Part shown: one piece after another, positions 1-64,000 of the stretch
How positions within the stretch are numbered: the first letter of the stretch is position 1
Layout of the letters: each line of letters starts with the position of its first letter
NCBI GenBank assembly: GCA_963675745.2
Contig: CAXXWX010000016.1
Span: 192,001-256,000, forward strand
DNA length: 64,000 bases
Reading direction: 5' to 3'
Source: Phycisphaerae bacterium
Lineage (GTDB): Bacteria; Planctomycetota; Phycisphaerae; UBA1845; Fen-1342
Position numbers and translations under genes: made by a program
The notes under the pieces: generated by a model
The model's input: the letters and a program-made list of their open reading frames with translations, nothing else
The model's database searches: none
Told to the model about the DNA's origin: nothing

Positions 1-168
1 GATACTCTCCGTTCGCACGGCTTCCCAGGACATCGCCAGCGCCTCGGGCACGACCATTTGCATCCGCCCGATTGCCAGCTCAACCTCTGCCACGCGTTCA
101 GCACCTTGCTCGCCCGCGTGCGCGAGCACCTGCTCGAGGACGTTTACTGCGATCGACATCTCGTGCAC
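1..168 (-). CDS. hypA: Hydrogenase maturation nickel metallochaperone HypA, 5' part (runs off window)
   Basis: Not in ORF track. Manual translation from GTG at 168 gives MHEMSIAVNVLEQVLAHAGEQGAERVAEVELAIGRMQMVVPEALAMSWEAV (MHE Ni-binding start); lies downstream of hypE. Confidence 0.9.
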   Translation of the reverse strand, partial: MHEMSIAVNVLEQVLAHAGEQGAERVAEVELAIGRMQMVVPEALAMSWEAVRTESI

Positions 169-238
169 AGCGCTGAAACTCCACGTTCTCTTTGCTGCGC
201 GCCGTCGCGGACCCGCCGCGGGCGCGCTCATCGCGACC

Positions 239-1255
239 TCAACATATCCGCGGCAGATCCTCGCCATACGGACGCTGCACCACGCGCCGGCCGCCCACTG
301 ACGTCAACAGCTCAACCATCGGTGTCTCGGCCGAGCGCAACCGGCCGATCACCGCCGCGTGCCGCCCAAGCGGGTGCGCCCGGCAGGCTTTCAGCACGCG
401 CTCGGCGTCCTCCCGCGGCACCACGGCAACACATTTGCCCTCGTTGGCAACCGTTAACGGATCCAATCCGAGCAGTTCGGCCGCATGCCGCGCCATCGGC
501 GTGAGCGGTACGGCGTCTTCCTCGATCTCTACGGCCAGACCCGTGCTCTCCACGATGTCAGCCAGCACGCCGGCCAGACCACCACGCGTTGGGTCACGCA
601 GAAACCGCAGGTCGGCCCCGGTCGCAAACATGCAGCCGATCAAATCACCCAATGGTGCCGCGTCGCTCCGCAGGTCGGTCTCGAACGCCAACCCCTCGCG
701 CGCCGACATCACGGCCAGGCCATGCTCCGCGATCCCGCCGTTGATAATGATCACGTCGCCGGGGCAAACGCGGCCCACGTCGACTCGTGCATCATCGCGC
801 ATCTCGCCGACGCCGGCGGTCGTGATTGTCAGGCCGTCCACGCCGCGGCGCTCGATGACCTTGGTGTCTCCCGTGCCGATCACCACACCCGCCTCGCGCG
901 CGGTAGCGGCAATCGAGTCGATAATTCGGCCAAGCGTCGCCAACGGCAACCCTTCCTCTATCACCAGTGCCAGGCTCAGCACTTTCGGCGTCGCACCGGC
1001 CACTGCCAGATCATTCACCGTTCCACATACGGCCAGACGCCCGATATCGCCGCCCGGAAACTCCAGCGGCTGTACGACGAACGCATCGGTGGTCATGCAA
1101 ACGGCGCCGCTCATCGGCGATATAACCGCCGAGTCAGACAGCGGATTGAGCAACGGGTTGCCGAGCTTGGGCACGATGTGCTCTGCCAGCAGGCGCCGCA
1201 TCAGCTCCCCCCCACCGCCATGCGCCAGCACAATTCGCTCGTCGGCCGCGGTCAT
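239..1255 (-). CDS. hypE: Hydrogenase maturation carbamoyl dehydratase HypE
   Basis: AHGGGG start, FPGGDIGRLAVCGTVNDLA, RDPTRGG, C-terminal LPRIC. Confidence 0.97.
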   Translation of the reverse strand: MTAADERIVLAHGGGGELMRRLLAEHIVPKLGNPLLNPLSDSAVISPMSGAVCMTTDAFVVQPLEFPGGDIGRLAVCGTVNDLAVAGATPKVLSLALVIEEGLPLATLGRIIDSIAATAREAGVVIGTGDTKVIERRGVDGLTITTAGVGEMRDDARVDVGRVCPGDVIIINGGIAEHGLAVMSAREGLAFETDLRSDAAPLGDLIGCMFATGADLRFLRDPTRGGLAGVLADIVESTGLAVEIEEDAVPLTPMARHAAELLGLDPLTVANEGKCVAVVPREDAERVLKACRAHPLGRHAAVIGRLRSAETPMVELLTSVGGRRVVQRPYGEDLPRIC

Positions 1256-2355
1256 CAGTTGCGTGCCCCCGCTTCCGCGTATCGGCCGGGCCGGCCATAT
1301 TTGTGCCAGGCGGCGCAGGTACCCTCACTGCTCACCATGCACGGGCCGATGGGCCGCGTCGGCGAACACGTCGTTCCAAACAGCGAACACGCCACCGGAT
1401 CCACCTTCCCTTGAATGACCTCGCCGCAAAGGCACCCCGGCGGCTCGTGGTCAGCGCCATACGTCACACCGAGCGCGTGCCGCGCATCAAAACGTCGATA
1501 CTCCTCGCGCAATTCCAGGCCGCTGCGCGGTATCGTGCCCATGGCGCGCCAGACGGCATCTTGCACCGCGAATACGCGATCAATGCAGGCCCGCCCGGCC
1601 GAGTTGCCGTCGTGGTTCACCGCGACGCCGTATACGTTCTCGACCGACGCATTACCCGCAACGGCCTGCTCAACCAAGCGCAGAATCCCTGTCAGCATTT
1701 GCGCCGGCTCGAATCCGACCACAACGCACGGCTTGTGAAACTGAGTGGCGATCGGCTGATAGGCGTCGGAGCCGATGACAACGCTCACATGCCCCGGACA
1801 CATGAATCCGTCAATCGGAACGTCGCCGGCGGCCAGCAACGCAGTCATCGCGGGAATCACGAGCTTATGCGCTGACAGGATGGTGAAATTCGTGAGCTGC
1901 GCTGCCTCAGCTTCCAGCACCGCCGCCGCAGTCGCGGGCGCGGTCGTCTCAAACCCGACCGCGAGGAAGACAACCTGCTCGCTCGGGTGACGCGTGGCAT
2001 ACTGCACGGAGTCGCGCGCCGAGTAAACCACGCGTACGCGCGCCCCTCGGCCGCGGCACGCTTCGAGGCTGTCCAGCCGACCGGGCACGCGTACCATGTC
2101 GCCATAGGTACAGATGGTCAATTCAGGGCGCGCGGTTAGCTCGCAGGCGGCGTCGATATACGCGCTGGAAGTGACACAGACCGGACACCCGGGCCCGCTG
2201 ATCAGCCGAACGCGCTCGGGCAGCATCGACTTGATGCCGCTGCGGAACAAGGCGACGGTGTGCGTGCCGCAGACCTCCATGATCCGGATGGGGTCGCAGT
2301 TGCGCAGCAGGCGGCCGATTCGTCCGATAATGTCTTGTGCATCCACGTGTGCCAC
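1255..2355 (-). CDS. hypD: Hydrogenase maturation protein HypD
   Basis: MEVCGTHT, GPGCPVCVT, GFETT, PGHVS, GPCMVSSEGTC motifs. Confidence 0.97.
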   Translation of the reverse strand: MAHVDAQDIIGRIGRLLRNCDPIRIMEVCGTHTVALFRSGIKSMLPERVRLISGPGCPVCVTSSAYIDAACELTARPELTICTYGDMVRVPGRLDSLEACRGRGARVRVVYSARDSVQYATRHPSEQVVFLAVGFETTAPATAAAVLEAEAAQLTNFTILSAHKLVIPAMTALLAAGDVPIDGFMCPGHVSVVIGSDAYQPIATQFHKPCVVVGFEPAQMLTGILRLVEQAVAGNASVENVYGVAVNHDGNSAGRACIDRVFAVQDAVWRAMGTIPRSGLELREEYRRFDARHALGVTYGADHEPPGCLCGEVIQGKVDPVACSLFGTTCSPTRPIGPCMVSSEGTCAAWHKYGRPGRYAEAGARN

Positions 2356-2376
2356 AAATCTGCCGTGTACCGTTGC

Positions 2377-2652
2377 CTAGGCGTCGTCCCCGTTGTCCTG
2401 CCCGGGGACTTCATCCACGAGCTCCGCTTCCTTCAGGTACTTCCACGTCTCAAGCGCCTCCGCCTCATCCAGCACCGATAGCGCATAGCCGGCATGCACC
2501 AGCAGCCAATCACCAACGGCTGCCTCGGGTGTAAATGCGAGGCCTATCTCCAACCGGCTGCCCTGAAAATCCACTGTGCCGACACGCCCGGTTGGCGTCC
2601 CATCCGGACCGCCGGCGATCTCAATCAGCTTTCCGGGAACCGCAAGGCACAT
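2377..2652 (-). CDS. hypC: Hydrogenase assembly chaperone HypC
   Basis: MCLAVPG start; VGDWLLVHAGYA. Confidence 0.96.
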   Translation of the reverse strand: MCLAVPGKLIEIAGGPDGTPTGRVGTVDFQGSRLEIGLAFTPEAAVGDWLLVHAGYALSVLDEAEALETWKYLKEAELVDEVPGQDNGDDA

Positions 2653-2703
2653 CCGCTGACTCCGGCATCATGAGGGCAACACACGCTTGACACAATATAG
2701 CGA

Positions 2704-2719
2704 TGTGAAATCATTCACA
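2704..2719. promoter_or_regulatory. Palindromic operator TGTGAA-atca-TTCACA upstream of hypC (Rex-like or CRP-family-like)
   Basis: Perfect 6+6 palindrome about 50 bp upstream of the hypC start, adjacent to a TATATT -10-like hexamer on the minus strand (2699..2694). Confidence 0.55.
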
Positions 2720-2974
2720 GCGCTTCGCGCTTCATGTTGCAAGTGGCGTTCCGCCGAGGGTCGGCATTGCCCGCCCTTCCCGTCGCACACTCGCCCTAAA
2801 TACGCTTTTCTCAAGAGGATAACCGAACTTGCGCGCGGGTGTTAACCCGCAAGGCTGCGGATAATTACACACGACTTGCCCCAGCGCGCCAGATTGCTTG
2901 AATACCAATACGCACGATTAATATATTAATCATTGGCGGCCTGCAATGGGATTGCTCATCGCGGGCTGGGGATA

Positions 2975-3885
2975 ATCGGGTAGCCGGGGAGGTTGCCCTG
3001 CCCCGGCTCCCACACCACCGTACGTACGGTTCCGTATACGGCGGTTCACGAGCAACCCGCGAGTCGCCGATGCTCGTCCATCAGGCTGATCAGCCCGAGT
3101 CCGCGCAGTTCGGAGGTCGGGACGGCGTGGTTCATGTGACGGGCCCCGGCGTTCCACCAGGGACCACGCCCATTCCACGCCGACTGCCGGGCCCGCTCAT
3201 GATCCAGGCCCCGCCGGCACAGCTCCCTGAACTGGGTCCGGTGTCGCTTCCACTGTCGCCACAGGATGCAGCGCAGTTTTCGTCGTAACCACTGGTCCAG
3301 TTGCTCGAAGCTCGCCTTGACCTCCGCGAGCTTGTAGTACGCCACCCAGCCCCGCAGTACGCGGGTCAGGGATTCGGCGACGCGGGCGAGGTTGCAACCC
3401 CGTCCGCGACGCAGCATGGGGCGGAGCTTGGCCTTCAATCGGTGCACCGATTGCGGGGCCACCTTCAGCTTCGGCTGCCGGTGCATGGTCACGGTGTAGC
3501 CCAGGAACTTGCGGGTCCAGGGCCGATCCACCGCGCTCTTCTCACGGTTCACGTGGAGACGCAGTCGCTCCGTCACGAACCGCTCCACCGAATCGAGCAC
3601 CCGTTCGCCCGCACGCCTGGACCGCACGTAGATGTTGCAGTCGTCAGCATAGCGAACGAATCGATGGCCGCGCCGTTCCAGCTCCTTGTCCAGCTCATCG
3701 AGCAGGACGTTGCTCAACAGCGGCGATAGCGGCCCACCCTGCGGTGTGCCCTCGGCCCGGGGCGAGACCAGCCCGCCCTCCATCATCCCCGCCTGTAGAT
3801 AGCGGCGGAGGAGGAGTAACACCTTCTTGTCCTTGACCCGGCGCGCCACGCGTGACATGAGCACGTCGTGGTTCACCCGGTCGAA
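2975..3885 (-). mobile_element. Group IIC intron, 3' half (RT C-terminus plus domains V and VI)
   Basis: On the minus strand after the RT stop: GAACCGCCGTATACGGAACCGTACGTACGGTGGTGTGGGAG (IIC-type domain V) and a domain VI hairpin ending ...CTACCCGAT at 2975. Confidence 0.9.
3046..3885 (-). pseudogene. ltrA: Group II intron reverse transcriptase/maturase, C-terminal half (class C type, no endonuclease domain)
   Basis: FDRVNHD, GTPQGGPLSPLLSN, RYADD, FLGY and maturase X domain; N-terminus cut at the recombinase junction. Confidence 0.9.
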
Positions 3886-4415
3886 GGAACACACGACACA
3901 CTACCCACATCCGCGACCTTCCCGCCACCGTCACGGTCCTCCGTAAACGTCATCCGATGGAAGGTAAGGCGCTGCGCATCCATGGACATCTTCATCGAAA
4001 CGGTTGCTACCTTCTGGTGTTGGAGTTGCCGGACGGCACACGATCGCTGATCCCGGCCTGCTGGACCGATCTGGACAGAGTGTCGTCACCAACTCCTGAC
4101 GCCGAGACCCCGTCGAGCACATCACAATTGCTCGGATTGGTTCGTGACTTGCTCCAGGCCCGCAAGGTCGTGGATGCTCTGCTGCGAAGGCTGGAGGCTC
4201 AATCGCCATCAGCGAATGGCCTTTCGCAGGAGGAGCGCCGCGATGCAATACCAACTGGAGTTCTGGCCCACGACGGAGGTGGTTCTCCACAAGCACGAGC
4301 CATGGGAGAACTTGGGCATCAACGAGCAAGCCGAGCGAATCGCCCTGTTGGCGCGCTTGATCGCAAAGGCCGTATGTCCGGAGCGGGACGACGCGACGCA
4401 GGAGAGCAGCCATGA
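3886..4415 (+). CDS. DUF5372/Y4bD-like accessory protein; 5' end split by integration (internal ATG at 3957)
   Basis: TVTVLRKRHPMEG...LPDGTRSLIPACWTDL resembles the HPxxG...DG...PxxWTD pattern (recalled, not searched); frame is open back to the junction; its TGA overlaps the recombinase ATG (ATGA). Confidence 0.6.
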
Positions 4416-4422
4416 GCAGTAA
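4243..4422 (+). CDS. Small hypothetical protein of the recombinase element (59 aa)
   Basis: Strong RBS AGGAGGAG at 4228-4235 before ATG 4243; MQYQLEFWP...WENLGINEQAERIALLARLIAKAV; overlaps recombinase start. Confidence 0.6.
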   Translation: MQYQLEFWPTTEVVLHKHEPWENLGINEQAERIALLARLIAKAVCPERDDATQESSHEQ

Positions 4423-6634
4423 CGAGAAGATCAAACCGACTCACTTGGATCGCAACGCCTACGTGTACGTGCGTCAGTCCACGGCCACGCAAGTTCAACA
4501 CAACCGCGAGTCTACCCGCCGACAGTACAAGTTGGTGGATCGCGCCATCTCTTTGGGATGGCCGAAGGAGCGAGTCAAAGTCATTGACGAGGACCTGGCC
4601 CGCTCGGGCGCCGGCAACGTGGAACGCGACGGGTTCACCCGAATGACGGCCGAGGCGGCCCTGGGGCAGGTCGGGCTGATCCTCTCGATCGAAGTCTCAC
4701 GCGTCGCGCGCAACAATGCCGACTGGTATCGGCTGCTGGATCTGTGCGGCGTGACCGACACGCTGATCGGCGACGAAGACGGTCTGTACCACGCCGGCCT
4801 GTTCAACGATCGACTGCTCCTTGGACTGAAGGGCACGATGGCGGAAGCCGAACTGCACGTCATTCGGGCCCGGCTGGATGGTGGTATCCGCAACAAGGCT
4901 GCACGCGGCGAGTTGCGTCGCGGGCTTCCGGTCGGCTTTGTCTGGGGCGAAGACGACGGCGAAGTGCTTTTTCATCCCGACCAAGCCGTCACGGGCGCGA
5001 TCCGGGCCGTCTTTGACAAGTTTGCTGAAGTCGGGTCGGCCCGACAGGTCTGGCTCTGGTTCCGAGGTGAAGGGCTCCATTTTCCGCTACAGGCGAACGG
5101 TCTGCGCGAGATCCGCTGGGTGACGCCGACCTACACCGCCATTCACAACATCCTGACCAACCCGGTCTATGCAGGCGCTTACACGTATGGTAAGACTCGC
5201 CAGGAACGATATGTGGACAAAAGCGGTCGGCTCAGGAAGCGGCTGCGCCGCTTGCCGCAATCCGAGTGGGCCGTGCTGATCCAGGATCACCACGAAGGCT
5301 TCGTTGACTGGAACACCTATGAGATGAACCAGGCCCGCCTCAAGCAGAACACCCGCCCGCGTCCTCATCAGGCTGGCGGCGCGGTCCGTGAAGGCACGGC
5401 ACTGCTGCAAGGCATCGCGACCTGCGCCGCCTGTGGACGCCGCCTGAATGTTTACTACCAGGGCCGCAACGCCACGCCCGGCTACTACTGTCCCAGCAGC
5501 AACATCGCCAACGGCAGGGGACGCTGGTGCATGCGCGTCGGCGGAGCGCGGATCGACAAGGCGGTCAGCGCTGCCTTCCTGGAAGCGGTCGCTCCGGCGG
5601 GCATGCGGGCCGCGCTGCAAGCCGAAGAGCTGATCGACGCCGAATACGACAGTGCAGTAGCGCAATGGCGTCTGCAGGTCGAGCAAGCCCATTACCAAGC
5701 CGAGCGGGCTGAGCGTCGTTACCGATCAGTGGAGCCGGAGAACCGCCTGGTGGCTCGAACCCTGGAAGCCGAGTGGAACAAGCGGCTCGACGAACTGACC
5801 ACCGCCGAGGCCGAACTGGCGCGCCGAGAGCATCAACGTCCCGAACGTCTGACTGACCGGCAACGTGAGCGCATTCATCGACTTGGCGCAGACCTGAATC
5901 GCGTATGGGAAGCGTCCACAACGACGGACCGCGATCGCAAGGAGCTACTGCGATCCATGCTCGAGGAAGTCAACATCGCCGTGAACCGCACTGATGCCCA
6001 GGCGCACGTAACGCTCCGTTGGCGTGGCGGGCTGTTCACCGAGATCGATGTGCCGCTCTGGCATCCCAAGGAGACGGTCGTCCGCACTGATGAAGATACC
6101 GTGGATCTCCTGCGGCGACTGGCCGAGCACCATCCCGACGCGATGATCGCCGGTATCCTCAACCGCCAAGGGCGGAAGACCGTCCGCGGCCTGCGCTTCA
6201 GCGCCAACCGTGTCAGCAGCCTGCGGCGAAGTTGGAAGATCCCACGCTACCAGCCGCCAGATACTCCTCCCGAGGGCGAGTTGGTTACCGTGGAGAGAGC
6301 GGCGAAGATCCTCGGTACCGCACCTTCGACCGTACATCGCTGGATCAACGATGGGTTCATCGCCGGCCAGCAGGTGACTCCCGGCGCGCCCTGGCAAATT
6401 CGCGTTGCCGACGACTGGAAGGAACGCTTTGTCGAAGAGCCGCCGCCGGGCTATGTGGCGATGCAGGTCGCAACCCGAATCCTCGGCGTCTCGCGCCAGA
6501 CCGTCTTGCAACGTGTAAAGCGCGGCGAGCTGCAGGCGGTGCATGTGTGCCGCGGCAGGCGCAAAGGCCTTCGTATCAGAGTGTTAGATAATCAGCCGGG
6601 TCTCTTCGACGCGAATCAAAAAGCAGGGGTGTAG
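4412..6634 (+). CDS. Large serine recombinase (resolvase, recombinase and zinc-ribbon domains plus two C-terminal HTHs)
   Basis: YVRQST catalytic Ser, SRVARN, CAACG...YYC...C zinc ribbon, coiled coil, HTHs AAKILGTAPSTVHRWI and ATRILGVSRQTVLQRVKRGEL. Confidence 0.95.
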   Translation: MSSNEKIKPTHLDRNAYVYVRQSTATQVQHNRESTRRQYKLVDRAISLGWPKERVKVIDEDLARSGAGNVERDGFTRMTAEAALGQVGLILSIEVSRVARNNADWYRLLDLCGVTDTLIGDEDGLYHAGLFNDRLLLGLKGTMAEAELHVIRARLDGGIRNKAARGELRRGLPVGFVWGEDDGEVLFHPDQAVTGAIRAVFDKFAEVGSARQVWLWFRGEGLHFPLQANGLREIRWVTPTYTAIHNILTNPVYAGAYTYGKTRQERYVDKSGRLRKRLRRLPQSEWAVLIQDHHEGFVDWNTYEMNQARLKQNTRPRPHQAGGAVREGTALLQGIATCAACGRRLNVYYQGRNATPGYYCPSSNIANGRGRWCMRVGGARIDKAVSAAFLEAVAPAGMRAALQAEELIDAEYDSAVAQWRLQVEQAHYQAERAERRYRSVEPENRLVARTLEAEWNKRLDELTTAEAELARREHQRPERLTDRQRERIHRLGADLNRVWEASTTTDRDRKELLRSMLEEVNIAVNRTDAQAHVTLRWRGGLFTEIDVPLWHPKETVVRTDEDTVDLLRRLAEHHPDAMIAGILNRQGRKTVRGLRFSANRVSSLRRSWKIPRYQPPDTPPEGELVTVERAAKILGTAPSTVHRWINDGFIAGQQVTPGAPWQIRVADDWKERFVEEPPPGYVAMQVATRILGVSRQTVLQRVKRGELQAVHVCRGRRKGLRIRVLDNQPGLFDANQKAGV

Positions 6635-6651
6635 TATGATGATGTCTCCAA

Positions 6652-7318
6652 GAACCCACGGATGTCGACGTCGAGCACCCAGTTCACCTTCCTCGTCAGC
6701 AGTCCGGTGTACAGGGCGTCCAGCGCGTTGTGCTGGCTGCGCCCCGGCCGGAAGCCGTACGAGAAGCCGAGGAAGTCAGTTTCGTAGATGGCGTTCAACA
6801 CCTCGACCGTGGCCCGGTTGTAAACTGGACGAGCTTGTCTTCCAGCACGGGCACACCGAGCGGCCTTTGCCGCCCGTCGGCTTTGGCGATGTACACCCTA
6901 CGAACCGGCTTGGCTCGGTACGCTCCGCGTTTGAGCCGCGCGGAAAGGTCGCGGCGCTGCCACCGATTCAAAACCCGCCACGGAGGCGCCTCCCGGGGCG
7001 ACCACTGCGGAGATCACATCCCTGGAGGCGTCGGAGGTTCTCCTCCAGCGCCTCGCCGTAGGCTTTCCACGTCTGCCCGTCTACACCCGGCGCGGCATCC
7101 CGCTTGAGGCGGAAGTACGCCTCCCGCAGCGTGTCCAGGTTGTAAACGTGGTGCGCTTTCCGGCATTTCGGCGGCGTGCCCAAGACGCTGGTGTCGACAA
7201 CCTCAAGGCTGCGGTCATCAAGGCCGACTGGTTCGACCCGGATCTCAAGGAGCGCGGTGAACCGCATCTTCCTATCACTTCTTGCCGCATGGCGTATCCG
7301 CTCCAACGCACTGGGCAG
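6652..7318 (-). pseudogene. ltrA: Group II intron RT, N-terminal half, with several insertions
   Basis: [71 protein letters not shown]. Confidence 0.85.
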
Positions 7319-7581
7319 GTCACTGGAGCGGCGGTAGGTGCATCCCCTTGGCTGTGTCCGCGGTTTCCCGCTCACACGGTACGCATCTTCGACCGGCGTG
7401 CCCGTGTAGGGTTCGCCATATCCGTCTCCTTCGCCCGGCACGGTGTCCGGGACCTGTTTTGCTGGCGCGGATTCCCTTTGGCCAAGCCCAATTCGAGTTC
7501 ATGGATGACCATCCGATCATCCGGAGTCTGGGCGACTACGAACAGTTCGTCCAAACCGCTTTTCGGGAGACAAAGCTATGA
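6955..7581 (+). pseudogene. istA: IS21-family IstA fragments interleaved with intron sequence
   Basis: [11 protein letters not shown] (6955-7034), AFRHFGGVPKTLV/DNLKAAVIKADWFDPDL (7154-7246), HTVRIFD (about 7374-7395), FMDDHPIIRSLGDY* (to 7581). Confidence 0.65.
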
Positions 7582-8746
7582 TGGTAGAAACACTTCGAGC
7601 CCCTGGCGTCCAAATCGTGGTCGCCGATCCCCTTGAGGGGGAACCAGCGTACCCAGGTTCCCCCTCAAACTCCCCCTCCTTCCTTCATTCCCCTCCGGCG
7701 GGAAGGAGGTGGCGTCTATGAATGAAGCCATGCAGACAGCTTTGAAGAAGTTGCGGCTTTCCGGGATGGCGCAGTCGTTGGAGGTGCGTTTGCAGGAAGC
7801 GTCCAAGCCACGGACTCAACCACGCGGAGTTCTTGGAGCTGATTCTCCAGGATGAGTTGGCCATCCGCGCCGAGCGGCAGATGAACCGGCGGGTCAAGGC
7901 CGCCGCCTTCCGCGAACTCAAGCCGCTCGATCAATTCGACTTCGCGTTCAATCCTTCGATCAAGAAGAAACAAGTGTACGACCTGGCCACCTGCCGGTTC
8001 ATCCGCGAAGCGCGGGACTGCCTCCTGCTCGGTCCTCCGGGCACGGGCAAGAGCTTTTTGGTCCAAGCCCTGGGCTATCAGGCCATCAAGGCGGGATTCA
8101 CGGTGCTGTATCGCTCGATCTTCGATCTGGTGCGCGACTTCCTGCACGACGATGCCTTCGCCGGCATCGACCGAGTGCTAACCAGATACCTCAAACCGGA
8201 CTTAGTCATCATCGACGATTTTGGGATGAAGCAACTGCCGAAGCGCTCGGGGGAGTATCTGTTTGAGATCATCATGCGGCGCTACGAGACCCGCTCTACG
8301 ATCATGACCTCGAACCGGCCGCTGGAGGATTGGGGCAAGGTCATCGGCGACGTCCCGGCCGCTACTGCCATCCTGGATCGCTTCCTGCACCATGCCGAGG
8401 TCATCACCATCACGGGCAAGAGCTACGGCTGCGCAAACCAAGCCCGTGATAGCAAGAGCCCCAACGACCCGACCGACAACATGACGAGAAGAAGGGCAAG
8501 GTTGCGGCTCCCTTGCCGGACCCAGTGAGGACGGTATAGAAACATCAACAAAAGTGCTGGGTTTGAGGGCGCTCGCCTGGACTTCTCAGGCGCCTCCCGT
8601 ACTACGAGCGGCGGTAGGTGCATCCCCTTGGCTGTGTCCGACGGTTTCCCTCTGCGTGCCCGTGTAGGGTTCGCCATATCCGTCTCCATCGCCCGGCACG
8701 GTGTCCGGTCCTGTTTTGCTGGCGCGGATTCCCTTTGGCCAAGCCC
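7326..8746. repeat. Imperfect direct repeat of about 140-160 bp of intron sequence (7326-7489 and 8606-8746) flanking istB
   Basis: GAGCGGCGGTAGGTGCATCCCCTTGGCTGTGTCCG...GGATTCCCTTTGGCCAAGCCC occurs twice. Confidence 0.85.
7718..8528 (+). pseudogene. istB: IS21-family helper ATPase IstB, frameshifted
   Basis: RBS GGAGG, MNEAMQTALKKLRLSGM, extra base near 7805, GPPGTGKS, IIDDFG, TSNRP, ILDRFLHHA; apparent 1-base loss in the GKSYRL motif. Confidence 0.88.
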
Positions 8747-9185
8747 CTTCCCTCCGCCCCCTCCGCACGGGGACTTCGCAGGTCTACGGGCCTGTCCGAC
8801 TTCTCGCGTCCGTTCATCATCGGCGTGTGGACTTCCCCACGGCCCGCAGCACCATCAGTTGCGGGCGGACACGAGATCTCCCGGTTCTCGCGCGAGGTGT
8901 TTCCGCACATGCACGGGGTCTCAGACCGCGCGGGGTCCCACCGCATCTCGCGATATCGATGCGTCGGATGTAGCCTTCCGCCTACCTCCACGGCGTCGGC
9001 ACCCCAAAGGGAGTTACTTTCGCGGCTCAGTACCCGGCCTGCACGTACCCCTGTCAACGCTTCGCCCCTGCCCTCGCGGGCAACGACGCATGACTCGGGG
9101 CCGCTGTGGGCCGCTAACCCTTCAACGTATGACTCCTTCATTCACTACACCTCGCCGGTTTATCCCGGCGCACGGAGGAACCAAC

Positions 9186-10055
9186 ATGTGTAGTCAGAGA
9201 ACGCGATGGACGTTGGTGCTGGTAGGGGTGCTGCTCCTCGGCGTGCAGGTTGACAATGTACCAGCCCAGGACTGTCCGGGGACGAACCCCAACCCAACGT
9301 ACGTGCAAACATACACCACGGCGGCGGACTTCAACTCCGAAGCCCCGCCGAATCAACAGCACGACAACTTCTGGATCAATCAGCCTATCCAGAACAACAC
9401 GCTCGGCGTGGAGGGAGAACTCAGGATCGGCTGGGATTCAGACCCTGTGACGCCAAGAGTGTTCCCTTACATTTGGGTGGCGTGCTCCGATCGAGGGACA
9501 GTAGTGCGCATCGCTACCGAACCACATCACTCGCCGGTGCACGGGAACGTGACGAGGGGGCAAATAGTGGGGGAGTATCTCACTGCTCCTGAAGGAGCGC
9601 CGAAGAACCCGTCGCGCACAACAGTCGATTTTGATGGGAGCGTTTGGGTCGGCAACCGGGACGACATCAAGATTGACGGGCTGGACATGGGGCACATCGT
9701 CAAGATCGGTACAGGCCTTGGTCACCAATGGATTGACCGCAATGGTAACGGGATGCTCGATACGTCAACGGGGCTGGGCGACGTTCGGCCCTGGCCGGAT
9801 TGCACGGGCGGTGACTTCACGGCCTCGGATATCGAGTTTGCTGAGGACGAGCTTACCCTGCTCTACCAACCGGTGACGGCCGAAGGGTTGCGCACGGTGG
9901 CGGTGAACCGCGACAAGAGCGTGTGGATCGGAGGGCATGAACGCCGGGCGGGGCCGGTTGGTTGGGGCGGGGGCTTCGAAGTTGTCTGGGGATGCAGGAA
10001 TTACGGGGCGGGGCGAATTCTTGGACCGCTGCTTGACTTGGGTGGCTCGGTCTGA
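9186..10055 (+). pseudogene. Secreted beta-propeller-like protein, probably 3'-truncated near 9940
   Basis: RBS GGAGG directly after the intron 5' end; signal peptide MCSQRTRWTLVLVGVLLLG; IWVACSDRGTV, PSRTTVDFDGSVWVGNR blades; tail after SVWIGGH looks non-coding. Confidence 0.6.
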
Positions 10056-10061
10056 TATGAT
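10033..10061 (+). promoter_or_regulatory. Sigma70-type promoter
   Basis: TTGACT-17 bp-TATGAT with an extended -10 TG. Confidence 0.6.
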
Positions 10062-10468
10062 TCGGGGCGCGGGCAGGATAGCTTTTGTCAACAAAGAGAG
10101 GGGTAGCGCAAGTGTGTCGCAGGAGCGGGTTTACGGCACGGAGGGTGACGCTAGCTGGTGCCGGTCAGCACGGCGATGCGTGGCACGGTCTTGACGGCGA
10201 TGCCTGGGACCGCCTGGCCCTGATCCTCCAACGACACGACGGCGTCTGTGCGTTCGCACCTCAGGCTGCGGTGACTTTTCATCAAAGTGGCGAGATTCTC
10301 GCACGCCAACTTCGGTTTTCCGTGGTTTGTAGAGGGGGAGGGTACACCTGCAAGCGGGCGGGTGCAAAGGCTCTCTCGGGTCGGGCAGACGGCTGCCGCT
10401 TGAAGTCCGGCCCTTGCCCGTCTGGCGACTGAACGACTAGAGGCTCATCAGAAACAGGACAATCAACG

Positions 10469-10916
10469 ATGACAACTCTCAGACACGCATACCTTGCCGG
10501 ATTGGTAGTCACGGTGCTGCTGAGCACTCTCTGCACACCCGCGCTATCCGCCCCCGTCTTGGTCGCAGCAAGCTACGACGGCGTGATCTACGATGTTAAC
10601 CCGCTGACTGGCGAAGCATCCAATCCGCGTCACACTGGCATTGACTACATCTCCGGGATTGCCTTTTCAGCAGACGGAACGCTATATGCACAATCGGGTG
10701 AGTTCGGCAGTCCACCTGCGACTCTGTACACGATAGATCTGCAGACCGGCGCTGCTACACTACAAGGATATGTTGGTAAGACTGCGCGCGACATCGATGT
10801 TGACCCAACGACCAACAAGCTGTACGGCATAATGCCATGGCCTGGAATGTCCTACGCGGAGCTCTATACAATCGACACCGGGTCTGGTGTCCCAACTTCG
10901 ATAGGTGCCGCGCCGG
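10469..10916 (+). pseudogene. Secreted beta-propeller repeat protein truncated by IS256
   Basis: Signal peptide; repeated LYTIDxxTG blades; the last codons of the called ORF lie in the IS256 inverted repeat. Confidence 0.7.
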
Positions 10917-12345
10917 GAGGTATTGTCAAATATCGTTGATGGGCCGGCTTTCAGGCGGCGGCCTTCTCGGGTTTTTCTCCGTCGATGAACTTTGCTCCGG
11001 CGATGACTTCCGGCAGTAGCTTAGCCCCATTCAGCAGTCGCCAGCGTCGGGCGGCCGACTCGCAGAGCTTGAAGACCATCGCCAGGCACGCCACGCGGCT
11101 GCCGTTACCCTTCGTCCGCCGATGACGCAGTCGCACCGTCGCAAACGTACTTTCGATCGGGTTCGTCGTACGCAAGTGCAGCCAGTGCTCGGCCGGGAAG
11201 TCATAGAACGTCAACAACTCGACCCGGTCCTTCTGTAAGCACTCGACCGCGCCTGGGTACTTCGCGCTGTAGGCTGCAGCAAAGTGGTCGAACGCCTGCT
11301 CGGCATCCGCACGCGTCGACGCCATCCAGATCTGGTGCAGCTTCTCCTTCGCCCCGGACTGCACCTTCTTGGCCATCTTGTCCAGCACGTTGGCTGTCTT
11401 GTGCACCCAGCAACGCTGAGCCCGCGTGGTGGGCCACACTTGCGGCAACGCCTTCCAGAAGCCCAGGGCCCCGTCCGCCGTCGCCACCTTTGGGTCGAGC
11501 GTCAAGCCCCGTTGCTTGCAATCCAAGAGCAAGGTGTACCACGATTGCTCACTCTCACGATGCCCGTCGGCCACCGCAATCAGCTCCTTCTTGCCCTCGG
11601 CCGTGGCGCCCATCAAGACCAGAATGCACTGGCGATCCTCCTCCAACCGGACATTGAAGTGGATGCCGTCAGCCCACAGATACACGTACTGTTTGCCTTC
11701 CAGCGTGCGGTGGCTCCAGGACTTGTGCTCGTCCTGCCAGGCCGTCACTAGCCGCGTGATCGTGGTGGCACTCAACCCCGCCACCTGGGGACCGACCAGA
11801 GCCTGCAAGGCCTCGGCGAAGTCGCCCGTGCTCACGCCCTTGAGGTACAACCACGGGATCAGCTCCTCGATGGCCTTCGTCTTCCGCAGGTAGGGAGGCA
11901 GGATCTTCGAGCTGAACCGGGTGATCGGCTGACCTGCCGCGTCGATCGTCTGCCCCTCTTCGTCAATTCCGGCAACGCGTCGGTCCAGCACCCGTGGCTG
12001 CGTGACCGCCACCGGTCCAACTCCAGTGACCAGTCTGCGAGTCGGGTGATGGCCGTTGCGGACCACCTGTCGGCGGCCCTGCTCGTCAGTCAGACTCGCG
12101 TACCGCTCAGTCCAGTCGGCAACCTCCGCCTCAATTGCCTGTCCCAACAGACGTTGTGCCCCGTTCCGTAGGATTTCGGTCAACACATCCCGTCCCGGGA
12201 CTGGAATCGTCGTCGTAGCTTCGCTATTCTCCAACACCGGCGTACTCCTCTGCCCAACGTGGGCGGCTCGGAACCTTCGTTTTCAGATCCCGAGAGTACG
12301 CCGCCTTTTTTCGTCCCGCCATCAACGAAATTCGGTTATACCTCC
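10916..12345 (-). mobile_element. IS256-family insertion sequence
   Basis: Imperfect 27-bp terminal IRs GGAGGTATTGTCAAATATCGTTGATGG / GGAGGTATAACCGAATTTCGTTGATGG; no target duplication visible. Confidence 0.92.
10951..12237 (-). CDS. IS256-family (Mutator) transposase
   Basis: YLKGVSTGDF, YLWADG, ADGALGF, QRCWVHK, RTTNPIES. Confidence 0.95.
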   Translation of the reverse strand: MLENSEATTTIPVPGRDVLTEILRNGAQRLLGQAIEAEVADWTERYASLTDEQGRRQVVRNGHHPTRRLVTGVGPVAVTQPRVLDRRVAGIDEEGQTIDAAGQPITRFSSKILPPYLRKTKAIEELIPWLYLKGVSTGDFAEALQALVGPQVAGLSATTITRLVTAWQDEHKSWSHRTLEGKQYVYLWADGIHFNVRLEEDRQCILVLMGATAEGKKELIAVADGHRESEQSWYTLLLDCKQRGLTLDPKVATADGALGFWKALPQVWPTTRAQRCWVHKTANVLDKMAKKVQSGAKEKLHQIWMASTRADAEQAFDHFAAAYSAKYPGAVECLQKDRVELLTFYDFPAEHWLHLRTTNPIESTFATVRLRHRRTKGNGSRVACLAMVFKLCESAARRWRLLNGAKLLPEVIAGAKFIDGEKPEKAAA

Positions 12346-13706
12346 AGTCAGTTGCGGCCGACCACATGGACTACGCAAGCCCAACACTATTCTGGTTTGC
12401 TCCCTATGACCAGGACTATATAATGGATTATACCGTTACGTATACTGCTGACGTCACCAGCATTGTCACTGCAGTTGGAGGGAATGCAGATTACACCATA
12501 GGAGGAGCGCTTGATAAGGACGTCCCTGATCCAGATCCATCTGTCTATCTATACGCTCTAGGGGAGGGCGTTTCCCTGCTCGTGATCTATGAGAGCACAG
12601 CGGAGCCGGTCAGAGACATTATGGTGTACGTTGGGCTAACCTCAACTATGTCGAGCTACCCCCGCTATCACGCAACAGCAACACTTGGGTTTCCGAGTTT
12701 CTATCCAGGCTGCCAAGCCAAGTTCTTCATGAATGTATTGGACGGCCAGGCCAGCATTCCCGGCGAAGACTTCGTCGATCACTTCGTGGTCAACGGCATC
12801 GTTGTGGACGGGGCGCTTGGCACAATTGATATTGGGCACCCATTTGTTCCGGATGCGTGGCAGGGCACACTCGGTCCGGACAACGTCGAGCCCTGCGGCG
12901 TTTGGAACATGTACGACCATGCCTTCGGAGACGCGGGGCCGTTCATGACCCGAGGGGACACATCTTTGACGTTTGACACTACAGACCCCCAGCTCTATCC
13001 GCCAGCCTCGACGCCGGAGGCGATCGGTCACAGCTTCGCGTGCATCTCGTTCATTAACTGCGATCCTCTGCCCGAGCCGGGCGGGGCCTTTGATCGTAAC
13101 GGCAACTCTCTTCAGGACGCTTGCGATATTTACAACGGGACGAGCGAGGACTGTAACGGCAATTGCATCCCGGATGAATACGACATCGCCGAAGCGACCA
13201 GCGATGACTGTCAATGCCCGCCGAACGGCGTGCCGGATGAATGTGACATTGGGTTTGGCGACGTGGTGCTGGGGGAACCGGCGATCTACACCGTGGGTAA
13301 CCGTCCGACAGGTGTAAACGCGACGGCGCAGACCGCCGATGGTCGAACGGTGACTCTGGACATCGATAGTGACGGAGACGGTGATCTCGTGGCTGTCAAC
13401 TGGAGTGGTACTCCGAAGACGTTGACAATTCTCTGGAACGACGGCAGCGGCGATTTCGACGAGACTCCTTCGACGACGGTGGAGCTGACAGGAACCATCA
13501 GCCCGCACCGGGCGGCCGCGGGTGACTTCGACGGGGACGGTGATTACGACTTGGCCGTGGCGCGCGGAACCAGCAGCTCGGGGCAGGTGGCGATCCTGCT
13601 GAACAACGGGCTGGACCTCTCACCGCCGTACGCGTGGTTAGGCTTGACGCAGGCCGCGGACGTTTCCGTGGGGACCGATCCCAGATCGATCGTGACCGCC
13701 GACCTA

Positions 13707-14802
13707 TTGACCATTGAATAGCTAACGCAACAGACGCTGTTTGGCCGATACTCCTATGTATGAGACCCACAGGTACAGCCGAAGAACTGGAGCGGCGTCG
13801 ACGGAGAGCCATCGCGCTGCTAGACAAGGGCCGAGGCGTCCGGGAGGTGGCGGGCATGGTCGGGGCCTCGCCCGCAGCCGTAACTCGTTGGCGCCAGGCC
13901 TACGAGAAACGAGGGGAGGACGGGCTGTGCGCCAAGCCCCATCCGGGACGTACGCCCAAGCTCTCGTTGAAACAACGCCGCAAGTTGATCCGGTTGCTGA
14001 AGCGAGGCCCGGGCAAGCATGGCTATCACACGGAGTTGTGGACGCTGAAGCGGGTGGCCGAGGTGATCCGCAAGCACTTCGGGGTCCGCTACGACCCCTC
14101 CGGCGTGTGGCACGTCCTGCGGGGGATGGGCTGGAGCTGCCAGAAGCCCGAACGTCGAGCCCGAGAACGCAACGAGAAGGCCATCGAACGTTGGCGGAAG
14201 CAGGACTGGCCACGCATAAAAAAACGCGCGTCGCCGCGGGCGTAGCATTGTTTTTCTCGACGAAAGCGGCTTCATGCTGCAACCGGTGGTCCGCCGCACC
14301 TGGGCTCCCCAAGGCCAAACTCCCATTCATTACAGTTGGGACCGTCGCGATCGGCTCTCGGTTATATCTGCCATCAGTGTGTCCGCCAAACGCCGGCGGC
14401 TCGGACTCTACTTCGACATCCACGATCACAACATCGTCACCGATGATTTTGAGCGTTTCGTGGAAACGCTGCTGCGTCGTCTGCAACGGCGGATCATCCT
14501 GGTCATCGATCGGTGGTCGGTTCACCGTTCGGGGGCTCGACGGCTGCTTCGCCGGTTTCCGCGTCGCGTTCAGCTCGAGTGGCTGCCGGCGTACGCTCCC
14601 GAACTCAACCCCGACGAACAGGTCTGGAAACACACCAAGTATGACGATCTGGCCAACTACATCCCCGATGACATCCGAGCGCTCGGTCGAGCCATCTGCC
14701 GATCGCTTCGTCGGAGCCGAGGTCAACAGCCATTGTTGCGGTCGTTCTTCCCGCACGCAAAGCTCGGATTGTGAGATGTTACATTGTCTGTTCAATGGTC
14801 AA
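13707..14802 (+). mobile_element. IS630-family element, copy 1 (1096 bp)
   Basis: 15-bp IR TTGACCATTGAA(T/C)AG; TA duplication at 13705-13706 and 14803-14804. Confidence 0.96.
13760..14774 (+). CDS. IS630 transposase in two frames (HTH 13760-14245; DDE to 14774)
   Basis: HTH N-terminus; FLDESG, VIDRWSVH, LPAYAPELNPDEQVW; A7 run at 14218-14224 at the frame overlap. Confidence 0.9.
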
Positions 14803-15697
14803 TAGATTCGGACGGTGATCTTGATCTGGCTACGGCCAACAAGGATTCGGGGAACATCTCCGTGCTTTACAACAATGGGTGGGGAACCTTCGCGGAGGTG
14901 ACGAACTCTCCATTCCTCGTGGGGGATTCGCAGTATGATGACGTTTACGGGATTGTGGCCGGCGACCTCGACGGAGACAACCTAGTGGATCTCGCCGCAG
15001 CGAATTGGACGGACAACTTGGCTGGGATCTTCCTCAATGCAAACAACGGCCCGGATGCCAATCTCAGTTTCACACAGGCAGACTCTCATTCCCTGGGGCA
15101 AGACGATCCCGAGCCCGAAAGCCTGGCGCTAGCTGACTTGGACCACGATGGTCATCTGGATATTGTAAGCGCCAACTACGAGAGCGAAACCGTGGGCGTG
15201 TTGCGGAACTTAGGTGGCAGCCCGTGGGCAGGGTTCGATGCGGTGGAGGAGTACATTCTCCCCTATGGCTTGATCCCGGAGTATGAAATAGCTCCCTACT
15301 TCGTGTTCACGCCCGATCTCGACGCCGACGGGCTCCCGGAAATCTGTACCACAGATGCGACGAACCTACGAGTGCACCTTACCCAGTTCGTCAACTTCAC
15401 GCAGCAGGCCGGTCTGGACTTCGCGGCCCCTGAACACACGGAGCTAGGAACCAGCGGGGATTTCGTGCATGCCGCGGTCGGGGACTTGAACGCTGATGGG
15501 ATGGTGGACTTGGCGGTTGCATGCAAGAAGGGCTCGGGAGAGGTCTGGGTGTTGCTGAACCTTACCGAGCCCCCCAACAGCCGAGACTATAATCCGCCAA
15601 ACGGCACCCCGGACGAGTGCGAATGCCCGGAGGTTGCTACGGTGTCCGCGGTGAGCCCGCCCGACGGGGCGATCGACGCGCGCAAGCCACATCCTAA

Positions 15698-17148
15698 TAT
15701 GACAGCGCTATGACGTATTGGCTCGGGCAGCTCGGTGTCTTCGGCTGGCGTAGGATGCTTCATTGCGTTCCTGCCAGTAGGCTATTTGTGCACCCAGGTC
15801 ACGGTAGCGCGAGTTCCATCTGGTAAACCGATCGCGAACGATGAGGTTGACCACCTGTGCCACCTGCTCGAACGTGATCCGCGGATTTTTCCCCCCGAAG
15901 CCGCTGCGTTTGCTCGGCCAGAAAGAGCATCGCCAAGCTGGAACAGAGCCAGTGTCTCATCAAACTACAGTACGTACGCACCTCAAAGGCACCCAACCCC
16001 GCTTCCTGCTTGGCACGCTCGAACCACATCTCGATGTGCCACCGGGCAAACGCCGCCTGCAACATCTCCAGCATCGACGCGCCGCCCGGAGCATTGCTGG
16101 CGAAGTACTTGACCTCTCCCGTCTCCGGTTGACGTGCCACGATCAACCAATACTTACGATCCGTGGGCCGCGATCGGGAGCCGCCGGTGTCCACCAGGTG
16201 GACACGCGCCGCCTTGATCTCCCATACGCACGGACCACGCGTCGTCTCTTTGATTCGTACCTTCCGCCACGGCTGCTCCCGGAACACCGGACTGTAGCGA
16301 CAGACGTTCTCAACTTTCTTGGCCGCGAAAGGGCCCTGGAGCGAATGACACGATGGATAGGTCGGCCAGCACAGGAAGTTGCTCGGCACCTCGCCGATCG
16401 CCCGTTGGCCCAGTTTGTCCAGCGCGAACCAGAACGCCGGAACCTTGCCGAATTCTTCGTCGAAGGTGAGCCACGCAAACCGGATGCCGTTGCCCGACGC
16501 TTCGCTGACCTGATCGAGCGCGATCTGCCAGGAGGGCTGATGGATCACGCTGTCGGGAATGTGGGCCCGCCGGCAACGCTCCCGATCCTTGGACCAACTC
16601 TTAGGAAGGTACAGGTCGCTGGCCAGCATGCACGAAAAGGGGTTGTCCCGGTCGTTGTCGGTATACAGCAAATGCTGGCCGATGACGCAGTTCTCGACCT
16701 TGCCGACCTCGCCACACCATTGACGTTGCACGCCGGGCGTCATCTTACCCTGTTTGCGGTGGCCGCTGGCGTCGACGACACCGACGGCGTGGTCGACGCC
16801 ATGGTGATCGGCCACGTAGTGTTGCATCAGCGTGCGGACGCGGAAGTCGTCCCACGGCAAGTGCGAGAGAAACTCCTGCAGTGTCCGCACGGCCGTGTTG
16901 CAGGCGAGGGCGATGGGCTCGACGCTCTTGCGGTCGAAGTCAGACATCAGCCCGCTAACGTAGTTCGCCAGGTGCTTGAAACTACACACCTTCGGAAAGG
17001 CGGGGCGGACGTTCTCGAGCAGCGCATCCAGCGCCGGCCGCAACGATCGTATCTGATCGGTGTTCATGAGCAGGTCTCCGGATTCAGCTTCCGGATTCCT
17101 TATCGTCAAACCCCTTCGCCAATCTTGAGCCCAAGTAGCGCTGTCATA
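15698..17148 (-). mobile_element. IS701-family element (1451 bp)
   Basis: Perfect 13-bp IR TATGACAGCGCTA; CTAA duplication at 15694-15697 and 17149-17152. Confidence 0.95.
15799..17067 (-). CDS. IS701-family transposase
   Basis: RKSVEPIA, KQGKMTPGVQRQWCGEVGKVENC, FDEEFG, RWHIEMWFERAKQEAGL; likely start MNTDQ at 17067. Confidence 0.93.
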   Translation of the reverse strand: MNTDQIRSLRPALDALLENVRPAFPKVCSFKHLANYVSGLMSDFDRKSVEPIALACNTAVRTLQEFLSHLPWDDFRVRTLMQHYVADHHGVDHAVGVVDASGHRKQGKMTPGVQRQWCGEVGKVENCVIGQHLLYTDNDRDNPFSCMLASDLYLPKSWSKDRERCRRAHIPDSVIHQPSWQIALDQVSEASGNGIRFAWLTFDEEFGKVPAFWFALDKLGQRAIGEVPSNFLCWPTYPSCHSLQGPFAAKKVENVCRYSPVFREQPWRKVRIKETTRGPCVWEIKAARVHLVDTGGSRSRPTDRKYWLIVARQPETGEVKYFASNAPGGASMLEMLQAAFARWHIEMWFERAKQEAGLGAFEVRTYCSLMRHWLCSSLAMLFLAEQTQRLRGEKSADHVRAGGTGGQPHRSRSVYQMELALP

Positions 17149-18042
17149 CTAATGATGCGACGACGCCTCTGTACGGCTTCGGGATGCCGGATGATCCGGG
17201 GACGGGCGCTAAGGACGAGTCCACCTTCTATCCGATCATAGTAGATATTGGGGTGGAGGATGCGGACAGACTGGAATGCTGGGCGATCTGTGAAACGGAC
17301 GGGGGCGCCCCGTTGGAGGAGGGGGCCAACTCCATAGTATCCTGCACGGATCTCGGGCAAGGCCGGTACGAACTGATCCTGGATCACGGTGCCAAGGCCG
17401 GGTATGTTACGACCATCGAGTATCTGGGCGATATCACCGGTACCAGCTATGTAGAGTACATCCACCTGCCGGCCGACGCCGACGGCAGCGGTGACTCCAA
17501 CGGCAACGACATAATCGCGGTGGTTGACTGTTTGAATCATCAGAACTGCGAGAACTATGAGGCGGACATCGACGCCTCGAACGACCAGACCGGCAACGAC
17601 GTCATCGAAGTGGTCGACCTGCTGAACGGGATGGGGGCTTACGATCCGTGGTTCATGGTCGAAGCACCGGAGAACAACGGCAACTGCCCGGCCTGTGTGC
17701 GCGACCTACCGCTCGGCCGCGGAGGCGAAGGCGACGGCGGGCGCGGGATTCAAAGTGCGCCGGAGGTTGAGCAAGAGGAGCAGCCGTTCGGGCCGTGGTT
17801 CGCCGGATATTTGATGGCAGCCGATCCGGCAGATGAGGGCGCGCTGGCGGAGCTTGTCATAACGGTAGAAGCCCTGACCCGCTGGTGCGCTGAGCAGCTC
17901 AGCTCGACCGAGAAGAGAGAGCTAATCACACTGCTGACCGACCCGGAGGCCGAGTTTGCGAGTGAGGCCGTCAGAGCGTTGGTGCCACGAATTGTCGCGG
18001 CGTTGCGGTAGCTGAGGAATCGAGTCAGACGCAGCGCACACG

Positions 18043-18078
18043 AAAAATACCCCCCGGGCGGTGATCCCATCCGGGGGG
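18043..18078 (-). terminator. Intrinsic terminator between convergent genes
   Basis: CCCCCCGG...CCGGGGGG stem followed by TATTTTT on the minus strand. Confidence 0.7.
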
Positions 18079-18143
18079 CATCGCTTGTGTAGAACGGTCT
18101 CCCGACTGCCGGCCGAGCTGGCAAGCGCCGGGATCAGTTGTTC

Positions 18144-18842
18144 CTAGCGCCGGCGGATCAGGGCCAGACCACCCAGGGCCAGCAGCGCCAGGCTCGCCGG
18201 CTCGGGCACACCCGTCACCATCACATTGTCGAGCGCCAGGTCTTCGTCACCCGCATCGAGCTGCCAGATGATGCTGATGTCCAGCGTGCTCCCGGTGCCG
18301 GGAATGGCCTGGGCGAACGGGGCGAAGGTGCTGGTGATGACCGTGCCGTCACCGTCACCATCGAAGTTCGTGTCCAGAGCCGGGGGCGTGTTGAACGTAT
18401 CGTCTGGAATCGACTCGATCCAGAGCAGGTTCTGGTAGCCCCCGCCGTCGATCTGGTACTGAATGTGGACGTAATCGAGCAGATCCCAGTCCTCATTGGT
18501 CCCGTCGTCGTCCTCGGCCAGGTCGATGCCGAACATCAGACCGGTGTAGCCGTCGATATCAATGCCGTTGAAATCCTGGTACAGCGGCAGGGTGGCACCT
18601 TCCCCGTCGAGGTCCATGCCGTTGAAATAGTTCCCGTCGGCGCCTAAGTACTCAACGAAGCTGCCCTTGGAAAGAGGGCCAGCCGTGTTGAACCAGAAAT
18701 CGCCCGAGCCGTCCGAGAACTCCGGAGTCGAGGTGACGTAGGTTACCGTCGTATCCTCGAAGTCCTCCAACAGCAGGGTGGTCTCGCCGAAAGCCGTCGT
18801 GGCCAAGGCCAGCACGACCATCGAAACAAAAGCCTTCTTCAT
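18144..18842 (-). CDS. PEP-CTERM sorting domain protein
   Basis: Signal peptide MKKAFVSMVVLALATTAFG after RBS GGAGGAG; C-terminal VPEPASLALLALGGLALIRRR. Confidence 0.93.
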   Translation of the reverse strand: MKKAFVSMVVLALATTAFGETTLLLEDFEDTTVTYVTSTPEFSDGSGDFWFNTAGPLSKGSFVEYLGADGNYFNGMDLDGEGATLPLYQDFNGIDIDGYTGLMFGIDLAEDDDGTNEDWDLLDYVHIQYQIDGGGYQNLLWIESIPDDTFNTPPALDTNFDGDGDGTVITSTFAPFAQAIPGTGSTLDISIIWQLDAGDEDLALDNVMVTGVPEPASLALLALGGLALIRRR

Positions 18843-19577
18843 GATTACTCTCCTCCAGTTGCCTCTCCAGAACCTCACCTTCCGCGCACGAGGACACCTC
18901 GCACACCTCCGCCCCGTATAGTCTAACGCTGCAGCGGATTGCAAACAAGGGCATACCTGCAGCACCCGAACAAATCCCACACCGAACCACCGTCCACCGC
19001 GTCGCCAGACCAAGAGGGCGGCCGGCGCCTGAATGGTCTGGCCGCTCTGCCGCCTGCTATGCTAGCCTTCGTCTTCCACTTTTCACGTTAAGGTTCAGTT
19101 ATTCTTCAGTCAGAATCGTCAAGAAGACCTGCTCGGGGGCGTCACCCCAGCTCCGAATGATGCGGAGATAAGGACAACAAAGCGGCGATCGGGCAAGCCG
19201 GAGCCTGGTAAACAGCAGATGCAGGAGGAACCAAGGGGCATATACCTGTGAGTTTCTGGCAGGGTACCGGCTGACGCCTGGTGGACGCCAACGGGGCGCC
19301 TGGCGGACGGTATTCTCCAGGATAAGCTCTATCCCGAAAGAAACGGTAAACGGTACCAGCGCCACGGCGTAGGTCGGCGGTCATCTGCGCATACTACCAG
19401 GTGACCGAGGCGTCCTTGCCGTGCGATTAGGAAGCAGCGCTTTGCCCGCAGATCTGGCCGGAACGCCGCATGCGTGGGGCTTTCTCTCAGCGTTTGAAGC
19501 GCGCCGGACCCGCTCAATTCAGTCCGATAAGCCCTAGACCGCTAAGCAAAGTCGCCCCCCCGCCGGACCGATAAGAC

Positions 19578-20447
19578 ATGGGTCAGCCTCCGGTATATCC
19601 ACTCGGGGAGGTCGGAATCGTGGTGCGCGCAGACAATGCCCTGACCGCCGGCAAGGAGCTCGCGGAGCACAGCCAACTGCTGCTCAGCCTCGCGTCGCGC
19701 GACATCCGCGTCCGCTATAAGCAGTCGCTGCTGGGCATCGCCTGGGCCGTGCTGCTGCCGCTCTCGATGATGCTGATCTTCACCTTCGTCTTCACGCGGG
19801 CGGTGAAGATCGCCCACGGGCTCGACCCCGCCCTGCCCTACGCCCTCTACGCCTACACCGGGCTGGTGCCCTGGACCTTCTTCAGCATGGCCACCATCGC
19901 CTGCGTCAACTCGCTGGTCGCCAACCGCAACCTGGTCACCAAGGTCTACTTCCCGCGCGAGGTGTTCCCGCTGGCGTGCGTGTTGAGCTCCTTCATGGAC
20001 TTCTGCGTCGCCGGGGCCGTGCTGGTCGGGCTGATGCTCTACTTCCACCTGGGTGGCACCTGGTCGTTCGTTTTTCATCCCGCGCTGGTACTCGTGCCGG
20101 TGATCGTACTGGTGCAGATCGCCTTTACCGCCGGGCTGGGCATGGTGCTGGCGATGGCGAACCTGTTCTATCGCGACGTGCGCCAGGTTGTGGCGGTGGC
20201 GCTGCAACTGCTGATGTTCGTCTCCTGCGTAGTAGTGCCACTGCCCAAGGACGGCTCGCTGCTGGGGCAACTAATGATGCTGAACCCGCTGGTCCCGCTG
20301 ATCAGCGCCTATCGCGACTGCATTCTGCGCGGCTGCTGGCCGGAGCCGGCGCCGTTTGCCTATGCCACCCTGGTCGCCCTGACGCTCCTGGGCGGCGGGT
20401 GGTACTGCTTCCGCCGGGCCTCTTACCGTTTCGCGGAGTGCATCTAG
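19578..20447 (+). CDS. wzm: Polysaccharide ABC transporter permease (Wzm)
   Basis: RDIRVRYKQSLLGIAW, LVTKVYFPRE, six TM helices, LNPL. Confidence 0.9.
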   Translation: MGQPPVYPLGEVGIVVRADNALTAGKELAEHSQLLLSLASRDIRVRYKQSLLGIAWAVLLPLSMMLIFTFVFTRAVKIAHGLDPALPYALYAYTGLVPWTFFSMATIACVNSLVANRNLVTKVYFPREVFPLACVLSSFMDFCVAGAVLVGLMLYFHLGGTWSFVFHPALVLVPVIVLVQIAFTAGLGMVLAMANLFYRDVRQVVAVALQLLMFVSCVVVPLPKDGSLLGQLMMLNPLVPLISAYRDCILRGCWPEPAPFAYATLVALTLLGGGWYCFRRASYRFAECI

Positions 20448-21743
20448 ATGAGTAACGCCCCGGTGCGCTTCGAGCAAGTGTCGAAACGGTTCCGCCTCGG
20501 GGCCAACCATGACTCCCTGCGCGACCTGCTGGCGGCGGGAGCTGGGCGCCTGCTTGGGCGCCGCGGCACCCGGCGCGAACGTTCGAACCTCTGGGCCCTC
20601 AAGAACGTAAGTTTCGCGGCCGCCCCGGGCGAGGCGTTGGGCATCATCGGCCCTAACGGTGCGGGCAAGAGCACGGCCCTGCGGCTACTGGCGGGCATCC
20701 TGTGCCCGGACGGAGGTGAAGTGCACGTGCGCGGCCGGCTCAGCGCGCTGATCGAGGTCGGTGCCGGCTTTCACGGGGACCTGACGGGGCGCGAGAACGT
20801 CTTTCTTAACGGCGCTATCCTCGGCATGAGCCGGACGGAGATTCGCAGCAAGCTGGACGCGATCGTCGCCTTCGCCGGGCTCGAGCGTTTTCTCGATACG
20901 CCGGTCAAGCGCTACAGCTCCGGCATGTACGCCCGCCTCGGCTTCAGCATCGCCGCCCACGTCGATCCGGAAGTGCTGTTGGTGGATGAAGTGCTCTCTG
21001 TGGGGGACGCGGTCTTTCGCCTGCGCTGTTTGGAGCGGATGCGCGAGCTGGTGCAAAGCGGCACCACACTCATCTTCGTTACGCACAACCTGGAGCAGAT
21101 GCAGGCGATCTGCCCGCGCGCGTTGGTGCTGGACGGCGGGGTGGTGGCGTATGAAGGCGACGCCCGCCTGGCGGTCAGTCACTACATGGAAGCCATGTCC
21201 CACGCCTACTACACCAAGCCGACCGACCTGCCCACAGGCCAACACGGGCAACAGAGTGCGGTCGAATTGGTGGAGCTGAAGACGCTGAACGCCGCGGGGG
21301 AGCAAGTAGTCTGGACGCCCGCAGGCGCGCGGATCGAGGTGGAGCTGACCTTGCGCTTGCGCCACCCGATTCGACGGCTGATATTGGAACTTAACCTGCG
21401 TGCCAGTCCGCGCGAGAACCTGCTCAGCTTCAACTCCGGGCGGGAAGAACGCTATTTCGACGTCCCCGCCGGGTTGCAGCGTTTCCGGCTGTCGCTGCCC
21501 GAGCTGCCGCTGGCGAGCGGGCAGTACTTATGGATCGTGCGGGCGTGGGATCATGACACATCCGTAGCGGAGTTGGATGCCCCGCGCAACTTTCCACTGG
21601 TGGTGGACGATCAAGGGCGGGCGACGGGTACCTTGGCACTCAAGCACGAGTGGCACTTCGAGGCTAAAGACCGTGCCGCAAGCGCCGAAACCTTCGCACC
21701 CGTCGGGGGCGTAAGCGCCACCGAAGTCGGAGCCAAAGCGTGA
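20448..21743 (+). CDS. wzt: Polysaccharide ABC transporter ATPase (Wzt) with C-terminal carbohydrate-binding domain
   Basis: GPNGAGKST, YSSGMYARLGFS, LLVDEVLSVGD, about 170-aa C-terminal extension. Confidence 0.92.
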   Translation: MSNAPVRFEQVSKRFRLGANHDSLRDLLAAGAGRLLGRRGTRRERSNLWALKNVSFAAAPGEALGIIGPNGAGKSTALRLLAGILCPDGGEVHVRGRLSALIEVGAGFHGDLTGRENVFLNGAILGMSRTEIRSKLDAIVAFAGLERFLDTPVKRYSSGMYARLGFSIAAHVDPEVLLVDEVLSVGDAVFRLRCLERMRELVQSGTTLIFVTHNLEQMQAICPRALVLDGGVVAYEGDARLAVSHYMEAMSHAYYTKPTDLPTGQHGQQSAVELVELKTLNAAGEQVVWTPAGARIEVELTLRLRHPIRRLILELNLRASPRENLLSFNSGREERYFDVPAGLQRFRLSLPELPLASGQYLWIVRAWDHDTSVAELDAPRNFPLVVDDQGRATGTLALKHEWHFEAKDRAASAETFAPVGGVSATEVGAKA

Positions 21744-22837
21744 AGATCTGCCTCTTTGGCGACCTTGATTGCGTACACGTACCGCGGGCGGCTACCGGGC
21801 TGGCGGCGCGGGGGCATACGGTGCACGTCTGCTGCCATCACCCGGCCGAGCTACCCGGCGTGACGGTGCAGAAATTTGCCGTGCCGGCGCCCGGTCTGCG
21901 GAATCCGCGCCGCTGGCAGCAGCGCCAAGAGGCCTACCTCAAGGGTTTCCTGCGCAAGTTCGACGTCGTGCTCATCTGCTTTCTCAGTGATTGGGGCCTC
22001 ACGCCGCAGCTTATGGAGCAGGGTTGCCTGGTGGCCTTCCCCTTCGGTTCCGACATCGTGCCCCCCCCCGGCGAGGACCCGCCCTCCGCCAGCCTATCGG
22101 CCGCACGTCTGAATATGTTGCGGCACGCCCAAGCGATCGGAGTCGCCGGCCCGCGCTTCGCGAAAGTGGTTGCTCATTTTGCAGGCTTGGAGTGTGAGCG
22201 CGTTGACCTGCTGCCGATCGGGGTGGACACCGAACTGTTCAAACCGCGACCGGCTTCTGACAAGGGAGTCATACGCCCCCCTCGCGTCGGCTTCTTCAAA
22301 GGCTTCCGCCGCGTATATGGCGCCCCTTATCTGGTGCGTGCCATACCCTCGGTGTTAGACGAGGTACCCCTGGCGCGTTTCGACTTCATCGGTGACGGCC
22401 CGGAGCTACTCTTAAGTAAACAGATGGCGGGTTTGTACGGAGTGGAGTCCGCGATCAACTGGCATCGCCCCCAGCCGCACCGCAACCTGCCGAACTTCCT
22501 CGCCGGCTGGGACCTTAGTGTTATTCCCTCACTCTGTGAGAGCTTCGGCGTAGCGGCGCTGGAGTCGGCCGCGATGCAGGTGCCGGTGGTCGCGTCCGAC
22601 GTCGGAGGCCTGCCTGATACCGTGCTGCACGAACAGACCGGGCTGCTGGTGCCTCCGCAGGCGCCTGAAGCCCTGGCCGACGCGATCATTACCCTGCTCC
22701 AAGACACACCGCGCCGCCGCCTCATGGGCCTGACCGGGCGCGCGTTCGTCAAAGAGCATTACGAATGGGACAATCTCTTGCAGCGATGGGAAGACGTATT
22801 TGAAAAGGCCCGCGATCGTGCGGCCGTAATGGTCTAA
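21740..22837 (+). CDS. Glycosyltransferase family 4
   Basis: PSLCESFGVAALESAAMQVPVVASDVGGLPD (EX7E). Confidence 0.9.
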   Translation: MKICLFGDLDCVHVPRAATGLAARGHTVHVCCHHPAELPGVTVQKFAVPAPGLRNPRRWQQRQEAYLKGFLRKFDVVLICFLSDWGLTPQLMEQGCLVAFPFGSDIVPPPGEDPPSASLSAARLNMLRHAQAIGVAGPRFAKVVAHFAGLECERVDLLPIGVDTELFKPRPASDKGVIRPPRVGFFKGFRRVYGAPYLVRAIPSVLDEVPLARFDFIGDGPELLLSKQMAGLYGVESAINWHRPQPHRNLPNFLAGWDLSVIPSLCESFGVAALESAAMQVPVVASDVGGLPDTVLHEQTGLLVPPQAPEALADAIITLLQDTPRRRLMGLTGRAFVKEHYEWDNLLQRWEDVFEKARDRAAVMV

Positions 22838-23005
22838 ACAGGAGTACCGAGAGTCGAAAGCAGAAGGGTGGCATGCCCAAGCCGAAGGCACCGGCATGTT
22901 ATTGCGGAACGAAGGCGTTCTTCCGAGGGACAGCATGGCGGCGCTGCGCTTGGCCATGCCACCCACGTTAGACCACCGGCTTCCCTGCTGCAGGGAGCTA
23001 TTCAG
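22834..23005 (+). repeat. 172-bp MITE/REPIN-like intergenic element, copy 1
   Basis: CTAAACAGGA...GGGTGGCATGCCCAAGCC...CATGGCGGCGCTGCGCTTGGCCATGCCACCC...GCAGGGAGCTATTCAG; colinear with 26536-26824 and 58644-58815. Confidence 0.8.
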
Positions 23006-23038
23006 GCTGGATAGAAGACTACTGTTAGTACCGAGTCA

Positions 23039-24478
23039 ATGGCACGCGCTCCGGCAAATTCTGACTCCCGCATCGACGCACCGGGTGCGGCTGCGCCCCG
23101 GGTCTTGATCCTGGCTTGCGCGTTTCCCCCCACTGGAGGCGTGGGGGTAATGCGCGTGGTCAAATTCGCCAAGTATCTGCCGGCGTATGGGTGGAACCCT
23201 TGGGTTTGGTCGGCCGACTACGTCCCCGGTTTGCCCCGCGATGAATCGCTCAGGTCCGGGCTGCTGCCAACCCTGGAGCACAGCACCCTACCCACGCGCG
23301 ATCCCGCCGCGTGGCTCAAACACAAATTCGCACCTTTCCACAAGCATCCTCGGCTCTACCACCGCTGGCTGGAGGGGCTCGAATGGCGCTTGAGCAACTG
23401 GTCACGCTGGTGCCTCACCCAGGACTTCCCCGACGACCAGGCGTCCTGGGCCCGTAGGAGCTATCATCACCTGCTCCGCCAACTTAAGAGTAGACCGGTA
23501 GACCTTCTCTTCAGCACCTTCAGCCCCGCGTCCAACCACTGGCTGGCGCTCAAGCTGCACCGCGCCACCGGCATCCCTTGGATCGCGGACTTCCGCGACC
23601 TCTGGACGGAGGACGGAGAGGTGCCGCGGCGCGGGTGGCTCAGGCGCCGGCTGGAGCGGCGGCTGGAGCAGCATTGTCTCGAAACCGCTGCGGCCGTGAC
23701 CGCGACCGACCATACTCTGGAGCTGCTCGCGCGTCACCTGCCGGACGAGCGGCACAAGTTCCACCTGGTGCCCAACGGAGTTGACCTCGACGACTTCGTG
23801 CCTCTCCGCACGCGCAACAAAGGAGGTGTAGCCGAACGGCAAGGCGGCCGATTCCGGCTCAGCTTCGTAGGTCAGTTCCGCGAAACCAGAGTCACCCCAG
23901 AGTACTATGAGGGCATCGTGCGTTTCCTGCGCGGTGACGCGGAGCGCCAGGCGCAGTTCGAATTACGTGTAGTCGGATCGATTTCCGCGGACTTGCAGCA
24001 GCGCGCCCGCGCCGCGGGCATAAACTTAACAGTTGCCGGGCACCTGCCGCACCGGGAAGCTCTGCGCGAAATGGTGGAGGCGGATGTGCTCTTGCTTTCC
24101 ACCGCCTGCCGCAGAAACTCCACCCATGTCATCCCCGCCAAGACTTACGAGTACCTCGCCTCGGGCAGACCGATCCTCGTAGTAGGCGCACCGGATAGCG
24201 ACGCGCTCCGCCTGGTGGAGGACAACGGCGCGGGGGTGGGGGTGGGGCACGACCCGGACGCACTGGCCGAGGCCTTGGGAGATTACTGGGAAGCCTGGCG
24301 CGTGGAGCAGCTCCCCACCGGCTGCACCCTCGAGGAATTGGAACGGTACAGTAGAGCAACCGCGACCCGCCAGCTCGCGGACATCTTCAACCGGGTATCC
24401 GGCCGCGCCCCGGTCGCCCTGGAACCGAGACCGGCGCCGTCCTGCACCCTCCAAGTCGCGGGAGTAGCCGCCGAATGA
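23039..24478 (+). CDS. Glycosyltransferase family 4
   Basis: FPPTGGVGVMR, PWIADFRDLW, PAKTYEYLASGRPIL. Confidence 0.88.
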   Translation: MARAPANSDSRIDAPGAAAPRVLILACAFPPTGGVGVMRVVKFAKYLPAYGWNPWVWSADYVPGLPRDESLRSGLLPTLEHSTLPTRDPAAWLKHKFAPFHKHPRLYHRWLEGLEWRLSNWSRWCLTQDFPDDQASWARRSYHHLLRQLKSRPVDLLFSTFSPASNHWLALKLHRATGIPWIADFRDLWTEDGEVPRRGWLRRRLERRLEQHCLETAAAVTATDHTLELLARHLPDERHKFHLVPNGVDLDDFVPLRTRNKGGVAERQGGRFRLSFVGQFRETRVTPEYYEGIVRFLRGDAERQAQFELRVVGSISADLQQRARAAGINLTVAGHLPHREALREMVEADVLLLSTACRRNSTHVIPAKTYEYLASGRPILVVGAPDSDALRLVEDNGAGVGVGHDPDALAEALGDYWEAWRVEQLPTGCTLEELERYSRATATRQLADIFNRVSGRAPVALEPRPAPSCTLQVAGVAAE

Positions 24479-25521
24479 CCACCCCCACCGTCTCCGTCAT
24501 CATCCCCACCTACAACCGGGCGGAGCTGCTGCCCCGGGCGCTGGATTCGGTGCGGGCGCAGACGTTCGGTGACTGGGAAATCGTGCTGGTGGACGACGGA
24601 TCGACGGATGAAACAGAAACGGTCGCGGCCAAGTACAGTCGCATACTCGGTCCGCGCTTCGTCTATTACCGGCAGGAGAACCAGGGCGCCAGCGCCGCCC
24701 GCAACCGCGGCCTGAACTTGAGCCGCGGGCGCTTCCTTGCCTTCCTCGATTCCGACGACGAGTACCTGCCCCGCAAGCTCGAAAGACAGCTCGCCCTCTT
24801 CGAGCTGCGCCCGGAGCTGGGATTGGTCTACAGCGATTACGCCTACGTCGACCTGGCGGGATCGCAGCATCCCAGTGCCTTCGCTACGTGCCACGCATTG
24901 GCACGCCAGGTTCCATCCGCGCCGGTTGCACCCGGCCTGTTCCTCTGCCGGGGAAACCTGTTGGACTGGTTGCTGCGCGAGTATTTCATCGCCACGATCG
25001 TCGGCATGGTGCGGCGCGAGGTGCTCGGCAACGACATTCGGTTTCCAGAGGAACTGAGCTACGCGGAGGAATGGCTCTTCTACTTGCAGGTAGCCCAGAA
25101 ATGCCCCGCCGGCTTCGTGGACGAGCCGCTCGCGCTGCATCATCACCTGCCCGGCAGCCTCGCTCGTACCGATACCCACCGCAACAACCTGCGCCTGCGC
25201 CGGCTGCTCGAGACCATCCCCGCGGTGCTGCCGCATCTGACCCACCCCCAACGACGCCAACTGCGTCGGCGCCGGGCTACCGCCAGCCGCCAACTCGGAT
25301 ATGACGCCTTTCACGCCGGGAGCTTTGACGAAGCCCGACGTTTCCTGCACGACGCCCTACGCGGAGCACCCTCCCTCCGCAGTCTCTACGACCTCGCCCA
25401 CGCCACCCTGTGTCGATTCACACGGGGAGCAGAGGCGTCGGTGCACGGCACCTGCCGGCTCAACTCAGGTGGCCAATCGTCCGATAAACCGAATACTCTG
25501 GGTCGGGCGCCGGTCCGGTGA
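24475..25521 (+). CDS. Glycosyltransferase family 2
   Basis: VSVIIPTYNR, VDDGSTD, ARNRG, FLDSDD. Confidence 0.92.
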   Translation: MTTPTVSVIIPTYNRAELLPRALDSVRAQTFGDWEIVLVDDGSTDETETVAAKYSRILGPRFVYYRQENQGASAARNRGLNLSRGRFLAFLDSDDEYLPRKLERQLALFELRPELGLVYSDYAYVDLAGSQHPSAFATCHALARQVPSAPVAPGLFLCRGNLLDWLLREYFIATIVGMVRREVLGNDIRFPEELSYAEEWLFYLQVAQKCPAGFVDEPLALHHHLPGSLARTDTHRNNLRLRRLLETIPAVLPHLTHPQRRQLRRRRATASRQLGYDAFHAGSFDEARRFLHDALRGAPSLRSLYDLAHATLCRFTRGAEASVHGTCRLNSGGQSSDKPNTLGRAPVR

Positions 25522-25578
25522 AGCATCAGCGCACAGGCGGGAGCATGGCAGCGGGTGCGCCGGAAGAAGTCGAGGAAG

Positions 25579-25649
25579 CACTGCTCACAGAGCAGTGGCA
25601 CACAGCACACGCGCAACCGCAGAGGCACTGCTCAAGAGCAGTGGCACCC
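25579..25649. repeat. REP-like palindromes CACTGCTCAAGAGCAGTGGCAC (two here; also 35398-35422, 36023-36047, 53509-53532)
   Basis: Same 8-bp-stem hairpin with a GCAC tail found five times, all intergenic. Confidence 0.8.
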
Positions 25650-25690
25650 ACGTGAGTGCAAGTGTGAGCGAGTGTCAGAGAGTTTGACTC

Positions 25691-26539
25691 ATGACTACCT
25701 CCGTCGCTGAAGCCAAGCCAGCTCCGCCCGCGACCGCGACCACCGGGCCCGGGGTATGGGAGCAGCTCTGGCGCAAACCGCTTTCCGACGCGGCCGACGA
25801 CGCTCAGCTTGCGCGCGAGCGGCGCAGCCCGCGCTGGACGGCGCTGACGGAACGCCTCGAAGCCACCTTCGGAAGGATCGCAGACCTGCGCACCCTCGAA
25901 CTGGGTAGTGGGCGCGGCGACTTATCCGCCCTCCTGGCTGAGCGCGGGGCGCAAGTCACCCTGCTGGACTACAGCACGACCGCTCTGAACCAGGCACGGC
26001 GGCGTTTTGATCGGCTGGGTCTGGAAGCACGCTACGCCCGGGACGACCTGCTTGGACCACTTGACAAGCTGCGAGGCAGCTTCGACGTCGCCCTGTCGTC
26101 CGGCGTTATCGAGCACTTCAAGGGCTATCAGCGCACCCGCGCCCTGCAGGCGCACTACCGGGTATTGAACCCACGCGGGTTCTGCCTGATCAGTGTGCCG
26201 CACGCCTGGTGCATTCCTTACCGGATCTGGAAGCTGTATCTCGAAGTGCGCGGCTGGTGGCCTTACGGCATGGAGATCCCCTTCAGTCGGACCGAGCTTA
26301 CCCGCCGAGCCCGCGCCGCCGGCTTCGCCCGCAGCGAGACCCCGGCGGTGGGATTCTGGCAGGCGCTCGGCGACCACTGGGGGCGCAGTATTCTGGGTCG
26401 AGGGCCGGATTGGGTGGACAAACCTTCCTGCTGCGACCAAGCGTTAGGGCTTAACCTACTGCTGTTCGCCTGGTGCCAGGATATGGCACTCGATGGGCGG
26501 GCGGAGGCGAATGAACATCCCGGACCTCGCAGGAGCTAG
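25691..26539 (+). CDS. Class I SAM-dependent methyltransferase
   Basis: LELGSGRG, LDYS, FDVALSSGVIEHF, LNPRG. Confidence 0.88.
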   Translation: MTTSVAEAKPAPPATATTGPGVWEQLWRKPLSDAADDAQLARERRSPRWTALTERLEATFGRIADLRTLELGSGRGDLSALLAERGAQVTLLDYSTTALNQARRRFDRLGLEARYARDDLLGPLDKLRGSFDVALSSGVIEHFKGYQRTRALQAHYRVLNPRGFCLISVPHAWCIPYRIWKLYLEVRGWWPYGMEIPFSRTELTRRARAAGFARSETPAVGFWQALGDHWGRSILGRGPDWVDKPSCCDQALGLNLLLFAWCQDMALDGRAEANEHPGPRRS

Positions 26540-26824
26540 ATAGGACCACTGAAAATGGAAACCAGCAGGGTGGCATGCCCAAGCCGAAGGCGCCGGCATG
26601 TGCTGCAAGCACGTAGGGTGCGTCCCGGACGCACCTGTTATGGGATTGGAGATTGTGGATTGTGGATTAGGAAGCAGGTGGAAGTAGCAGATAGGTACCG
26701 CAAGTGCCTTCCGCATTCGCTCTTCGCTATTCGACATTCGCTATTTCCCCCGTATGGCGGCGCCGCGCTTAGCCATGCCACCCACTTTGGACCGTCGGTT
26801 TCGCTAGTGCAGGGAGTCATTTAG
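26536..26824 (+). repeat. MITE/REPIN-like element, copy 2, with nested GTAG-REP and heptamer module
   Basis: Same ends as 22834-23005; centre carries GTAGGGTGCGTCCCGGACGCACC and GATTGTG/ATTCGCT heptamers. Confidence 0.8.
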
Positions 26825-26827
26825 CAG

Positions 26828-28039
26828 GTGTCTCGCCCACTGCGCATTCTACTCGACGCGCGCATGATGCTGGGGAGCTTCTCCGGCGTGGGGCGCGTGG
26901 TGACCTGCTTGGTCGATGAACTGGCTCGGCAGGACGGGCTGGAACTGCTGGTCCTCTGTGGCAACGAGCCCTACGAACCGTGGCGCGGGCGCGACGATAT
27001 CGAGCTGGTCACCTCCAGCTTCACCCGCGCCCACCGCACGGCCATCCGCCGCGCCTGGTGGGAGGCGCGCCACCTGGCGCCTATCATCCGCCGCACCCAG
27101 GCGGATGTCTTTCACGCCACCTGGAACACAGGCGTCCCGCCGCGCTGCCCGGCAGCCGCCGTGCTCACCATTCATGACCTGATCCCGCTGCACGAGCCCG
27201 CCCGCCACTTCGCCAACCGGCGGCAGCAGTTCGCCTATCACTACGCGCTGCGCAGCTCGGCCACCCGCGCCAACCTAGTCACCACCGTTAGTGAATACGT
27301 CCGGCGGGAGGTCCTCGACCAGTTGCAGCTCGAGCCCGACCGCGTGGTGGCAATCCCCAACGGGGTAATCTTGCCCGATGCTCTGCCGTTGCCTCCTCAT
27401 ACCGTATGCGGGAGCGATCCCTATGTGCTCTACGTCGGCGGGCACGAACCGCGCAAGAATCTGGCGGCCGTCTTGCACGCCCTCGCCCACTACTGGCAGC
27501 ATCATGACCCAACGCTTCAACTCCGACTCACCGGGCGCGTCGAAGCCCTCTCCGAGCAGGCCCGCACCGCCTACTCGAGCCTGCCTCATCCCGAGCGCGT
27601 GACGTTCCTCGGCAGCCTGAACGAGCAGGACTTGGCGGCCGCATACCGTGGCGCCCAAGCCCTGCTGCTGCTTTCCGAGGCCGAAGGTTTCGGGCTGCCC
27701 GTGTTGGAGGCCTTTGCCCACGGCTGCCCTGTAGTCGCAGCCGAGCGGGCATCCCTGCCCGAAGTCGTGGGCAACGCCGGCCTGCTGGTAAATCCGGACG
27801 ACCCCGCCGAGGTCGCCCGGGCACTCGCACGAATCAGGTCCGACCCTGCCCTCCGGCAGACGTGCAGCGTCCGAGGCCTGACGCGCGCCCGCCAGTTCAC
27901 GTGGCAGGCGACGGCCTCCCAGATGCGCCACGCGTACGAACAGGCCGCCTCTCAGGCCTGCAACACCCGCCCCAAGCAGGCCCCCGCACGCCCTGACGCC
28001 GCCGTCCGCAAGACCTCTAATATCGGCACTATCGTTTGA
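26828..28039 (+). CDS. Glycosyltransferase family 4 (WbpY/mannosyltransferase-like)
   Basis: TIHDLIP, EPRKN, EGFGLPVLEAFAHGCPV, SLPEVVG. Confidence 0.9.
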   Translation: MSRPLRILLDARMMLGSFSGVGRVVTCLVDELARQDGLELLVLCGNEPYEPWRGRDDIELVTSSFTRAHRTAIRRAWWEARHLAPIIRRTQADVFHATWNTGVPPRCPAAAVLTIHDLIPLHEPARHFANRRQQFAYHYALRSSATRANLVTTVSEYVRREVLDQLQLEPDRVVAIPNGVILPDALPLPPHTVCGSDPYVLYVGGHEPRKNLAAVLHALAHYWQHHDPTLQLRLTGRVEALSEQARTAYSSLPHPERVTFLGSLNEQDLAAAYRGAQALLLLSEAEGFGLPVLEAFAHGCPVVAAERASLPEVVGNAGLLVNPDDPAEVARALARIRSDPALRQTCSVRGLTRARQFTWQATASQMRHAYEQAASQACNTRPKQAPARPDAAVRKTSNIGTIV

Positions 28040-28376
28040 AACTACCCATGTAAGCATTCCAGCAGTGGCTGGTGTAAACCTCGGTATATTATGCCGGCTT
28101 GACCGTTGGGACGCCGTGCGTGTGGAACCCCTTCCCTGGCAACCGAACGAGGTTGCCCCGAGACCCTGGACACCCTGCGGGCTACCGGCGACACTAGTGG
28201 TTCTCGGCCAAGAACGCAGGCGGCGCCCGCTGGGGGGAGTCACGTACGACTAACGCTAGCAACCGCCAACCGCGACTTGGCGACCGTATTCGCCTCTGCC
28301 GGGATCGTCCGAGGCGCGGGGCAGCACTCATCCGGCCGGAGGGCATACGCCCACCGGCTGCAAGATCCGAGGGAAG

Positions 28377-30581
28377 ATGGAGATTAAGTCACTCGTCCAA
28401 CTAATCGGCAGCGGCAACACCAAGACCGTCGAGGAGCACTGGCTTGAGCTGCTCGAAGCATCGGAGCTGACCGTGGCGCAGCTCTGCCGCTACGACGAGG
28501 TCCTCGCGGAGCTGGTGCGGGTGGAGAACACCCAACTGGCGGAGGAACTCGCCTGGGCGACTCTGGAGTCGCTGGGCAGTCGGTTCGCGCCGCAGGAGAT
28601 GCTGGAACTGGCGGGCAGGTTTCTGCTGGCGGTCGGCGATAGCCCCGAATTGCGCGCGGAGACCGGCGCACTATATCGCAAGACACACGGAGAGGTGGAA
28701 GGATTCGACGCCCTGCTGGCCGAAGCCGGCCTGGAGGAGGGGCGCCCCGTGCGGCGGGCGTTGCGCACGCTGGAGGTCTGCCTCGAAGTCCAGGAAGGGG
28801 CGTACCTCGCCGCCCGCGACGACGGCGGGGCTGCCCGCGTGGAGCGGATCGAGCGTTCCAAGTGGGAATACACCCTCGACACGGGAGCGAGATCACTCAA
28901 GCTCGGGGCGGTGCACCTCGCGGATCGCTATACCTTGGCCGAGCGCGCTGACTTCAAAGTGTTGCGGTGTTTCTTCCCGGAGGAGCTGGCCGAGCAGCTC
29001 AAGAACAACCCCGTAGATACGTTGATCGAGATCTGTCGGCGGCACGGGAACGAAATCGACAGCGACCGGCTGGAGCTGATGCTGGTGCCCGCGCTGGTGC
29101 CCGCGGAGGACTGGAAGAAGTGGTTCACCGCGGCGCGCGGGGCGTTGCGGCGCACGGCCCACGTGGCGATCGAAGGGCGCGGACCCTGGATCATCCGCTA
29201 CCATGAGGATGCCGTCTCGCCGGAGGATGATTTCCACGCCGCCTTCAAGACGAAGCGCACCCCGGCGGCGCGCTTCGCCGCCCTGGAGACCTACGCCCGC
29301 GAGTCTAAGCAACGCAAGCTAGAAGTGTCCGCCGAAGTGCTGTCCCAGGTAAGCACCTGGTTCGTCGAGCACGCCCGCCAGCGCACGCAGAAGCAGCGAG
29401 CGGACGCCGGGGAATACTGGATGTACGCCCGCCGCGCCGGTGAGCTTGCGGGGCTGGACGAGCCGATCGAGCAAGCCCGCGCCTGGGTGCGACAACTGCC
29501 CGACTTGCGCCCGGAGCTGACCAGGCTGGATGACGACGCCCTCATCCTGGCCTTCTGCAATACGGTGGTGGAGGCCCGCCCCGAAACCTGGCAGACGGAG
29601 CTGGCGGCCCTCTTCCCCCTGCTTCCCGGTTCGGCATGTGAGGCGACTGCCCAACGGCTGACAGAGGCAGGCTACGGGCCGGCGGACTGGGTTTTGGTGG
29701 TGAATCAGATCCTGGCTGACCCGGTCGCCAATTTCGACGCCCTGCTCTGGCTGTGGGATCGCCCTTCCAACTTAGTGGTAACCGAGGAACTGGCGCCTAC
29801 TACGATCCTCGCGCGTATCCTGGCGGTACTGGAGCAGGCGCAGCGACTGGAGGGCGTGACCAAGGAGCGAGCCAAGAAGATCGGAGCGCGCGCCCGGGCG
29901 GTCCTCGGGGCACGTAAGCGCGTACGCTTCGGCGAATGTCTCGTAACGCTCGAGGCGGGCTTGGCCCGGGCGTGGCGCACGCAGCTTAACCGCCTCGACA
30001 ACCTCGGCCGGGCGGTGCGCGAGGACCTGGTGCGCGACATCAACGACAAGTTCCCCGTGCTCTACCGCAAACCCAGCCGCGAACTCTGGGAACAGGACGA
30101 CGTGCTCTACGTGACTATGGCGGGCATGACGCGGCAGCAGGCGCAGATCGATGACCTGGTCAACGTGAAGATGCGCGAGAACGCCAAGGCGATCGGGTTG
30201 GCCGCGGAGAAGGGCGACCTCAGCGAGAACTCGGAGTACAAGTTCGCGTTGGAAGAGCGTGACCTCCTGCGGGCTCGCCTGGCCCAGATGAACATCGAGG
30301 TCGGAATAGCCCAGATCCTTTCCGAGGACTCCATCCCCACCAACCGCGTGGGCATCGGCACCCGGGTGGTGCTGGAGCGCATCACCGACCAGGAGCGACA
30401 CGATTTCTGCTTCCTGGGCCCGTGGGATACCAACCAGGAGAGACGCATCTTCAACTACAAGACGCCGCTGGCGCAGCGTTTTCTCGGTAGGAAGGTGGGA
30501 GATGAGGTGGAGCTCGACCTCGCAGAGGTCGCGGGCACCTATCGCATCGTCGAACTGCGGAACGAAATGCTGGAGCATTGA
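28377..30581 (+). CDS. greA: GreA/GreB-family transcription elongation factor with a long N-terminal extension
   Basis: C-terminal AAEKGDLSENSEY motif, LGPWD, TPLAQRFLGRKVGD; about 570-aa helical N-terminal region. Confidence 0.85.
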   Translation: MEIKSLVQLIGSGNTKTVEEHWLELLEASELTVAQLCRYDEVLAELVRVENTQLAEELAWATLESLGSRFAPQEMLELAGRFLLAVGDSPELRAETGALYRKTHGEVEGFDALLAEAGLEEGRPVRRALRTLEVCLEVQEGAYLAARDDGGAARVERIERSKWEYTLDTGARSLKLGAVHLADRYTLAERADFKVLRCFFPEELAEQLKNNPVDTLIEICRRHGNEIDSDRLELMLVPALVPAEDWKKWFTAARGALRRTAHVAIEGRGPWIIRYHEDAVSPEDDFHAAFKTKRTPAARFAALETYARESKQRKLEVSAEVLSQVSTWFVEHARQRTQKQRADAGEYWMYARRAGELAGLDEPIEQARAWVRQLPDLRPELTRLDDDALILAFCNTVVEARPETWQTELAALFPLLPGSACEATAQRLTEAGYGPADWVLVVNQILADPVANFDALLWLWDRPSNLVVTEELAPTTILARILAVLEQAQRLEGVTKERAKKIGARARAVLGARKRVRFGECLVTLEAGLARAWRTQLNRLDNLGRAVREDLVRDINDKFPVLYRKPSRELWEQDDVLYVTMAGMTRQQAQIDDLVNVKMRENAKAIGLAAEKGDLSENSEYKFALEERDLLRARLAQMNIEVGIAQILSEDSIPTNRVGIGTRVVLERITDQERHDFCFLGPWDTNQERRIFNYKTPLAQRFLGRKVGDEVELDLAEVAGTYRIVELRNEMLEH

Positions 30582-30622
30582 CGCCCGGCAGGATGGCACG
30601 GTCCGGTTCGGCAGGGTGGCAC

Positions 30623-30680
30623 GGTCCAGCTCCGCTGGGCCGTGTGATAGCGTGTAGCGGCCGACCCCCGTGGCGACCAA
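30623..30680. repeat. REP-like units GGGTGGCACGGTCCAGCTCCGCTGGGCCGTG (reverse copy about 36417-36447) and GTGTAGCGGCCG-type unit (copies about 50369-50396 and 63800-63828)
   Basis: Direct sequence matches between intergenic regions. Confidence 0.7.
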
Positions 30681-30833
30681 CGGATTACGAGAGACCTTCG
30701 AACCTTTACGTCCGCCCCAGCAGGCGGACACTACACAAGGCAATCTCCTGTCATAGGCCCTTGACTCGCTGCCTGGCTTGCGTGATACCGGCGTGCTCTT
30801 GCGAAGGCACGCTGAGAATAAAGGAACACTCCC

Positions 30834-31898
30834 ATGCACGCCGCGATCATCGGTTTGCCGCAATCGGGCAAGAGCACCGTCTTCGCCGCCGTGACCGGCA
30901 AGACCGTCGATCCCTATGCCCCACCGGAGCCGCGCCGCGCCCTGGCCCACGTGCCCGATCCCAGGCTCGAGTTCCTGGCTCAGCTCTGCAACCCCAAGAA
31001 GGTCACCGAGGAGACCATGGAGTTTCTCGACGTACCCGGCTTCTCCCTGGATACGCCTAAGGGCCAGGATGATTGGCGGCGGATGTTGCCCACGGTGCGG
31101 CTGGCTGATCTGCTGGTAGTCGTGGTGCGGGCGTTTGAAACTGAGTCGGTCCCAGCCTACCGAGGTCGGATCGATCCCGTGGCTGACTTCGCGGAGGTCT
31201 GGGATGAGCTGATCTTCGCCGACCTGGAGACGGTTACCAACCGGATGGCCAAGGTCGAGGCCGCCCTCAAGAAACCCTCCAAGTCCCACGACGCCGAGAA
31301 GCATGAGCTGGCCCTGCTGACGCGCTGCCGCGAGGCCCTCGAAGAAGGCACGCCCTTGTCAACAGTGATCACTTCCGAAGACGACCGCAAGCTGGTGCGC
31401 AGCTTCGCCTTTCTAACCGAACTACCGATCGTCTGTGTGCGGAACGTGGCGGACGATCAGGTGGCAACAGCTACCCCGCTGGAACTGGAGCACGTGTCGG
31501 CATCTCTGGTGCTGAGCGCAGAGATTGAAGCCGAAATCAGAGCTCTTGATGAGAAGGATCGGGCGGCCTTTGTTGCTGATCTCGGCTTGCCGGAGCCCGC
31601 CCGCGCCCGTCTGATCCACGCCTGCTATCAGGCCGGTGGGTTAATCTCGTTCTTGACTATGGGGCCTGCCGAGGTGCGCGCCTGGTCCGTGCCCAAAGGC
31701 GCGACCGCGGTCGAAGCCGCCGGCACAATCCACACTGACTTAGCCCGTGGGTTCATTAGAGCCGAGACCATCGCCTACGACGAACTCGTCGCTCAGGGCG
31801 ATATGAAGAACGCCAAGGCGGCCGGCAAGGTGCGCAAAGAGGGAAAGAACTACATAGTCCAGGACGGAGACGTAATGCTGATCCTGGCAAGCACGTAG
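30834..31898 (+). CDS. ychF: YchF/Ola1-like P-loop ATPase (divergent)
   Basis: GLPQSGKST, VPDPRL, ELIFADL, IHTDLARGFIRAE, EGKNYIVQDGDV. Confidence 0.8.
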   Translation: MHAAIIGLPQSGKSTVFAAVTGKTVDPYAPPEPRRALAHVPDPRLEFLAQLCNPKKVTEETMEFLDVPGFSLDTPKGQDDWRRMLPTVRLADLLVVVVRAFETESVPAYRGRIDPVADFAEVWDELIFADLETVTNRMAKVEAALKKPSKSHDAEKHELALLTRCREALEEGTPLSTVITSEDDRKLVRSFAFLTELPIVCVRNVADDQVATATPLELEHVSASLVLSAEIEAEIRALDEKDRAAFVADLGLPEPARARLIHACYQAGGLISFLTMGPAEVRAWSVPKGATAVEAAGTIHTDLARGFIRAETIAYDELVAQGDMKNAKAAGKVRKEGKNYIVQDGDVMLILAST

Positions 31899-32007
31899 GG
31901 TGCGTCCCGGACGCACCGGTTGAAGGATTGGCGATTGCAGATTGTGGATTGGCGATTGGGGGGTAGGTAGAAGTAACAGACCGGTTCCGCAAGTTCCTTC
32001 TGCATTA

Positions 32008-33103
32008 TTGACCATTGAACAGACAATGTAACATCTCACAATCCGAGCTTTGCGTGCGGGAAGAACGACCGCAACAATGGCTGTTGACCTCGGCTCCGAC
32101 GAAGCGATCGGCAGATGGCTCGACCGAGCGCTCGGATGTCATCGGGGATGTAGTTGGCCAGATCGTCATACTTGGTGTGTTTCCAGACCTGTTCGTCGGG
32201 GTTGAGTTCGGGAGCGTACGCCGGCAGCCACTCGAGCTGAACGCGACGCGGAAACCGGCGAAGCAGCCGTCGAGCCCCCGAACGGTGAACCGACCACCGA
32301 TCGATGACCAGGATGATCCGCCGTTGCAGACGACGCAGCAGCGTTTCCACGAAACGCTCAAAATCATCGGTGACGATGTTGTGATCGTGGATGTCGAAGT
32401 AGAGTCCGAGCCGCCGGCGTTTGGCGGACACACTGATGGCAGATATAACCGAGAGCCGATCGCGACGGTCCCAACTGTAATGAATGGGAGTTTGGCCTTG
32501 GGGAGCCCAGGTGCGGCGGACCACCGGTTGCAGCATGAAGCCGCTTTCGTCGAGAAAAACAATGCTACGCCCGCGGCGACGCGCGTTTTTTTATGCGTGG
32601 CCAGTCCTGCTTCCGCCAACGTTCGATGGCCTTCTCGTTGCGTTCTCGGGCTCGACGTTCGGGCTTCTGGCAGCTCCAGCCCATCCCCCGCAGGACGTGC
32701 CACACGCCGGAGGGGTCGTAGCGGACCCCGAAGTGCTTGCGGATCACCTCGGCCACCCGCTTCAGCGTCCACAACTCCGTGTGATAGCCATGCTTGCCCG
32801 GGCCTCGCTTCAGCAACCGGATCAACTTGCGGCGTTGTTTCAACGAGAGCTTGGGCGTACGTCCCGGATGGGGCTTGGCGCACAGCCCGTCCTCCCCTCG
32901 TTTCTCGTAGGCCTGGCGCCAACGAGTTACGGCTGCGGGCGAGGCCCCGACCATGCCCGCCACCTCCCGGACGCCTCGGCCCTTGTCTAGCAGCGCGATG
33001 GCTCTCCGTCGACGCCGCTCCAGTTCTTCGGCTGTACCTGTGGGTCTCATACATAGGAGTATCGGCCAAACAGCGTCTGTTGCGTTAGCTATTCAATGGT
33101 CAA
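32008..33103 (-). mobile_element. IS630-family element, copy 2 (1096 bp, inverted relative to copy 1)
   Basis: Same IRs, TA duplication at 32006-32007 and 33104-33105; ORF translations identical to copy 1. Confidence 0.96.
32036..33050 (-). CDS. IS630 transposase in two frames
   Basis: Identical translation to 13760-14774. Confidence 0.9.
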
Positions 33104-33190
33104 TAGCTATTCGACACTCGCTATTAGCCAGGTGCGTCCGGGACGCACCCTACTTCTGCATGGCGGCGCTGCGCTTGGCCATGCCACCCG

Positions 33191-34723
33191 ATGTCCGAAC
33201 ATGACTGCAACTCCGCGACCGGTCACATGCGACTATTAACACGACATCCGATAATACGGCTTCTATTATTCTCGGTATTTTTGCCCGGCTGCGGCGGGCC
33301 GCTCTATCGCAATCAACCAATGAAGAGCTACGACCCGCAGGCGGGGTATCGCTTCGAGAACCTCGAACCCGGGCCGGGCAATACGGACGAGCTGTTCGTC
33401 TGCCTGACCTTCTCCGGCGGGGGCACCCGCGCGGCCGCGTTCTCCTATGGCGTCTTGCAGGCATTACAGGAAACGGTGATCGGCAACCCCCCGGCCGAGG
33501 CAGCAGGTGGCCCGGCGCGCAGCCCCCAAGTCCAGGCCGATGGCGCCCGCATGTTGGACGAGGTGGACGTAATCTCGGCGGTGTCGGGCGGCTCCTTCAC
33601 GGCGATGGGCTATGGCCTGTGGCGCGACCGGCTTTTCGACGGCCGCTTCGAGCAGCGCTTCCTGCGCCGCAACGTGCAGTGGGATCTGCTAGTCGAACTC
33701 TTCCGAATTCGCAACCTTTTCCGCGTCCCGTTCATTCTGCTCGATCGGATCGACGTGGCCGCGTACTATTACGATGAGCGAATCTTCCAGGGCAGCACCT
33801 ATGCCGATCTGCGCGCCGGCAATCGCCGCCCCTTCATCGTAGTGAACGCCACCGACATGGCCCGGCGCCAGCGCTTCGAGTTCACGCAGGACGACTTCTA
33901 CTTGCTGGGATCGGACTTGGAGCAACTTCCGGTCGGCTGGGCCGTGGCCGCGTCTTCCGCGTTTCCGGGATTGCTGAGCCCGCTGCGGTTCAAGTATTAT
34001 CCCGGGCCGCCGCTGTCGGCCGCGGTCGCGGCTACGCTCGGTGCTCCGCCCGAGCAGCAGAGTGCGCGGCGCGTACGGTGGGCTCATAGCCTGCTCCCCG
34101 AAGACGTTCCGTACCCACCTGATACTTATGACATTGACCCCCAAGCCCATCGTTACATTTACCTATTAGACGGCGGCCTGTCCGACAACCTGGGTCTCGC
34201 CTACTGTATTGAATCGAACGACAAGGGCGCGATTCGCCGGCTTCTGGAGCAGGGTCGCATCAAGCGCCTGGTTGTAATAATAGTGGACGCCGCCAACGAC
34301 CCGCCGGAAGACCTGGAAAGCAAGCGAAACGCCCCCGGCTTGCTGGACGTGTTCATTCGCACGGGCACCACGGGCATCGACCGCCACAGCGCCGCCCTTG
34401 CCGGGTTAGTGAAATACGCATTAACGGAAGCCCAGCCCCGCACCCTGAGAGCCTACGAAGAGTGTGCCGAGGCAATGGAACAGCACTGCCCCGAGGCCAC
34501 TCCGCCGGAGCCTCCGGTCGATATCCTGATCGAGCCATACGTAATAGACGTGAACTTCAACCGCGTCCCGGACGAACACACCCGCCGCAGTCTCTTCTCG
34601 ATGATTACGAGTTTCTTCCTCCCCACGCAAGACGTCCAAACCCTGATAGACGCCGGGCGGGAGGTGCTGCTGGAGCATCCGGAGTATCAACGGCTCGTGC
34701 GAGACCTGACAGCGGAGCGGTGA
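33191..34723 (+). CDS. Patatin-like phospholipase, probable lipoprotein
   Basis: SGGGTRAA, AVSGGS nucleophile, DGGLSDN; lipobox-like LPGC; start may be the later Met (MRLL). Confidence 0.85.
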   Translation: MSEHDCNSATGHMRLLTRHPIIRLLLFSVFLPGCGGPLYRNQPMKSYDPQAGYRFENLEPGPGNTDELFVCLTFSGGGTRAAAFSYGVLQALQETVIGNPPAEAAGGPARSPQVQADGARMLDEVDVISAVSGGSFTAMGYGLWRDRLFDGRFEQRFLRRNVQWDLLVELFRIRNLFRVPFILLDRIDVAAYYYDERIFQGSTYADLRAGNRRPFIVVNATDMARRQRFEFTQDDFYLLGSDLEQLPVGWAVAASSAFPGLLSPLRFKYYPGPPLSAAVAATLGAPPEQQSARRVRWAHSLLPEDVPYPPDTYDIDPQAHRYIYLLDGGLSDNLGLAYCIESNDKGAIRRLLEQGRIKRLVVIIVDAANDPPEDLESKRNAPGLLDVFIRTGTTGIDRHSAALAGLVKYALTEAQPRTLRAYEECAEAMEQHCPEATPPEPPVDILIEPYVIDVNFNRVPDEHTRRSLFSMITSFFLPTQDVQTLIDAGREVLLEHPEYQRLVRDLTAER

Positions 34724-34751
34724 AGCAAGGGCTGAGGACTGCCCTATATCA

Positions 34752-35369
34752 CTACGGATCATCCCCGACAGCGCCCCAAGCCGCCTCTTGAACCTGGCGC
34801 TCAGACTCAGAGGTACGCAGCGCCGCGACATGCGCTCGATGCTCCTTGAGCAAGCCGCCTGCATAGTCCTTGCGGTATCGCAGCACCGTTACGCGCGCCA
34901 TGCCCGCCTTCGGATGTTGCGCGTTCTCGGGGAGTCCCCGGCCAGTGACCCACAGAACCTCCTGGTCGTGAAGCCACCATGTCTCAAACCACCAAGCAGG
35001 GTCACCCTCCCGTGCCGACTGCCGCCACCTTGAGGACTCGACAGTTGGGGTGGGCGGAACCGAGAAAGTATACTCAGCGGGCGACCACCCCAAGCCGAGG
35101 AGGTGTTGCTCCATTGCACCCAAGAATCCTGTCGCAGGGAAGCAGGTACCAAGATCGTAGTCTACAAACTCCGCTATATCGTTCTTGCCCGGCAAGCCGA
35201 CGTTTAGAGCTAGCTTGTTTTCGAATCCGGGAACGCGAAAGACAGGGTCGAGAGTCTTGATATCAGCAGGATCTGCAGCTTCGACCGACGCGGGTTGCGG
35301 TCTTCGGCACGATGCCAGAGCGAAAAGAACGGCTGCGGCAGTGATCGTCAGGGCCCCCAACGTCTTCAT
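34752..35369 (-). CDS. Hypothetical lipoprotein
   Basis: MKTLGALTITAAAVLFALASC lipobox. Confidence 0.65.
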   Translation of the reverse strand: MKTLGALTITAAAVLFALASCRRPQPASVEAADPADIKTLDPVFRVPGFENKLALNVGLPGKNDIAEFVDYDLGTCFPATGFLGAMEQHLLGLGWSPAEYTFSVPPTPTVESSRWRQSAREGDPAWWFETWWLHDQEVLWVTGRGLPENAQHPKAGMARVTVLRYRKDYAGGLLKEHRAHVAALRTSESERQVQEAAWGAVGDDP

Positions 35370-35439
35370 AAGACTCGCCTGCGTACCTGTATTCCTGCAC
35401 TGCTCAAGAGCAGTGGCACACCGAGAGTGGGCCGCGCTG

Positions 35440-35967
35440 CTACTTCATCCGCTCCAGCAGGGCCTTGAGAAACCCCTTGACCAGAGGCTCCGGCACGTCG
35501 CCGATGGGCGAGGCCATTTCGTCCACGATGCGGCCCTGGACGTAGTCGCGGGTGCGGTGGCGGACGCGACGTAGTTGGCGGATGAGCTCCTCCACGGTTT
35601 CCAGCTTCGAGTCGCGCATAGCCACAACGTAGCGCTCGACCATCCCGGCCAGGTCGGCTACCTCGCCCGGCGGCGGTGCGGGCCCTGCCCCCCCACCGGC
35701 ACCACCTGCACCCGGGCCCTCCGAATCCTTGGGTGCGTCGCGCGAAAGCTCCGCGGTGTACGCAGCCGCCTCCGCCTTGAGTCGCTCCTCGCGTTCGGCG
35801 TCACCTTCGTCCAGCGGGGCGAGGCCGAAGCCCTCCTCATCCTCCGGCTCGGTCGAGGGGATGTAGACCAGGTTCTTGCAGTAGGGGCACTTGCCCTGCT
35901 TCCCCCCCGCATCGTCGGGGGCCTTGATGAGCTTCTGACAGACGGGGCAGTTGAGTTCAATCGTCAC
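35440..35967 (-). CDS. Hypothetical protein with N-terminal zinc ribbon
   Basis: GTG start after GGAGG; CPVC...GKQGKCPYC; the upstream part of the called ORF is repeat sequence. Confidence 0.75.
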   Translation of the reverse strand: MTIELNCPVCQKLIKAPDDAGGKQGKCPYCKNLVYIPSTEPEDEEGFGLAPLDEGDAEREERLKAEAAAYTAELSRDAPKDSEGPGAGGAGGGAGPAPPPGEVADLAGMVERYVVAMRDSKLETVEELIRQLRRVRHRTRDYVQGRIVDEMASPIGDVPEPLVKGFLKALLERMK

Positions 35968-36096
35968 GAGCGCCTCCCTTTCCTGCGTCTTTCGGTTGAC
36001 AGTCCTCATCGACCGCCACAACGGTGTGCCGCTGCTCTTGGGCAGTGCCGACAGAACGCCACGCCAAGTCCAAAGGACCTGAACCACACCGACCGT

Positions 36097-36399
36097 GGGT
36101 GGCATGGCCAAGCGTAGCGCCGCCATGCAGACGTAGGGTGCGTCCCGGACGCACCGGGCTAACAGCGAATGGCGAAGAGCGAATGCAGAGGGCACTTGCA
36201 GAACCTATCTGCTACTTCAAACTGCTCCCCCATCGACAGTCCACATTCTGCAATCTCCAATCCCTCAACAGGTGCGTCCGGGACGCACCCTACTTGCTAC
36301 CGGCACGCCACACATGCCGGCGCTCGACTTCGTTGAGCTTGGGCATGCCACCCAGACCGGGCATCTACATGCTCACCCTGCGGGATGAGCTTGGCACCC
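36097..36399. repeat. Composite REP cluster
   Basis: GGGTGGCATGG...CATGCCACCC outer arms, inner inverted GTAG-REP pair, heptamers; tail shared with 50221-50265. Confidence 0.8.
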
Positions 36400-36468
36400 C
36401 GCTCCGGTATACGTCCACGGCCCAGCGGAGCTGGACCGTGCCACCCGTTCCGGTGGGCGGTGTCCACC

Positions 36469-37800
36469 TTACTGTACGGCCGCCCGCGCGCGACGGGCCC
36501 GAAAGATCAATCGTATCGGGACCTCCTCGAAGGGCAACCGCTCCCGGAAACGGTTCAGCAAGAAACGCTCAAAGCCCGGAGTCACCAACTGCGGCGCGTT
36601 CACAAACACCACGATCGTCGGCGGGCCGGTCGAGACCTGCGTGGCGTAATAGAACTTCGGGGCGCGGTGACCGTGCTTCGGGCGCGGCGCGTTCTGCTCC
36701 AATGCCTCCCGCAACACCTGGTTGAGCTTCCCCGTGCCAACCCGCAGGTGAGACTGCTTGAACAGCGCGGCCGCCACGTCGATCGTCGAGTCCAGGTTGC
36801 GCCCGGACACAGCCGAGGTGAAGCTGACCGGCACGTAATCCAACCCACCCAATACCTTATCGAGATACTCACCGTACTCCGTCGTGCTCGTGCGGTCCTT
36901 GGCGAGATCCCACTTGTTAACCACCAGCACGCAGGGCCTGTACTCCGCCGTGATGATCTGCGCGAGCTTCTTGTCCACCTGGCCGATGGGCACGGTCGAG
37001 TCGATCAGCATCAACACCACGTCCGCCCGGCGGATCGAAGCTTCCGCGCGCGTGAGCGCGTAGAACTCGATGCTGTCGGCAATCTTGCTCTTTTTGCGCA
37101 CGCCCGCGGTGTCGATGGCCACCAGGGTGCGGCCATCCTTCTCGAAACGCACGTCGATGCTGTCACGCGTGGTACCGGGGATCTCGCTGACAATCACGCG
37201 CTCCTCGCCCGCCAGCGCGTTGATGAAGGTGCTCTTGCCGGCGTTGCGCTTGCCCACTAGGGCGAGCTTGATGGCCGGGTTCTCGGGCACCTCCTCGCTC
37301 AACCCGGCCAGGGTCTCCGCCAGCATTTCGCGCAGCGCCCGCCGCCCTAATCCCTGCAAGGCGCTGATCGGCATGGGCTCGCCATAGCCCAACGAGACGA
37401 ACTCGCCGATCCCGTCACCGAGGTGCTCCTCATCCACCTTGTTCGCCAGCAGTTGGATTCGTCCGGCACAACGGCGGAGCAGCTCGGCCGTCGCGCGGTC
37501 GAGCGGCGTGAGCCCCTCGCGCCCATCGACCACGAAGAGAATCAGATGTGCCTGCGCGATGGCGTAGGAAATCTGCCGCTCGATGTGGCTGGACAGGTCG
37601 TCGCGATCGACCACGCCGTAGCCGCCGGTATCGACCAGCTCGAAGTAGACATCGTCGAGCTGGCAGATGGTACTGACGCGGTCGCGCGTAACTCCGGCCG
37701 TGGGCTCGACGATGGAGGTCCGCCGGCCCGCCAGCACGTTGAACAGGCTGCTCTTGCCTACATTGGGCCGACCCACTATCGCCACCACCGGAAGCGCCAT
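36469..37800 (-). CDS. der: Ribosome biogenesis GTPase Der
   Basis: Two G domains (GRPNVGKSS / GKRNAGKST, DTGG / DTAG, NKVD / NKWD) plus KH-like C-terminus. Confidence 0.97.
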   Translation of the reverse strand: MALPVVAIVGRPNVGKSSLFNVLAGRRTSIVEPTAGVTRDRVSTICQLDDVYFELVDTGGYGVVDRDDLSSHIERQISYAIAQAHLILFVVDGREGLTPLDRATAELLRRCAGRIQLLANKVDEEHLGDGIGEFVSLGYGEPMPISALQGLGRRALREMLAETLAGLSEEVPENPAIKLALVGKRNAGKSTFINALAGEERVIVSEIPGTTRDSIDVRFEKDGRTLVAIDTAGVRKKSKIADSIEFYALTRAEASIRRADVVLMLIDSTVPIGQVDKKLAQIITAEYRPCVLVVNKWDLAKDRTSTTEYGEYLDKVLGGLDYVPVSFTSAVSGRNLDSTIDVAAALFKQSHLRVGTGKLNQVLREALEQNAPRPKHGHRAPKFYYATQVSTGPPTIVVFVNAPQLVTPGFERFLLNRFRERLPFEEVPIRLIFRARRARAAVQ

Positions 37801-38346
37801 AACAACCTCAACCTGATTAAGCCCGCTACTACCGTCGCCGTCCGTACACCGGGCCCTGCCCGCCCATCGAGCGTACCTCGATCGAGCACGGATCCGGACA
37901 CCGTGGGCTTATACCATAACCTGGGCTGGATTTCCCCCCTGGAAGACTCGTCACGCCCTGAGCGTTCCCGCGGCACTGCCTCCGCCAGCCCCCTGGGTCG
38001 AGTTGAGAGCACCGCACGACATCAGAGGCGTCGCCAGGACCTGCGGGTACAGGTGGCAGGAAGCGAACGAGGGCGCCGGGGGGTCGGCGCCCTCGTTGGG
38101 TTAAGTGCGGGCACCGCATGGACGTCGATGACCCGTAGACTAACTCGTTCCGGGCGTGCACCTGAGTGTCAGGTTCGCCCGGTCATACGCTGTCGGCGCG
38201 GAGTAAGTGGAACCATCTTCAGCTCACCCCTGCCAGCGCAAGGGTTGAGACACCCTGATCCACTACCACCGGCCGCGTGTCAGTCGCCCGGGCGGGGCAA
38301 CGGGTGCCTGCCCCGCCCGGCGACCTATCGTAGGATTCTATTTCGA

Positions 38347-39603
38347 TCAGCGGATGCCGCTCACGCGTGCCGCCGCCTGGTCCAGCACGATCACGGGCAG
38401 CTCACCCTCGCCCTCCGGCAGCGCCAGTTCGGGCGGCGGGCCGGCGGTGTCGTACTTGATCTTGCCGGCCTGGGTGCCCATACCCACCAGGTTCGTCCCG
38501 GCCATGCCGCGCTCGTCGCCGACAAAGTCAATCATCTTGGCAACCACACCCAGCAGCGGCACGTCGATACTCTCCGCCCCGCACACCACCTCGCTGGCGA
38601 TCCCGTCGATCCGGGCCTTGCCCTTGTCGGTCTGCAGGTTCTCGCGCAGGAAGCTGTTGGGCGGATCGTAGTTGCTCAGCAGCTCCTGGCTCCACGCGGT
38701 GATGCAGCGCTCGGTGTTGGAGAACTTGACCTCGTTCATGTTCCAGATGTCGAACTTGGCCTTGGTGGTGTAGGGGCCTTCCGTCTCTTGCCGCAGGTCG
38801 ATCTTCATCGGCAGCAGCGTCAGATCGGTGTCGATCCCGACCACGGCGTCACCCAGATCCGGCGGGTCGGCATCCAAGGTGCTGGCGTAGAAGTCCATCA
38901 GCAACATGCTGAAGCAAGAATCGTACTCGGGTTCGCACGAGTCGCACTCGTCGCAACCAAGGTAGAGCCTGCCGGGAGTCCCGGTTACCTGGCCATGGTC
39001 CACGATCGCCGTCTGGAACGCGTAGGCGCTGTACTCCCAGGCGGACGTCAGATCGTAGTTCACGATCGCGACGTCACCCTTGAGGTGATTCCAGCGAATC
39101 TCGTTCCCCTCGCTGTTCACTGCCCACGCCAGGATGAACCCGCGCATCACGCGTTCCGTCGTGCGATCGTTGCTGGGACGCCCCGGCATGCTGCCGTTCC
39201 CGCTCGTGTCCGGGTCCAGAGCGTCGAACGGGAAGACACCTTCGGGCATCCCGCAAGCCGCACTCCAATAAGCCGGCTCGTTCGACGTCAGGGTGATAAG
39301 GTTATCCACCCAGTTGTAACCCAGGTGCTGGCGCTCATTAGCAGTCACGTCCAGCGGCGGATCACCATTGAAGAAGTACATCTGCACCATGACCCAGCCG
39401 GGGTAGTCATTGCTGAGATCGATGAAGGTGTCCTGGATCAAGTTGCCCGCAGCGTCCCAGCGGATCTCTACCTTCGGGAACACGAGCAGACTGCCTTTCT
39501 GGGAGATGTCCGCTCTGCCGTTGATCTCATCGCCCGCCCAGGCCGAACTCGCCGCGCCCAGCACGGCAACCATTAGTGCACAACCCAATAGCTTCCTCTT
39601 CAT
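38347..39603 (-). CDS. Secreted hypothetical protein
   Basis: Signal peptide MKRKLLGCALMVAVLGAASSAWA, RBS AGGAG, strong GC3 bias. Confidence 0.75.
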   Translation of the reverse strand: MKRKLLGCALMVAVLGAASSAWAGDEINGRADISQKGSLLVFPKVEIRWDAAGNLIQDTFIDLSNDYPGWVMVQMYFFNGDPPLDVTANERQHLGYNWVDNLITLTSNEPAYWSAACGMPEGVFPFDALDPDTSGNGSMPGRPSNDRTTERVMRGFILAWAVNSEGNEIRWNHLKGDVAIVNYDLTSAWEYSAYAFQTAIVDHGQVTGTPGRLYLGCDECDSCEPEYDSCFSMLLMDFYASTLDADPPDLGDAVVGIDTDLTLLPMKIDLRQETEGPYTTKAKFDIWNMNEVKFSNTERCITAWSQELLSNYDPPNSFLRENLQTDKGKARIDGIASEVVCGAESIDVPLLGVVAKMIDFVGDERGMAGTNLVGMGTQAGKIKYDTAGPPPELALPEGEGELPVIVLDQAAARVSGIR

Positions 39604-40055
39604 TGCTCCTTCCTCCTACTCATCTTGAGTCAACCGAAGACCACGCTGGGGGTAGGGGCGCTCGAACCCGGGGCGGTAACCGGAGTACAACAACCGCAAG
39701 CGCACAGCACAATGCTATCCACTGCTCGGCGCGCAACCGCCTCACTTTGCACCATTCAAGATCTGGGTGTAGCCCTTCCCGGAGCAACACCGGTGAAGAG
39801 GTCGGTGAATTGGCCCCTATCCCCTGTGGCAGCCACTTTCCGCCTCCATGGTCCTATAAAGAACCAGGAAACAGTTTATCGGATGTTGCCCACGCGAATC
39901 AAGGACCAAGGGAGGAATATTGCCAGTCCGGAGAGAATCACTGTGCGCTGAAGTGCCACTGGTTGAGAACTGATCGGAACCGCCGCGTCCGGCAGGGCGC
40001 ACGCCAACCTCTCAGGACGTACACTGCCGACCCTAAGTTCATGCCATCAGTACGG

Positions 40056-41669
40056 TTAGGTACCGCTGTAGACCGCCTGCCAGCCTGCCCAATCGGCGAG
40101 ATCCACGTCCTGGTCGTAATCGAAGTCGAAGGCCTCGCAGCCCGGAGGATAGGGTCCGGCTCCCGGTCCGGTGACGCACAAACTCCAGGCAGCATAGTCC
40201 GCCAGGTCCACGTCCGCGTCGCAGTCCGAGTTGCCGATGCCGAACTCGTAGGAGCCCATGTCCACCGCGGCGCAGAGAATACGGGCGTGACCGTCGAGAT
40301 CGGTGTCAGTAGTCACCACCGAGTCGTCACCTTCATCGATACAAGGCGAGCCCGGCTGGAGCCGCAGCCCGTCGAAGAGCGGATCCTCGTCGATGTTGGT
40401 TGCATCCGGCCAGCCGCCCGCGATATCGCTGTACGTCACCGTAACCGTGCCGCTGCCGGCGTTGATCACTTCGTCGGTGCCGCCGTCCCAGATGATGCAG
40501 TTGGTGAAGGCGGCATCGCTGTCATCCAGGTTGAACAGCGCATCACCAATATTCGCATAGTTGTTCTTGAAAGTGCAGTTGACGACCGTCGCATTGCTCT
40601 GGGCACCTCCCGCAAGAGCGGCACCGTAGCTCAGAGCAGGGTAGAGAGTCTCAGCCCGATTCCCCGTGAAGGCGCAGTTGGTGAAGGTCGGCTGGGTGAA
40701 TTCGAGGTTGCTGACCGCCCCGCCGTAACACTCGGTGATGTTGAACAGCGTGTCCACCCGATTGTACGAGAAAAGGCACCGGTCGAAGCTGGGGGCGCTG
40801 TAGCCTCCGTTGGCGACCCCGGCCCCGTAGAACTTGCAGTAATTGCCATGGAGGGTGCAGCCGATCAGCACCGCGCTGCAATCCCAGTTTCTCATGCCGC
40901 CCCCGTAGTTCTCGGCCGTGTTATCCTCTAAGGTGCAGCCGACCAACGTAGGCCGATACGCGCTCGACATCGAGTAGTTGTACATTCCCCCGCCAGAAAT
41001 GGTAGCAGTGTTGTCCGCTATAAGGCAGTCGGTGAAGGTAGCATTGGTGTGGCTGTTGAAGACTCCCCCGCCGTACTCAGCCGAGTTGTCGGTGAAGATG
41101 CAGGAGACGATGGTGGGGCTACCGCCTCCGACGTACATTCCGCCCCCAGAAAGGGAGCCGACCTCCGCCCGCCCCCCGGTAACCGTAAACCCGTCAAGCA
41201 CGGTGGCAGCGGCGCAACTCGTAGCGGTAACCACCTGGTAGCTGTCCTGATCATCCCGGGGCGCTCCGGCCTTTTCCCCGGTGCGCAGGTCTCCACTGAG
41301 GATGGTCACGCAGGCTTCGAGATCGCGCATGTCGGGCCAAGGCGCTCCCGGACCCGCGTAGCCGCCGCGCAGGGCAACGCCGCTGATCAGATCGAAGCTC
41401 GCATTGGGATCCCCACGCGTTACATTCCCTGCTTCGTCCCTGTCCGGATGATACGTGCCGCCCGCCACGCGAATTTCGTCGCCGGCGGCGGCGCGCCCCA
41501 AGGCATCCTGGAGAAACCGGAAGGAGGAAACCCAACTCGTGCCGGTGCCCCCGAGCACGCTCTCGTCGTCCACGTACCAGACGGTCTGCCCCGCGGCCGT
41601 CAATGCGGTGCAGAGAGTGCAGATCAGTCCCACGCCCGCGCATTCATGCCATTTGATGTGGTTCATCAT
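40056..41669 (-). CDS. Secreted right-handed parallel beta-helix protein with C-terminal dockerin-like motif
   Basis: WYVDD..GTSW..LQDAL; repeated C.F..N.A..GGG(M/V); SPCIDEG; DxDVDLAD twice. Confidence 0.82.
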   Translation of the reverse strand: MMNHIKWHECAGVGLICTLCTALTAAGQTVWYVDDESVLGGTGTSWVSSFRFLQDALGRAAAGDEIRVAGGTYHPDRDEAGNVTRGDPNASFDLISGVALRGGYAGPGAPWPDMRDLEACVTILSGDLRTGEKAGAPRDDQDSYQVVTATSCAAATVLDGFTVTGGRAEVGSLSGGGMYVGGGSPTIVSCIFTDNSAEYGGGVFNSHTNATFTDCLIADNTATISGGGMYNYSMSSAYRPTLVGCTLEDNTAENYGGGMRNWDCSAVLIGCTLHGNYCKFYGAGVANGGYSAPSFDRCLFSYNRVDTLFNITECYGGAVSNLEFTQPTFTNCAFTGNRAETLYPALSYGAALAGGAQSNATVVNCTFKNNYANIGDALFNLDDSDAAFTNCIIWDGGTDEVINAGSGTVTVTYSDIAGGWPDATNIDEDPLFDGLRLQPGSPCIDEGDDSVVTTDTDLDGHARILCAAVDMGSYEFGIGNSDCDADVDLADYAAWSLCVTGPGAGPYPPGCEAFDFDYDQDVDLADWAGWQAVYSGT

Positions 41670-41919
41670 TAGTAGACCTCCCGCGACCGGAGCCGATCAG
41701 GGGCCTGAGGTGACAGCCCACGTCACCCACGCGCGTTGCAGAACACGCGCCCCCTGAACTCAACTCCTAAGATCTCTAGAAGCGACAACCCCATACCCCA
41801 CGCGGAAGAGCTCCGCGTACCGGACCTCATTGTAGCAATCTGCGCCCTTCATGTCACGCCTTATTCTGTCGCCCCAGCCCCTGTGCACCGCTCACCAGAC
41901 GTAGCAGAGCGGTGCTGGC

Positions 41920-42001
41920 CGCAGATTTCCCAGATTGCGCAGATTCGCTGCCAGGTATCGAACGTCTTCCTCCTATCTGCGGAATCTGCACAATCCGCGG
42001 A
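41920..42001. repeat. Inverted arrays of 9-mer (CGCAGATTT/ATCTGCGGA-like) repeats
   Basis: gcagatttcccagattgcgcagatt ... atctgcggaatctgcacaatccgcgga. Confidence 0.6.
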
Positions 42002-42158
42002 CAAACTCCCGGAGCATCCTGTTCGACCCGGCGTGAGTGAGATTGCCCGCTCTGCCGGTATAATCCCAAGGTGATATGCCCGCGGGGCCAGCGCTTTGCC
42101 AGCAGGGGTCTAGGGCTGCTCACAGGCAGCGCGGCGACCGGACATTCGACGGACACCC

Positions 42159-42605
42159 ATGCGAAACTTCTTAACCAGGTACAAACCGGCAGCCTCGACC
42201 CGTACGCACCTGCTACTAGCAGCGCTGATGTGGAGCACGGTGGGCACGGTATTGCTGGCGTTCGGGCTGCTTTGGGTACTACGCTCGGAGCTGCCCTACG
42301 GCTGGGGATTGGTCATGTTGGCGGTCGCAGTCGGATGGACCAAGGCGCATTTCGTGCTTGCGCGCACGGCGCGGCGCGTGGCGGCGCGGATCACAACCCG
42401 GGGCGACGGCTACTGTCTGGGCGGATTCCTCTCGCCGCTCTCGTGGGTGTTCGTGCTGGCGATGATCCTGATGGGGCGGCTGCTGCGTAGCGGGTGGTTG
42501 CCGCGCACGCTGGTGGGTTGGCTCTACGTAGCTGTGGGTAGCGCGCTGCTGCTGGCGTCCCGGCTGCTGTGGCGGGCGTGGCGGCGGCAGCACCCGGCAC
42601 GCTGA
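42159..42605 (+). CDS. Four-TM membrane protein
   Basis: Four hydrophobic segments; ATG start, fills gap between genes. Confidence 0.7.
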   Translation: MRNFLTRYKPAASTRTHLLLAALMWSTVGTVLLAFGLLWVLRSELPYGWGLVMLAVAVGWTKAHFVLARTARRVAARITTRGDGYCLGGFLSPLSWVFVLAMILMGRLLRSGWLPRTLVGWLYVAVGSALLLASRLLWRAWRRQHPAR

Positions 42606-42701
42606 CGGCGCGCGTCGCCGCCGGAGAAAGCGACGGCCACCCCAGCAAGGGACGGCCGTCACCATGAGAGAAACAGTGAACTGAATCCGCGCCGCTTCCT
42701 G

Positions 42702-44597
42702 CTATGCCTCTGACTTGGCGCTTGGAATATCCTCCTGCGGAATCACCATCTTCACCTGGACCACGCCGCTGACCGTGGCGGTCTCGATGCCCAGGCCGGA
42801 GCGGTGGAAGATCTTGAGCATGCCGCTGTTTTCCGGCAGCACGCTGGCGCGCAGGTGGTAGATGCCCTGGCTCTTTGCGATCCGCACCAGCTCCTCGTGG
42901 AAGTAGGTGCCGAGCCCCTTGCGCTGCCAGTCGTCGCGCACCACGAAGGCGACCTCGGCGTCCAGCTTGGCGGCGTCGGTCAGGTAGCGCCCAACTCCCA
43001 CGATCTCCTCGCTCTCGGCGTCACCGACCACGCCCACGAGTGCCATCTCCGTGTCATAGTCGATGTTGCAGAAGACCTGGAGCTTGTTGTGAGGCATGGA
43101 CTTAAGTTGCGAATGGTAGCGCAGGTAGACCGTCTGCTCGCTGAAGGAGTAGAACATGCTCTTGATGAGCGGCTCGTCGTCGGGGCGGATGGGCCTGACC
43201 CTGACTTGGGTTCCATCCAGCAGCTTGGCGGTCGATTCGTATTGGGCGGGGTACTGCGCCCGCGGGGGCGGGAGAATCTGGTTGGCGTAGACGATGCGGC
43301 GGCGCTTGGCGGCGTGCAGCAGCTCCGAGCGGAAGTCCGGGTGGGCGATGTTGATGAGCGACATCGCCCGCTCGCGCATGGTCTTGCCGTGCAGGTAGGC
43401 CACGCCGTACTCAGTGACTACATAGTGAATGTCGCCGCGGGTAGTGATCACGCCCGCCCCCTCCTGGATGGTGGCGACGATCCGCGAGCGAATGCCGTCG
43501 GGAGTATCCGCGGTGCTGGGCACGGCAATGATGGGTTTGCCGTTCTTCGCCAGGGCGGCGCCGCGGATGAAATCGGCATGACCACCCAGACCGCTGTAAA
43601 GCTGCTGGCCCAGCGAATCCGCCACCACCTGCCCGGTCAGATCAACCTCGAGGGCGGAGTTGATGGCGATCATGTTGTTGTGCTGGGCGATAGTGAAGGG
43701 GTGATTGGTGTACTCCGAGGGGTGCATCTCAATCTGGGGGTTGCCGTCGAGGAACTCGAAGAGAGCGGTAGTACCAGCGGCGAAGCTGCCCACGATCTTG
43801 CCGGGGTGCAGGGTCTTGCGCTTGCCGGTGATCACGCCCGCTTGCGCCAGCTTGAGCACGCCGTCGGAGAACATCTCGGTATGGATACCGAGGTCGCGCT
43901 TGTCGGTAAGCAGCGAGAGCACCGCGTCCGGGATGCGCCCGATCCCCAACTGGAGGGTGGCGCCGTCGGGCACCAGGCGGGCGATGTTTGCGGCGATCTT
44001 GCGGGTGACCTCGTCCGGCTCGCCCCCCGCGGGCCATTCCAACAGGGGTTCGTCGTGCTCGATCAGGTACTTGATCCGATCCACGTGCAGGAAGGTGTCG
44101 CCCAGAGTGCGCGGCATGTTTCGATTAACCTGCGCCACTACCACCTTGGCCGACTCGACCGCGGACTTGGTGATGTCCACCGAGACACCCAGGCTACAGT
44201 ATCCCCGCTGATCGGGCGGGCTCACCATCACTAAGGCGACGTCGATCCCCAGCCGGCGACTCTTGAACAACGCCGGAAGCTGCGAGAGAAACACTGGGGT
44301 GTAATCCGCCCGGGCTTCGTTCACCGCTGCGCGCACGCTGTTGCCGATGAAGAAGGCGTTAGCGCGAAAGTTGGGGGCGAAGCGCGGGTCCGCGTAAGGC
44401 GCCACACCCAACGTCAGCACGTGCAGCACCTCCGTATCGGCCAGTTCGCCCCCCACCGACGCCAGCGCTCGCACGAGTTCCTGCGGCTCCCCGCAGGCCG
44501 AGCCCACAAACACGCGCTGTCCCGGTCTGATAGTCCTGATCGCGTCGGTCGCGGGTACGACCTTGTCCGCCCAGGTGTTGCGCCAATCGTGAGTCAT
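42702..44597 (-). CDS. Acetyl-CoA hydrolase/CoA-transferase fused to a GNAT acetyltransferase (paralog 2)
   Basis: GATLQLGIG, HTEMFSDG, GLGGHADF, VTEYG; GNAT RPIRPDD, EVAFVVRDDWQRKGLG. Confidence 0.9.
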   Translation of the reverse strand: MTHDWRNTWADKVVPATDAIRTIRPGQRVFVGSACGEPQELVRALASVGGELADTEVLHVLTLGVAPYADPRFAPNFRANAFFIGNSVRAAVNEARADYTPVFLSQLPALFKSRRLGIDVALVMVSPPDQRGYCSLGVSVDITKSAVESAKVVVAQVNRNMPRTLGDTFLHVDRIKYLIEHDEPLLEWPAGGEPDEVTRKIAANIARLVPDGATLQLGIGRIPDAVLSLLTDKRDLGIHTEMFSDGVLKLAQAGVITGKRKTLHPGKIVGSFAAGTTALFEFLDGNPQIEMHPSEYTNHPFTIAQHNNMIAINSALEVDLTGQVVADSLGQQLYSGLGGHADFIRGAALAKNGKPIIAVPSTADTPDGIRSRIVATIQEGAGVITTRGDIHYVVTEYGVAYLHGKTMRERAMSLINIAHPDFRSELLHAAKRRRIVYANQILPPPRAQYPAQYESTAKLLDGTQVRVRPIRPDDEPLIKSMFYSFSEQTVYLRYHSQLKSMPHNKLQVFCNIDYDTEMALVGVVGDAESEEIVGVGRYLTDAAKLDAEVAFVVRDDWQRKGLGTYFHEELVRIAKSQGIYHLRASVLPENSGMLKIFHRSGLGIETATVSGVVQVKMVIPQEDIPSAKSEA

Positions 44598-44603
44598 GGT
44601 TCG

Positions 44604-46763
44604 CTACTCCGCGAGAATGATCCGCGCATCCGCCACCATCGCGCCTTCACCGCGCGGGTAGACGATCAGCGGGTTAATGTCGAGTTCCTTAATCTGCGGC
44701 AGGTCGGTCACCAACTGACTGAGCCGCATGAGACAATCACCGATAGCTTCAACGTCAGAGGGCGCCTCGCCGCGCACGCCTTCGAGCAGGCGATAGGAGC
44801 GAATGTCCTTGACCATCTCCTCGGCCATGCCCGCGCGAATCGGGGCGAGCCGGAACGAGACGTCGCGCAACGCCTCGGTGTAAATGCCGCCCAGGCCGAA
44901 CATCAGCAGCGGACCGAAACGCGGATCGCGCGTCATGCCCAGGATGATCTCTTTGCCAGGGTCCAGCATCTTCTGCACCAGCACGCCCCAGATTTCGATG
45001 TCCGCTCCCAGCTTGTCCCGTACGGAAGCAACCATCTCGTCATGCGCCTGCCGCACCGCGTCCGGATCGCGCAGGTTCAACCGCACGCCGCCCACGTCGG
45101 TTTTGTGCAGGATCTTGGGGCCGGAGATTTTCATCACCACCGGATACCCGATCTCCTCCGCCGCCGCGGCCGCCTCCTGGGCACTGGTCGCCAGCTTGAA
45201 GGGCACCAGCGGGAAGCCGTAATGCTGCAAGGCCTCCAGCGCCCGCACTTCGACAAGCTGCGTCCGCCCCTCCTTCAGCTCGGAGGCAAAGAGCTGCTCG
45301 ACCTGCGCCTGCTCCACGTCGTAGCGGTGATAGTCCCGCAGCGGAGCCCGACCCCAATCCGCGAAGCGCGCCTTGGCCGCCAGCGCCCGCATGGCGTCTT
45401 CGGGGAAGGTATAAGTGGGTACCCCGTGCTTCTTGAGCACCTTCACCGCATCCGCGATATCAGCCAAGCCCATCAGACACGCCACCACCGGTTTGCCGCA
45501 GTAACTACGAGCTTCACCGATCACGTTGGCGATCTCGGTCATATCGGTCATCATCTGCGGCGTCACGATCACCACGATCTGATCGACGCCTTCATCGGCG
45601 GTGACGGCGTCCAAGGCGGCGCGATAGCGGTCGCTCTTGGCGTCCCCGATCACGTCGACCGGGTTCTTGAGGGCGGCCGTGGGCGGCAGTTGAAACTTCA
45701 GCGACTTCACCGTGTATTCCTGGAAGCCGCTCAACGCGAGCCCGTTGCGGATACAGGCGTCGGTGGCCATGATCCCCGGTCCGCCGGCGTTGGTCACCAC
45801 GGCGGTGCGCCGCCCACGCGGTAAGGTCGCGTCGGCGAAGATCTCGGCGTACTCGAAGAGTTCCTCCACCGATTCCACCCTGATCACCCCCGCCTGATTC
45901 ATGAGGGCTTCGTACACCTCGTCCGAACCGGCGAGGGAGCCGGTGTGCGAAGCGGCCGCAGCCGCTCCCTGTGCCGTGCGCCCGGTCTTGATCGCGAGGA
46001 TCGGCTTGGGATGCTTGCCGTGGGTGATCCGGTTGGCGGCCTCGATGAACGCCTGGCCAGCCGAAAGCTCCTCAATGTACATCAGGATTACGTTAGTGTT
46101 AGGATCATTCGCGAGCGAGTGCAGCAGGTCCAGCTCGCTGATGTCGCACTTGTTGCCGAAGCTGATGAAGCGCGAAAAGCCCATGCCGATGCCCTTGGCG
46201 TAATCGAGCAAGGCGGTGCAGAGGGCGCCGCTCTGGGAGATCAGCCCCAGGCTGCCGGCGGCCGGCATCTCGCGGGCGAAGGTGGCGTTAAGCTGCACGT
46301 GGGCAGCCGTGTTGATCACGCCCAGGCAGTTGGGCCCGAGAATAGAGAGCCCCTTCTCCCGAGCCAAGGCGCTCAGACGGCGTTCACGCTCAGCGCCCTC
46401 CCCGCCGATCTCCTTGAACCCGGCGGTTATCACGACGAAGTGCTTGGTGCCGTGCTCGGCCGCCTCGCAGATCACGTCCTCCACCGCGGTGGCGGGAATC
46501 ACGAGCACCGCCAGATCCACCTCATCGTCAACCTGCGAAACCCGCTTCGTGCAACGGCAGCCCAAGATGCTCTTGGCCTTGGGGTTTATGGGATAGACCA
46601 CCCCCGTAAAGCCGCCGTAGATGAGGTTGCGCGTGATGGCATGCCCGACGGAACCGGGCGTGCGCGAGGCCCCCACCACCGCCACCGAACGAGGGGCAAA
46701 CAAGGGCTCCAGATCCCGAATAGCCGCGGGAGCCTCGGCCGTGGAACTGACTACGCTGGACAT
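44604..46763 (-). CDS. ADP-forming acyl-CoA synthetase, fused alpha/beta
   Basis: VAVVGAS, GPNCLG, SQSGA, SHTGSLAG phospho-His, NPVD, HKTDVGGV, ELDINPL. Confidence 0.92.
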   Translation of the reverse strand: MSSVVSSTAEAPAAIRDLEPLFAPRSVAVVGASRTPGSVGHAITRNLIYGGFTGVVYPINPKAKSILGCRCTKRVSQVDDEVDLAVLVIPATAVEDVICEAAEHGTKHFVVITAGFKEIGGEGAERERRLSALAREKGLSILGPNCLGVINTAAHVQLNATFAREMPAAGSLGLISQSGALCTALLDYAKGIGMGFSRFISFGNKCDISELDLLHSLANDPNTNVILMYIEELSAGQAFIEAANRITHGKHPKPILAIKTGRTAQGAAAAASHTGSLAGSDEVYEALMNQAGVIRVESVEELFEYAEIFADATLPRGRRTAVVTNAGGPGIMATDACIRNGLALSGFQEYTVKSLKFQLPPTAALKNPVDVIGDAKSDRYRAALDAVTADEGVDQIVVIVTPQMMTDMTEIANVIGEARSYCGKPVVACLMGLADIADAVKVLKKHGVPTYTFPEDAMRALAAKARFADWGRAPLRDYHRYDVEQAQVEQLFASELKEGRTQLVEVRALEALQHYGFPLVPFKLATSAQEAAAAAEEIGYPVVMKISGPKILHKTDVGGVRLNLRDPDAVRQAHDEMVASVRDKLGADIEIWGVLVQKMLDPGKEIILGMTRDPRFGPLLMFGLGGIYTEALRDVSFRLAPIRAGMAEEMVKDIRSYRLLEGVRGEAPSDVEAIGDCLMRLSQLVTDLPQIKELDINPLIVYPRGEGAMVADARIILAE

Positions 46764-46889
46764 CGAAACTCACCTCTTAAGGCTGATTGCCGGTCGGCGC
46801 GGGCGCTAATTCCCACCCGCCGGGACCGGTCGACTATGTAGTTGATAGGGCCGCAAGCCGCGTCGCTGACGCAGCCACTCTTACCCTCG

Positions 46890-48767
46890 TCACTGGTTCT
46901 TCTTCGTGAAGGGGATGCGCAAAATGTAGGCGCCATCCTCCAGTTCGCTCTCGACCGGGTAACCCGTCTTATGGAAAACGCGCAACATGCCCAGGTTGTC
47001 CGCCAGCACGTCCGCGGTGAAGCCGGCGATACCGTGGGCCCGGGCGGATTCGATCAAAACCTCAATCATGTGCGAGCCCATTCCCTTCCGCTGCAAGTCG
47101 TCCCGCACCAGAAACGCCGCGTCGGCGAAGTTGGTGCGCGGGTCCTTGCGGTAATGCGCGATGCCGACGATCTGAGCTTCCTCCGTGTTGTCCGTGAGCA
47201 CCACCAGGGCCATATCCGATTCATAGTCCACCCGCAGAAACTCCTGCATATTCTGGTGCGGCATGGACTTCAAGATTCTGAAGAAGCGGAAGTGGATGGA
47301 CTCGGAGGAGAGCTTGTAGAACATGTCGCGCAACATCGGCTCGTCCGTGAGCTTGAGCGGGCGGAGGAAGTAGCGCGACTTATCCTTCAGCTCAACCCAA
47401 CGCTCCAGTTCCTCCGGGTAGACCGGGGTGCGCATCGGCAGCTCGATCTGATCGGCATAGACCAGGTTCCGCCCCTTCGCCTCCGACAGCAGCCAGGGTC
47501 TGAACTTCGGGTGGGCGATCTGGATCAACGCCAATGCCCGCTCGCGAATGTTCTTACCATGCAGATAGGCCACCCCGTACTCGGTGACGATGTAGTGCAC
47601 GTCGCCCCGGCTGGTCACCACCCCCGCCCCCTGCTTGAGATGCGGCACGATCCGGGAGAACACCTCGCCCTCGGCCGTGGAGGGTAGCGCAATGATCGGC
47701 TTGCCTCCGCGCGAGCGCGAGGCCCCCCGGGTGAAATCAACCTGCCCCCCGATCCCGCTGTAAAACATCGTGCCCAGCGAATCGGCGCAGACCTGCCCGG
47801 TGAGGTCCACCTCGATCGCCGAGTTGATCGAGATCATCTTGTCGTTCTGGGCGATGATGAACGGGTCGTTGGTGTACTCCGTGGGGTGAAACTCGATCAT
47901 CGGGTTGTCGTCGATGAACTCGTAGAGCTTCTTCGACCCCATCACGAAGCTCGCCACGATCTTGCCGGGATGCAGCGTCTTGGCGGAGTTGTTGATAACG
48001 CCTTGCTCGATCAAAGGAATCACGCCGTCGCTGAACATCTCGGTGTGAATCCCCAGGTTGCGAAAGCCGCCCAGGTAATGCAGCACCGCATCCGGAATCG
48101 AGCCGATGCCGAGCTGAAGCGTGGCCCCGTCCTCGATCAAACCGGCGATGTGCTTGCCGATGTGCTCGGCGATCTCGTCCTCTTCACCCTGCGGTGCTTC
48201 GAGCACGGGGATGTCGCTCTCGACCAACACGTCGATGTCATCCACCCGGATAAAGCAGTCGCCCAGCACTCGCGGCAGTTGCTTGTTCACCTCCGCCACC
48301 ACGATGTTGGCGGACTCAGCCGCAGCTTTGACGATGTCCGTCGAGACGCTGTAGCTGCAATAACCATATTCGTCGGGTGGGCTGACCCCGATCAAGGCAA
48401 CGTCGATCACCACCCGGCGCGAGCGGAGCAGGCGCGGAATCTCGGAAAGGAAGATGGGCGTATAGTCGGCCCGCCCCTGGGCGACGGCGTCGCGGACGTT
48501 GGGACCGATGAAGTAAGCGTTATGGCGAAAGCGACTGCCGAAGCGGGGCTCGGCGTAGGTCGCCACCCCCAGCGTGAGAATGTGCACGATCTCGGTGTCG
48601 CTCAGGTCGTCGCGGGCGGATAAGGCCGCCACCAGTGCCTGCGGTTCACCCGCCCCGGAGCCCACGAAGACCCGCTGGCCATGCTTGACGCAGGAGACCG
48701 CCTCCGCCGCGGAAACCAGCTTATCAGCATAACGCTCCTGCCACGCGGGGGATGACTTATCAACCAT
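46890..48767 (-). CDS. Acetyl-CoA hydrolase/CoA-transferase fused to a GNAT acetyltransferase (paralog 1)
   Basis: HTEMFSDG, GIGGQVDF, VTEYG; GNAT AAFLVRDDLQRKGMG. Confidence 0.9.
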   Translation of the reverse strand: MVDKSSPAWQERYADKLVSAAEAVSCVKHGQRVFVGSGAGEPQALVAALSARDDLSDTEIVHILTLGVATYAEPRFGSRFRHNAYFIGPNVRDAVAQGRADYTPIFLSEIPRLLRSRRVVIDVALIGVSPPDEYGYCSYSVSTDIVKAAAESANIVVAEVNKQLPRVLGDCFIRVDDIDVLVESDIPVLEAPQGEEDEIAEHIGKHIAGLIEDGATLQLGIGSIPDAVLHYLGGFRNLGIHTEMFSDGVIPLIEQGVINNSAKTLHPGKIVASFVMGSKKLYEFIDDNPMIEFHPTEYTNDPFIIAQNDKMISINSAIEVDLTGQVCADSLGTMFYSGIGGQVDFTRGASRSRGGKPIIALPSTAEGEVFSRIVPHLKQGAGVVTSRGDVHYIVTEYGVAYLHGKNIRERALALIQIAHPKFRPWLLSEAKGRNLVYADQIELPMRTPVYPEELERWVELKDKSRYFLRPLKLTDEPMLRDMFYKLSSESIHFRFFRILKSMPHQNMQEFLRVDYESDMALVVLTDNTEEAQIVGIAHYRKDPRTNFADAAFLVRDDLQRKGMGSHMIEVLIESARAHGIAGFTADVLADNLGMLRVFHKTGYPVESELEDGAYILRIPFTKKNQ

Positions 48768-48982
48768 AGCCGGACTCCTTCTGACGCACTCCCAAACCGC
48801 GCCTGCCGGCGAGTCACCGCCCGCCCTCAGTAGCTCCCCCGGCGACCGACGAGGAACCCTCCACCCACGGGTATCCGTCAGATAGGAGAGGCCGTCAATG
48901 ACCCACTAGCCGGAGCCTGCTCCATGCAGCACTCCGGAACCGGCCCAAGCACGTCGCCCCACCCCCGCCCTGCAGCGCTATA

Positions 48983-48998
48983 TGCAATCGGCATACCG
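48983..48998 (-). promoter_or_regulatory. Possible sigma54 promoter for the CoA-transferase/ACD operon
   Basis: Minus strand CGGTATGCCGATTGCA = GG-N10-GC with TTGCA, about 215 bp upstream of 48767. Confidence 0.4.
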
Positions 48999-49062
48999 CA
49001 CCCGCCCGATCCACTCCCAGATCGGAGCGGAGGGTCACGCTTTCCCCCGGCGGCGGGGATAC

Positions 49063-49401
49063 TTATAGGGTGATTACCTTATCCGCGTCGCGTAGGGTGG
49101 CAAGAATCTCGTCCATGTTGCTCTGGCGATCGACGATGAGGCGCTCGCCCAGACCATAATACTCGATGCAGGTCCCGCACGGCAGCAACTCGACCCCGCG
49201 CTCCTGCAAGGCCAGCAGGTCAGGGCCTAGCACGGATTCCCGCGCCACCAAGTGTACGCCGGAGTTATACAGTACGACGGCCTCTAAACCAGGGAAAACC
49301 TGGAGTTTACGCAGACATGCTCCCAGAAGCTTCTCCCCGAGTTCACGCTCACCTTCCCCCATCTGGGGCCGACAGAGCACCACGACAGTCTTCATAGGCA
49401 A
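49063..49401 (-). CDS. DsrE/YedF-like sulfurtransferase-fold protein
   Basis: LGEKLL, YNSGV, GVELLPCGTCIEYYGL, ADKVITL. Confidence 0.8.
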   Translation of the reverse strand: MPMKTVVVLCRPQMGEGERELGEKLLGACLRKLQVFPGLEAVVLYNSGVHLVARESVLGPDLLALQERGVELLPCGTCIEYYGLGERLIVDRQSNMDEILATLRDADKVITL

Positions 49402-49435
49402 TTCCCGGGGCTCAACTGCGGCTTATATACTGGAA

Positions 49436-50047
49436 TCAGATAGCCGGCTTGACCTTGAACAAGGGCTGCCCGAAACGCACCTCCGCGGCGTCCTCCGCCA
49501 GCACCTCGACGATCTCGCCTCGCTCGGGCAGGTCCACCCCGCCGTAGGTGATCTGGTGGAAGCACTTCATGATCTCGACCAGTCCGAGGATGGTGCCGGA
49601 GCCGACCGGCGACCCCGCCTCCACGTAGGGCGGCGCGTCGGGTGAGGACCGGCGGTAGAAGATGCCGTCCGACGGGGCCGGGACTGTGATCAGATCACCC
49701 ACTCCGGCTGATCCCTCGGTGGCGGCACCACCCTTCGCCCTTGTAGCCGCCCCACCACCACCGTCCAGGGCACGTGGGTCCAGCCGGGCCATGACCTCAC
49801 CGTAAGCCACCGGTGAATAGCTGTTCGGAATGAACACTTCCGTCACCCGACCGTGGATCTCGCGCGGCAGGCGCAGCACGTAGCGCTCGTTGAGAATCTT
49901 CATCGTGATCACGCGGTCGGACGGGTTGAGGAACAAACCCACCTTCGGCGCCCCGTCAGCCATGCCCACCACCGGTGAACTCACCAGCAGGGTATCAGGG
50001 TCAGCCTCATCCGGTCGCACGTTTGCTATCAAGGTCTTTTCCGGCAT
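49436..50047 (-). CDS. Biotin carboxyl carrier protein with a tandem degenerate N-terminal domain
   Basis: APSDGIFYRRSSPDAPPYVE, EIMKC biotin Lys, VRFGQPLF. Confidence 0.85.
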   Translation of the reverse strand: MPEKTLIANVRPDEADPDTLLVSSPVVGMADGAPKVGLFLNPSDRVITMKILNERYVLRLPREIHGRVTEVFIPNSYSPVAYGEVMARLDPRALDGGGGAATRAKGGAATEGSAGVGDLITVPAPSDGIFYRRSSPDAPPYVEAGSPVGSGTILGLVEIMKCFHQITYGGVDLPERGEIVEVLAEDAAEVRFGQPLFKVKPAI

Positions 50048-50062
50048 CTATCTTCTCGCGGC

Positions 50063-50396
50063 GGGTGGCATGGCCAAGCGTAGCGCCGCCATGCAGGCGG
50101 GACAGCAAATGGCGAAACCACTCGTAGGGTGCACCTTGGTGCACCTGTATCCTGCGTATCTCTCACTCCTGCGCGGCACATGCAGGCGCCCGACTGCGTC
50201 GGGCTTGGGCATGCCACCCATACTCGCCAGCCACATGCTCACCCTACGGGCTGAGCATGGCACCCAAGCCCTCCCCCTCTACCCTTCATCCTTCGTCCTT
50301 CCCTTCCGTCCCCACCCTTGCTCCGCGAGGATGCGCCACCCACACTCGCGTATTGTCCGAAAACCCTCGGCCGCCACGGGGGGCGGCCGCTACACT
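50063..50396. repeat. Composite REP cluster inside the operon
   Basis: GGGTGGCATGG...CATGCCACCC arms, GTAGGGTGCACCTTGGTGCACC, CCTTCAT heptamers. Confidence 0.75.
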
Positions 50397-50397
50397 C

Positions 50398-52131
50398 CTA
50401 CCCCGCGAAATCCGAGAGCACGTTCAAATCATGCATCGACCAGATGCGCGGGTTCTTCACGCGCCGATAGCCGATGCTCTGGTAGGACATCTCCACCAGC
50501 GTCATCAGGTAATCGCGCAGCTCGTGCACCGGCACGATCTCATCCGTATCCATCTGCCGGGCGGCCTTGTAGGGATCCATGTCGGCCTCGATGCGATCCT
50601 CGACCGCCTTCATCCCCGCCTCGACCTTCGCCCGCTCCGCAGGATCCTGCGTGGTAATGTTGAAGTTGTCGTCCAGCTTGGTGCGATAGGCCCCGATCGC
50701 CAGCGTCCGCCCCTCCATCACCGCCAAGCGCGTAAGCGGGGTGGAGAACTGCACGATCGGCTCGTAGGGTAAACCCGTCTCCGCATAGTAGCCCGCCCCG
50801 GACGCCTTGCGCAACAGCACCGTGATCATGGGCACGGTGTTGGTCGAGTTGGTGTAGAGCAGGTTCGAGCCGTAGGCGAGTAGGCCGTGCTTCTCCGCCT
50901 CGATCCCGATGTCGAAGCCGGAGATGTCCTGCAACCAGATGATCGGGATACCATCCGAGTTGCAGGAGCGCGAGAACTGCGAAATCTTGGCGATGCCCTC
51001 GCGATAGAGCAACCCGCCCGCCCGGCTGCGATCCTTCAGCTCCGGATGGGGCGTAAGCTGCTGATTGTTCGCGATGATCCCGACGTACAAACCGTTGATC
51101 CGCGCGATCCCCGTGACCATCTCCTCGCCGGTGTGCGGGAACAACTCCCAGAAGAGCGAGCTATCCACCAGGCGGGCGATGATCTGGCGAATGTCGTAGA
51201 CCACGCGATGATCCACGGGGAGCAAGCCGTTGATCTCCTGCGGTGAGAAGCGCGGCTCGGCCGGGTCGAATCCGTGACGATAGTAAGCAACGGCGCTGGC
51301 AGGCAGCTTCGCTACTTCCTGTCGGATGCGCTTAAGCATGGTCTGATCGTCGGGCACGCGCTCGTCGGCGCAGTTGGACAGGTGCACGTGCACGTTCGGC
51401 CCACCGATGGTGAGCGACGTAATCTTCTGGGATTTGGCGCCTTTGATGAGCGCCGCCCCGGCGATTACCATGTAGGCCTGCTCCGTCATGAAAAGCTTGT
51501 CGGAGATGATGGGCATGTAGCCGCCGCCCGCGATGCAGTCGCCCAGCACGCCGGCGATCTGCGGCACGCCGCTCGCGGAGAGCAGCGCGTTCATCTTGAA
51601 GATATACCCCGCCCCCACCCGCCCGGGGAAGGTCTTGGACTGCTCCGGCAGGTTCAGACCGGAACAATCGACCAGGTAAATGACGGGTATGCGCAGACGC
51701 AGGCCCACTTCCTGGGCACGTTCGATCTTCTCCGGCGTCAAGGGCCACCAGGAGCCGGACGCCACCGTGTTGTCATTCGCGATCACGACCGTAAGTCGGC
51801 CCTGAATCCGCACGAACGCGGTTACCACCCCCGCAGCCGGAGAGGTGCGCGGCGGCTTGCCGAAGGTCAGACCATAGTTGACAAAAGTGTTAATAGGAAA
51901 GATGGTCGTGCCCTCGTCCTTGAGCGCCTCCAACCGCTCCCAGGTCGTCATCTTCCCCTTGGCGTGGACGCGCTCCACATACTCAGGCCCCCACCCGGCC
52001 CGCACTTCCTCCCGGCGCTCGCGCACGACGGCGTTAAGCTCTTCCATGCGCGCAAGATTCTTAGTATAGGTCTGCTCGTCGACCAACTCTTCAACGGGCG
52101 CACCAACTGGATGAAGGATAACCTTTGCCAT
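50398..52131 (-). CDS. Acyl-CoA carboxyltransferase (methylcrotonyl-CoA carboxylase beta / glutaconyl-CoA decarboxylase alpha family)
   Basis: [45 protein letters not shown]; start MAKVIL at 52131. Confidence 0.88.
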
Positions 52132-52141
52132 GAAGTAGAAC

Positions 52142-53491
52142 CTATCCCAATAATCGCGCGATGAAGCCCGTGTCGTACTTTCCTTCAGCAAAGTCAGGGG
52201 ATTTCATGATCTTGACATGCGCGGGAATCGTGGTTTTCACGCCCCCCACTTTGAAGGCTTCGAGTGCTTTGACCATGCCGTTACGTGCGGCCTCACGATC
52301 TGGCCCCCAGACAATCAGCTTCGCAATCAGCGAGTCGTAATAGACCGGAATGCGATAGCCCGGGCGCACGTGCGAATCCACCCGCACCTTTACACCCGGC
52401 ACTTCCCGCGGCGGCACGAACTCGGTCACCACGCCCGGACAGGGTTTGAAATCCTCGAAGGGATCTTCCGCGTTGATCCGGCACTCGATCGAGTGCCCGT
52501 GCATCTCTATGTCTTCCTGATTGAACGAAAGCGTCTCGTTGGCAGCCACGTGGAGCTGCTCAGTCACCAGGTCGCGGCCGGTCACTTGCTCGGTTACCGG
52601 ATGCTCGACCTGGAGCCGGGCGTTTACCTCCATGAAATAGAGCTGCCCGTCCTGATCGCGGAAGAACTCGACCGTGCCGGCGTTGCGATAGCCGATCAGG
52701 CGCAAGGCCTTGCGCAGCTTCTCACCCAGATCGCGCCGCAACTCAGGCGTCATCACCGGCGACGGCGATTCTTCTACGAGCTTCTGATGCCGGCGCTGGG
52801 CGGAGCACTCGCGCTCCCCCAGATAGACGGCATTACCGAAGGCGTCGGCCATCACCTGAAACTCGATGTGCCGCCCGTCGATGATGTACTTTTCGAGATA
52901 GAGCCCGGCGTTGTTGAACGCCTTCTCCGCCTCCATCGAAGCTTCCTGGAACATCGGCGCGAACTGGTCTGCGGAGTCCACGCGGCGCATCCCGCGCCCA
53001 CCGCCGCCGGCAGTGGCCTTGAGCAGGACGGGGAAGCCCATCTCCTTGGCGAGCTTGAGCCCTTCCTCCAGATTCGGCAACGTGCCACGTGAGCCGGGGA
53101 TCACGGGCAACCCGGCCGAGCGCATGGTCTCCCGGGCGGTGGCCTTGTCCCCCATCGACTGGATCGCACCCGCCGGCGGGCCGATGAACGTCATCTTCGC
53201 CTGCTCACACAACTCCGCGAAGAGCGCGTTTTCCGCCAGAAAACCGTAACCCGGGTGAATGGCGCAACAGTCCGTCTGCTCGGCTGCCTGGATGATCGCG
53301 GTCATGTTCAGGTAGCTCTGAGCGCTCTTGGGCGGGCCGATGCAGACACGCACGTCGGCCTCCTCCAGGTGCGGAGACTCGGCATCCGCCTCGGAGTAGA
53401 CCGCCACCGACTCGACGCCCAGCTCCTTGCAGGCGCGAATCACTCGCAGAGCGATTTCACCACGGTTGGCAATCAGGATGCGTTTGAACAT
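52142..53491 (-). CDS. accC: Biotin carboxylase
   Basis: [60 protein letters not shown]. Confidence 0.93.
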
Positions 53492-53508
53492 GAAAGCTCC
53501 GTGCTACA

Positions 53509-53655
53509 GTGTGCCACTGCTCTTGAGCAGTGCTCTCAGATTGCGGGTGGCATGGCCAAGCGCCGCCATGCAGTAGGGTGGGCACCGCCCACCACGTATG
53601 TCGTTATCAATTACGTCGCGTTACCGGTCCCGGCGGTGGGCAGTGCCCACCCTAC
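53509..53655. repeat. REP cluster with inverted GTAGGGTGGGCA(C/CT)GCCCACC pair
   Basis: 53573-53594 and 53635-53655 are inverted copies; the second supplies the upstream gene's TAG. Confidence 0.8.
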
Positions 53656-54440
53656 TTCTCTTCCCCCCACCTCGGCTTCCGTCTTTCGAGAAACGCGTTC
53701 ATGCCATCCTGGCCTTCGGCGCTCATGCGGAGCTTCGCGATAACCTCAGCCGTGTAGGGACCGTTGTCCACGAGTGAACGTTCCGCCACCTCGCGAATAA
53801 GCTCCTTGGAAACCGCCAACGCCTCCGGCCCGCCGGAGAGAATCAACGCCACCTTCTGCTCGACCTCCGCATCAAGCTGCTCCGCCGGCACAGCCGAGTT
53901 GACCAACCCCAGCTCAACCGCCCGCTCCGCGCTGAAACGCTCGCCCGTGAGGAAGTACTCCCGCAGGTTCTTCTCGCCCATGCGTTTGAGCAGGTAAGGT
54001 GAAATCGCGGCCGGGGTCAGGCCGAGCTTGGTCTCACTGAAGGCGAAGTAGGCGTCCTGCGAAGCGATCGCAATATCGCAGACCGCCACCACGCCCGTGC
54101 CACCGCCGATGGCCGGGCCGTTGATCCGCCCGATCACCGGCTGCGGATGGGTGTAGACCTCGCGCAGCATCCGCGCCAGGTTGAGCGAGTCCTCGTAGTT
54201 TTGCTCGAGGGTGTAATTGACGACTCGCTTCATCCAGTTGAGGTCGGCCCCGGCGCAGAAACAGGCACCCTCGCCGGTGAGCACGACCACGCGCACCTGG
54301 GAATCAGTGCGCAGAGAGGCAAAGACCTCACGGAGGTCTTCGAGCATCTCATCGTTGAAGGCGTTGCGCACGTCGGGACGGCTGAGGGTCACCCGCGCAA
54401 TAGGTCCGTCACGGGTGAGGCGTACGGTGCCGTAGCTCAT
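53652..54440 (-). CDS. Enoyl-CoA hydratase, methylglutaconyl-CoA hydratase (LiuC)-like
   Basis: RPDVRNAF, FCAGADLNWM, GGGTG, FAFSETKLGLTPAAISPY, YFLTGERF; start MSYGTV at 54440. Confidence 0.85.
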   Translation of the reverse strand: MSYGTVRLTRDGPIARVTLSRPDVRNAFNDEMLEDLREVFASLRTDSQVRVVVLTGEGACFCAGADLNWMKRVVNYTLEQNYEDSLNLARMLREVYTHPQPVIGRINGPAIGGGTGVVAVCDIAIASQDAYFAFSETKLGLTPAAISPYLLKRMGEKNLREYFLTGERFSAERAVELGLVNSAVPAEQLDAEVEQKVALILSGGPEALAVSKELIREVAERSLVDNGPYTAEVIAKLRMSAEGQDGMNAFLERRKPRWGEEK

Positions 54441-54632
54441 ACGCAACTCCTTAGGAAGCGCACCACGAGGCCCCTGCGAACGGAGAACGGCGCAGCATCC
54501 GTCCCCCACCCTTGCTGCGCAAGAATGGGGCACCCATCACGGGGCAGCCGGAATACTCGTGAAGCGCATCCCCCACAAGGGATACGCTTCACGAGGTACG
54601 CTTCACGCTTCACGCCGCCGCGCCAGCGGCGG

Positions 54633-55028
54633 CTACTGCCGCACCGGGACGGCCTTGTGCCCGTAGTGAATGATGCCCGCGTCGCCTTCGGTATAACTCC
54701 GGCGAAACTCCAACTTCACCGGCATCCCGATCTTCAGCTCGTCGAACGAAACGTCGGCAATCTGCACGGTAAGCCGGGCGCCGTCGTCCATGTCGACTAA
54801 ACCGACAGCGAAGGGAGCCTCACCGGAAAACTCATCCGAGGGCGTCCGAATCACGGTATAGGTCACGACTTTGCCGGTGCGTTTCATCTCGAACCGGGTA
54901 AAGGCACGCGCCTGGCACTTGTTGCACACCAGGCGGGGCGGATAGAAGACCTTGCCGCACTTGTCACACTTGGCGGCTTCCAGTCGATACGTCTGCGGAT
55001 ATTCACGCCATGCTCTCGAGGGTGGCAT
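54633..55028 (-). CDS. DUF35 Zn-ribbon/OB-fold protein
   Basis: CDKCGKVFYPPRLVCNKC, GKVVTYTVI, IHYGHK; start MPPSRAWR at 55028. Confidence 0.9.
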   Translation of the reverse strand: MPPSRAWREYPQTYRLEAAKCDKCGKVFYPPRLVCNKCQARAFTRFEMKRTGKVVTYTVIRTPSDEFSGEAPFAVGLVDMDDGARLTVQIADVSFDELKIGMPVKLEFRRSYTEGDAGIIHYGHKAVPVRQ

Positions 55029-55029
55029 C

Positions 55030-56184
55030 TTACATCGCCTCCAGAATATGAACGACGGAACTTCCGCCGCTACCGCCCATGTTCTGCGCCAGCCCCACGC
55101 GCGCGTTCTTAAGCTGCCGCTTACCCGCCTCGCCCCGAAGCTGCTCGGTAATCTCCACGATCTGGGCAATCCCGGTCGCACCGACCGGATGCCCCTTGGA
55201 TTTGAGCCCACCACTGGCATTGATGGGCATCTTGCCGTCGAGCGCGGTGACCCCCGCCTCCGCGGCCGGACCACCCTTGCCCCGTTCGATCAAACCCAGA
55301 CTCTCCGAGACGATGATCTCCGCGATGGTGAAGCAGTCGTGCACCTCGGCGAAGTCAATGTCCTTGGGGTCCTTGCCCGCCATCTTGTAGGCCTGCTCCG
55401 CGGAACAGCTCACCGCCTTGAGCGCGGTAAGGTCCTCGCGATCCTTGAGAGCAATGGAATCCGTCGCATGACCCGAGCCGATGATCTTCACGCCCGGCTT
55501 CTTGTACTTCTTAACCCAGTCGGCCGGGATCACGATCGCCGCGGCCGCCCCGTCGGTGATCGGCGAACAATCCAGGATGTTCAGCGGATCAGCCACCTTG
55601 ACCGAGTCGATCACACCCTCGACCGTGATCTCCATCGGGAACTGGGCCCGCGGGTTCATGCTGCCGTTGTGATGGTTCTTGACGGCCACGTGGGCGAGCT
55701 GCTTACGGGTGGTGCCGTACTTGGCCATGTGGGCGACTGCCAGCATGGCGTACAGCCCGGGGAAAGTGATACCACTGGTCCCTTCCCACTCCATGTCCGC
55801 CGCGGTGGCAAGGGCATAAGTCGCATCCCCCCCGCCGATCTCGGTCATCTTCTCCACCCCGCCGGCCAGCACCACGTCGTGCACCCCACTGGCCACGTCC
55901 CGAAACGCCATCCGCAGCGCCAAGCCTCCGGAGGCACAGGCGGACTCCACCCGCGTCGCGGGAATCGGAGCCTGCCCCAGGTAATCCGCCAAAACCGAAC
56001 CCAAATGCTCCTGGGCGGCAAAGAGCCCGGGAGTCATGCTACCTACATACATGGCGTCCAGCTTGTCCACCCCGGCATCGTCCATGGCGAGCAAGGCGGA
56101 CTCGACGAAGATGTCGCGGGTCGAGCGATTCCACAGCTCGCCCCACTTCTGCATGCCGACGCCGATTACGGCCACTTCTCTCAT
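55030..56184 (-). CDS. Archaeal-type (SCP2-like) acetoacetyl-CoA thiolase
   Basis: [40 protein letters not shown]. Confidence 0.9.
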
Positions 56185-56196
56185 CTTTCGTATCTC

Positions 56197-57255
56197 CTAC
56201 TTCTCCGCCAGGCGGATCTTGCGCCGCAGCTTGGCGTACTCGCCGTACTCGAGGAAGCTAATGTTCTCGTCCAGCATCCAACGCGTCTTGGGCGCCAGGT
56301 CACGGGCCTTGAGCACCCGCTCCTGCACCGTAAAGATGAAGGCATCACTGCCCGCCCCCGAGCCGTAGGAGCACATCATGATCTTGTCGCCCGGCTTCGC
56401 CACATCCAACACGGCCGTCATCCCGAGCGGCGAGGCGCCTGAGTAGGTGTTGCCCAAAGTGAGTACCAGACGCCCGACCTCGATCTGCTCAAAGCTGAAG
56501 CCGAGCATCTTGGCGACGCGCTTGGGGAACTTGCCGTTGGGCTGGTGGAAGATAGCGTACTTGAAATCCTTGGGCTTCATGCCGGATTTCTTGAGGATGC
56601 CCTCGACCGCGCCTACCACCGTGCGGAAGTAGGCCGGCTCCCCGGTGAAACGCCCGCCGTGCGACGGGTAGAACTGGTGCTCGCGCCGCCAGAAATCCGG
56701 GGTGTCCGTCATGAAGGAGTAGGTCTCGTCGATGGTGGCGATCATGCGGTCCTCGTCGGCCCCCATGATGAAGGCCGCCGCACCGGCCGCCGCCGAGTAC
56801 TCGAGGGCGTCGCCGGGCGCACCCTGCGAGGTATCGCCGCCGATGCCCATCCCGTACTTGATAAGCCCCGCCTTGACCAGGCCATAGGCGACGAACATGC
56901 CCTCCGAGCCCGCCTTGCAGGCGAACTCGAAGTCCGCGCAATGGCAGTCAGGGGTGGCACCGATCGCCTCGGCCACGGTAACGCCGGAGGGCTTCACCGC
57001 GTAGGGGTGCGACTCGCTCCCGACGTAGATCGCCCCGATGTCCTTGGGGTCGATCCCCGCCCGCGCCACGGCGTTGCGGGCCGCCTCCACGGAGAGAGTG
57101 ATCGTGTCCTCGTCCAGCCCCGGGACTGATTTCTGGATCAGCTCCAGCCCCTTCTTGTAGCTTGGCGCGTCCGCCCCCCAGACCTTGGCGATCTCCTCAA
57201 CCTTGATTCGCCGCCGGGGGAGGTGGGCACCATAGCCAATAATCCCAACTGCCAT
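56197..57255 (-). CDS. Archaeal-type HMG-CoA synthase
   Basis: GSESHPYAVKP (Glu), EFACKAG (Cys), FHQPNGKFP (His), TDTPDFWRR, GNTYSG, SYGSGAGSD. Confidence 0.92.
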   Translation of the reverse strand: MAVGIIGYGAHLPRRRIKVEEIAKVWGADAPSYKKGLELIQKSVPGLDEDTITLSVEAARNAVARAGIDPKDIGAIYVGSESHPYAVKPSGVTVAEAIGATPDCHCADFEFACKAGSEGMFVAYGLVKAGLIKYGMGIGGDTSQGAPGDALEYSAAAGAAAFIMGADEDRMIATIDETYSFMTDTPDFWRREHQFYPSHGGRFTGEPAYFRTVVGAVEGILKKSGMKPKDFKYAIFHQPNGKFPKRVAKMLGFSFEQIEVGRLVLTLGNTYSGASPLGMTAVLDVAKPGDKIMMCSYGSGAGSDAFIFTVQERVLKARDLAPKTRWMLDENISFLEYGEYAKLRRKIRLAEK

Positions 57256-57465
57256 GTAGGTCCTCCTCGTCTTACCCTAACCGGACCCGAACACCGGGTC
57301 CGGCACGAAACGCCTATCGCAACACCTGGCACCTGCGCCGCCGCCTGGGCGACCAGGTTCTTGAACCCAATAACCAGAAGGTAGAGGTTTAGCGTGAGGT
57401 CTGCGACCCGTCAACTGCGCCCCTCCTCCTGATACTGCAAACGCGGATTCCCCCCTGCCGCGGCG

Positions 57466-57889
57466 TCAGCCTACCGGCTCGTCGCGTTCTCCGGTTCTGC
57501 GAAAGTGCCTCCAGCCCAGGACAACCAGCACCAGGATGCTCCCGGCCTTCCACAGCAGCAACCACCAGGGCCTCCACCAGGCACCGGTCTGCACCTCGAC
57601 GACGTCAGACAGACCGAAGAGAGCGAAGGTCACGGCAATCAGTACGTGCCGGCGGCGGAGCGAACCTGTCCGCCCGGTTGCTGGTGTCCTGAGTCCGAAA
57701 TCCGTGCACAGTCTTGACTTCCGAGCCGCGACATTCATGTCGCGCGGGAAACGCCCGGCACAAATGCCGGGGCTCGGACGACCGTGCCAAATCCTGCAAC
57801 CAACTTGCGACTCAGGACACTAGAATCGCGAGGACTGGAGCAGTCCCCGCCCAGAGAGCCGCCTCGAGATAGTCTGCGCTGGAGAACAT
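57466..57889 (-). pseudogene. Small membrane protein split by an IS630-derived MITE
   Basis: Removing 57684-57820 plus 2 bp restores MFSSADYLEAALW...AILATGRTGSLRRRHVLIAVTFALFGLSDVVEVQTGAWWRPWW in one frame. Confidence 0.75.
57684..57820. mobile_element. 137-bp MITE with 12-bp terminal IRs
   Basis: GTGTCCTGAGTC...GACTCAGGACAC flanked by TG (degenerate TA) and TA. Confidence 0.8.
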
Positions 57890-57897
57890 AACCGCCC

Positions 57898-58467
57898 TCA
57901 GAACACCGGGCTGGATCGCAATACCGCAAAGCTGGGGTTGGCGCGGTCGCGGTCGCTCAGCACCGGATCGGTCAGGGGCCAGGTGATCGCAAGCTCCGGG
58001 TCGTCGTAGGCGATTCCCGCCTCCGCCTGCGGGTCGTAGTAGTCGCCGCACTTGTACATCACGTCAGCCCCCTGTGAGATCACCGCGAAACCGTGGGCAA
58101 AACCGACCGGGACGAAAAGCTGCCGATGATTCTCGGCACTCAACTCGCACGCCTCCCATTGCCCGAAGGTCGGCGACTCTTGGCGCAGATCGACGGCCAC
58201 GTCCCAGATAGCACCGCGGACGCAGTAGATCAGCTTCGCCTGACCGGGGGAGTCGGCTGTCGGCCTCTGGTAGTGCAGCCCGCGAATCACCCCCGCCGCA
58301 GAGTGACTATGATTGTCCTGCACGAAGGGCCCGGCAATCCCGCTGGACTCGTAGCGCCGCTGTTGGTAGGTCTCCAGCAGGAAGCCGCGAGCGTCGCGAA
58401 AGACCTTCGGCGCCACGAGCACGAGCCCCGGCAACTCAGTCGGAACAGTGTCCAATGAACTCTCCAT
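57898..58467 (-). CDS. rfbC: dTDP-4-dehydrorhamnose 3,5-epimerase
   Basis: DARGF, FVQDNHS, RGLHYQ, QAKLI, DVAVDLR, GFAHGF, YKC. Confidence 0.95.
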   Translation of the reverse strand: MESSLDTVPTELPGLVLVAPKVFRDARGFLLETYQQRRYESSGIAGPFVQDNHSHSAAGVIRGLHYQRPTADSPGQAKLIYCVRGAIWDVAVDLRQESPTFGQWEACELSAENHRQLFVPVGFAHGFAVISQGADVMYKCGDYYDPQAEAGIAYDDPELAITWPLTDPVLSDRDRANPSFAVLRSSPVF

Positions 58468-58643
58468 TCGGAGTCGCGGTATCCAGTAGCACGGTCGTCC
58501 CGGAGTATAGCATCTTCGCGCGTCCGAGTACTACCGATCGGGCGAACCTCAAGAACCGCCGTGGCAGAACAAGACGCCGCGGCTTCAGGGGTCCGTTTGA
58601 CTGGCAGCACCGGGCACGGCAGACTACGCCCTGGAACTTGGGC

Positions 58644-58815
58644 TCAATTAGGACCACCGAAAATGGAAACCAGCAGGGTGGCATGCCCAAGCCGAAGGCG
58701 CCGGCATGTGATGGCGAAAAATGGGCGTCTTGCTGGGGGACGGCATGGCGGCGCTGCGCTTGGCCATGCCACCTACTCCGGACTATCGGTCTCCCGATTG
58801 CAGGGAGCTATCTAG
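58644..58815 (+). repeat. 172-bp MITE/REPIN-like element, copy 3
   Basis: TAGGACCACCGAAAATGGAAACCAGCAGGGTGGCATGCCCAAGCC...GCAGGGAGCTATCTAG. Confidence 0.8.
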
Positions 58816-58869
58816 GTCCCAGAGAGGCCTGGCTCCCCTGGGGAATGCGCAGTTACAAGGAGACAAGCA

Positions 58870-61215
58870 TTGGCGAGCATGGACGACAAGACCCTTCTGG
58901 AACAAGCGGAAGCCGGGATTACCGCCTACCTGGAAGGCGAGCGGGACGCGGGGCGCATCGCGGGCAACTACTTCGAGGACGCCCGGCGGCGGACGGTGCC
59001 CAACCTGCGCCGCTGGCTGCAAGCGGCGGAGTTGGATGATATCTCGCCGAACCTGCGGGAGGGTCTGCGCCAAGCGATCCGGCGGGAGCAGTGGGTGGCA
59101 CTGGCTAACGCCTTCTCCCGCGACGTGAGCTTCGGCACGGGCGGCATCCGCGAGAAGATGGGCTCCGAGCGCGACGTGGTGCTCCAGCTCAAGGAGATCG
59201 GCGTCCACGCCCCCATAATCAAAGGGCCCAACACGATCAACGACGTAGTGCTCCTCTTGACCAGTGCGGGCGTGGCGAAGTACGGCCGGCAGCGCCAGCC
59301 GCCGCTCACCAAGGCCGTGGTAGGCTTTGACAGCCGGGTGCGCGGGGCGGACTTCGCCCGTTTGATCGCCGAACTGTTCCTCGCCTACGGCTGGACGGTC
59401 TACCTCTTCGACGAAGCCTGCATGTACCCCAGCGTCACCTACGCCGTGCCGACGCTGAAGGCGGACGTGGGCGTCTTCATCTCGGCCAGCCACAACGACT
59501 TCAGGTATAACGGCTTCAAGCTCTCCTGCCACAACGGCTCGCAGTTCGACCCGGCGGAGCGGGCGGACATCTACGATAACTTCATCACCAAGATGCAGTT
59601 CACCGACATCAGGCGGCTGCCCCTGGCGGAGGCGCCGGCGGATAACCTGTGGTTCCTCGGCGGGGTGCCGCGGGCGGATGGGCGTAAGCTGGAATCCGGC
59701 CCACACGCCGGGCTTCCCGTGGGCGACCCCCTACCGGATGCCCCGGCCGACCTCTACGCCGGGCGCACCGAGCGCATCATCGACCTGCACACCATGCACG
59801 CCAACCATGTGAAGCAGTTCCTCCTGCAGCCGGAGATGATCGCGCAGGCAAAGCATCCGCTCTCGATCGGCTTCTCCGCCTTCAACGGCTCGGGACGCAA
59901 GGCTGTGCCCGGGCTGTTGGCGGAGGTGGGTTTCAAGCAAGTTCGGCGGATCATGAAGCTCGACGCTCTGGACGGCATGTTCCCCGCGTTTTGCAGCGAT
60001 CCGGGCAAGGAACAGCAGCCGGACCCGGGCGACTGGCGGGCGGCCGACATCGCCATTCAGTGTTTCAAAGAAGAGTACCCCGGCGCCTGGGAAGGTGTGG
60101 ACCTGATCGTGGGCACCGACCCGGACGCCGATCGCTGCGGCGTGATCGTCAAGGTCCCGCCCCACCAGCGCCCGGGCTATCGCCACCCGGGCACGGGCGA
60201 GGAACGCGACTACTTCCTGCTCTCGGCCGACGACGCCTGGTCGCTGATCCTGTGGTATCGGTTCAATCGTGAGGTCGAGCAGCACGGATGCGTCCGCACC
60301 GCCGATCAGCAGTTCATCGTCCTCTCTCACACCACCACGGACCTGCTGCCCTGCGTGGCGCGCAAGTATGGCGTGGGCGTGCTGAAGACGTGGGTGGGCT
60401 TTGCCCAACTGGCGGCCGGAACGCGGGCGATCTGGGACCTGCGCCAGGGCAAGGACACACCCGGCATCACTGAAGGCGGCAAGCTCCCACCCTACACCGA
60501 GGGCAGGCGCCACCCGGATGACAAGGTCTGCAACCGCACGATCTACACCTGGGACGGGATGGACGGCCCCAACCGCTCGATCAACGTCGCCGCCCTCGAG
60601 CAGAGCAACGGCTTCTCTTTGCTCGGCGGGATTCCGGTGGATGAACGCTCGCTCGGCGTGAACGGCCACGTGCGCGACAAGGACGGCACCTTCGCCGCGG
60701 TGCTGATGGCGGAACTGGCGGCCTACGCGAAGGAACAGGGCACGAACGTGCTCGACCTGCTGGATGAGAAGCTCTACCTAGATCCGGACATCGGCCTTTA
60801 CGTAACGTATTACGAACCTGATCCGCTGGACGGCGAATACGAAGGGCTCGTCGGCTACACCAAGAAGCGCGGCGTGCTGGACAAAGCGGAGGAGCTGTTC
60901 CAAAACTACCAGGCCAAGCAGCTTACGTTGGGCGGGTTGCCCGTGCGGCATACCTGCGCCTTCCGCACCGGCAAGTATGACGCGATCAACTGGCCCGGCT
61001 TCCCGGACGAGGGCTATCGGTTCTACTTCGACGACGAGCGCCGTTCGCACCTGACCATCAGGCCTTCGGGCACGTCGAATGCTCTGCGTTTCCACGTGCA
61101 GTTGTTCGGCGGGCATCCGGGCCGGAAGGAGCTGATCGCCCGGAAGGGTGAGCTGCGGGCACAGTGCACGCAGATCGTCACGGACATTCGAGTGCTAATA
61201 GGCGCGCCACGGTGA
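58870..61215 (+). CDS. Phosphoglucomutase/phosphomannomutase-family protein (enlarged)
   Basis: FGTGGIR, GFDSR, SASHN phospho-Ser, DPDADR metal loop, RDKDG, IRPSGT; ATG start at 58879 likely. Confidence 0.9.
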   Translation: MASMDDKTLLEQAEAGITAYLEGERDAGRIAGNYFEDARRRTVPNLRRWLQAAELDDISPNLREGLRQAIRREQWVALANAFSRDVSFGTGGIREKMGSERDVVLQLKEIGVHAPIIKGPNTINDVVLLLTSAGVAKYGRQRQPPLTKAVVGFDSRVRGADFARLIAELFLAYGWTVYLFDEACMYPSVTYAVPTLKADVGVFISASHNDFRYNGFKLSCHNGSQFDPAERADIYDNFITKMQFTDIRRLPLAEAPADNLWFLGGVPRADGRKLESGPHAGLPVGDPLPDAPADLYAGRTERIIDLHTMHANHVKQFLLQPEMIAQAKHPLSIGFSAFNGSGRKAVPGLLAEVGFKQVRRIMKLDALDGMFPAFCSDPGKEQQPDPGDWRAADIAIQCFKEEYPGAWEGVDLIVGTDPDADRCGVIVKVPPHQRPGYRHPGTGEERDYFLLSADDAWSLILWYRFNREVEQHGCVRTADQQFIVLSHTTTDLLPCVARKYGVGVLKTWVGFAQLAAGTRAIWDLRQGKDTPGITEGGKLPPYTEGRRHPDDKVCNRTIYTWDGMDGPNRSINVAALEQSNGFSLLGGIPVDERSLGVNGHVRDKDGTFAAVLMAELAAYAKEQGTNVLDLLDEKLYLDPDIGLYVTYYEPDPLDGEYEGLVGYTKKRGVLDKAEELFQNYQAKQLTLGGLPVRHTCAFRTGKYDAINWPGFPDEGYRFYFDDERRSHLTIRPSGTSNALRFHVQLFGGHPGRKELIARKGELRAQCTQIVTDIRVLIGAPR

Positions 61216-61336
61216 TGTCGATTCGTCCATACGTCGGCCCGCGCAAGCGTCACCGCGCGGTGGAGCCGATTGTCCGTCCGGGCCGGCGTGAGGCGTCGCC
61301 TGCGCGCCCGGCGGCACCTGAACCCGGAACGCATCC

Positions 61337-62731
61337 ATGCAGGACAAGCTTCCCGACGAATGCCGGCCGACGCACGACCTGGAAGGCGTCGTCTGTGCCT
61401 TCGACGTAGACAACACGCTTACCTGTCTGGGCGCGGATGCTTACGCCCAAACGCTGCGCGCGTTTCTCAATCTGCGTGACCTCGGCTTACCGCTGGATGA
61501 AGCCTGCCGGCTCTATGAGGCCGTACGCCGGCGCGGAGGCGACGGTTTCTTCGAGCACTTGGGGCTGCACGGCGCGCTCCACTACCGAGGCCATCCCGAA
61601 GCCCTGGCCATCTTCCTCCTCAGCTATGCCTGTACCCCTGAGCTGCGTCGCCTTATCGGCCTGACTGAGGTGCAGCAAGACTGGCACAGGACTACCACCC
61701 AACGCCACGGCGTCGCCTACGCGCTTTGGCGCGCCTTTGGTCCTCCGGATTGTTTCACCCTGGAGATGGAGTTTCGGAGAGGGTTGCGCCGGGACGACCG
61801 CGTACACCGTCTGGTGGAGGAGGCTCGGCGGGTCGCGCAGTTGCCTGAGGTTTGCGCTTGGGCTCAGCAATATGAGGCGTGTGCCCGCGCCGCTGAGCAG
61901 CAGGTGGACCTGCTAACTCCGTTGGAGCGACTGCGTGCCCGCGGCGCTCACTGCGTAGTGATCAGTCAGGGCTATTACGACGTGCAAACCGCGAAGCTCG
62001 CGGAGAAAGGTCTGGCCGAGTTCTTCGCGGGGCGGGTTCTGGTCACGGAGCGCGCCCCCCGCATACCGGGTCTGGAGGAACTGGAGGCTGAACTCGATCG
62101 CCGCCTTGAGCAGCGTGAAGAGCTCTGGGACGCCCAGCGCGATCGCGACCTGACGCCATTGTGGACCTGCGCGTTCCTGGCCCGCCAGTGGGCCTCGAAG
62201 ACCCCCTACTTCTATGCTCGCTGCCTGCACGCCTTGCACTGCGCCCCGGAGAATCCCGAACAAGCCCTGCGCGACACACGTATGGCGGACCGAGACGCCT
62301 GGATCGCTCACCCCTTACGTTTCGTCATGATCGGGGATCGCCCGCGCACCGACATCAACCCTGTGGGCCGGCTCTTGGGGCCGGGTGCAGGGCTGAAGGT
62401 ACTCCTCAGGCAGGGCAAATACGCGCGCGAAGAACCTGACCCGTACGCACCGGGTGCAAGGCCGAGACACCTCTGCGGAACCTTCCTGCGCCCGTCAAAA
62501 AGACCGGCGCCGAACTCCGAACCTCACCTGCTACCCAACTTCACCTTCGACGATTGGGATGCGCTCGGCAAGTTCCTCACCCGCGACCTCACCACAGAAC
62601 AGGTGCCGCCCATCTCGGCCTGCCCCCGCCTGCTGCCCCGGGAGCACCTGCCGCCTGACTTGGCCGAGACGTGGGCTACGAGTGAATTCGAAGCGGTGCG
62701 GACGATCGCGGCCCTGGCGCAGATATGTTGA
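61337..62731 (+). CDS. HAD-superfamily hydrolase-like protein
   Basis: FDVDNTL motif I, ISQG motif II, MIGDRPRTDI motif IV. Confidence 0.7.
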   Translation: MQDKLPDECRPTHDLEGVVCAFDVDNTLTCLGADAYAQTLRAFLNLRDLGLPLDEACRLYEAVRRRGGDGFFEHLGLHGALHYRGHPEALAIFLLSYACTPELRRLIGLTEVQQDWHRTTTQRHGVAYALWRAFGPPDCFTLEMEFRRGLRRDDRVHRLVEEARRVAQLPEVCAWAQQYEACARAAEQQVDLLTPLERLRARGAHCVVISQGYYDVQTAKLAEKGLAEFFAGRVLVTERAPRIPGLEELEAELDRRLEQREELWDAQRDRDLTPLWTCAFLARQWASKTPYFYARCLHALHCAPENPEQALRDTRMADRDAWIAHPLRFVMIGDRPRTDINPVGRLLGPGAGLKVLLRQGKYAREEPDPYAPGARPRHLCGTFLRPSKRPAPNSEPHLLPNFTFDDWDALGKFLTRDLTTEQVPPISACPRLLPREHLPPDLAETWATSEFEAVRTIAALAQIC

Positions 62732-62940
62732 TCGTCCCTAAAAGTAATCCCAAGACACCGTGCGCCACCCAGCGCGACGTGAGCGCGAGTTGCAGATCCA
62801 AGAGCGTTTCTCAATATCGCATTCCGAGCCGCGGGGCTGAAGCCCACGCGGATTCCCTGGTCTTGAACCCGTTTCCGTGACCCAGAACCGGCCACACGAA
62901 AACGGAATCCGCTCGAGTGCTCTGTCACGCCTAAATTGAC

Positions 62941-63066
62941 GGGTGGCATGCCCGAGCCCGTCGCAGACGGGCGCCGGCATGCTTGATGCAATGGGAGCTG
63001 TAGGTCCTGGCAATCTCGGAGTGGGCCGGGTGCTACATGGCGGCGCTGCGCTTGGCCATGCCACCC
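62941..63066. repeat. GGGTGGCATG...CATGCCACCC REP pair (further units at 63637-63828)
   Basis: Same arms as the other intergenic copies. Confidence 0.8.
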
Positions 63067-63089
63067 ATCAAGGGACGGTTGACGGAGCA

Positions 63090-63476
63090 CTATACCGTCA
63101 CCCCCTCCTGCGTCTTCTCACTATTTTCCTCATGCTGCGCCTGCTCCTCAGCGAGTAGCTCATCCAACCGCCAGGCGGCCTCGTAGCAGGTCGGACACAA
63201 CTCCTCACCCGTATCGCTGAAGTAGATCTTGCGGTCACCCCGGCCGCACTGGGCGCAAACGCCCTCGATGAACGGCGGATAGGGAGCCCCGTCCGCCCGG
63301 CGGGAGGTCTCGATCCACTTTTCATACGCCCGCCGGCGCTGGATATGCCACCACCACATGCTCAACCCGGTCCAGAGCGAGAAGAGCAGCACGAACAACA
63401 CCAACAACAGTATCAGCGCCCCGATGATGAGGTAAATGTTAAAACGAAACGTGCCCAGGTCCACTTGCAACAACAT
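63090..63476 (-). CDS. Membrane-anchored hypothetical protein with CxxC/CxxC motif
   Basis: N-terminal TM helix; CAQC...CPTC. Confidence 0.6.
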   Translation of the reverse strand: MLLQVDLGTFRFNIYLIIGALILLLVLFVLLFSLWTGLSMWWWHIQRRRAYEKWIETSRRADGAPYPPFIEGVCAQCGRGDRKIYFSDTGEELCPTCYEAAWRLDELLAEEQAQHEENSEKTQEGVTV

Positions 63477-63909
63477 CCGCCCATCTCCGATCCTGGCGAC
63501 CGGGGATATGACGGGCGGGCAGCCCGGACGTTAACGTCGCCGCCCCAAGGGAGGGTTCCATAGCGTGGTAGCGTCCGCCCCCCGCGGCGGACGGAGTGGT
63601 CAGCGCGCGCCACTGCTCCGTGGGATGCTCGGCGCCGGGTGGCATGGCCAAGCGCAGCGCCGCCATGCGTTGCCACATCTGCACCCAACTCGCCGACAAA
63701 CAAGTACGTGCACGTGCTTGGCGCTTACCGGGCCAATATCTTGGGTGGCACCCGCCCCCTGCGGCGGACATGGAGGTTCGAATGTTTGCCGAAACTCGTC
63801 GGCCGCCACGGGGGGCGGCCGCTACACACTCAAGCAGTTAGGCAAGCATCGGGGTGGCAGACACAGACTTGTCTCTGCGTGGGGCAAGTACACCGTTAGC
63901 CGCGTGTCA

Positions 63910-64000
63910 CTACTCCCCACCCTTCAGGCGTTGCCGCACCTGTTTGGCCAGAGGCTTCGCGGCCGGGTCCGACAACGAGAGCTGCTCGAGCGCCGCCGCC
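63910..64000 (-). CDS. 3' end of an unidentified gene entering the window
   Basis: Open frame AAALEQLSLSDPAAKPLAKQVRQRLKGGE ending in TAG at 63910. Confidence 0.4.
   Translation of the reverse strand, partial: AAALEQLSLSDPAAKPLAKQVRQRLKGGE

Follow-up and report, generated by a model that had tools for sequence, protein, structure and literature searches.

We find that positions 3886–6651 of the window, as we call the whole 64,000-nucleotide stretch of DNA analysed, hold a complete element of 2,766 bp plus an AA core that carries the gene for a 740-residue large serine recombinase (LSR). This is very probably a minimal mobile element that moves by conservative site-specific recombination through its own LSR, and comparison of loci shows a putative attB of ≈40–50 bp inside group II intron reverse transcriptase (RT) genes, centred on TT (AA on the plus strand of the window), between the codons for ...D(I/L)xxF and those for FDxxxH. 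Relatives occupy the same RT codon; the family thus seems to make its living from insertion into selfish DNA of a different type. A literature search found no published description of the family or of a pairing of LSRs with group II intron RTs.

Both junctions were found where a sequence-only reading of this DNA had placed them, with an AA core on each side. On the left, ...CCGGTCG runs into the AA crossover core (3884–3885, plus strand), which is common to both junctions and to the empty site of an intact intron copy (L002), and is followed by GGAACACACGACACACTAC (3886–3904); on the right, GTAGTATGATGATGTCTCC (6631–6649) is followed by AA (6650–6651) and GAACCCACGGAT. The left att arm (3886–3906, plus strand) fits the family motif and consensus, GGAA-N8-ACACTACCC, and the right att arm (6622–6651, plus strand) holds a G-rich, ribosome-binding-like run (6626–6629), an ATG (6636–6638) and the right AA core. 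When the two arms are compared as inverted repeats, the previously reported count of 11 matches in 19 positions is reproduced (binomial P for at least 11/19 = 0.0023), and arms, AA core and RT-motif flanks also recur in relatives, with imperfect inverted arms around a central AA conserved family-wide. The last two flank bases are a near-invariant AA among 74 distinct left flanks, and the left-arm motif was located at 83 of 91 sources, ≈450–530 nt upstream of the recombinase start. Comparison of the filled site with three empty sites in the same genome reveals no duplication beyond the core. Imperfect inverted repeats, a 2-bp core and exchange without target duplication, the hallmarks of LSR att sites, are all present here.

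The 91 sources are the window and 90 further loci, 10 from species genomes and 80 that are the best of at least 581 metagenome loci. A check set beforehand on the flanks of homologous recombinases was run, and the RT motifs ...D(I/L)xxF and FD... recur: left flanks start with F[DENG]xxx[HQRKD] in 76 of 80 readable loci (strictly FDxxx[HQ] in 68), and right flanks end with D[ILVM]xx[FY] in 58 of 61, which bears out the earlier proposal that group II intron RT genes serve as the attachment site. Both flanks are present in 55 loci and cover several RT classes, the orientation of the element is identical throughout, antisense to the RT gene, and flank conservation shows a three-base periodicity; in nine of ten genome loci the RT halves are broken at residue 187–194 of the intact RT. 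The left-flank misfits are an RT-like sequence without the His (L007), a distant relative with a doubtful motif match (L015), a poor motif match (L092) and a true end with a non-RT flank (L096), and those on the right are an RT with C replacing F (L071), a non-RT flank (L083) and a dehydrogenase-like gene (L088). As to spread, 7,999 of 8,000 scored clusters at 90% identity reach E ≤ 1e-20. Relatives occur in 461 plasmid records, including P. putida pWW53 and a P. mandelii plasmid with RT|RT flanks, and in none of the viral contigs. Decayed copies are common, e.g., L014, with two stops, and pWW53, in which the recombinase is split.

The recombinase gene (4412–6634, plus strand) encodes a resolvase catalytic domain (PF00239, E = 5e-15, residues 16–167), a recombinase domain (PF07508, E = 3.5e-19), a zinc ribbon, a putative coiled coil and a C-terminal extension of ≈180 residues with two HTH_17 motifs; Pfam also matches PF12728. 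The zinc ribbon (PF13408) scores 24.1 bits in the window copy, just under the 25.3 cut-off, and is precomputed on many relatives. The catalytic residues R21, S23, R97 and R100 are invariant in seven relatives of 58–88% identity, as are the cysteines C338, C341, C360 and C373. This domain order places the enzyme among the LSRs, and it is predicted to catalyse attP × attB recombination. Its best PDB matches among solved integrases have E-values of 9e-07 to 6e-04, with partial coverage only. Among NCBIfam models the XisF excision recombinase matches best, but its 60.6 bits fall short of the cut-off of 375 and the enzyme is therefore not an equivalog of XisF; the IS607-type transposase model NF033518 reaches 16.2 bits against a cut-off of 110, over residues 687–718 only, which leaves the enzyme outside IS607. 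DUF4368 is absent, appearing neither among the seven Pfam families at E ≤ 0.01 nor among the precomputed domains of the 120 relatives listed.

Upstream of the recombinase, ORF2 (4243–4422, plus strand) encodes 59 residues with a single helix, a candidate recombination directionality factor (RDF), and runs 8 nt into the recombinase gene before its stop; 75 of 79 loci have a homologous open frame. The AF2 model of ORF2 has one helix, residues 26–44. Modelled from alignments made in this analysis (ORF2 alignment A3, 33 sequences), the ORF2–recombinase complex scores 0.68 (runs 0.67, 0.74 and 0.68) and the best of three controls 0.00; of 157 solved complexes, 116 attain the mark for this score, as do 2 of 215 mismatched pairs. 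At least 94% of contacts recur between the runs, and the partner has a pLDDT of at least 60. Predicted contacts fall on recombinase residues 388–411, 484–516 and 537–543, the first two of which, in the complex model only, lie to either side of the zinc ribbon in the manner of the outgoing and the returning strand of a coiled coil. ORF2 is thus predicted to bind the base of the recombinase coiled coil, as excision factors do; the complex score may reflect likeness to solved integrase–RDF structures (SPβ). RDFs of LSRs, a functional class with no shared fold, bind their integrase at DBD2 and the coiled-coil hinge and turn it from integration to excision.

The remaining gene has an unusual layout. 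The sequence-only reading had described a minimal three-gene element; that description stands, except that the first gene, ORF1, appears complete only across the circle junction. The ORF1 body (DUF5372-like; 3888–4415, plus strand) is an open frame from the left end of the element, with a TGA stop that overlaps the recombinase ATG, and is conserved in 78 of 78 loci by tblastn. The DUF5372 profile (PF17342) gives ORF1 13.7 bits in the window copy (E = 0.066), 13.9 in L009 and 26.9 in L040 (E = 4.9e-06) against a gathering cut-off of 25, and 28 of 30 Atlas feature matches are DUF5372 clusters (best score 0.95); ORF1 likely belongs with DUF5372 at the family level. Run against this genome, the DUF5372 model gives no match at E ≤ 0.01. 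In two plasmids, the PGAP annotation includes ORF2 and leaves out ORF1.

All 59 loci with both ends have a right-end start codon in frame with ORF1 across the joint (ATG in 56, GTG in 3), with no stop before the joint. A G-rich run lies 7–12 nt upstream of the right-end ATG, and the recombinase stop 2–20 nt upstream of it. We infer that ORF1 is whole only in the excised circle, most copies having no start codon inside the element, and a gene complete only in the circle would report the excised state. It is possible, if rather doubtful, that ORF1 is instead an ordinary gene with an internal start, the right-end ATG and G-run being conserved only as a recombinase-binding arm; the ATG lies inside that arm and could be conserved for arm reasons alone. 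Some in-frame ATG, GTG or TTG does precede the conserved LPDG core in 71 of 75 loci, which would allow a truncated ORF1 product from the integrated element; in 28 loci codon 14, at which alignment to the Pfam DUF5372 profile starts, is GTG or TTG, the window copy has an internal ATG at 3957, and the Atlas DUF5372 clusters, at 103–130 residues, indicate that gene callers do find starts. However, no internal start is conserved, the valine codon 14 being GTC in 26, GTG in 24 and GTA in 9 of 64 loci, and at proline codon 11 (CCN) the third base varies freely, which shows coding upstream of it. Codons 7–22, upstream of nearly all internal starts, have a third-position entropy of 1.51 versus 0.82 and 0.74. 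In every locus read, moreover, the open frame extends from the element's very first base, and this, together with the stop-free right-end start in 59 of 59 loci and its position just downstream of the recombinase stop, argues for a gene split across the circle joint. No promoter was identified.

Within the window, the host flanks derive from two introns. The left host flank, an attB half, is the C-terminal RT/maturase part of intron A (3046–3885, minus strand), which begins exactly at F-D-R-V-N-H and matches RVT_1 (E = 3.5e-21, profile positions 79–205 of 205) and GIIM (E = 3.1e-20). It adjoins domains V–VI at the 3' end of this intron (2975–3046, minus strand; Rfam RF00029, 44.6 bits, E = 2.1e-06), a match also present in L002, and RVT_1 and GIIM next to ribozyme domains identify the target as a group II intron RT/maturase. 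Positions 2975–3885 are 100% identical to three intact introns elsewhere in the genome, which carry the empty site ...GGTCG-AA-GAACTTCTCC... (...DLEKFFDRVNH...); the intact copy L002 has D1–D4, a 467-residue RT and domains V–VI. The right host flank (6652–7150, minus strand) is the N-terminal part of the RT of a different, decayed group II intron, B, and ends with ...NWVLDVDIRGF at the junction. The RT class of 6652–7160 differs from that of intron A, and the assembly holds no other copy of this stretch. The 5' ribozyme part (D1–D4) of a group II intron at 8916–9136 (minus strand; Rfam RF02005, 191.6 bits, E = 3.7e-57) probably represents the 5' terminus of intron B, with IS21-like remnants lying between it and the RT fragment. 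The genome carries a single copy of the element, although the three intact target sites are empty.

The in-frame restoration of DIRGF|FD claimed for excision therefore holds in part: the flanks do encode ...NWVLDVDIRGF and FDRVNHDVLM..., but each derives from a different intron, so that excision would yield a chimeric ...DIRGF|FD..., and later rearrangement is implied. This copy appears to have been rearranged after insertion, with the 3' half of one intron on the left and the 5' half of another on the right, most likely through recombination of two element copies located in two different introns. That the mismatch is a mis-assembly, with no real rearrangement behind it, is unlikely. The assembly does comprise 28 contigs at 91% completeness and 6% contamination, and both flanks are repeats in the sample (depth ≈30 versus 7 for the element). 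Contigs from public runs contain an intact version of the intron-B site, differ from the window by 8 nt at 6817 and by 80 nt at 6952–7031, and show both empty-site types, with loose ends at 3886 and at 6650/6653; no independent contig among them bridges the right junction by at least 31 nt, so the chimeric flank rests on the assembly. However, the two alternative right flanks have only ≈6 nt in common after the core, which is not enough to cause a mis-join in the assembly graph; an X20 run contig covers 3857–6655 with zero differences; and the unrelated metagenome contigs L018 and L076 also have mixed-class flanks, while L088 is non-RT on its right side.

Identical recombinases in unrelated RT genes indicate that insertion is repeated and recent, and not inherited with one intron. 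The recombinases of L075 and L078 are 100% identical and their 30 flanking RT residues 10–13% identical, those of L064 and L071 are 99.6% identical with RT flanks at 13%, and those of L011 and L012 are 94.2% identical with RT flanks within 10–13%. A domesticated switch, in which the host or the intron keeps the element as a reversible interruption controlling RT expression, is highly improbable: precise excision would restore the reading frame, and the best NCBIfam match is XisF, far below its cut-off, but the element occurs in very many contexts and RT classes, in copies with differing flanks, which is the pattern of a mobile element, decay is common, as in L014 and pWW53, and the native RT is not restorable from the window's two flanks. 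Hardly credible is a single entry of the cassette into one ancestral group II intron that then carried it while diversifying, which, through intron self-copying with the cassette inside, would suit L009 and L010 of one metagenome-assembled genome (flanks 100% and 90%, recombinases 99.0% identical), but is at odds with the (near-)identical recombinases in different RT classes, with recombinases 62–88% identical across loci where the flanking RTs are 25–70% identical to the intact intron-A RT (tblastn, 10 genome loci), with the empty sites in the same genome and with junctions that are base-exact in every RT class.

The element has parallels in several known systems. The element shares with LSRs that work with a small RDF (SPβ SprA/SprB, φC31 Int/gp3) the order of catalytic domain, recombinase domain and zinc ribbon with a (here putative) inserted coiled coil, and with LSR integrases the imperfect inverted-repeat att sites around a 2-bp core; Bxb1 Int/gp47 is another large serine integrase with a small RDF. 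It differs from phage integrases in that it has neither phage nor large cargo and measures only 2.8 kb, its recombinase adds the long C-terminal extension with two HTH_17, it targets a diverged gene family rather than a single locus, and the sequence similarity of its recombinase to solved ones is weak. Its helical partner of ≈59 residues is predicted at the coiled-coil base, and an excerpt of PMC11722253 describes the 58-residue SPβ RDF as packing in the coiled-coil-base region. Like the clostridial Tn4451/Tn4453 (TnpX) and Tn5397 (TndX), the element is small, has an LSR as sole transposase and would use a circle route. Circle-dependent gene expression, as proposed here, is also of the Tn4451 type: the Tn4451 circle joint reportedly forms a promoter for tnpX (work of Lyras and Rood from 2000), whereas the joint of our element would complete an open reading frame, instead of or besides a promoter. 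Transposons of the Tn4451/Tn5397 type use a short target consensus; the element, by contrast, has a long conserved coding motif as its target and no cargo gene. DUF4368, which an excerpt of PMC10083194 gives for 63% of the multi-targeting TndX-like clade, is lacking from its recombinase.

The fdxN element with XisF, skin, and SPβ in sporulation genes are likewise serine recombinase elements in coding sequence whose precise excision restores the frame. Such gene-interrupting elements are excised during heterocyst or spore development; here, unlike in those elements, the interrupted gene belongs to another mobile element and not to the host, and there are many copies in many RT classes. The IS607 family is similar in its minimal, IS-like format with a serine recombinase and a MerR/excisionase-type helix-turn-helix. 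IS607 enzymes are small, have this motif at the N-terminus and show little target specificity, whereas the NF033518 match in our element is confined to the C-terminal helix-turn-helix of the recombinase. IS elements that insert in REP sequences or other IS, and R2 in rDNA, use multi-copy, dispensable and safe landing sites; the element differs from these in that its target is a retroelement catalytic-domain coding motif and its enzyme is an LSR.

We propose a life cycle in which the LSR would excise the element as a circle carrying attP, and the circle would re-insert in any RT gene that fits a degenerate, wobble-tolerant consensus, splitting the gene reversibly and scar-free; selfish introns would thus offer a harmless, multi-copy and horizontally mobile landing pad. 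That the element inactivates retroelements, as the sequence-only reading held, is what the split RT gene would suggest. The attP circle junction that had been named as a check was detected in no contig, sequence or genome set examined: contigs of four public runs, which drop rare forms, contain neither an attP joint nor a restored-site read, and the joint was absent from 99 sequences examined, from viral contigs and from 401 genomes of the phylum. The ORF2 helix, docked at the coiled-coil base as modelled, may act as the excision (directionality) factor. For ORF1, the right end would supply the ribosome-binding site, the ATG and the initial six codons, and the left end the body; ORF1 might favour integration either as a protein or through translation across the ORF2 start to the ATGA overlap with the recombinase gene.

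Tentatively, the element may carry a topological sensor that sets the direction of recombination. In the integrated state, only ORF2, the RDF-like helix, and the recombinase could be produced, and excision would be favoured. In the circle, the right-end ribosome-binding site and ATG would be joined to the ORF1 body, and ribosomes would read ORF1 across the ORF2 start up to the ATGA overlap with the recombinase gene; either the recombinase would then be made with no RDF alongside it, or an anti-RDF protein would arise, and insertion into a further RT gene would be favoured. If this picture is true, the element might hitch-hike where intact sister introns provide RT in trans, and this hyperparasite family would shape group II intron load and decay across bacteria.

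Reading of the sequence at 2400–8400 together with the ORF listing reveals three overlapping frames between 3886 and 6651 of the window, all on the plus strand: ORF1, open from 3888 with its stop codon at 4413–4415; ORF2, at 4243–4422; and a 740-aa protein at 4412–6634 with matches to the resolvase, recombinase and zinc-ribbon domains and two to HTH_17. Residues R21, S23, R97 and R100 and the four zinc-ribbon cysteines of the latter are invariant in seven relatives of 58–88% identity, and on these sequence features we identify the protein as a large serine recombinase (LSR). Its family falls outside the IS607 family, and the DUF4368 domain is not found. The element is bounded by an AA core at 3884–3885 that is repeated at 6650–6651, exactly the junctions proposed in the sequence-only reading, and the inverted-repeat arms proposed there are borne out by 11 matches between the 19-nt arms inside the AA cores (binomial P 0.0023). 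Outside the element, the minus strand encodes ...NWVLDVDIRGF in the right flank and FDRVNHDVLM... in the left flank; Pfam recognizes the left-flank ORF as a reverse transcriptase (RT)/maturase (RVT_1 positions 79–205 of 205, plus GIIM), and intron domains V–VI follow it at 2975–3046 (RF00029).

Scanning a single genome for each species yields 10 related loci, in Competibacteraceae, Syntrophobacteria, a deltaproteobacterial MAG, Rhizobium, Mesorhizobium and Phycisphaerales, while a scan of viral contigs yields none. From a metagenome scan we took the best 80 of at least 581 relatives (62–81% identity), and the resulting 90-locus set is biased by identity. Queried with the intact RT of intron A, the source of the window's left flank, nine of the 10 genome loci show RT pieces to one or both sides of the recombinase, and every break falls at residues 187–194. 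Junctions were fixed by conserved end motifs, left GGAA-N8-ACACTACCC and right TATGA-N7-TCC-AA, which are present in 83 and 64, respectively, of 91 sources (the window and the 90 loci), the right end being sought only where the recombinase match extends to residue 725. With flanks translated from the opposite strand, using the reading frame that the junction dictates, and left flanks counted when at least 6 aa long, we find that 76 of 80 left flanks start with F[DENG]xxx[HQRKD] (68 with the strict FDxxx[HQ]) and 58 of 61 right flanks end with D[ILVM]xx[FY], so that the RT coding sought in the flanks of homologues, as the earlier reading had suggested, is indeed found there. Both flanks are readable in 55 loci and represent several RT classes, e.g., ...DLDLEKF/FDRVNHD.LM, ...DADIRGF/FD...HEW and ...DADLSKY/FDTIPH (slash, junction), and the element genes lie antisense to the RT at every locus, in constant orientation. 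The flank consensus has a three-base periodicity, with codon positions 1 and 2 conserved and position 3 free, as expected at the DNA level where a protein motif defines the target; it is as protein that the target is conserved, and its DNA accordingly varies in the wobble bases.

Four left flanks (L007, L015, L092 and L096) and three right flanks (L071, L083 and L088) depart from these patterns. At L015, a relative of 35% identity, the match to the motif is doubtful, and at L092 it is poor; L096 and L083 have true element ends beside non-RT DNA. At L088 (2998–3100), the left flank is an RT gene and the right flank a short-chain-dehydrogenase-like gene (...LVNNVGI...GDADWLRF), whose DNA beyond the core, GAAGCGCAGCCAGTCCGCGTC, is similar to the RT target consensus; this locus possibly records an off-target, pseudo-site event followed by rearrangement.

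Insertion can be told from inheritance by pairwise comparison of recombinases and flanks. The recombinases of four pairs of loci are nearly identical (L075/L078, 100%; L064/L071, 99.6%; L010/L019, 99.3%; L011/L012, 94.2%), and their RT flanks are only 10–47% identical over 30 flanking residues; near-identical recombinases in diverged RT genes rule out that the cassette was passed down within a single intron lineage. Between L009 and L010, on two contigs of one MAG, recombinase identity is 99.0% and the RT flanks hardly differ. They represent either two insertions into sister introns or one intron copied with the element inside, and the pair is relevant to whether intron mobility can carry the element along.

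Within its own genome, the element occurs once. Its left flank (2975–3885) recurs with 100% identity at three further sites in that genome, all intact group II introns; in one of these (L002), which comprises D1–D4, a 467-aa RT and domains V–VI, the target point reads ...DLEKFFDRVNH..., with the DNA ...GGTCG-AA-GAACTT..., and is an unoccupied attachment site. From this empty site, the filled and empty states have only the AA core in common. The right flank (6652–7160) belongs to another RT class than intron A, has no second copy in the assembly and is without nucleotide similarity to the intact left-flank introns. Judged from these sequences, the window element has on its left the 3' half of intron A and on its right a decayed 5' half, that of a different intron, B. 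The sequence-only reading had excision restore a single RT motif, DIRGF/FD; both RT halves do stand at the junctions, but they derive from two introns.

Contigs of public sequencing runs that contain the stretch bear on this arrangement; the small-share runs X1–X19 and parts without cover are left out of all claims. Depth is ~7 for the element vs ~30 for intron A, which fits one element copy vs four of the intron. A loose contig end at 3886 runs on into intact intron A, and loose ends at 6650 and 6653 run leftwards into an intact B-type RT, so that both kinds of empty site are present in the sample. Among these contigs, no independent one bridges as many as 31 nt at the right junction, and the chimeric flanks therefore rest on the assembly. 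We nevertheless think that the chimera of introns A and B is real rather than a misjoin, because the alternative flanks have only about six bases in common after the core and because mixed-class flanks recur elsewhere (L018, L076). The likeliest origin of the window's mixed flanks would be that two copies, one in intron A and one in intron B, recombined to leave a single copy, with the intervening DNA deleted or inverted. Relative to contigs of runs X20 and X21, the window's intron-B copy contains 8 additional bases at 6817, coinciding with a frameshift in the RT fragment, and 80 additional ones at 6952–7031, and is thus decayed in comparison with the sample's other copies.

Farther right of the intron-B flank lie a group II D1–D4 ribozyme segment (8916–9136; RF02005) and, alongside it, IS21-like remnants, which we take to be nested in the decayed intron B at 7148–8528 and presumably include a short frame similar to an IstA fragment (7148–7260) and a 231-aa IstB-like ATPase ORF (7833–8528). 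The sequence of ~7300–7500 is repeated at about 8600–8750. Three minus-strand ORFs at 239–2652, directly left of the intron's 3' end, presumably correspond to hypE, hypD and hypC of hydrogenase maturation, given motifs such as MCLAVPG, and a 428-aa minus-strand ORF at 10951–12237 resembles what we take to be an IS256-family (Mutator-type) transposase. The first 12 kb of the window are a cluster of mobile-element remains.

At the first bases of the element the ORF1 frame is already open, and conservation of its first 80–95 residues extends to 78 of 78 loci. The methionine of the window ORF1 is leucine or phenylalanine at most loci, and 38 of the 75 loci with an LPDG core are without an in-frame ATG ahead of it. 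The earliest in-frame ATG, GTG or TTG before the core in these 75 loci falls at codon 10 in one locus and at codon 14 in 28; codon 14 is not a conserved start, since its valine (64 loci) is encoded by GTC in 26, GTG in 24 and GTA in 9. Codon 11 (proline) is CCN, its third base free, and the stretch upstream of the internal starts varies like coding sequence (codon-position entropies of 0.82, 0.74 and 1.51 for codons 7–22, and of 0.84, 0.55 and 1.56 for codons 23–59). Joined as by excision, the two ends place a conserved ATG of the right arm in the ORF1 frame without an intervening stop at 56 of 59 loci; at the other three a GTG takes its place. This ATG is preceded by a G-rich run (GGGG, GGGGG or AGGAG) 7–12 nt upstream and by the recombinase stop 2–20 nt ahead; in the integrated state it opens a 141-aa frame into the antisense RT (6636–7061). 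We infer that ORF1 would be complete only in the excised circle. The NCBI pipeline annotation of two plasmids calls ORF2 and omits ORF1, and a promoter scan of 3700–6900 returns one weak minus-strand site and none that is useful.

ORF1 scores 26.9 bits against DUF5372 in L040 and 13.7 in the window, and 28 of its 30 Atlas matches are DUF5372, making it likely a DUF5372-type protein at the family level, although the window copy by itself falls short of the 25-bit Pfam cut-off. The DUF5372 model finds nothing in the element's own genome at E ≤ 0.01, a low-information search in which controls are equally silent. A structure model of ORF1 predicts a small beta-barrel at residues 14–60 and a helix at 85–105 (pLDDT 77); the likeness to Tudor, SH3 and KOW folds is generic (Foldseek E ~0.02, VIA Z up to 6.2), under the level of a specific match. 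The tail of ORF1 is poorly conserved and overlaps ORF2 in a different frame: from offset 330 to the recombinase ATG, ORF1 is stop-free in 50 of 71 loci, ORF2 in 65 and the third frame in one. ATGA stands at the recombinase start in 74 of 78 loci.

An open ORF2 homologue is present in 75 of 79 loci and, from a conserved methionine, encodes 50–60 aa with the pattern M.QL.L.F...P.P...LWE.L....Q...VIE.LARL, modeled as a single helix. Pfam has no match for ORF2, and NCBIfam none for either small frame. The modeled complex of ORF2 with the recombinase scores 0.68 (runs 0.67, 0.74 and 0.68), compared with 0.00 for the best of three controls. The mark applied is one that 116 of 157 solved complexes attain, as do 2 of 215 mismatched pairs; contact agreement between runs is at least 94% and partner pLDDT at least 60. 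The predicted contacts fall at recombinase residues 388–411, 484–516 and 537–543, directly past the zinc ribbon and at the return of the chain. The model supports binding of ORF2 to the recombinase, although the pass may owe something to solved structures listed as weak sequence matches, and the likeness that it suggests is one of binding mode, not of function.

The known systems that come nearest are phage-type serine integrases paired with small recombination directionality factors and the clostridial TnpX/TndX transposons, in which the circle forms a promoter. Beyond the anatomy, the exact and recurrent target, the independent insertions and the empty sites, which the loci themselves establish, we propose that the LSR would excise the element as a circle and then re-integrate it, with ORF2 as candidate excision factor and ORF1 as a product made only from the circle. 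More speculatively, ORF1, or its translation over the ORF2 start to the ATGA overlap, might tip the balance to integration. The rejoined, excised joint is absent from Logan contigs of four runs, a strict attP pattern finds none in 99 sequences, and the attP joint occurs in none of the viral contigs and in 0 of 401 genomes of the phylum; a looser attP pattern was dropped as it matched attL sites. These empty searches are not evidence against excision, since contigs and assemblies drop rare circles.

The family is very common. Of 8,000 clusters at 90% identity that were scored, 7,999 are at E ≤ 1e-20, and at least that many belong to it; the best 120 are 69–100% identical and mostly lie on contigs of 2.5–4 kb, which is what assemblers yield for a unit between repeats. 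Relatives occur in 461 plasmid records, and copies with RT on both flanks include a Pseudomonas mandelii plasmid and the P. putida TOL plasmid pWW53. The pWW53 copy (L098, NC_008275.1 73018–81197) adjoins xylS, has RT halves on both sides and carries a recombinase annotated in two pieces; pDK1 (NC_014124.1) has the same match. An element variant with 6–7 base differences over window 3866–6656 is found in runs X21, X22 and X23 from two studies, with 345 nt of differing sequence at its left in X21, and a separate contig of depth 53 has only 3866–3908 in common with the window and diverges after that. These variant and diverging contigs indicate more family members and insertion sites in the X21, X22 and X23 samples.

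In the literature outside subscription journals, we find neither a report of serine recombinase elements with group II intron RT genes as their target nor anything on DUF5372. Reverse transcriptase goes unmentioned in the main text and eight supplementary files of the LSR survey of Durrant et al. 2022, and a Thiomargarita paper (PMC4853749) names serine recombinases only in the context of xisF. The family is a DNA element living on a retroelement, and would account for many "degenerate" intron RT genes and many ~2.8 kb contigs broken at repeats. Dozens of natural attB variants per enzyme are ready data on how a degenerate site is read, useful for integrase design. A gene complete only in the circle, beside a candidate 59-aa directionality factor, would be a possible directionality switch and a three-gene test system for a long-standing question: what decides between excision and integration in small serine-recombinase elements that lack phage regulation.

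Follow-up and report, generated by a model that had tools for sequence, protein, structure and literature searches.

A seven-gene operon joining an archaeal-type HMG-CoA synthase complex to a biotin-dependent carboxylase may end leucine/isovalerate breakdown without HMG-CoA lyase in a Phycisphaerae bacterium

In a 64-kb stretch of DNA from the genome of a Phycisphaerae bacterium (the window; genome G000, 91% complete with 6% contamination), genes for an archaeal-type HMG-CoA synthase (HMGS), a thiolase and a DUF35 protein lie beside genes for a hydratase and a biotin-dependent enzyme. Is HMG-CoA the link between these two halves, and in which direction would carbon flow through them? The original prediction was that three acetyl-CoA are converted to 3-methylcrotonyl-CoA. 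The gene content that it listed proved correct, as assessed by profile and PDB matches: genes for HMGS, thiolase, DUF35 protein, hydratase, biotin carboxylase (BC), carboxyltransferase (CT), biotin carrier and a DsrE-like protein are all present, as eight co-oriented minus-strand genes across 49063-57255 (Table 1). Seven of them form an operon at 49436-57255 on the minus strand, in the order HMGS, thiolase, DUF35, LiuC/AtuE-like hydratase, BC, CT and BT+BCCP carrier. As had also been claimed, the 64-kb window contains no gene for an HMG-CoA lyase, an HMG-CoA reductase (HMGR) or an acyl-CoA dehydrogenase.

Table 1. Features of the operon and its DsrE-like neighbour (positions are those of the window).
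Feature	Position	Strand	Evidence or description
Archaeal-type HMG-CoA synthase, 352 aa	56197..57255	-	TIGR00748 523 bits (cut-off 353); NF003274 528 bits
Archaeal/SCP2-type acetoacetyl-CoA thiolase, 384 aa	55030..56184	-	NF004720 528 bits (cut-off 420)
DUF35 scaffold protein, 131 aa, zinc ribbon and OB fold	54633..55028	-	PF01796 72 bits; PF12172 41 bits
LiuC/AtuE-like enoyl-CoA hydratase (crotonase)	53652..54440	-	PF00378 197 bits
Intergenic gap, hydratase-BC	53492..53651		160 bp; REP-like palindromic element
Biotin carboxylase, stand-alone, 449 aa	52142..53491	-	TIGR00514 accC 650 bits (cut-off 626)
Acyl-CoA carboxyltransferase, 577 aa	50398..52131	-	PF01039 335 bits
Intergenic gap, CT-carrier	50048..50397		350 bp; REP-like, repeat copies common to the island
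Biotin carrier with N-terminal BT-like beta-barrel, 203 aa	49436..50047	-	PF00364 36 bits
DsrE/YedF-C-terminal-like protein	49063..49401	-	PF02635 24.7 bits, barely above cut-off; TIGR03527 87.5 bits, below cut-off

No intrinsic-terminator-like site was found in any gap of the gene string. The larger gaps had been described as mostly repeats, and this is so for the hydratase-BC gap (36 blastn matches in G000, itself included) and the CT-carrier gap (20 matches, the gap itself among them; those at the top of the list are on contig C16), but the DUF35-hydratase gap and the gap between the DsrE-like and CoA-transferase genes matched only themselves in G000. The surroundings of the operon are a transposon-rich, compositionally atypical island, and the operon looks horizontally acquired. 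The DsrE-like gene had been counted as a member of the cluster; however, a homologue occurs in none of 80 related loci, and neither do the CoA-transferase/ACD genes that lie behind it. All of these are local neighbours, outside the conserved unit.

HMGS scored 463 bits against the Methanothermococcus thermolithotrophicus enzyme (6ESQ_I), and its motifs GSESHPYAVKP, EFACKAG, FHQPNGKF and GNTYSGA are conserved in the alignment. The thiolase scored 363 bits against 6ESQ_A, with the motifs ACASG, EVHDCF and SGGLK..GH aligned, and 531 bits against NF053570, under the cut-off of 600 for that family. The DUF35 gene starts 1 nt past the thiolase stop, and homologues of 129-134 aa occupy the same position in related loci. 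The three genes in a row, with their aligned active-site motifs, thus resemble the archaeal thiolase/HMGS/DUF35 complex (PDB 6ESQ/6ET9). The archaeal complex, however, feeds the mevalonate pathway, whereas G000 has no HMGR or mevalonate genes and the window trio is joined to carboxylase and hydratase genes. The same three-protein architecture is found in the PhlABC/MucABC Friedel-Crafts acyltransferases, bacterial descendants of this tripartite complex (PMC12960953), but the window HMGS scored only 180-190 bits against PhlA and has kept the Cys motif.

Judged by its sequence, the hydratase is probably a 3-methylglutaconyl-CoA hydratase. It is 46% identical to a hydratase whose gene adjoins those for MCC-alpha and HMG-CoA lyase in a relative of the same genus (G002), and it fell under every NCBIfam cut-off, the best matches being PRK07468 (275 bits) and gamma-carboxygeranoyl-CoA hydratase (244 bits). 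CT is the only acyl-CoA-carboxylase-type carboxyltransferase in G000 and represents a distinct, highly conserved clade; its best 120 homologues among the matches listed are 77-96% identical, and it is 34% identical to the canonical MCC-beta of a relative of the same family (G004). Against PDB entries it gave a near tie between GcdA (3gf3, 251 bits), MCC-beta (3u9r, 251 bits), AccD1 (248 bits) and PCC-beta (9tps, 242 bits); with GcdA, MCC-beta and one PCC-beta scoring alike, substrate specificity is not fixed at the sequence level. The E-x-M-K motif of the carrier is invariant in 36/36 aligned homologues. In an AlphaFold model of the carrier (mean pLDDT 89.9), Foldseek aligned 195-208 columns to the BT+BCCP part of PCC/MCC alpha (6ybp, 9yx0, 8j78) with probability 1.00. 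As modelled, the biotin enzyme has a carboxylase-type architecture, with the BT+BCCP fold of ATP-dependent MCC/PCC. It shares a separate biotin carrier, as well as the CT score, with the GcdABCD glutaconyl-CoA decarboxylase, but it has a BC and a BT domain on the carrier, and no Na+-pump subunit of the GcdB/OAD_beta type (a membrane protein) was found in G000 or in G031, a complete Phycisphaerales chromosome that carries the operon.

To what extent do the two halves belong together? We compared 80 related loci, 48 of which, with at least 5.5 kb upstream of CT, were used for trio linkage. The full HMGS, thiolase and DUF35 trio lies directly upstream of BC-CT in 26 of the 48, and a partial trio in 2. 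The hydratase is present in 24 of the 26 trio loci (in 17 between DUF35 and BC, in 7 after the carrier), the other two being loci where the sequence ends downstream, and an acyl-CoA dehydrogenase is present in 14. In contrast, neither a hydratase nor a dehydrogenase was found near any of the 20 loci with no trio, in which BC-CT-carrier stands alone among unrelated genes. BC is intact and directly upstream of CT throughout the related loci. Gene order is kept across seven groups (Phycisphaerae, Eisenbacteria, Acidobacteriota, Deltaproteobacteria, Aminicenantes, Chrysiogenales and KSB1 MAGs), and in Phycisphaerae-type loci the operon has no additional conserved companion gene. The two halves are thus genuinely co-conserved. 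A literature search found no paper describing an operon of trio, carboxylase and hydratase.

Profile searches of G000 detected neither HMGR (PF00368) nor the lyase family (PF00682), and tblastn gave no match there to an HMGR/MVK fusion or to MVD. Likewise, HMGR and HMGL-like genes are both missing from the complete chromosome G031. The MEP gene IspG, which was among the genes to be checked, is present in G000, and 27 of 30 relatives have IspH; the lineage therefore uses the MEP pathway. Neither lyase nor HMGR was found in 20 of the 32 genomes with a trio-linked operon. The operon does in some cases co-occur with known HMG-CoA consumers: a lyase-family match is present in 6 of the 32 (5 over the cut-off) and HMGR in 7; where CT is at least 75% identical to that of the window (n=18), there are 4 genomes with HMGR and none with the lyase. 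Because trio, hydratase and carboxylase are co-conserved and the known HMG-CoA consumers are absent from G000, the passage of carbon through HMG-CoA between acetyl-CoA and 3-methylcrotonyl-CoA, as originally proposed, is supported.

The reading that we favour, and whose chances we regard as about even, is that the operon ends leucine/isovalerate breakdown with the HMGS/thiolase complex reversed in place of HMG-CoA lyase. BC, CT and the BT-BCCP carrier would carboxylate 3-methylcrotonyl-CoA to 3-methylglutaconyl-CoA, spending ATP, and the LiuC-like hydratase would convert the product to HMG-CoA. The HMGS/thiolase/DUF35 channelling complex, working in reverse, would then turn HMG-CoA and CoA into acetyl-CoA and acetoacetyl-CoA, and thiolysis of the latter would yield two more acetyl-CoA. 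HMGS is usually regarded as irreversible at its hydrolytic step, which counts against a reversed trio, and no member of this complex family is known to work in reverse. The overall reaction to three acetyl-CoA should be near thermoneutral.

Several observations suggest that breakdown fits better than synthesis. They include the ATP-dependent BC beside CT, the BT+BCCP carrier and the lack of a Na+ pump, as well as the occurrence of an acyl-CoA dehydrogenase, a BCKDH complex or IcmF in operons of other phyla. In L013 and L033 the operon is followed immediately, on its own strand, by genes for a branched-chain 2-oxoacid dehydrogenase complex (E3-E1a-E1b-E2), and IcmF and beta-oxidation genes adjoin the operon in L050, L065 and L073. 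Moreover, G002 and G004 encode a hydratase, MCC-alpha and an HMG-CoA lyase (382 and 395 bits; cut-off 246), G004 having the canonical MCC-beta in addition. With their hydratase, BC and CT as queries, the best G000 matches were the window's own genes, and their lyase found no match in G000. The window operon appears to stand, as a natural replacement, where these relatives have the ordinary carboxylase-hydratase-lyase set. It shares with their liu pathway a BC/CT pair, a LiuC-like hydratase (hydratase 42-46% and BC 46-50% identical) and the BT+BCCP fold of MCC alpha, but it lacks the lyase and an isovaleryl-CoA dehydrogenase, separate genes encode the BC and BT-BCCP parts of its alpha subunit, and its CT falls in a separate clade. 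The supply of 3-methylcrotonyl-CoA in G000 is a counterpoint, with no dehydrogenase in the operon and no match to BCKDH E1-alpha in the genome. The best dehydrogenase match there (C28) belongs to a bcd-thl-hbd-crt cluster of the butyrate type; it is 52% identical to the operon-linked dehydrogenase from Eisenbacteria-type loci and 43% to that from Aminicenantes-type loci. A second counterpoint is that operon-linked dehydrogenases of other phyla are nearest to Bcd-type enzymes (378-340 bits, versus 258-278 bits to isovaleryl-CoA dehydrogenases), which also work reductively.

Synthesis in the opposite direction seems unlikely. The trio would make HMG-CoA from three acetyl-CoA, in its known and favourable direction by homology to 6ESQ, the hydratase would form 3-methylglutaconyl-CoA, and the biotin enzyme would decarboxylate it to 3-methylcrotonyl-CoA, for isovaleryl-CoA and thence iso-branched lipids or leucine; the energy of decarboxylation would be wasted, or BC reversed to make ATP. 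The absence of HMGR and lyase suits this direction equally, and Bcd-type dehydrogenases are able to reduce enoyl-CoA. LeuA-type and LeuC-type genes, both present in G002 and G004, were not found in G000, but LeuA is scarce with or without the trio, LeuA-type matches (at least 295 bits) occurring in only 2 of the 32 genomes with a linked trio and 2 of the 18 that lack it. A natural precedent for going from HMG-CoA to isovaleryl-CoA is the AIB pathway of Myxococcus xanthus (MvaS, LiuC, AibA/B, AibC), of which the operon would be a biotin-dependent analogue and which, independently of the mevalonate route, connects HMG-CoA with 3-methylglutaconyl-CoA and dimethylacrylyl-CoA (PMC5389471, PMC7756340). 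AIB, however, has a decarboxylase that is CoA-transferase-like and uses no biotin, together with a reductase, whereas the window operon has no AibA/B-like or AibC-like gene and an ATP-dependent biotin carboxylase set instead. Decarboxylation needs no ATP-grasp BC, yet BC is maintained in all loci and the carrier has a holoenzyme-type BT domain. In L013 and L033 the BCKDH complex, in the same gene string, already yields isovaleryl-CoA from leucine, and the set at this functional slot in relatives is catabolic. The predicted conversion of acetyl-CoA to 3-methylcrotonyl-CoA is thus supported as to its gene set and its HMG-CoA link, but less so as to direction, for which BC and carrier, the dehydrogenase and BCKDH neighbours and the lyase set of relatives favour breakdown.

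More doubtful still is that both arms meet at HMG-CoA, which would be consumed outside the operon, by the mevalonate pathway where HMGR exists and by a non-homologous lyase or reductase in G000. This mevalonate alternative, also part of the original prediction, finds support in one relative, a Deltaproteobacteria MAG (L039) where the seven-gene operon comes immediately after MVD, a GHMP kinase and an HMGR/MVK fusion, all encoded on one strand, and in the trio-linked genomes with HMGR or a lyase-family match; searches with known families are also blind to an analogous enzyme of another fold. For G000 it fails, with no HMGR, MVD or MVK and with IspG present, and the gene content of G031, the 20 genomes with neither consumer and the lack of an additional conserved gene in Phycisphaerae-type loci also argue against it. 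Least probable is that the true substrates of the hydratase and biotin enzyme are different ones (such as crotonyl/glutaconyl-CoA or a longer 3-substituted enoyl-CoA), or that the modules are mere neighbours with no link through HMG-CoA; the even CT scores, the 34% CT identity to a canonical MCC-beta, the hydratase below cut-off and the stand-alone BC-CT-carrier loci would allow it, but the trio-only occurrence of hydratase and dehydrogenase, the gene order kept across phyla, the high-scoring equivalog match of HMGS with intact motifs and the missing GcdB-type subunit speak against it.

Breakdown through a reversed HMGS, the reading that we favour, would save a thioester, which is lost in the lyase route when acetoacetate is released free. 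If this is true, HMGS, a textbook 'one-way' enzyme, works backwards in this bacterium.

The eight co-oriented genes named in the original prediction were all confirmed on the minus strand at 49063-57255, and the opposite strand is gene-free between them.

Genes of the cluster, with window positions and the models or domain families that they match
Gene	Position	Strand	Match
HMG-CoA synthase	56197-57255	minus	TIGR00748, 523 bits (cut-off 353)
SCP2-type thiolase	55030-56184	minus	NF004720, 528 bits (cut-off 420)
DUF35 protein	54633-55028	minus	Pfam pair PF01796 + PF12172
Crotonase	53652-54440	minus	top models PRK07468 and gamma-carboxygeranoyl-CoA hydratase, both below cut-off
Biotin carboxylase	52142-53491	minus	accC, 650 bits (cut-off 626)
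Carboxyltransferase, 577 aa	50398-52131	minus	PF01039, 335 bits
Biotin carrier, 203 aa	49436-50047	minus	PF00364, 36 bits
DsrE/YedF-like protein	49063-49401	minus	PF02635, 24.7 bits

The HMG-CoA synthase (HMGS) scored above the curated equivalog cut-offs of TIGR00748 and NF003274 (528 bits for the latter, cut-off 244). Its motifs GSESHPY, EFACKAG and FHQPNGKF, which we take to carry the active-site Glu, Cys and His of HMGS, are the same as in 6ESQ_I in the printed alignment. Against the solved structure of the Methanothermococcus complex (6ESQ), the HMGS scores 463 bits and the thiolase 363 bits (6ESQ_A), and the active-site motifs line up in both. With the genes of an SCP2-type thiolase and a DUF35 protein next to it, the HMGS fits a predicted thiolase/HMGS/DUF35 channelling complex (the trio). 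PhlA acyltransferases gave just 180-190 bits with the window HMGS; an excerpt of one report presents the Phl/Muc acyltransferases as having descended and diverged from this tripartite complex (PMC12960953). The crotonase reached 275 bits with PRK07468 (cut-off 350) and 244 bits with gamma-carboxygeranoyl-CoA hydratase (cut-off 426), and shares 46% identity with the hydratase that is linked to a lyase in G002, a relative of the same genus. All modules of a carboxylase alpha subunit, biotin carboxylase (BC), BT and BCCP, are present, divided between two genes, as judged from the accC match and a BT+BCCP fold match: the carrier, as modelled by AlphaFold (mean pLDDT 89.9), aligns over 195-208 columns with the BT+BCCP part of propionyl-/methylcrotonyl-CoA carboxylase (PCC/MCC) alpha subunits. 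The biotinyl-lysine motif of the carrier is unchanged in 36 of 36 homologues. BC is intact and always adjacent to the carboxyltransferase (CT); together with the fold of the carrier, this indicates that the three make up a split ATP-dependent carboxylase holoenzyme. Each part of the operon has a known family: the archaeal channelling complex for the trio, carboxylases of the MCC/PCC type for the biotin enzyme and hydratases of the LiuC/AtuE type for the crotonase.

From the HMGS gene in the 5' to 3' direction, the intergenic distances are 12, 1, about 190, 160, 10, 350 and 34 nt. REP-like repeats take up the gaps of 160 and 350 nt (36 and 20 blastn matches genome-wide, self included); the earlier statement that the larger gaps are mostly repeats therefore holds for these two of the four larger gaps and not for the others. 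Within 53492-53651 lies a palindromic REP-like element of about 26 nt (core GGTGGGCA.TGCCCACC) that is repeated on many contigs, and a second common motif lies upstream of the start codons of both BC and the carrier. No terminator-like sites were found in any gap between operon genes. Spacing, this absence and conserved gene order are the basis on which we predict co-transcription of the 8.2-kb stretch.

A scan of species-representative genomes with CT gave 80 loci, which were searched with the window proteins; linkage counts were limited to the 48 loci with at least 5.5 kb 5' of CT. The trio lies directly upstream in 26 of these, is partial in two and is missing from 20. A LiuC-like hydratase is found in 24 of the 26 trio loci (the other two are cut off downstream), in the interval between DUF35 and BC in 17, as in the window, and after the carrier in seven. 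An acyl-CoA dehydrogenase is present in 14 of the 26, downstream in eight (Aminicenantes-, Chrysiogenales- and KSB1-type loci) and divergent upstream in six (Eisenbacteria-type). No hydratase or dehydrogenase was seen near any of the 20 trio-less loci, where the neighbors of BC-CT-carrier are unrelated genes (ParA-like, HhH-GPD, TruD, MlaD and others) that give no pointer to the substrate. The predicted co-conservation of the two halves is thus borne out. The DsrE-like gene, which had been included in the cluster, and two CoA-transferase-GNAT fusions have counterparts in none of the 80 loci, and a homologue of the neighboring ADP-forming acyl-CoA synthetase (39-40% identical) is seen in just five, on the opposite strand at a distance of about 3-7 kb; these genes were rejected as members, and the conserved unit is the seven genes at 49436-57255. 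The two fusions (625-631 aa), each a butyryl-CoA:acetate CoA-transferase-like enzyme with a C-terminal, Pat-like GNAT domain, flank the 719-aa synthetase at 42702-48767 (minus strand); a third copy on contig C5 of the same genome is 70% identical, and none is conserved beside the operon elsewhere. The operon is broken in a closely related Phycisphaerales chromosome (G032; L021, L098), with HMGS, thiolase and only residues 2-31 of DUF35 at 2.70 Mb, BC residues 198-449 followed by CT and carrier at 5.1 Mb, and no hydratase seen at either locus. In G007, of the same family, contig C345 (L095:6870-10943) carries a true HMGS (499 bits), thiolase, DUF35 and crotonase in a row, then a transaldolase, with no BC-CT.

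The host assembly (5.2 Mb, 28 contigs, 91% complete, 6% contamination) places the window on contig C16. The tetranucleotide usage of C16 as a whole correlates with that of the genome at r = 0.995, and a contaminant contig was rejected on this ground; the gene content of the window is bacterial (Der, YchF, GreA-like, HypD, numerous transposases). The last 95 kb of C16, which include the window, are atypical, with r = 0.93-0.955 vs at least 0.98 for earlier stretches. CT (E <= 1e-100) is absent from all 30 relatives of the same genus, family and order, and HMGS (E <= 1e-50) was found only in G007 among them. Metagenomic CT homologues are up to 96% identical among the matches listed, the named ones coming from Phycisphaerae, other Planctomycetota, Eisenbacteria and Acidobacteriota. 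Given the atypical 95 kb, the lack of CT in the 30 relatives and the occurrence of these homologues elsewhere, the operon looks like an acquired island gene set. The window is rich in mobile elements at 3046-17109 and 32036-33050, with a group II intron reverse transcriptase/maturase fragment, a large serine recombinase, IstB, and Mutator-family and DDE_5 transposases. An insertion sequence of HTH and DDE_3 ORFs at 13760-14774 interrupts an FG-GAP repeat gene (12366-13721 / 14784-15713), and its second copy, inverted, lies at 32036-33050. A paralogous string of KS/HMGS-like protein, thiolase, DUF35 and crotonase lies on contig C3 at about 241.7-245.2 kb (L097:5725-9182, minus strand). Its HMGS-like protein has only 107 bits to NF003274 (cut-off 244), its thiolase and DUF35 are 43% and 40% identical to the window copies, and, by sequence, the string probably serves some other condensing or retro-aldol reaction.

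The search for hmgR and liuE was extended, as the original prediction proposed, to the whole host genome, and neither HMG-CoA reductase (HMGR) nor lyase was found. The reductase family (PF00368) had no match; the HMGL-like family (PF00682) had zero matches, hence no lyase, and tblastn with the HMG-CoA lyases of G002 and of the same-family relative G004 gave no match in the genome. A relative's HMGR/mevalonate kinase (MVK) fusion and diphosphomevalonate decarboxylase (MVD) likewise had no tblastn match there, so the mevalonate pathway, offered at the outset as the alternative, fails for this genome. Among the MEP genes, also put forward as a check, IspG is present and IspH was not found in the assembly; with IspG in the host and IspH in 27 of 30 relatives, the lineage is therefore on the MEP route. 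A complete 3.9-Mb Phycisphaerales chromosome with the whole operon (G031, L022) has no reductase and no HMGL-like gene. Consumers were surveyed in 50 genomes, 32 trio-linked and 18 with BC-CT-carrier alone (lyase by NF004283, HMGR by PF00368). The lyase family occurs in six of the 32 (five over the cut-off) and seven of the 18, and HMGR in seven and 12, respectively; the 18 trio-linked genomes whose CT is at least 75% identical to the window's have the lyase family in none and HMGR in four. Lyase and HMGR occur together in one trio-linked genome, and neither in 20 of the 32. Since the host lacks both, HMG-CoA can only be an intermediate between acetyl-CoA and a C5 enoyl-CoA, and we think it likely that carbon passes through it in one direction or the other. 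If so, either the synthase complex or the carboxylase runs against its accepted direction.

Five observations favor breakdown: the carboxylase architecture, the lack of a pump, linkage to a branched-chain dehydrogenase, catabolic neighbors and a natural replacement. The decarboxylase-type sodium-pump beta subunit (PF03977) had no match in the host, G031 or G046; it is present in G035 and as a fragment in G033. Downstream of the operon on the same strand in two loci (L013:12470-19917, by annotation; L033:8030-15472, by tblastn for E3, E1 and E2) lie a thioredoxin gene and all parts (E3, E1-alpha, E1-beta and E2) of a branched-chain 2-oxoacid dehydrogenase complex. Behind E2 in these strings come genes for an M20 peptidase and a lipoate-protein ligase; on the upstream side, L013 has a methylmalonyl-CoA-mutase-like gene. 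The operon borders on IcmF and beta-oxidation genes in L050, L065 and L073. G002 and G004 carry the ordinary set of hydratase, MCC-alpha and HMG-CoA lyase (382 and 395 bits, cut-off 246), G004 also a canonical MCC-beta. The best host matches to the relatives' hydratase, BC and CT are the window's own genes (34-50% identity), and the host has just one acyl-CoA-carboxylase-type CT. Thus, the trio would fill the functional slot of the lyase in the host. The trio would then cleave HMG-CoA in reverse, taking leucine to three acetyl-CoA. By our estimate, the sum HMG-CoA + 2 CoA = 3 acetyl-CoA is near thermoneutral, the unfavorable reversal of the synthase being paid for by favorable thiolysis.

Several points count against breakdown. 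The reversal of the synthase is itself a proposal. The operon coexists with a lyase-family gene or with HMGR in some genomes (6/32 and 7/32), and CT scores alike against MCC-beta (251 bits), GcdA (251 bits) and one PCC-beta (242 bits), with 34% identity to G004's canonical MCC-beta. As to the supply of 3-methylcrotonyl-CoA, no branched-chain E1-alpha was found in the host genome, and no isovaleryl-CoA dehydrogenase (LiuA) in the window. Operon-linked dehydrogenases of other loci score closer to Bcd than to isovaleryl-CoA dehydrogenase, and the host dehydrogenase closest to them lies on contig C28 inside a butyrate-type bcd-thl-hbd-crt cluster. As a marker of direction the dehydrogenase was dropped: the nearest solved structures are Bcd-type, not IVD, and decide nothing. 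On balance, we give the catabolic, lyase-free direction an even chance.

The original prediction had three acetyl-CoA converted to 3-methylcrotonyl-CoA. Its passage through HMG-CoA stands, in the absence of HMGR and lyase; its anabolic direction, which the five observations speak against, appears unlikely. The host lacks LeuA-type and LeuC-type genes that relatives have, which could hint at synthesis: there is no LeuA-type (PF00682) and no LeuC-sized match, the sole match to the LeuC model being an aconitase-sized ORF on contig C4. However, this lack is not specific to the trio, as LeuA-type matches occur in two of 32 trio-linked and two of 18 trio-less genomes, and a link to leucine biosynthesis was rejected. 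The host may be either a leucine auxotroph or incompletely assembled here; LeuA and LeuC adjoin each other in both G002 and G004. It is improbable that HMG-CoA serves a consumer outside the operon of the host. The mevalonate alternative is real in a deltaproteobacterial metagenome-assembled genome (L039:14-4145), where MVD, a GHMP kinase and an HMGR-mevalonate-kinase fusion (749 aa) lie directly 5' of the seven-gene operon on the same strand, which suggests that the shared metabolite HMG-CoA brought the modules together. Quite improbable, too, given the conserved linkage, is that the biotin enzyme or hydratase has other substrates, or that the modules are merely adjacent. Finally, the trio could work anabolically with a soluble BC running backwards and no membrane pump: 3-methylglutaconyl-CoA would pass its carboxyl group to biotin, and BC would discharge the resulting carboxybiotin with formation of ATP from ADP and phosphate. 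That HMGR and lyase are missing shows only that one of two 'one-way' enzymes must be reversed, which leaves room for this variant, highly improbable as we judge it; if true, it would be decarboxylation-driven substrate-level phosphorylation on a path that leads from three acetyl-CoA to branched C5 units.

The operon differs from each known system with which we compared it. The archaeal thiolase/HMGS/DUF35 complex serves mevalonate, whereas the host has neither PF00368 nor HMGR/MVK or MVD by tblastn; the liu pathway has the lyase LiuE, absent from the host and from the 18 closest operon-bearing genomes. The Myxococcus AIB pathway has the CoA-transferase-like decarboxylase AibA/B and the reductase AibC, neither of which is in the operon, all seven genes being of other families; excerpts of two reports likewise give different enzymes for its decarboxylation and reduction steps (PMC5389471, PMC7756340). 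The Na+-pumping glutaconyl-CoA decarboxylase has the membrane beta subunit that the host and G031 lack. A full-text literature search found no paper on linkage of trio, carboxylase and hydratase without lyase and reductase.

The operon is widely conserved among uncultured bacteria of sediment and groundwater, and it forces carbon through HMG-CoA in the absence of both textbook consumers, so that, whichever the direction, HMGS or the biotin carboxylase works in vivo against the accepted one. In annotation, a bacterial 'archaeal HMGS' should not count as evidence for a mevalonate pathway. Reversed citrate synthase is a prior case of a hydrolysis-driven condensing enzyme that is reversible in cells, and the HMGS described here would, if the catabolic reading is true, be a second. 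Cleavage of HMG-CoA by the synthase complex would yield three acetyl-CoA from leucine rather than acetyl-CoA and free acetoacetate, saving one energy-rich bond per leucine, which would matter to energy-limited, peptide-living anaerobes.
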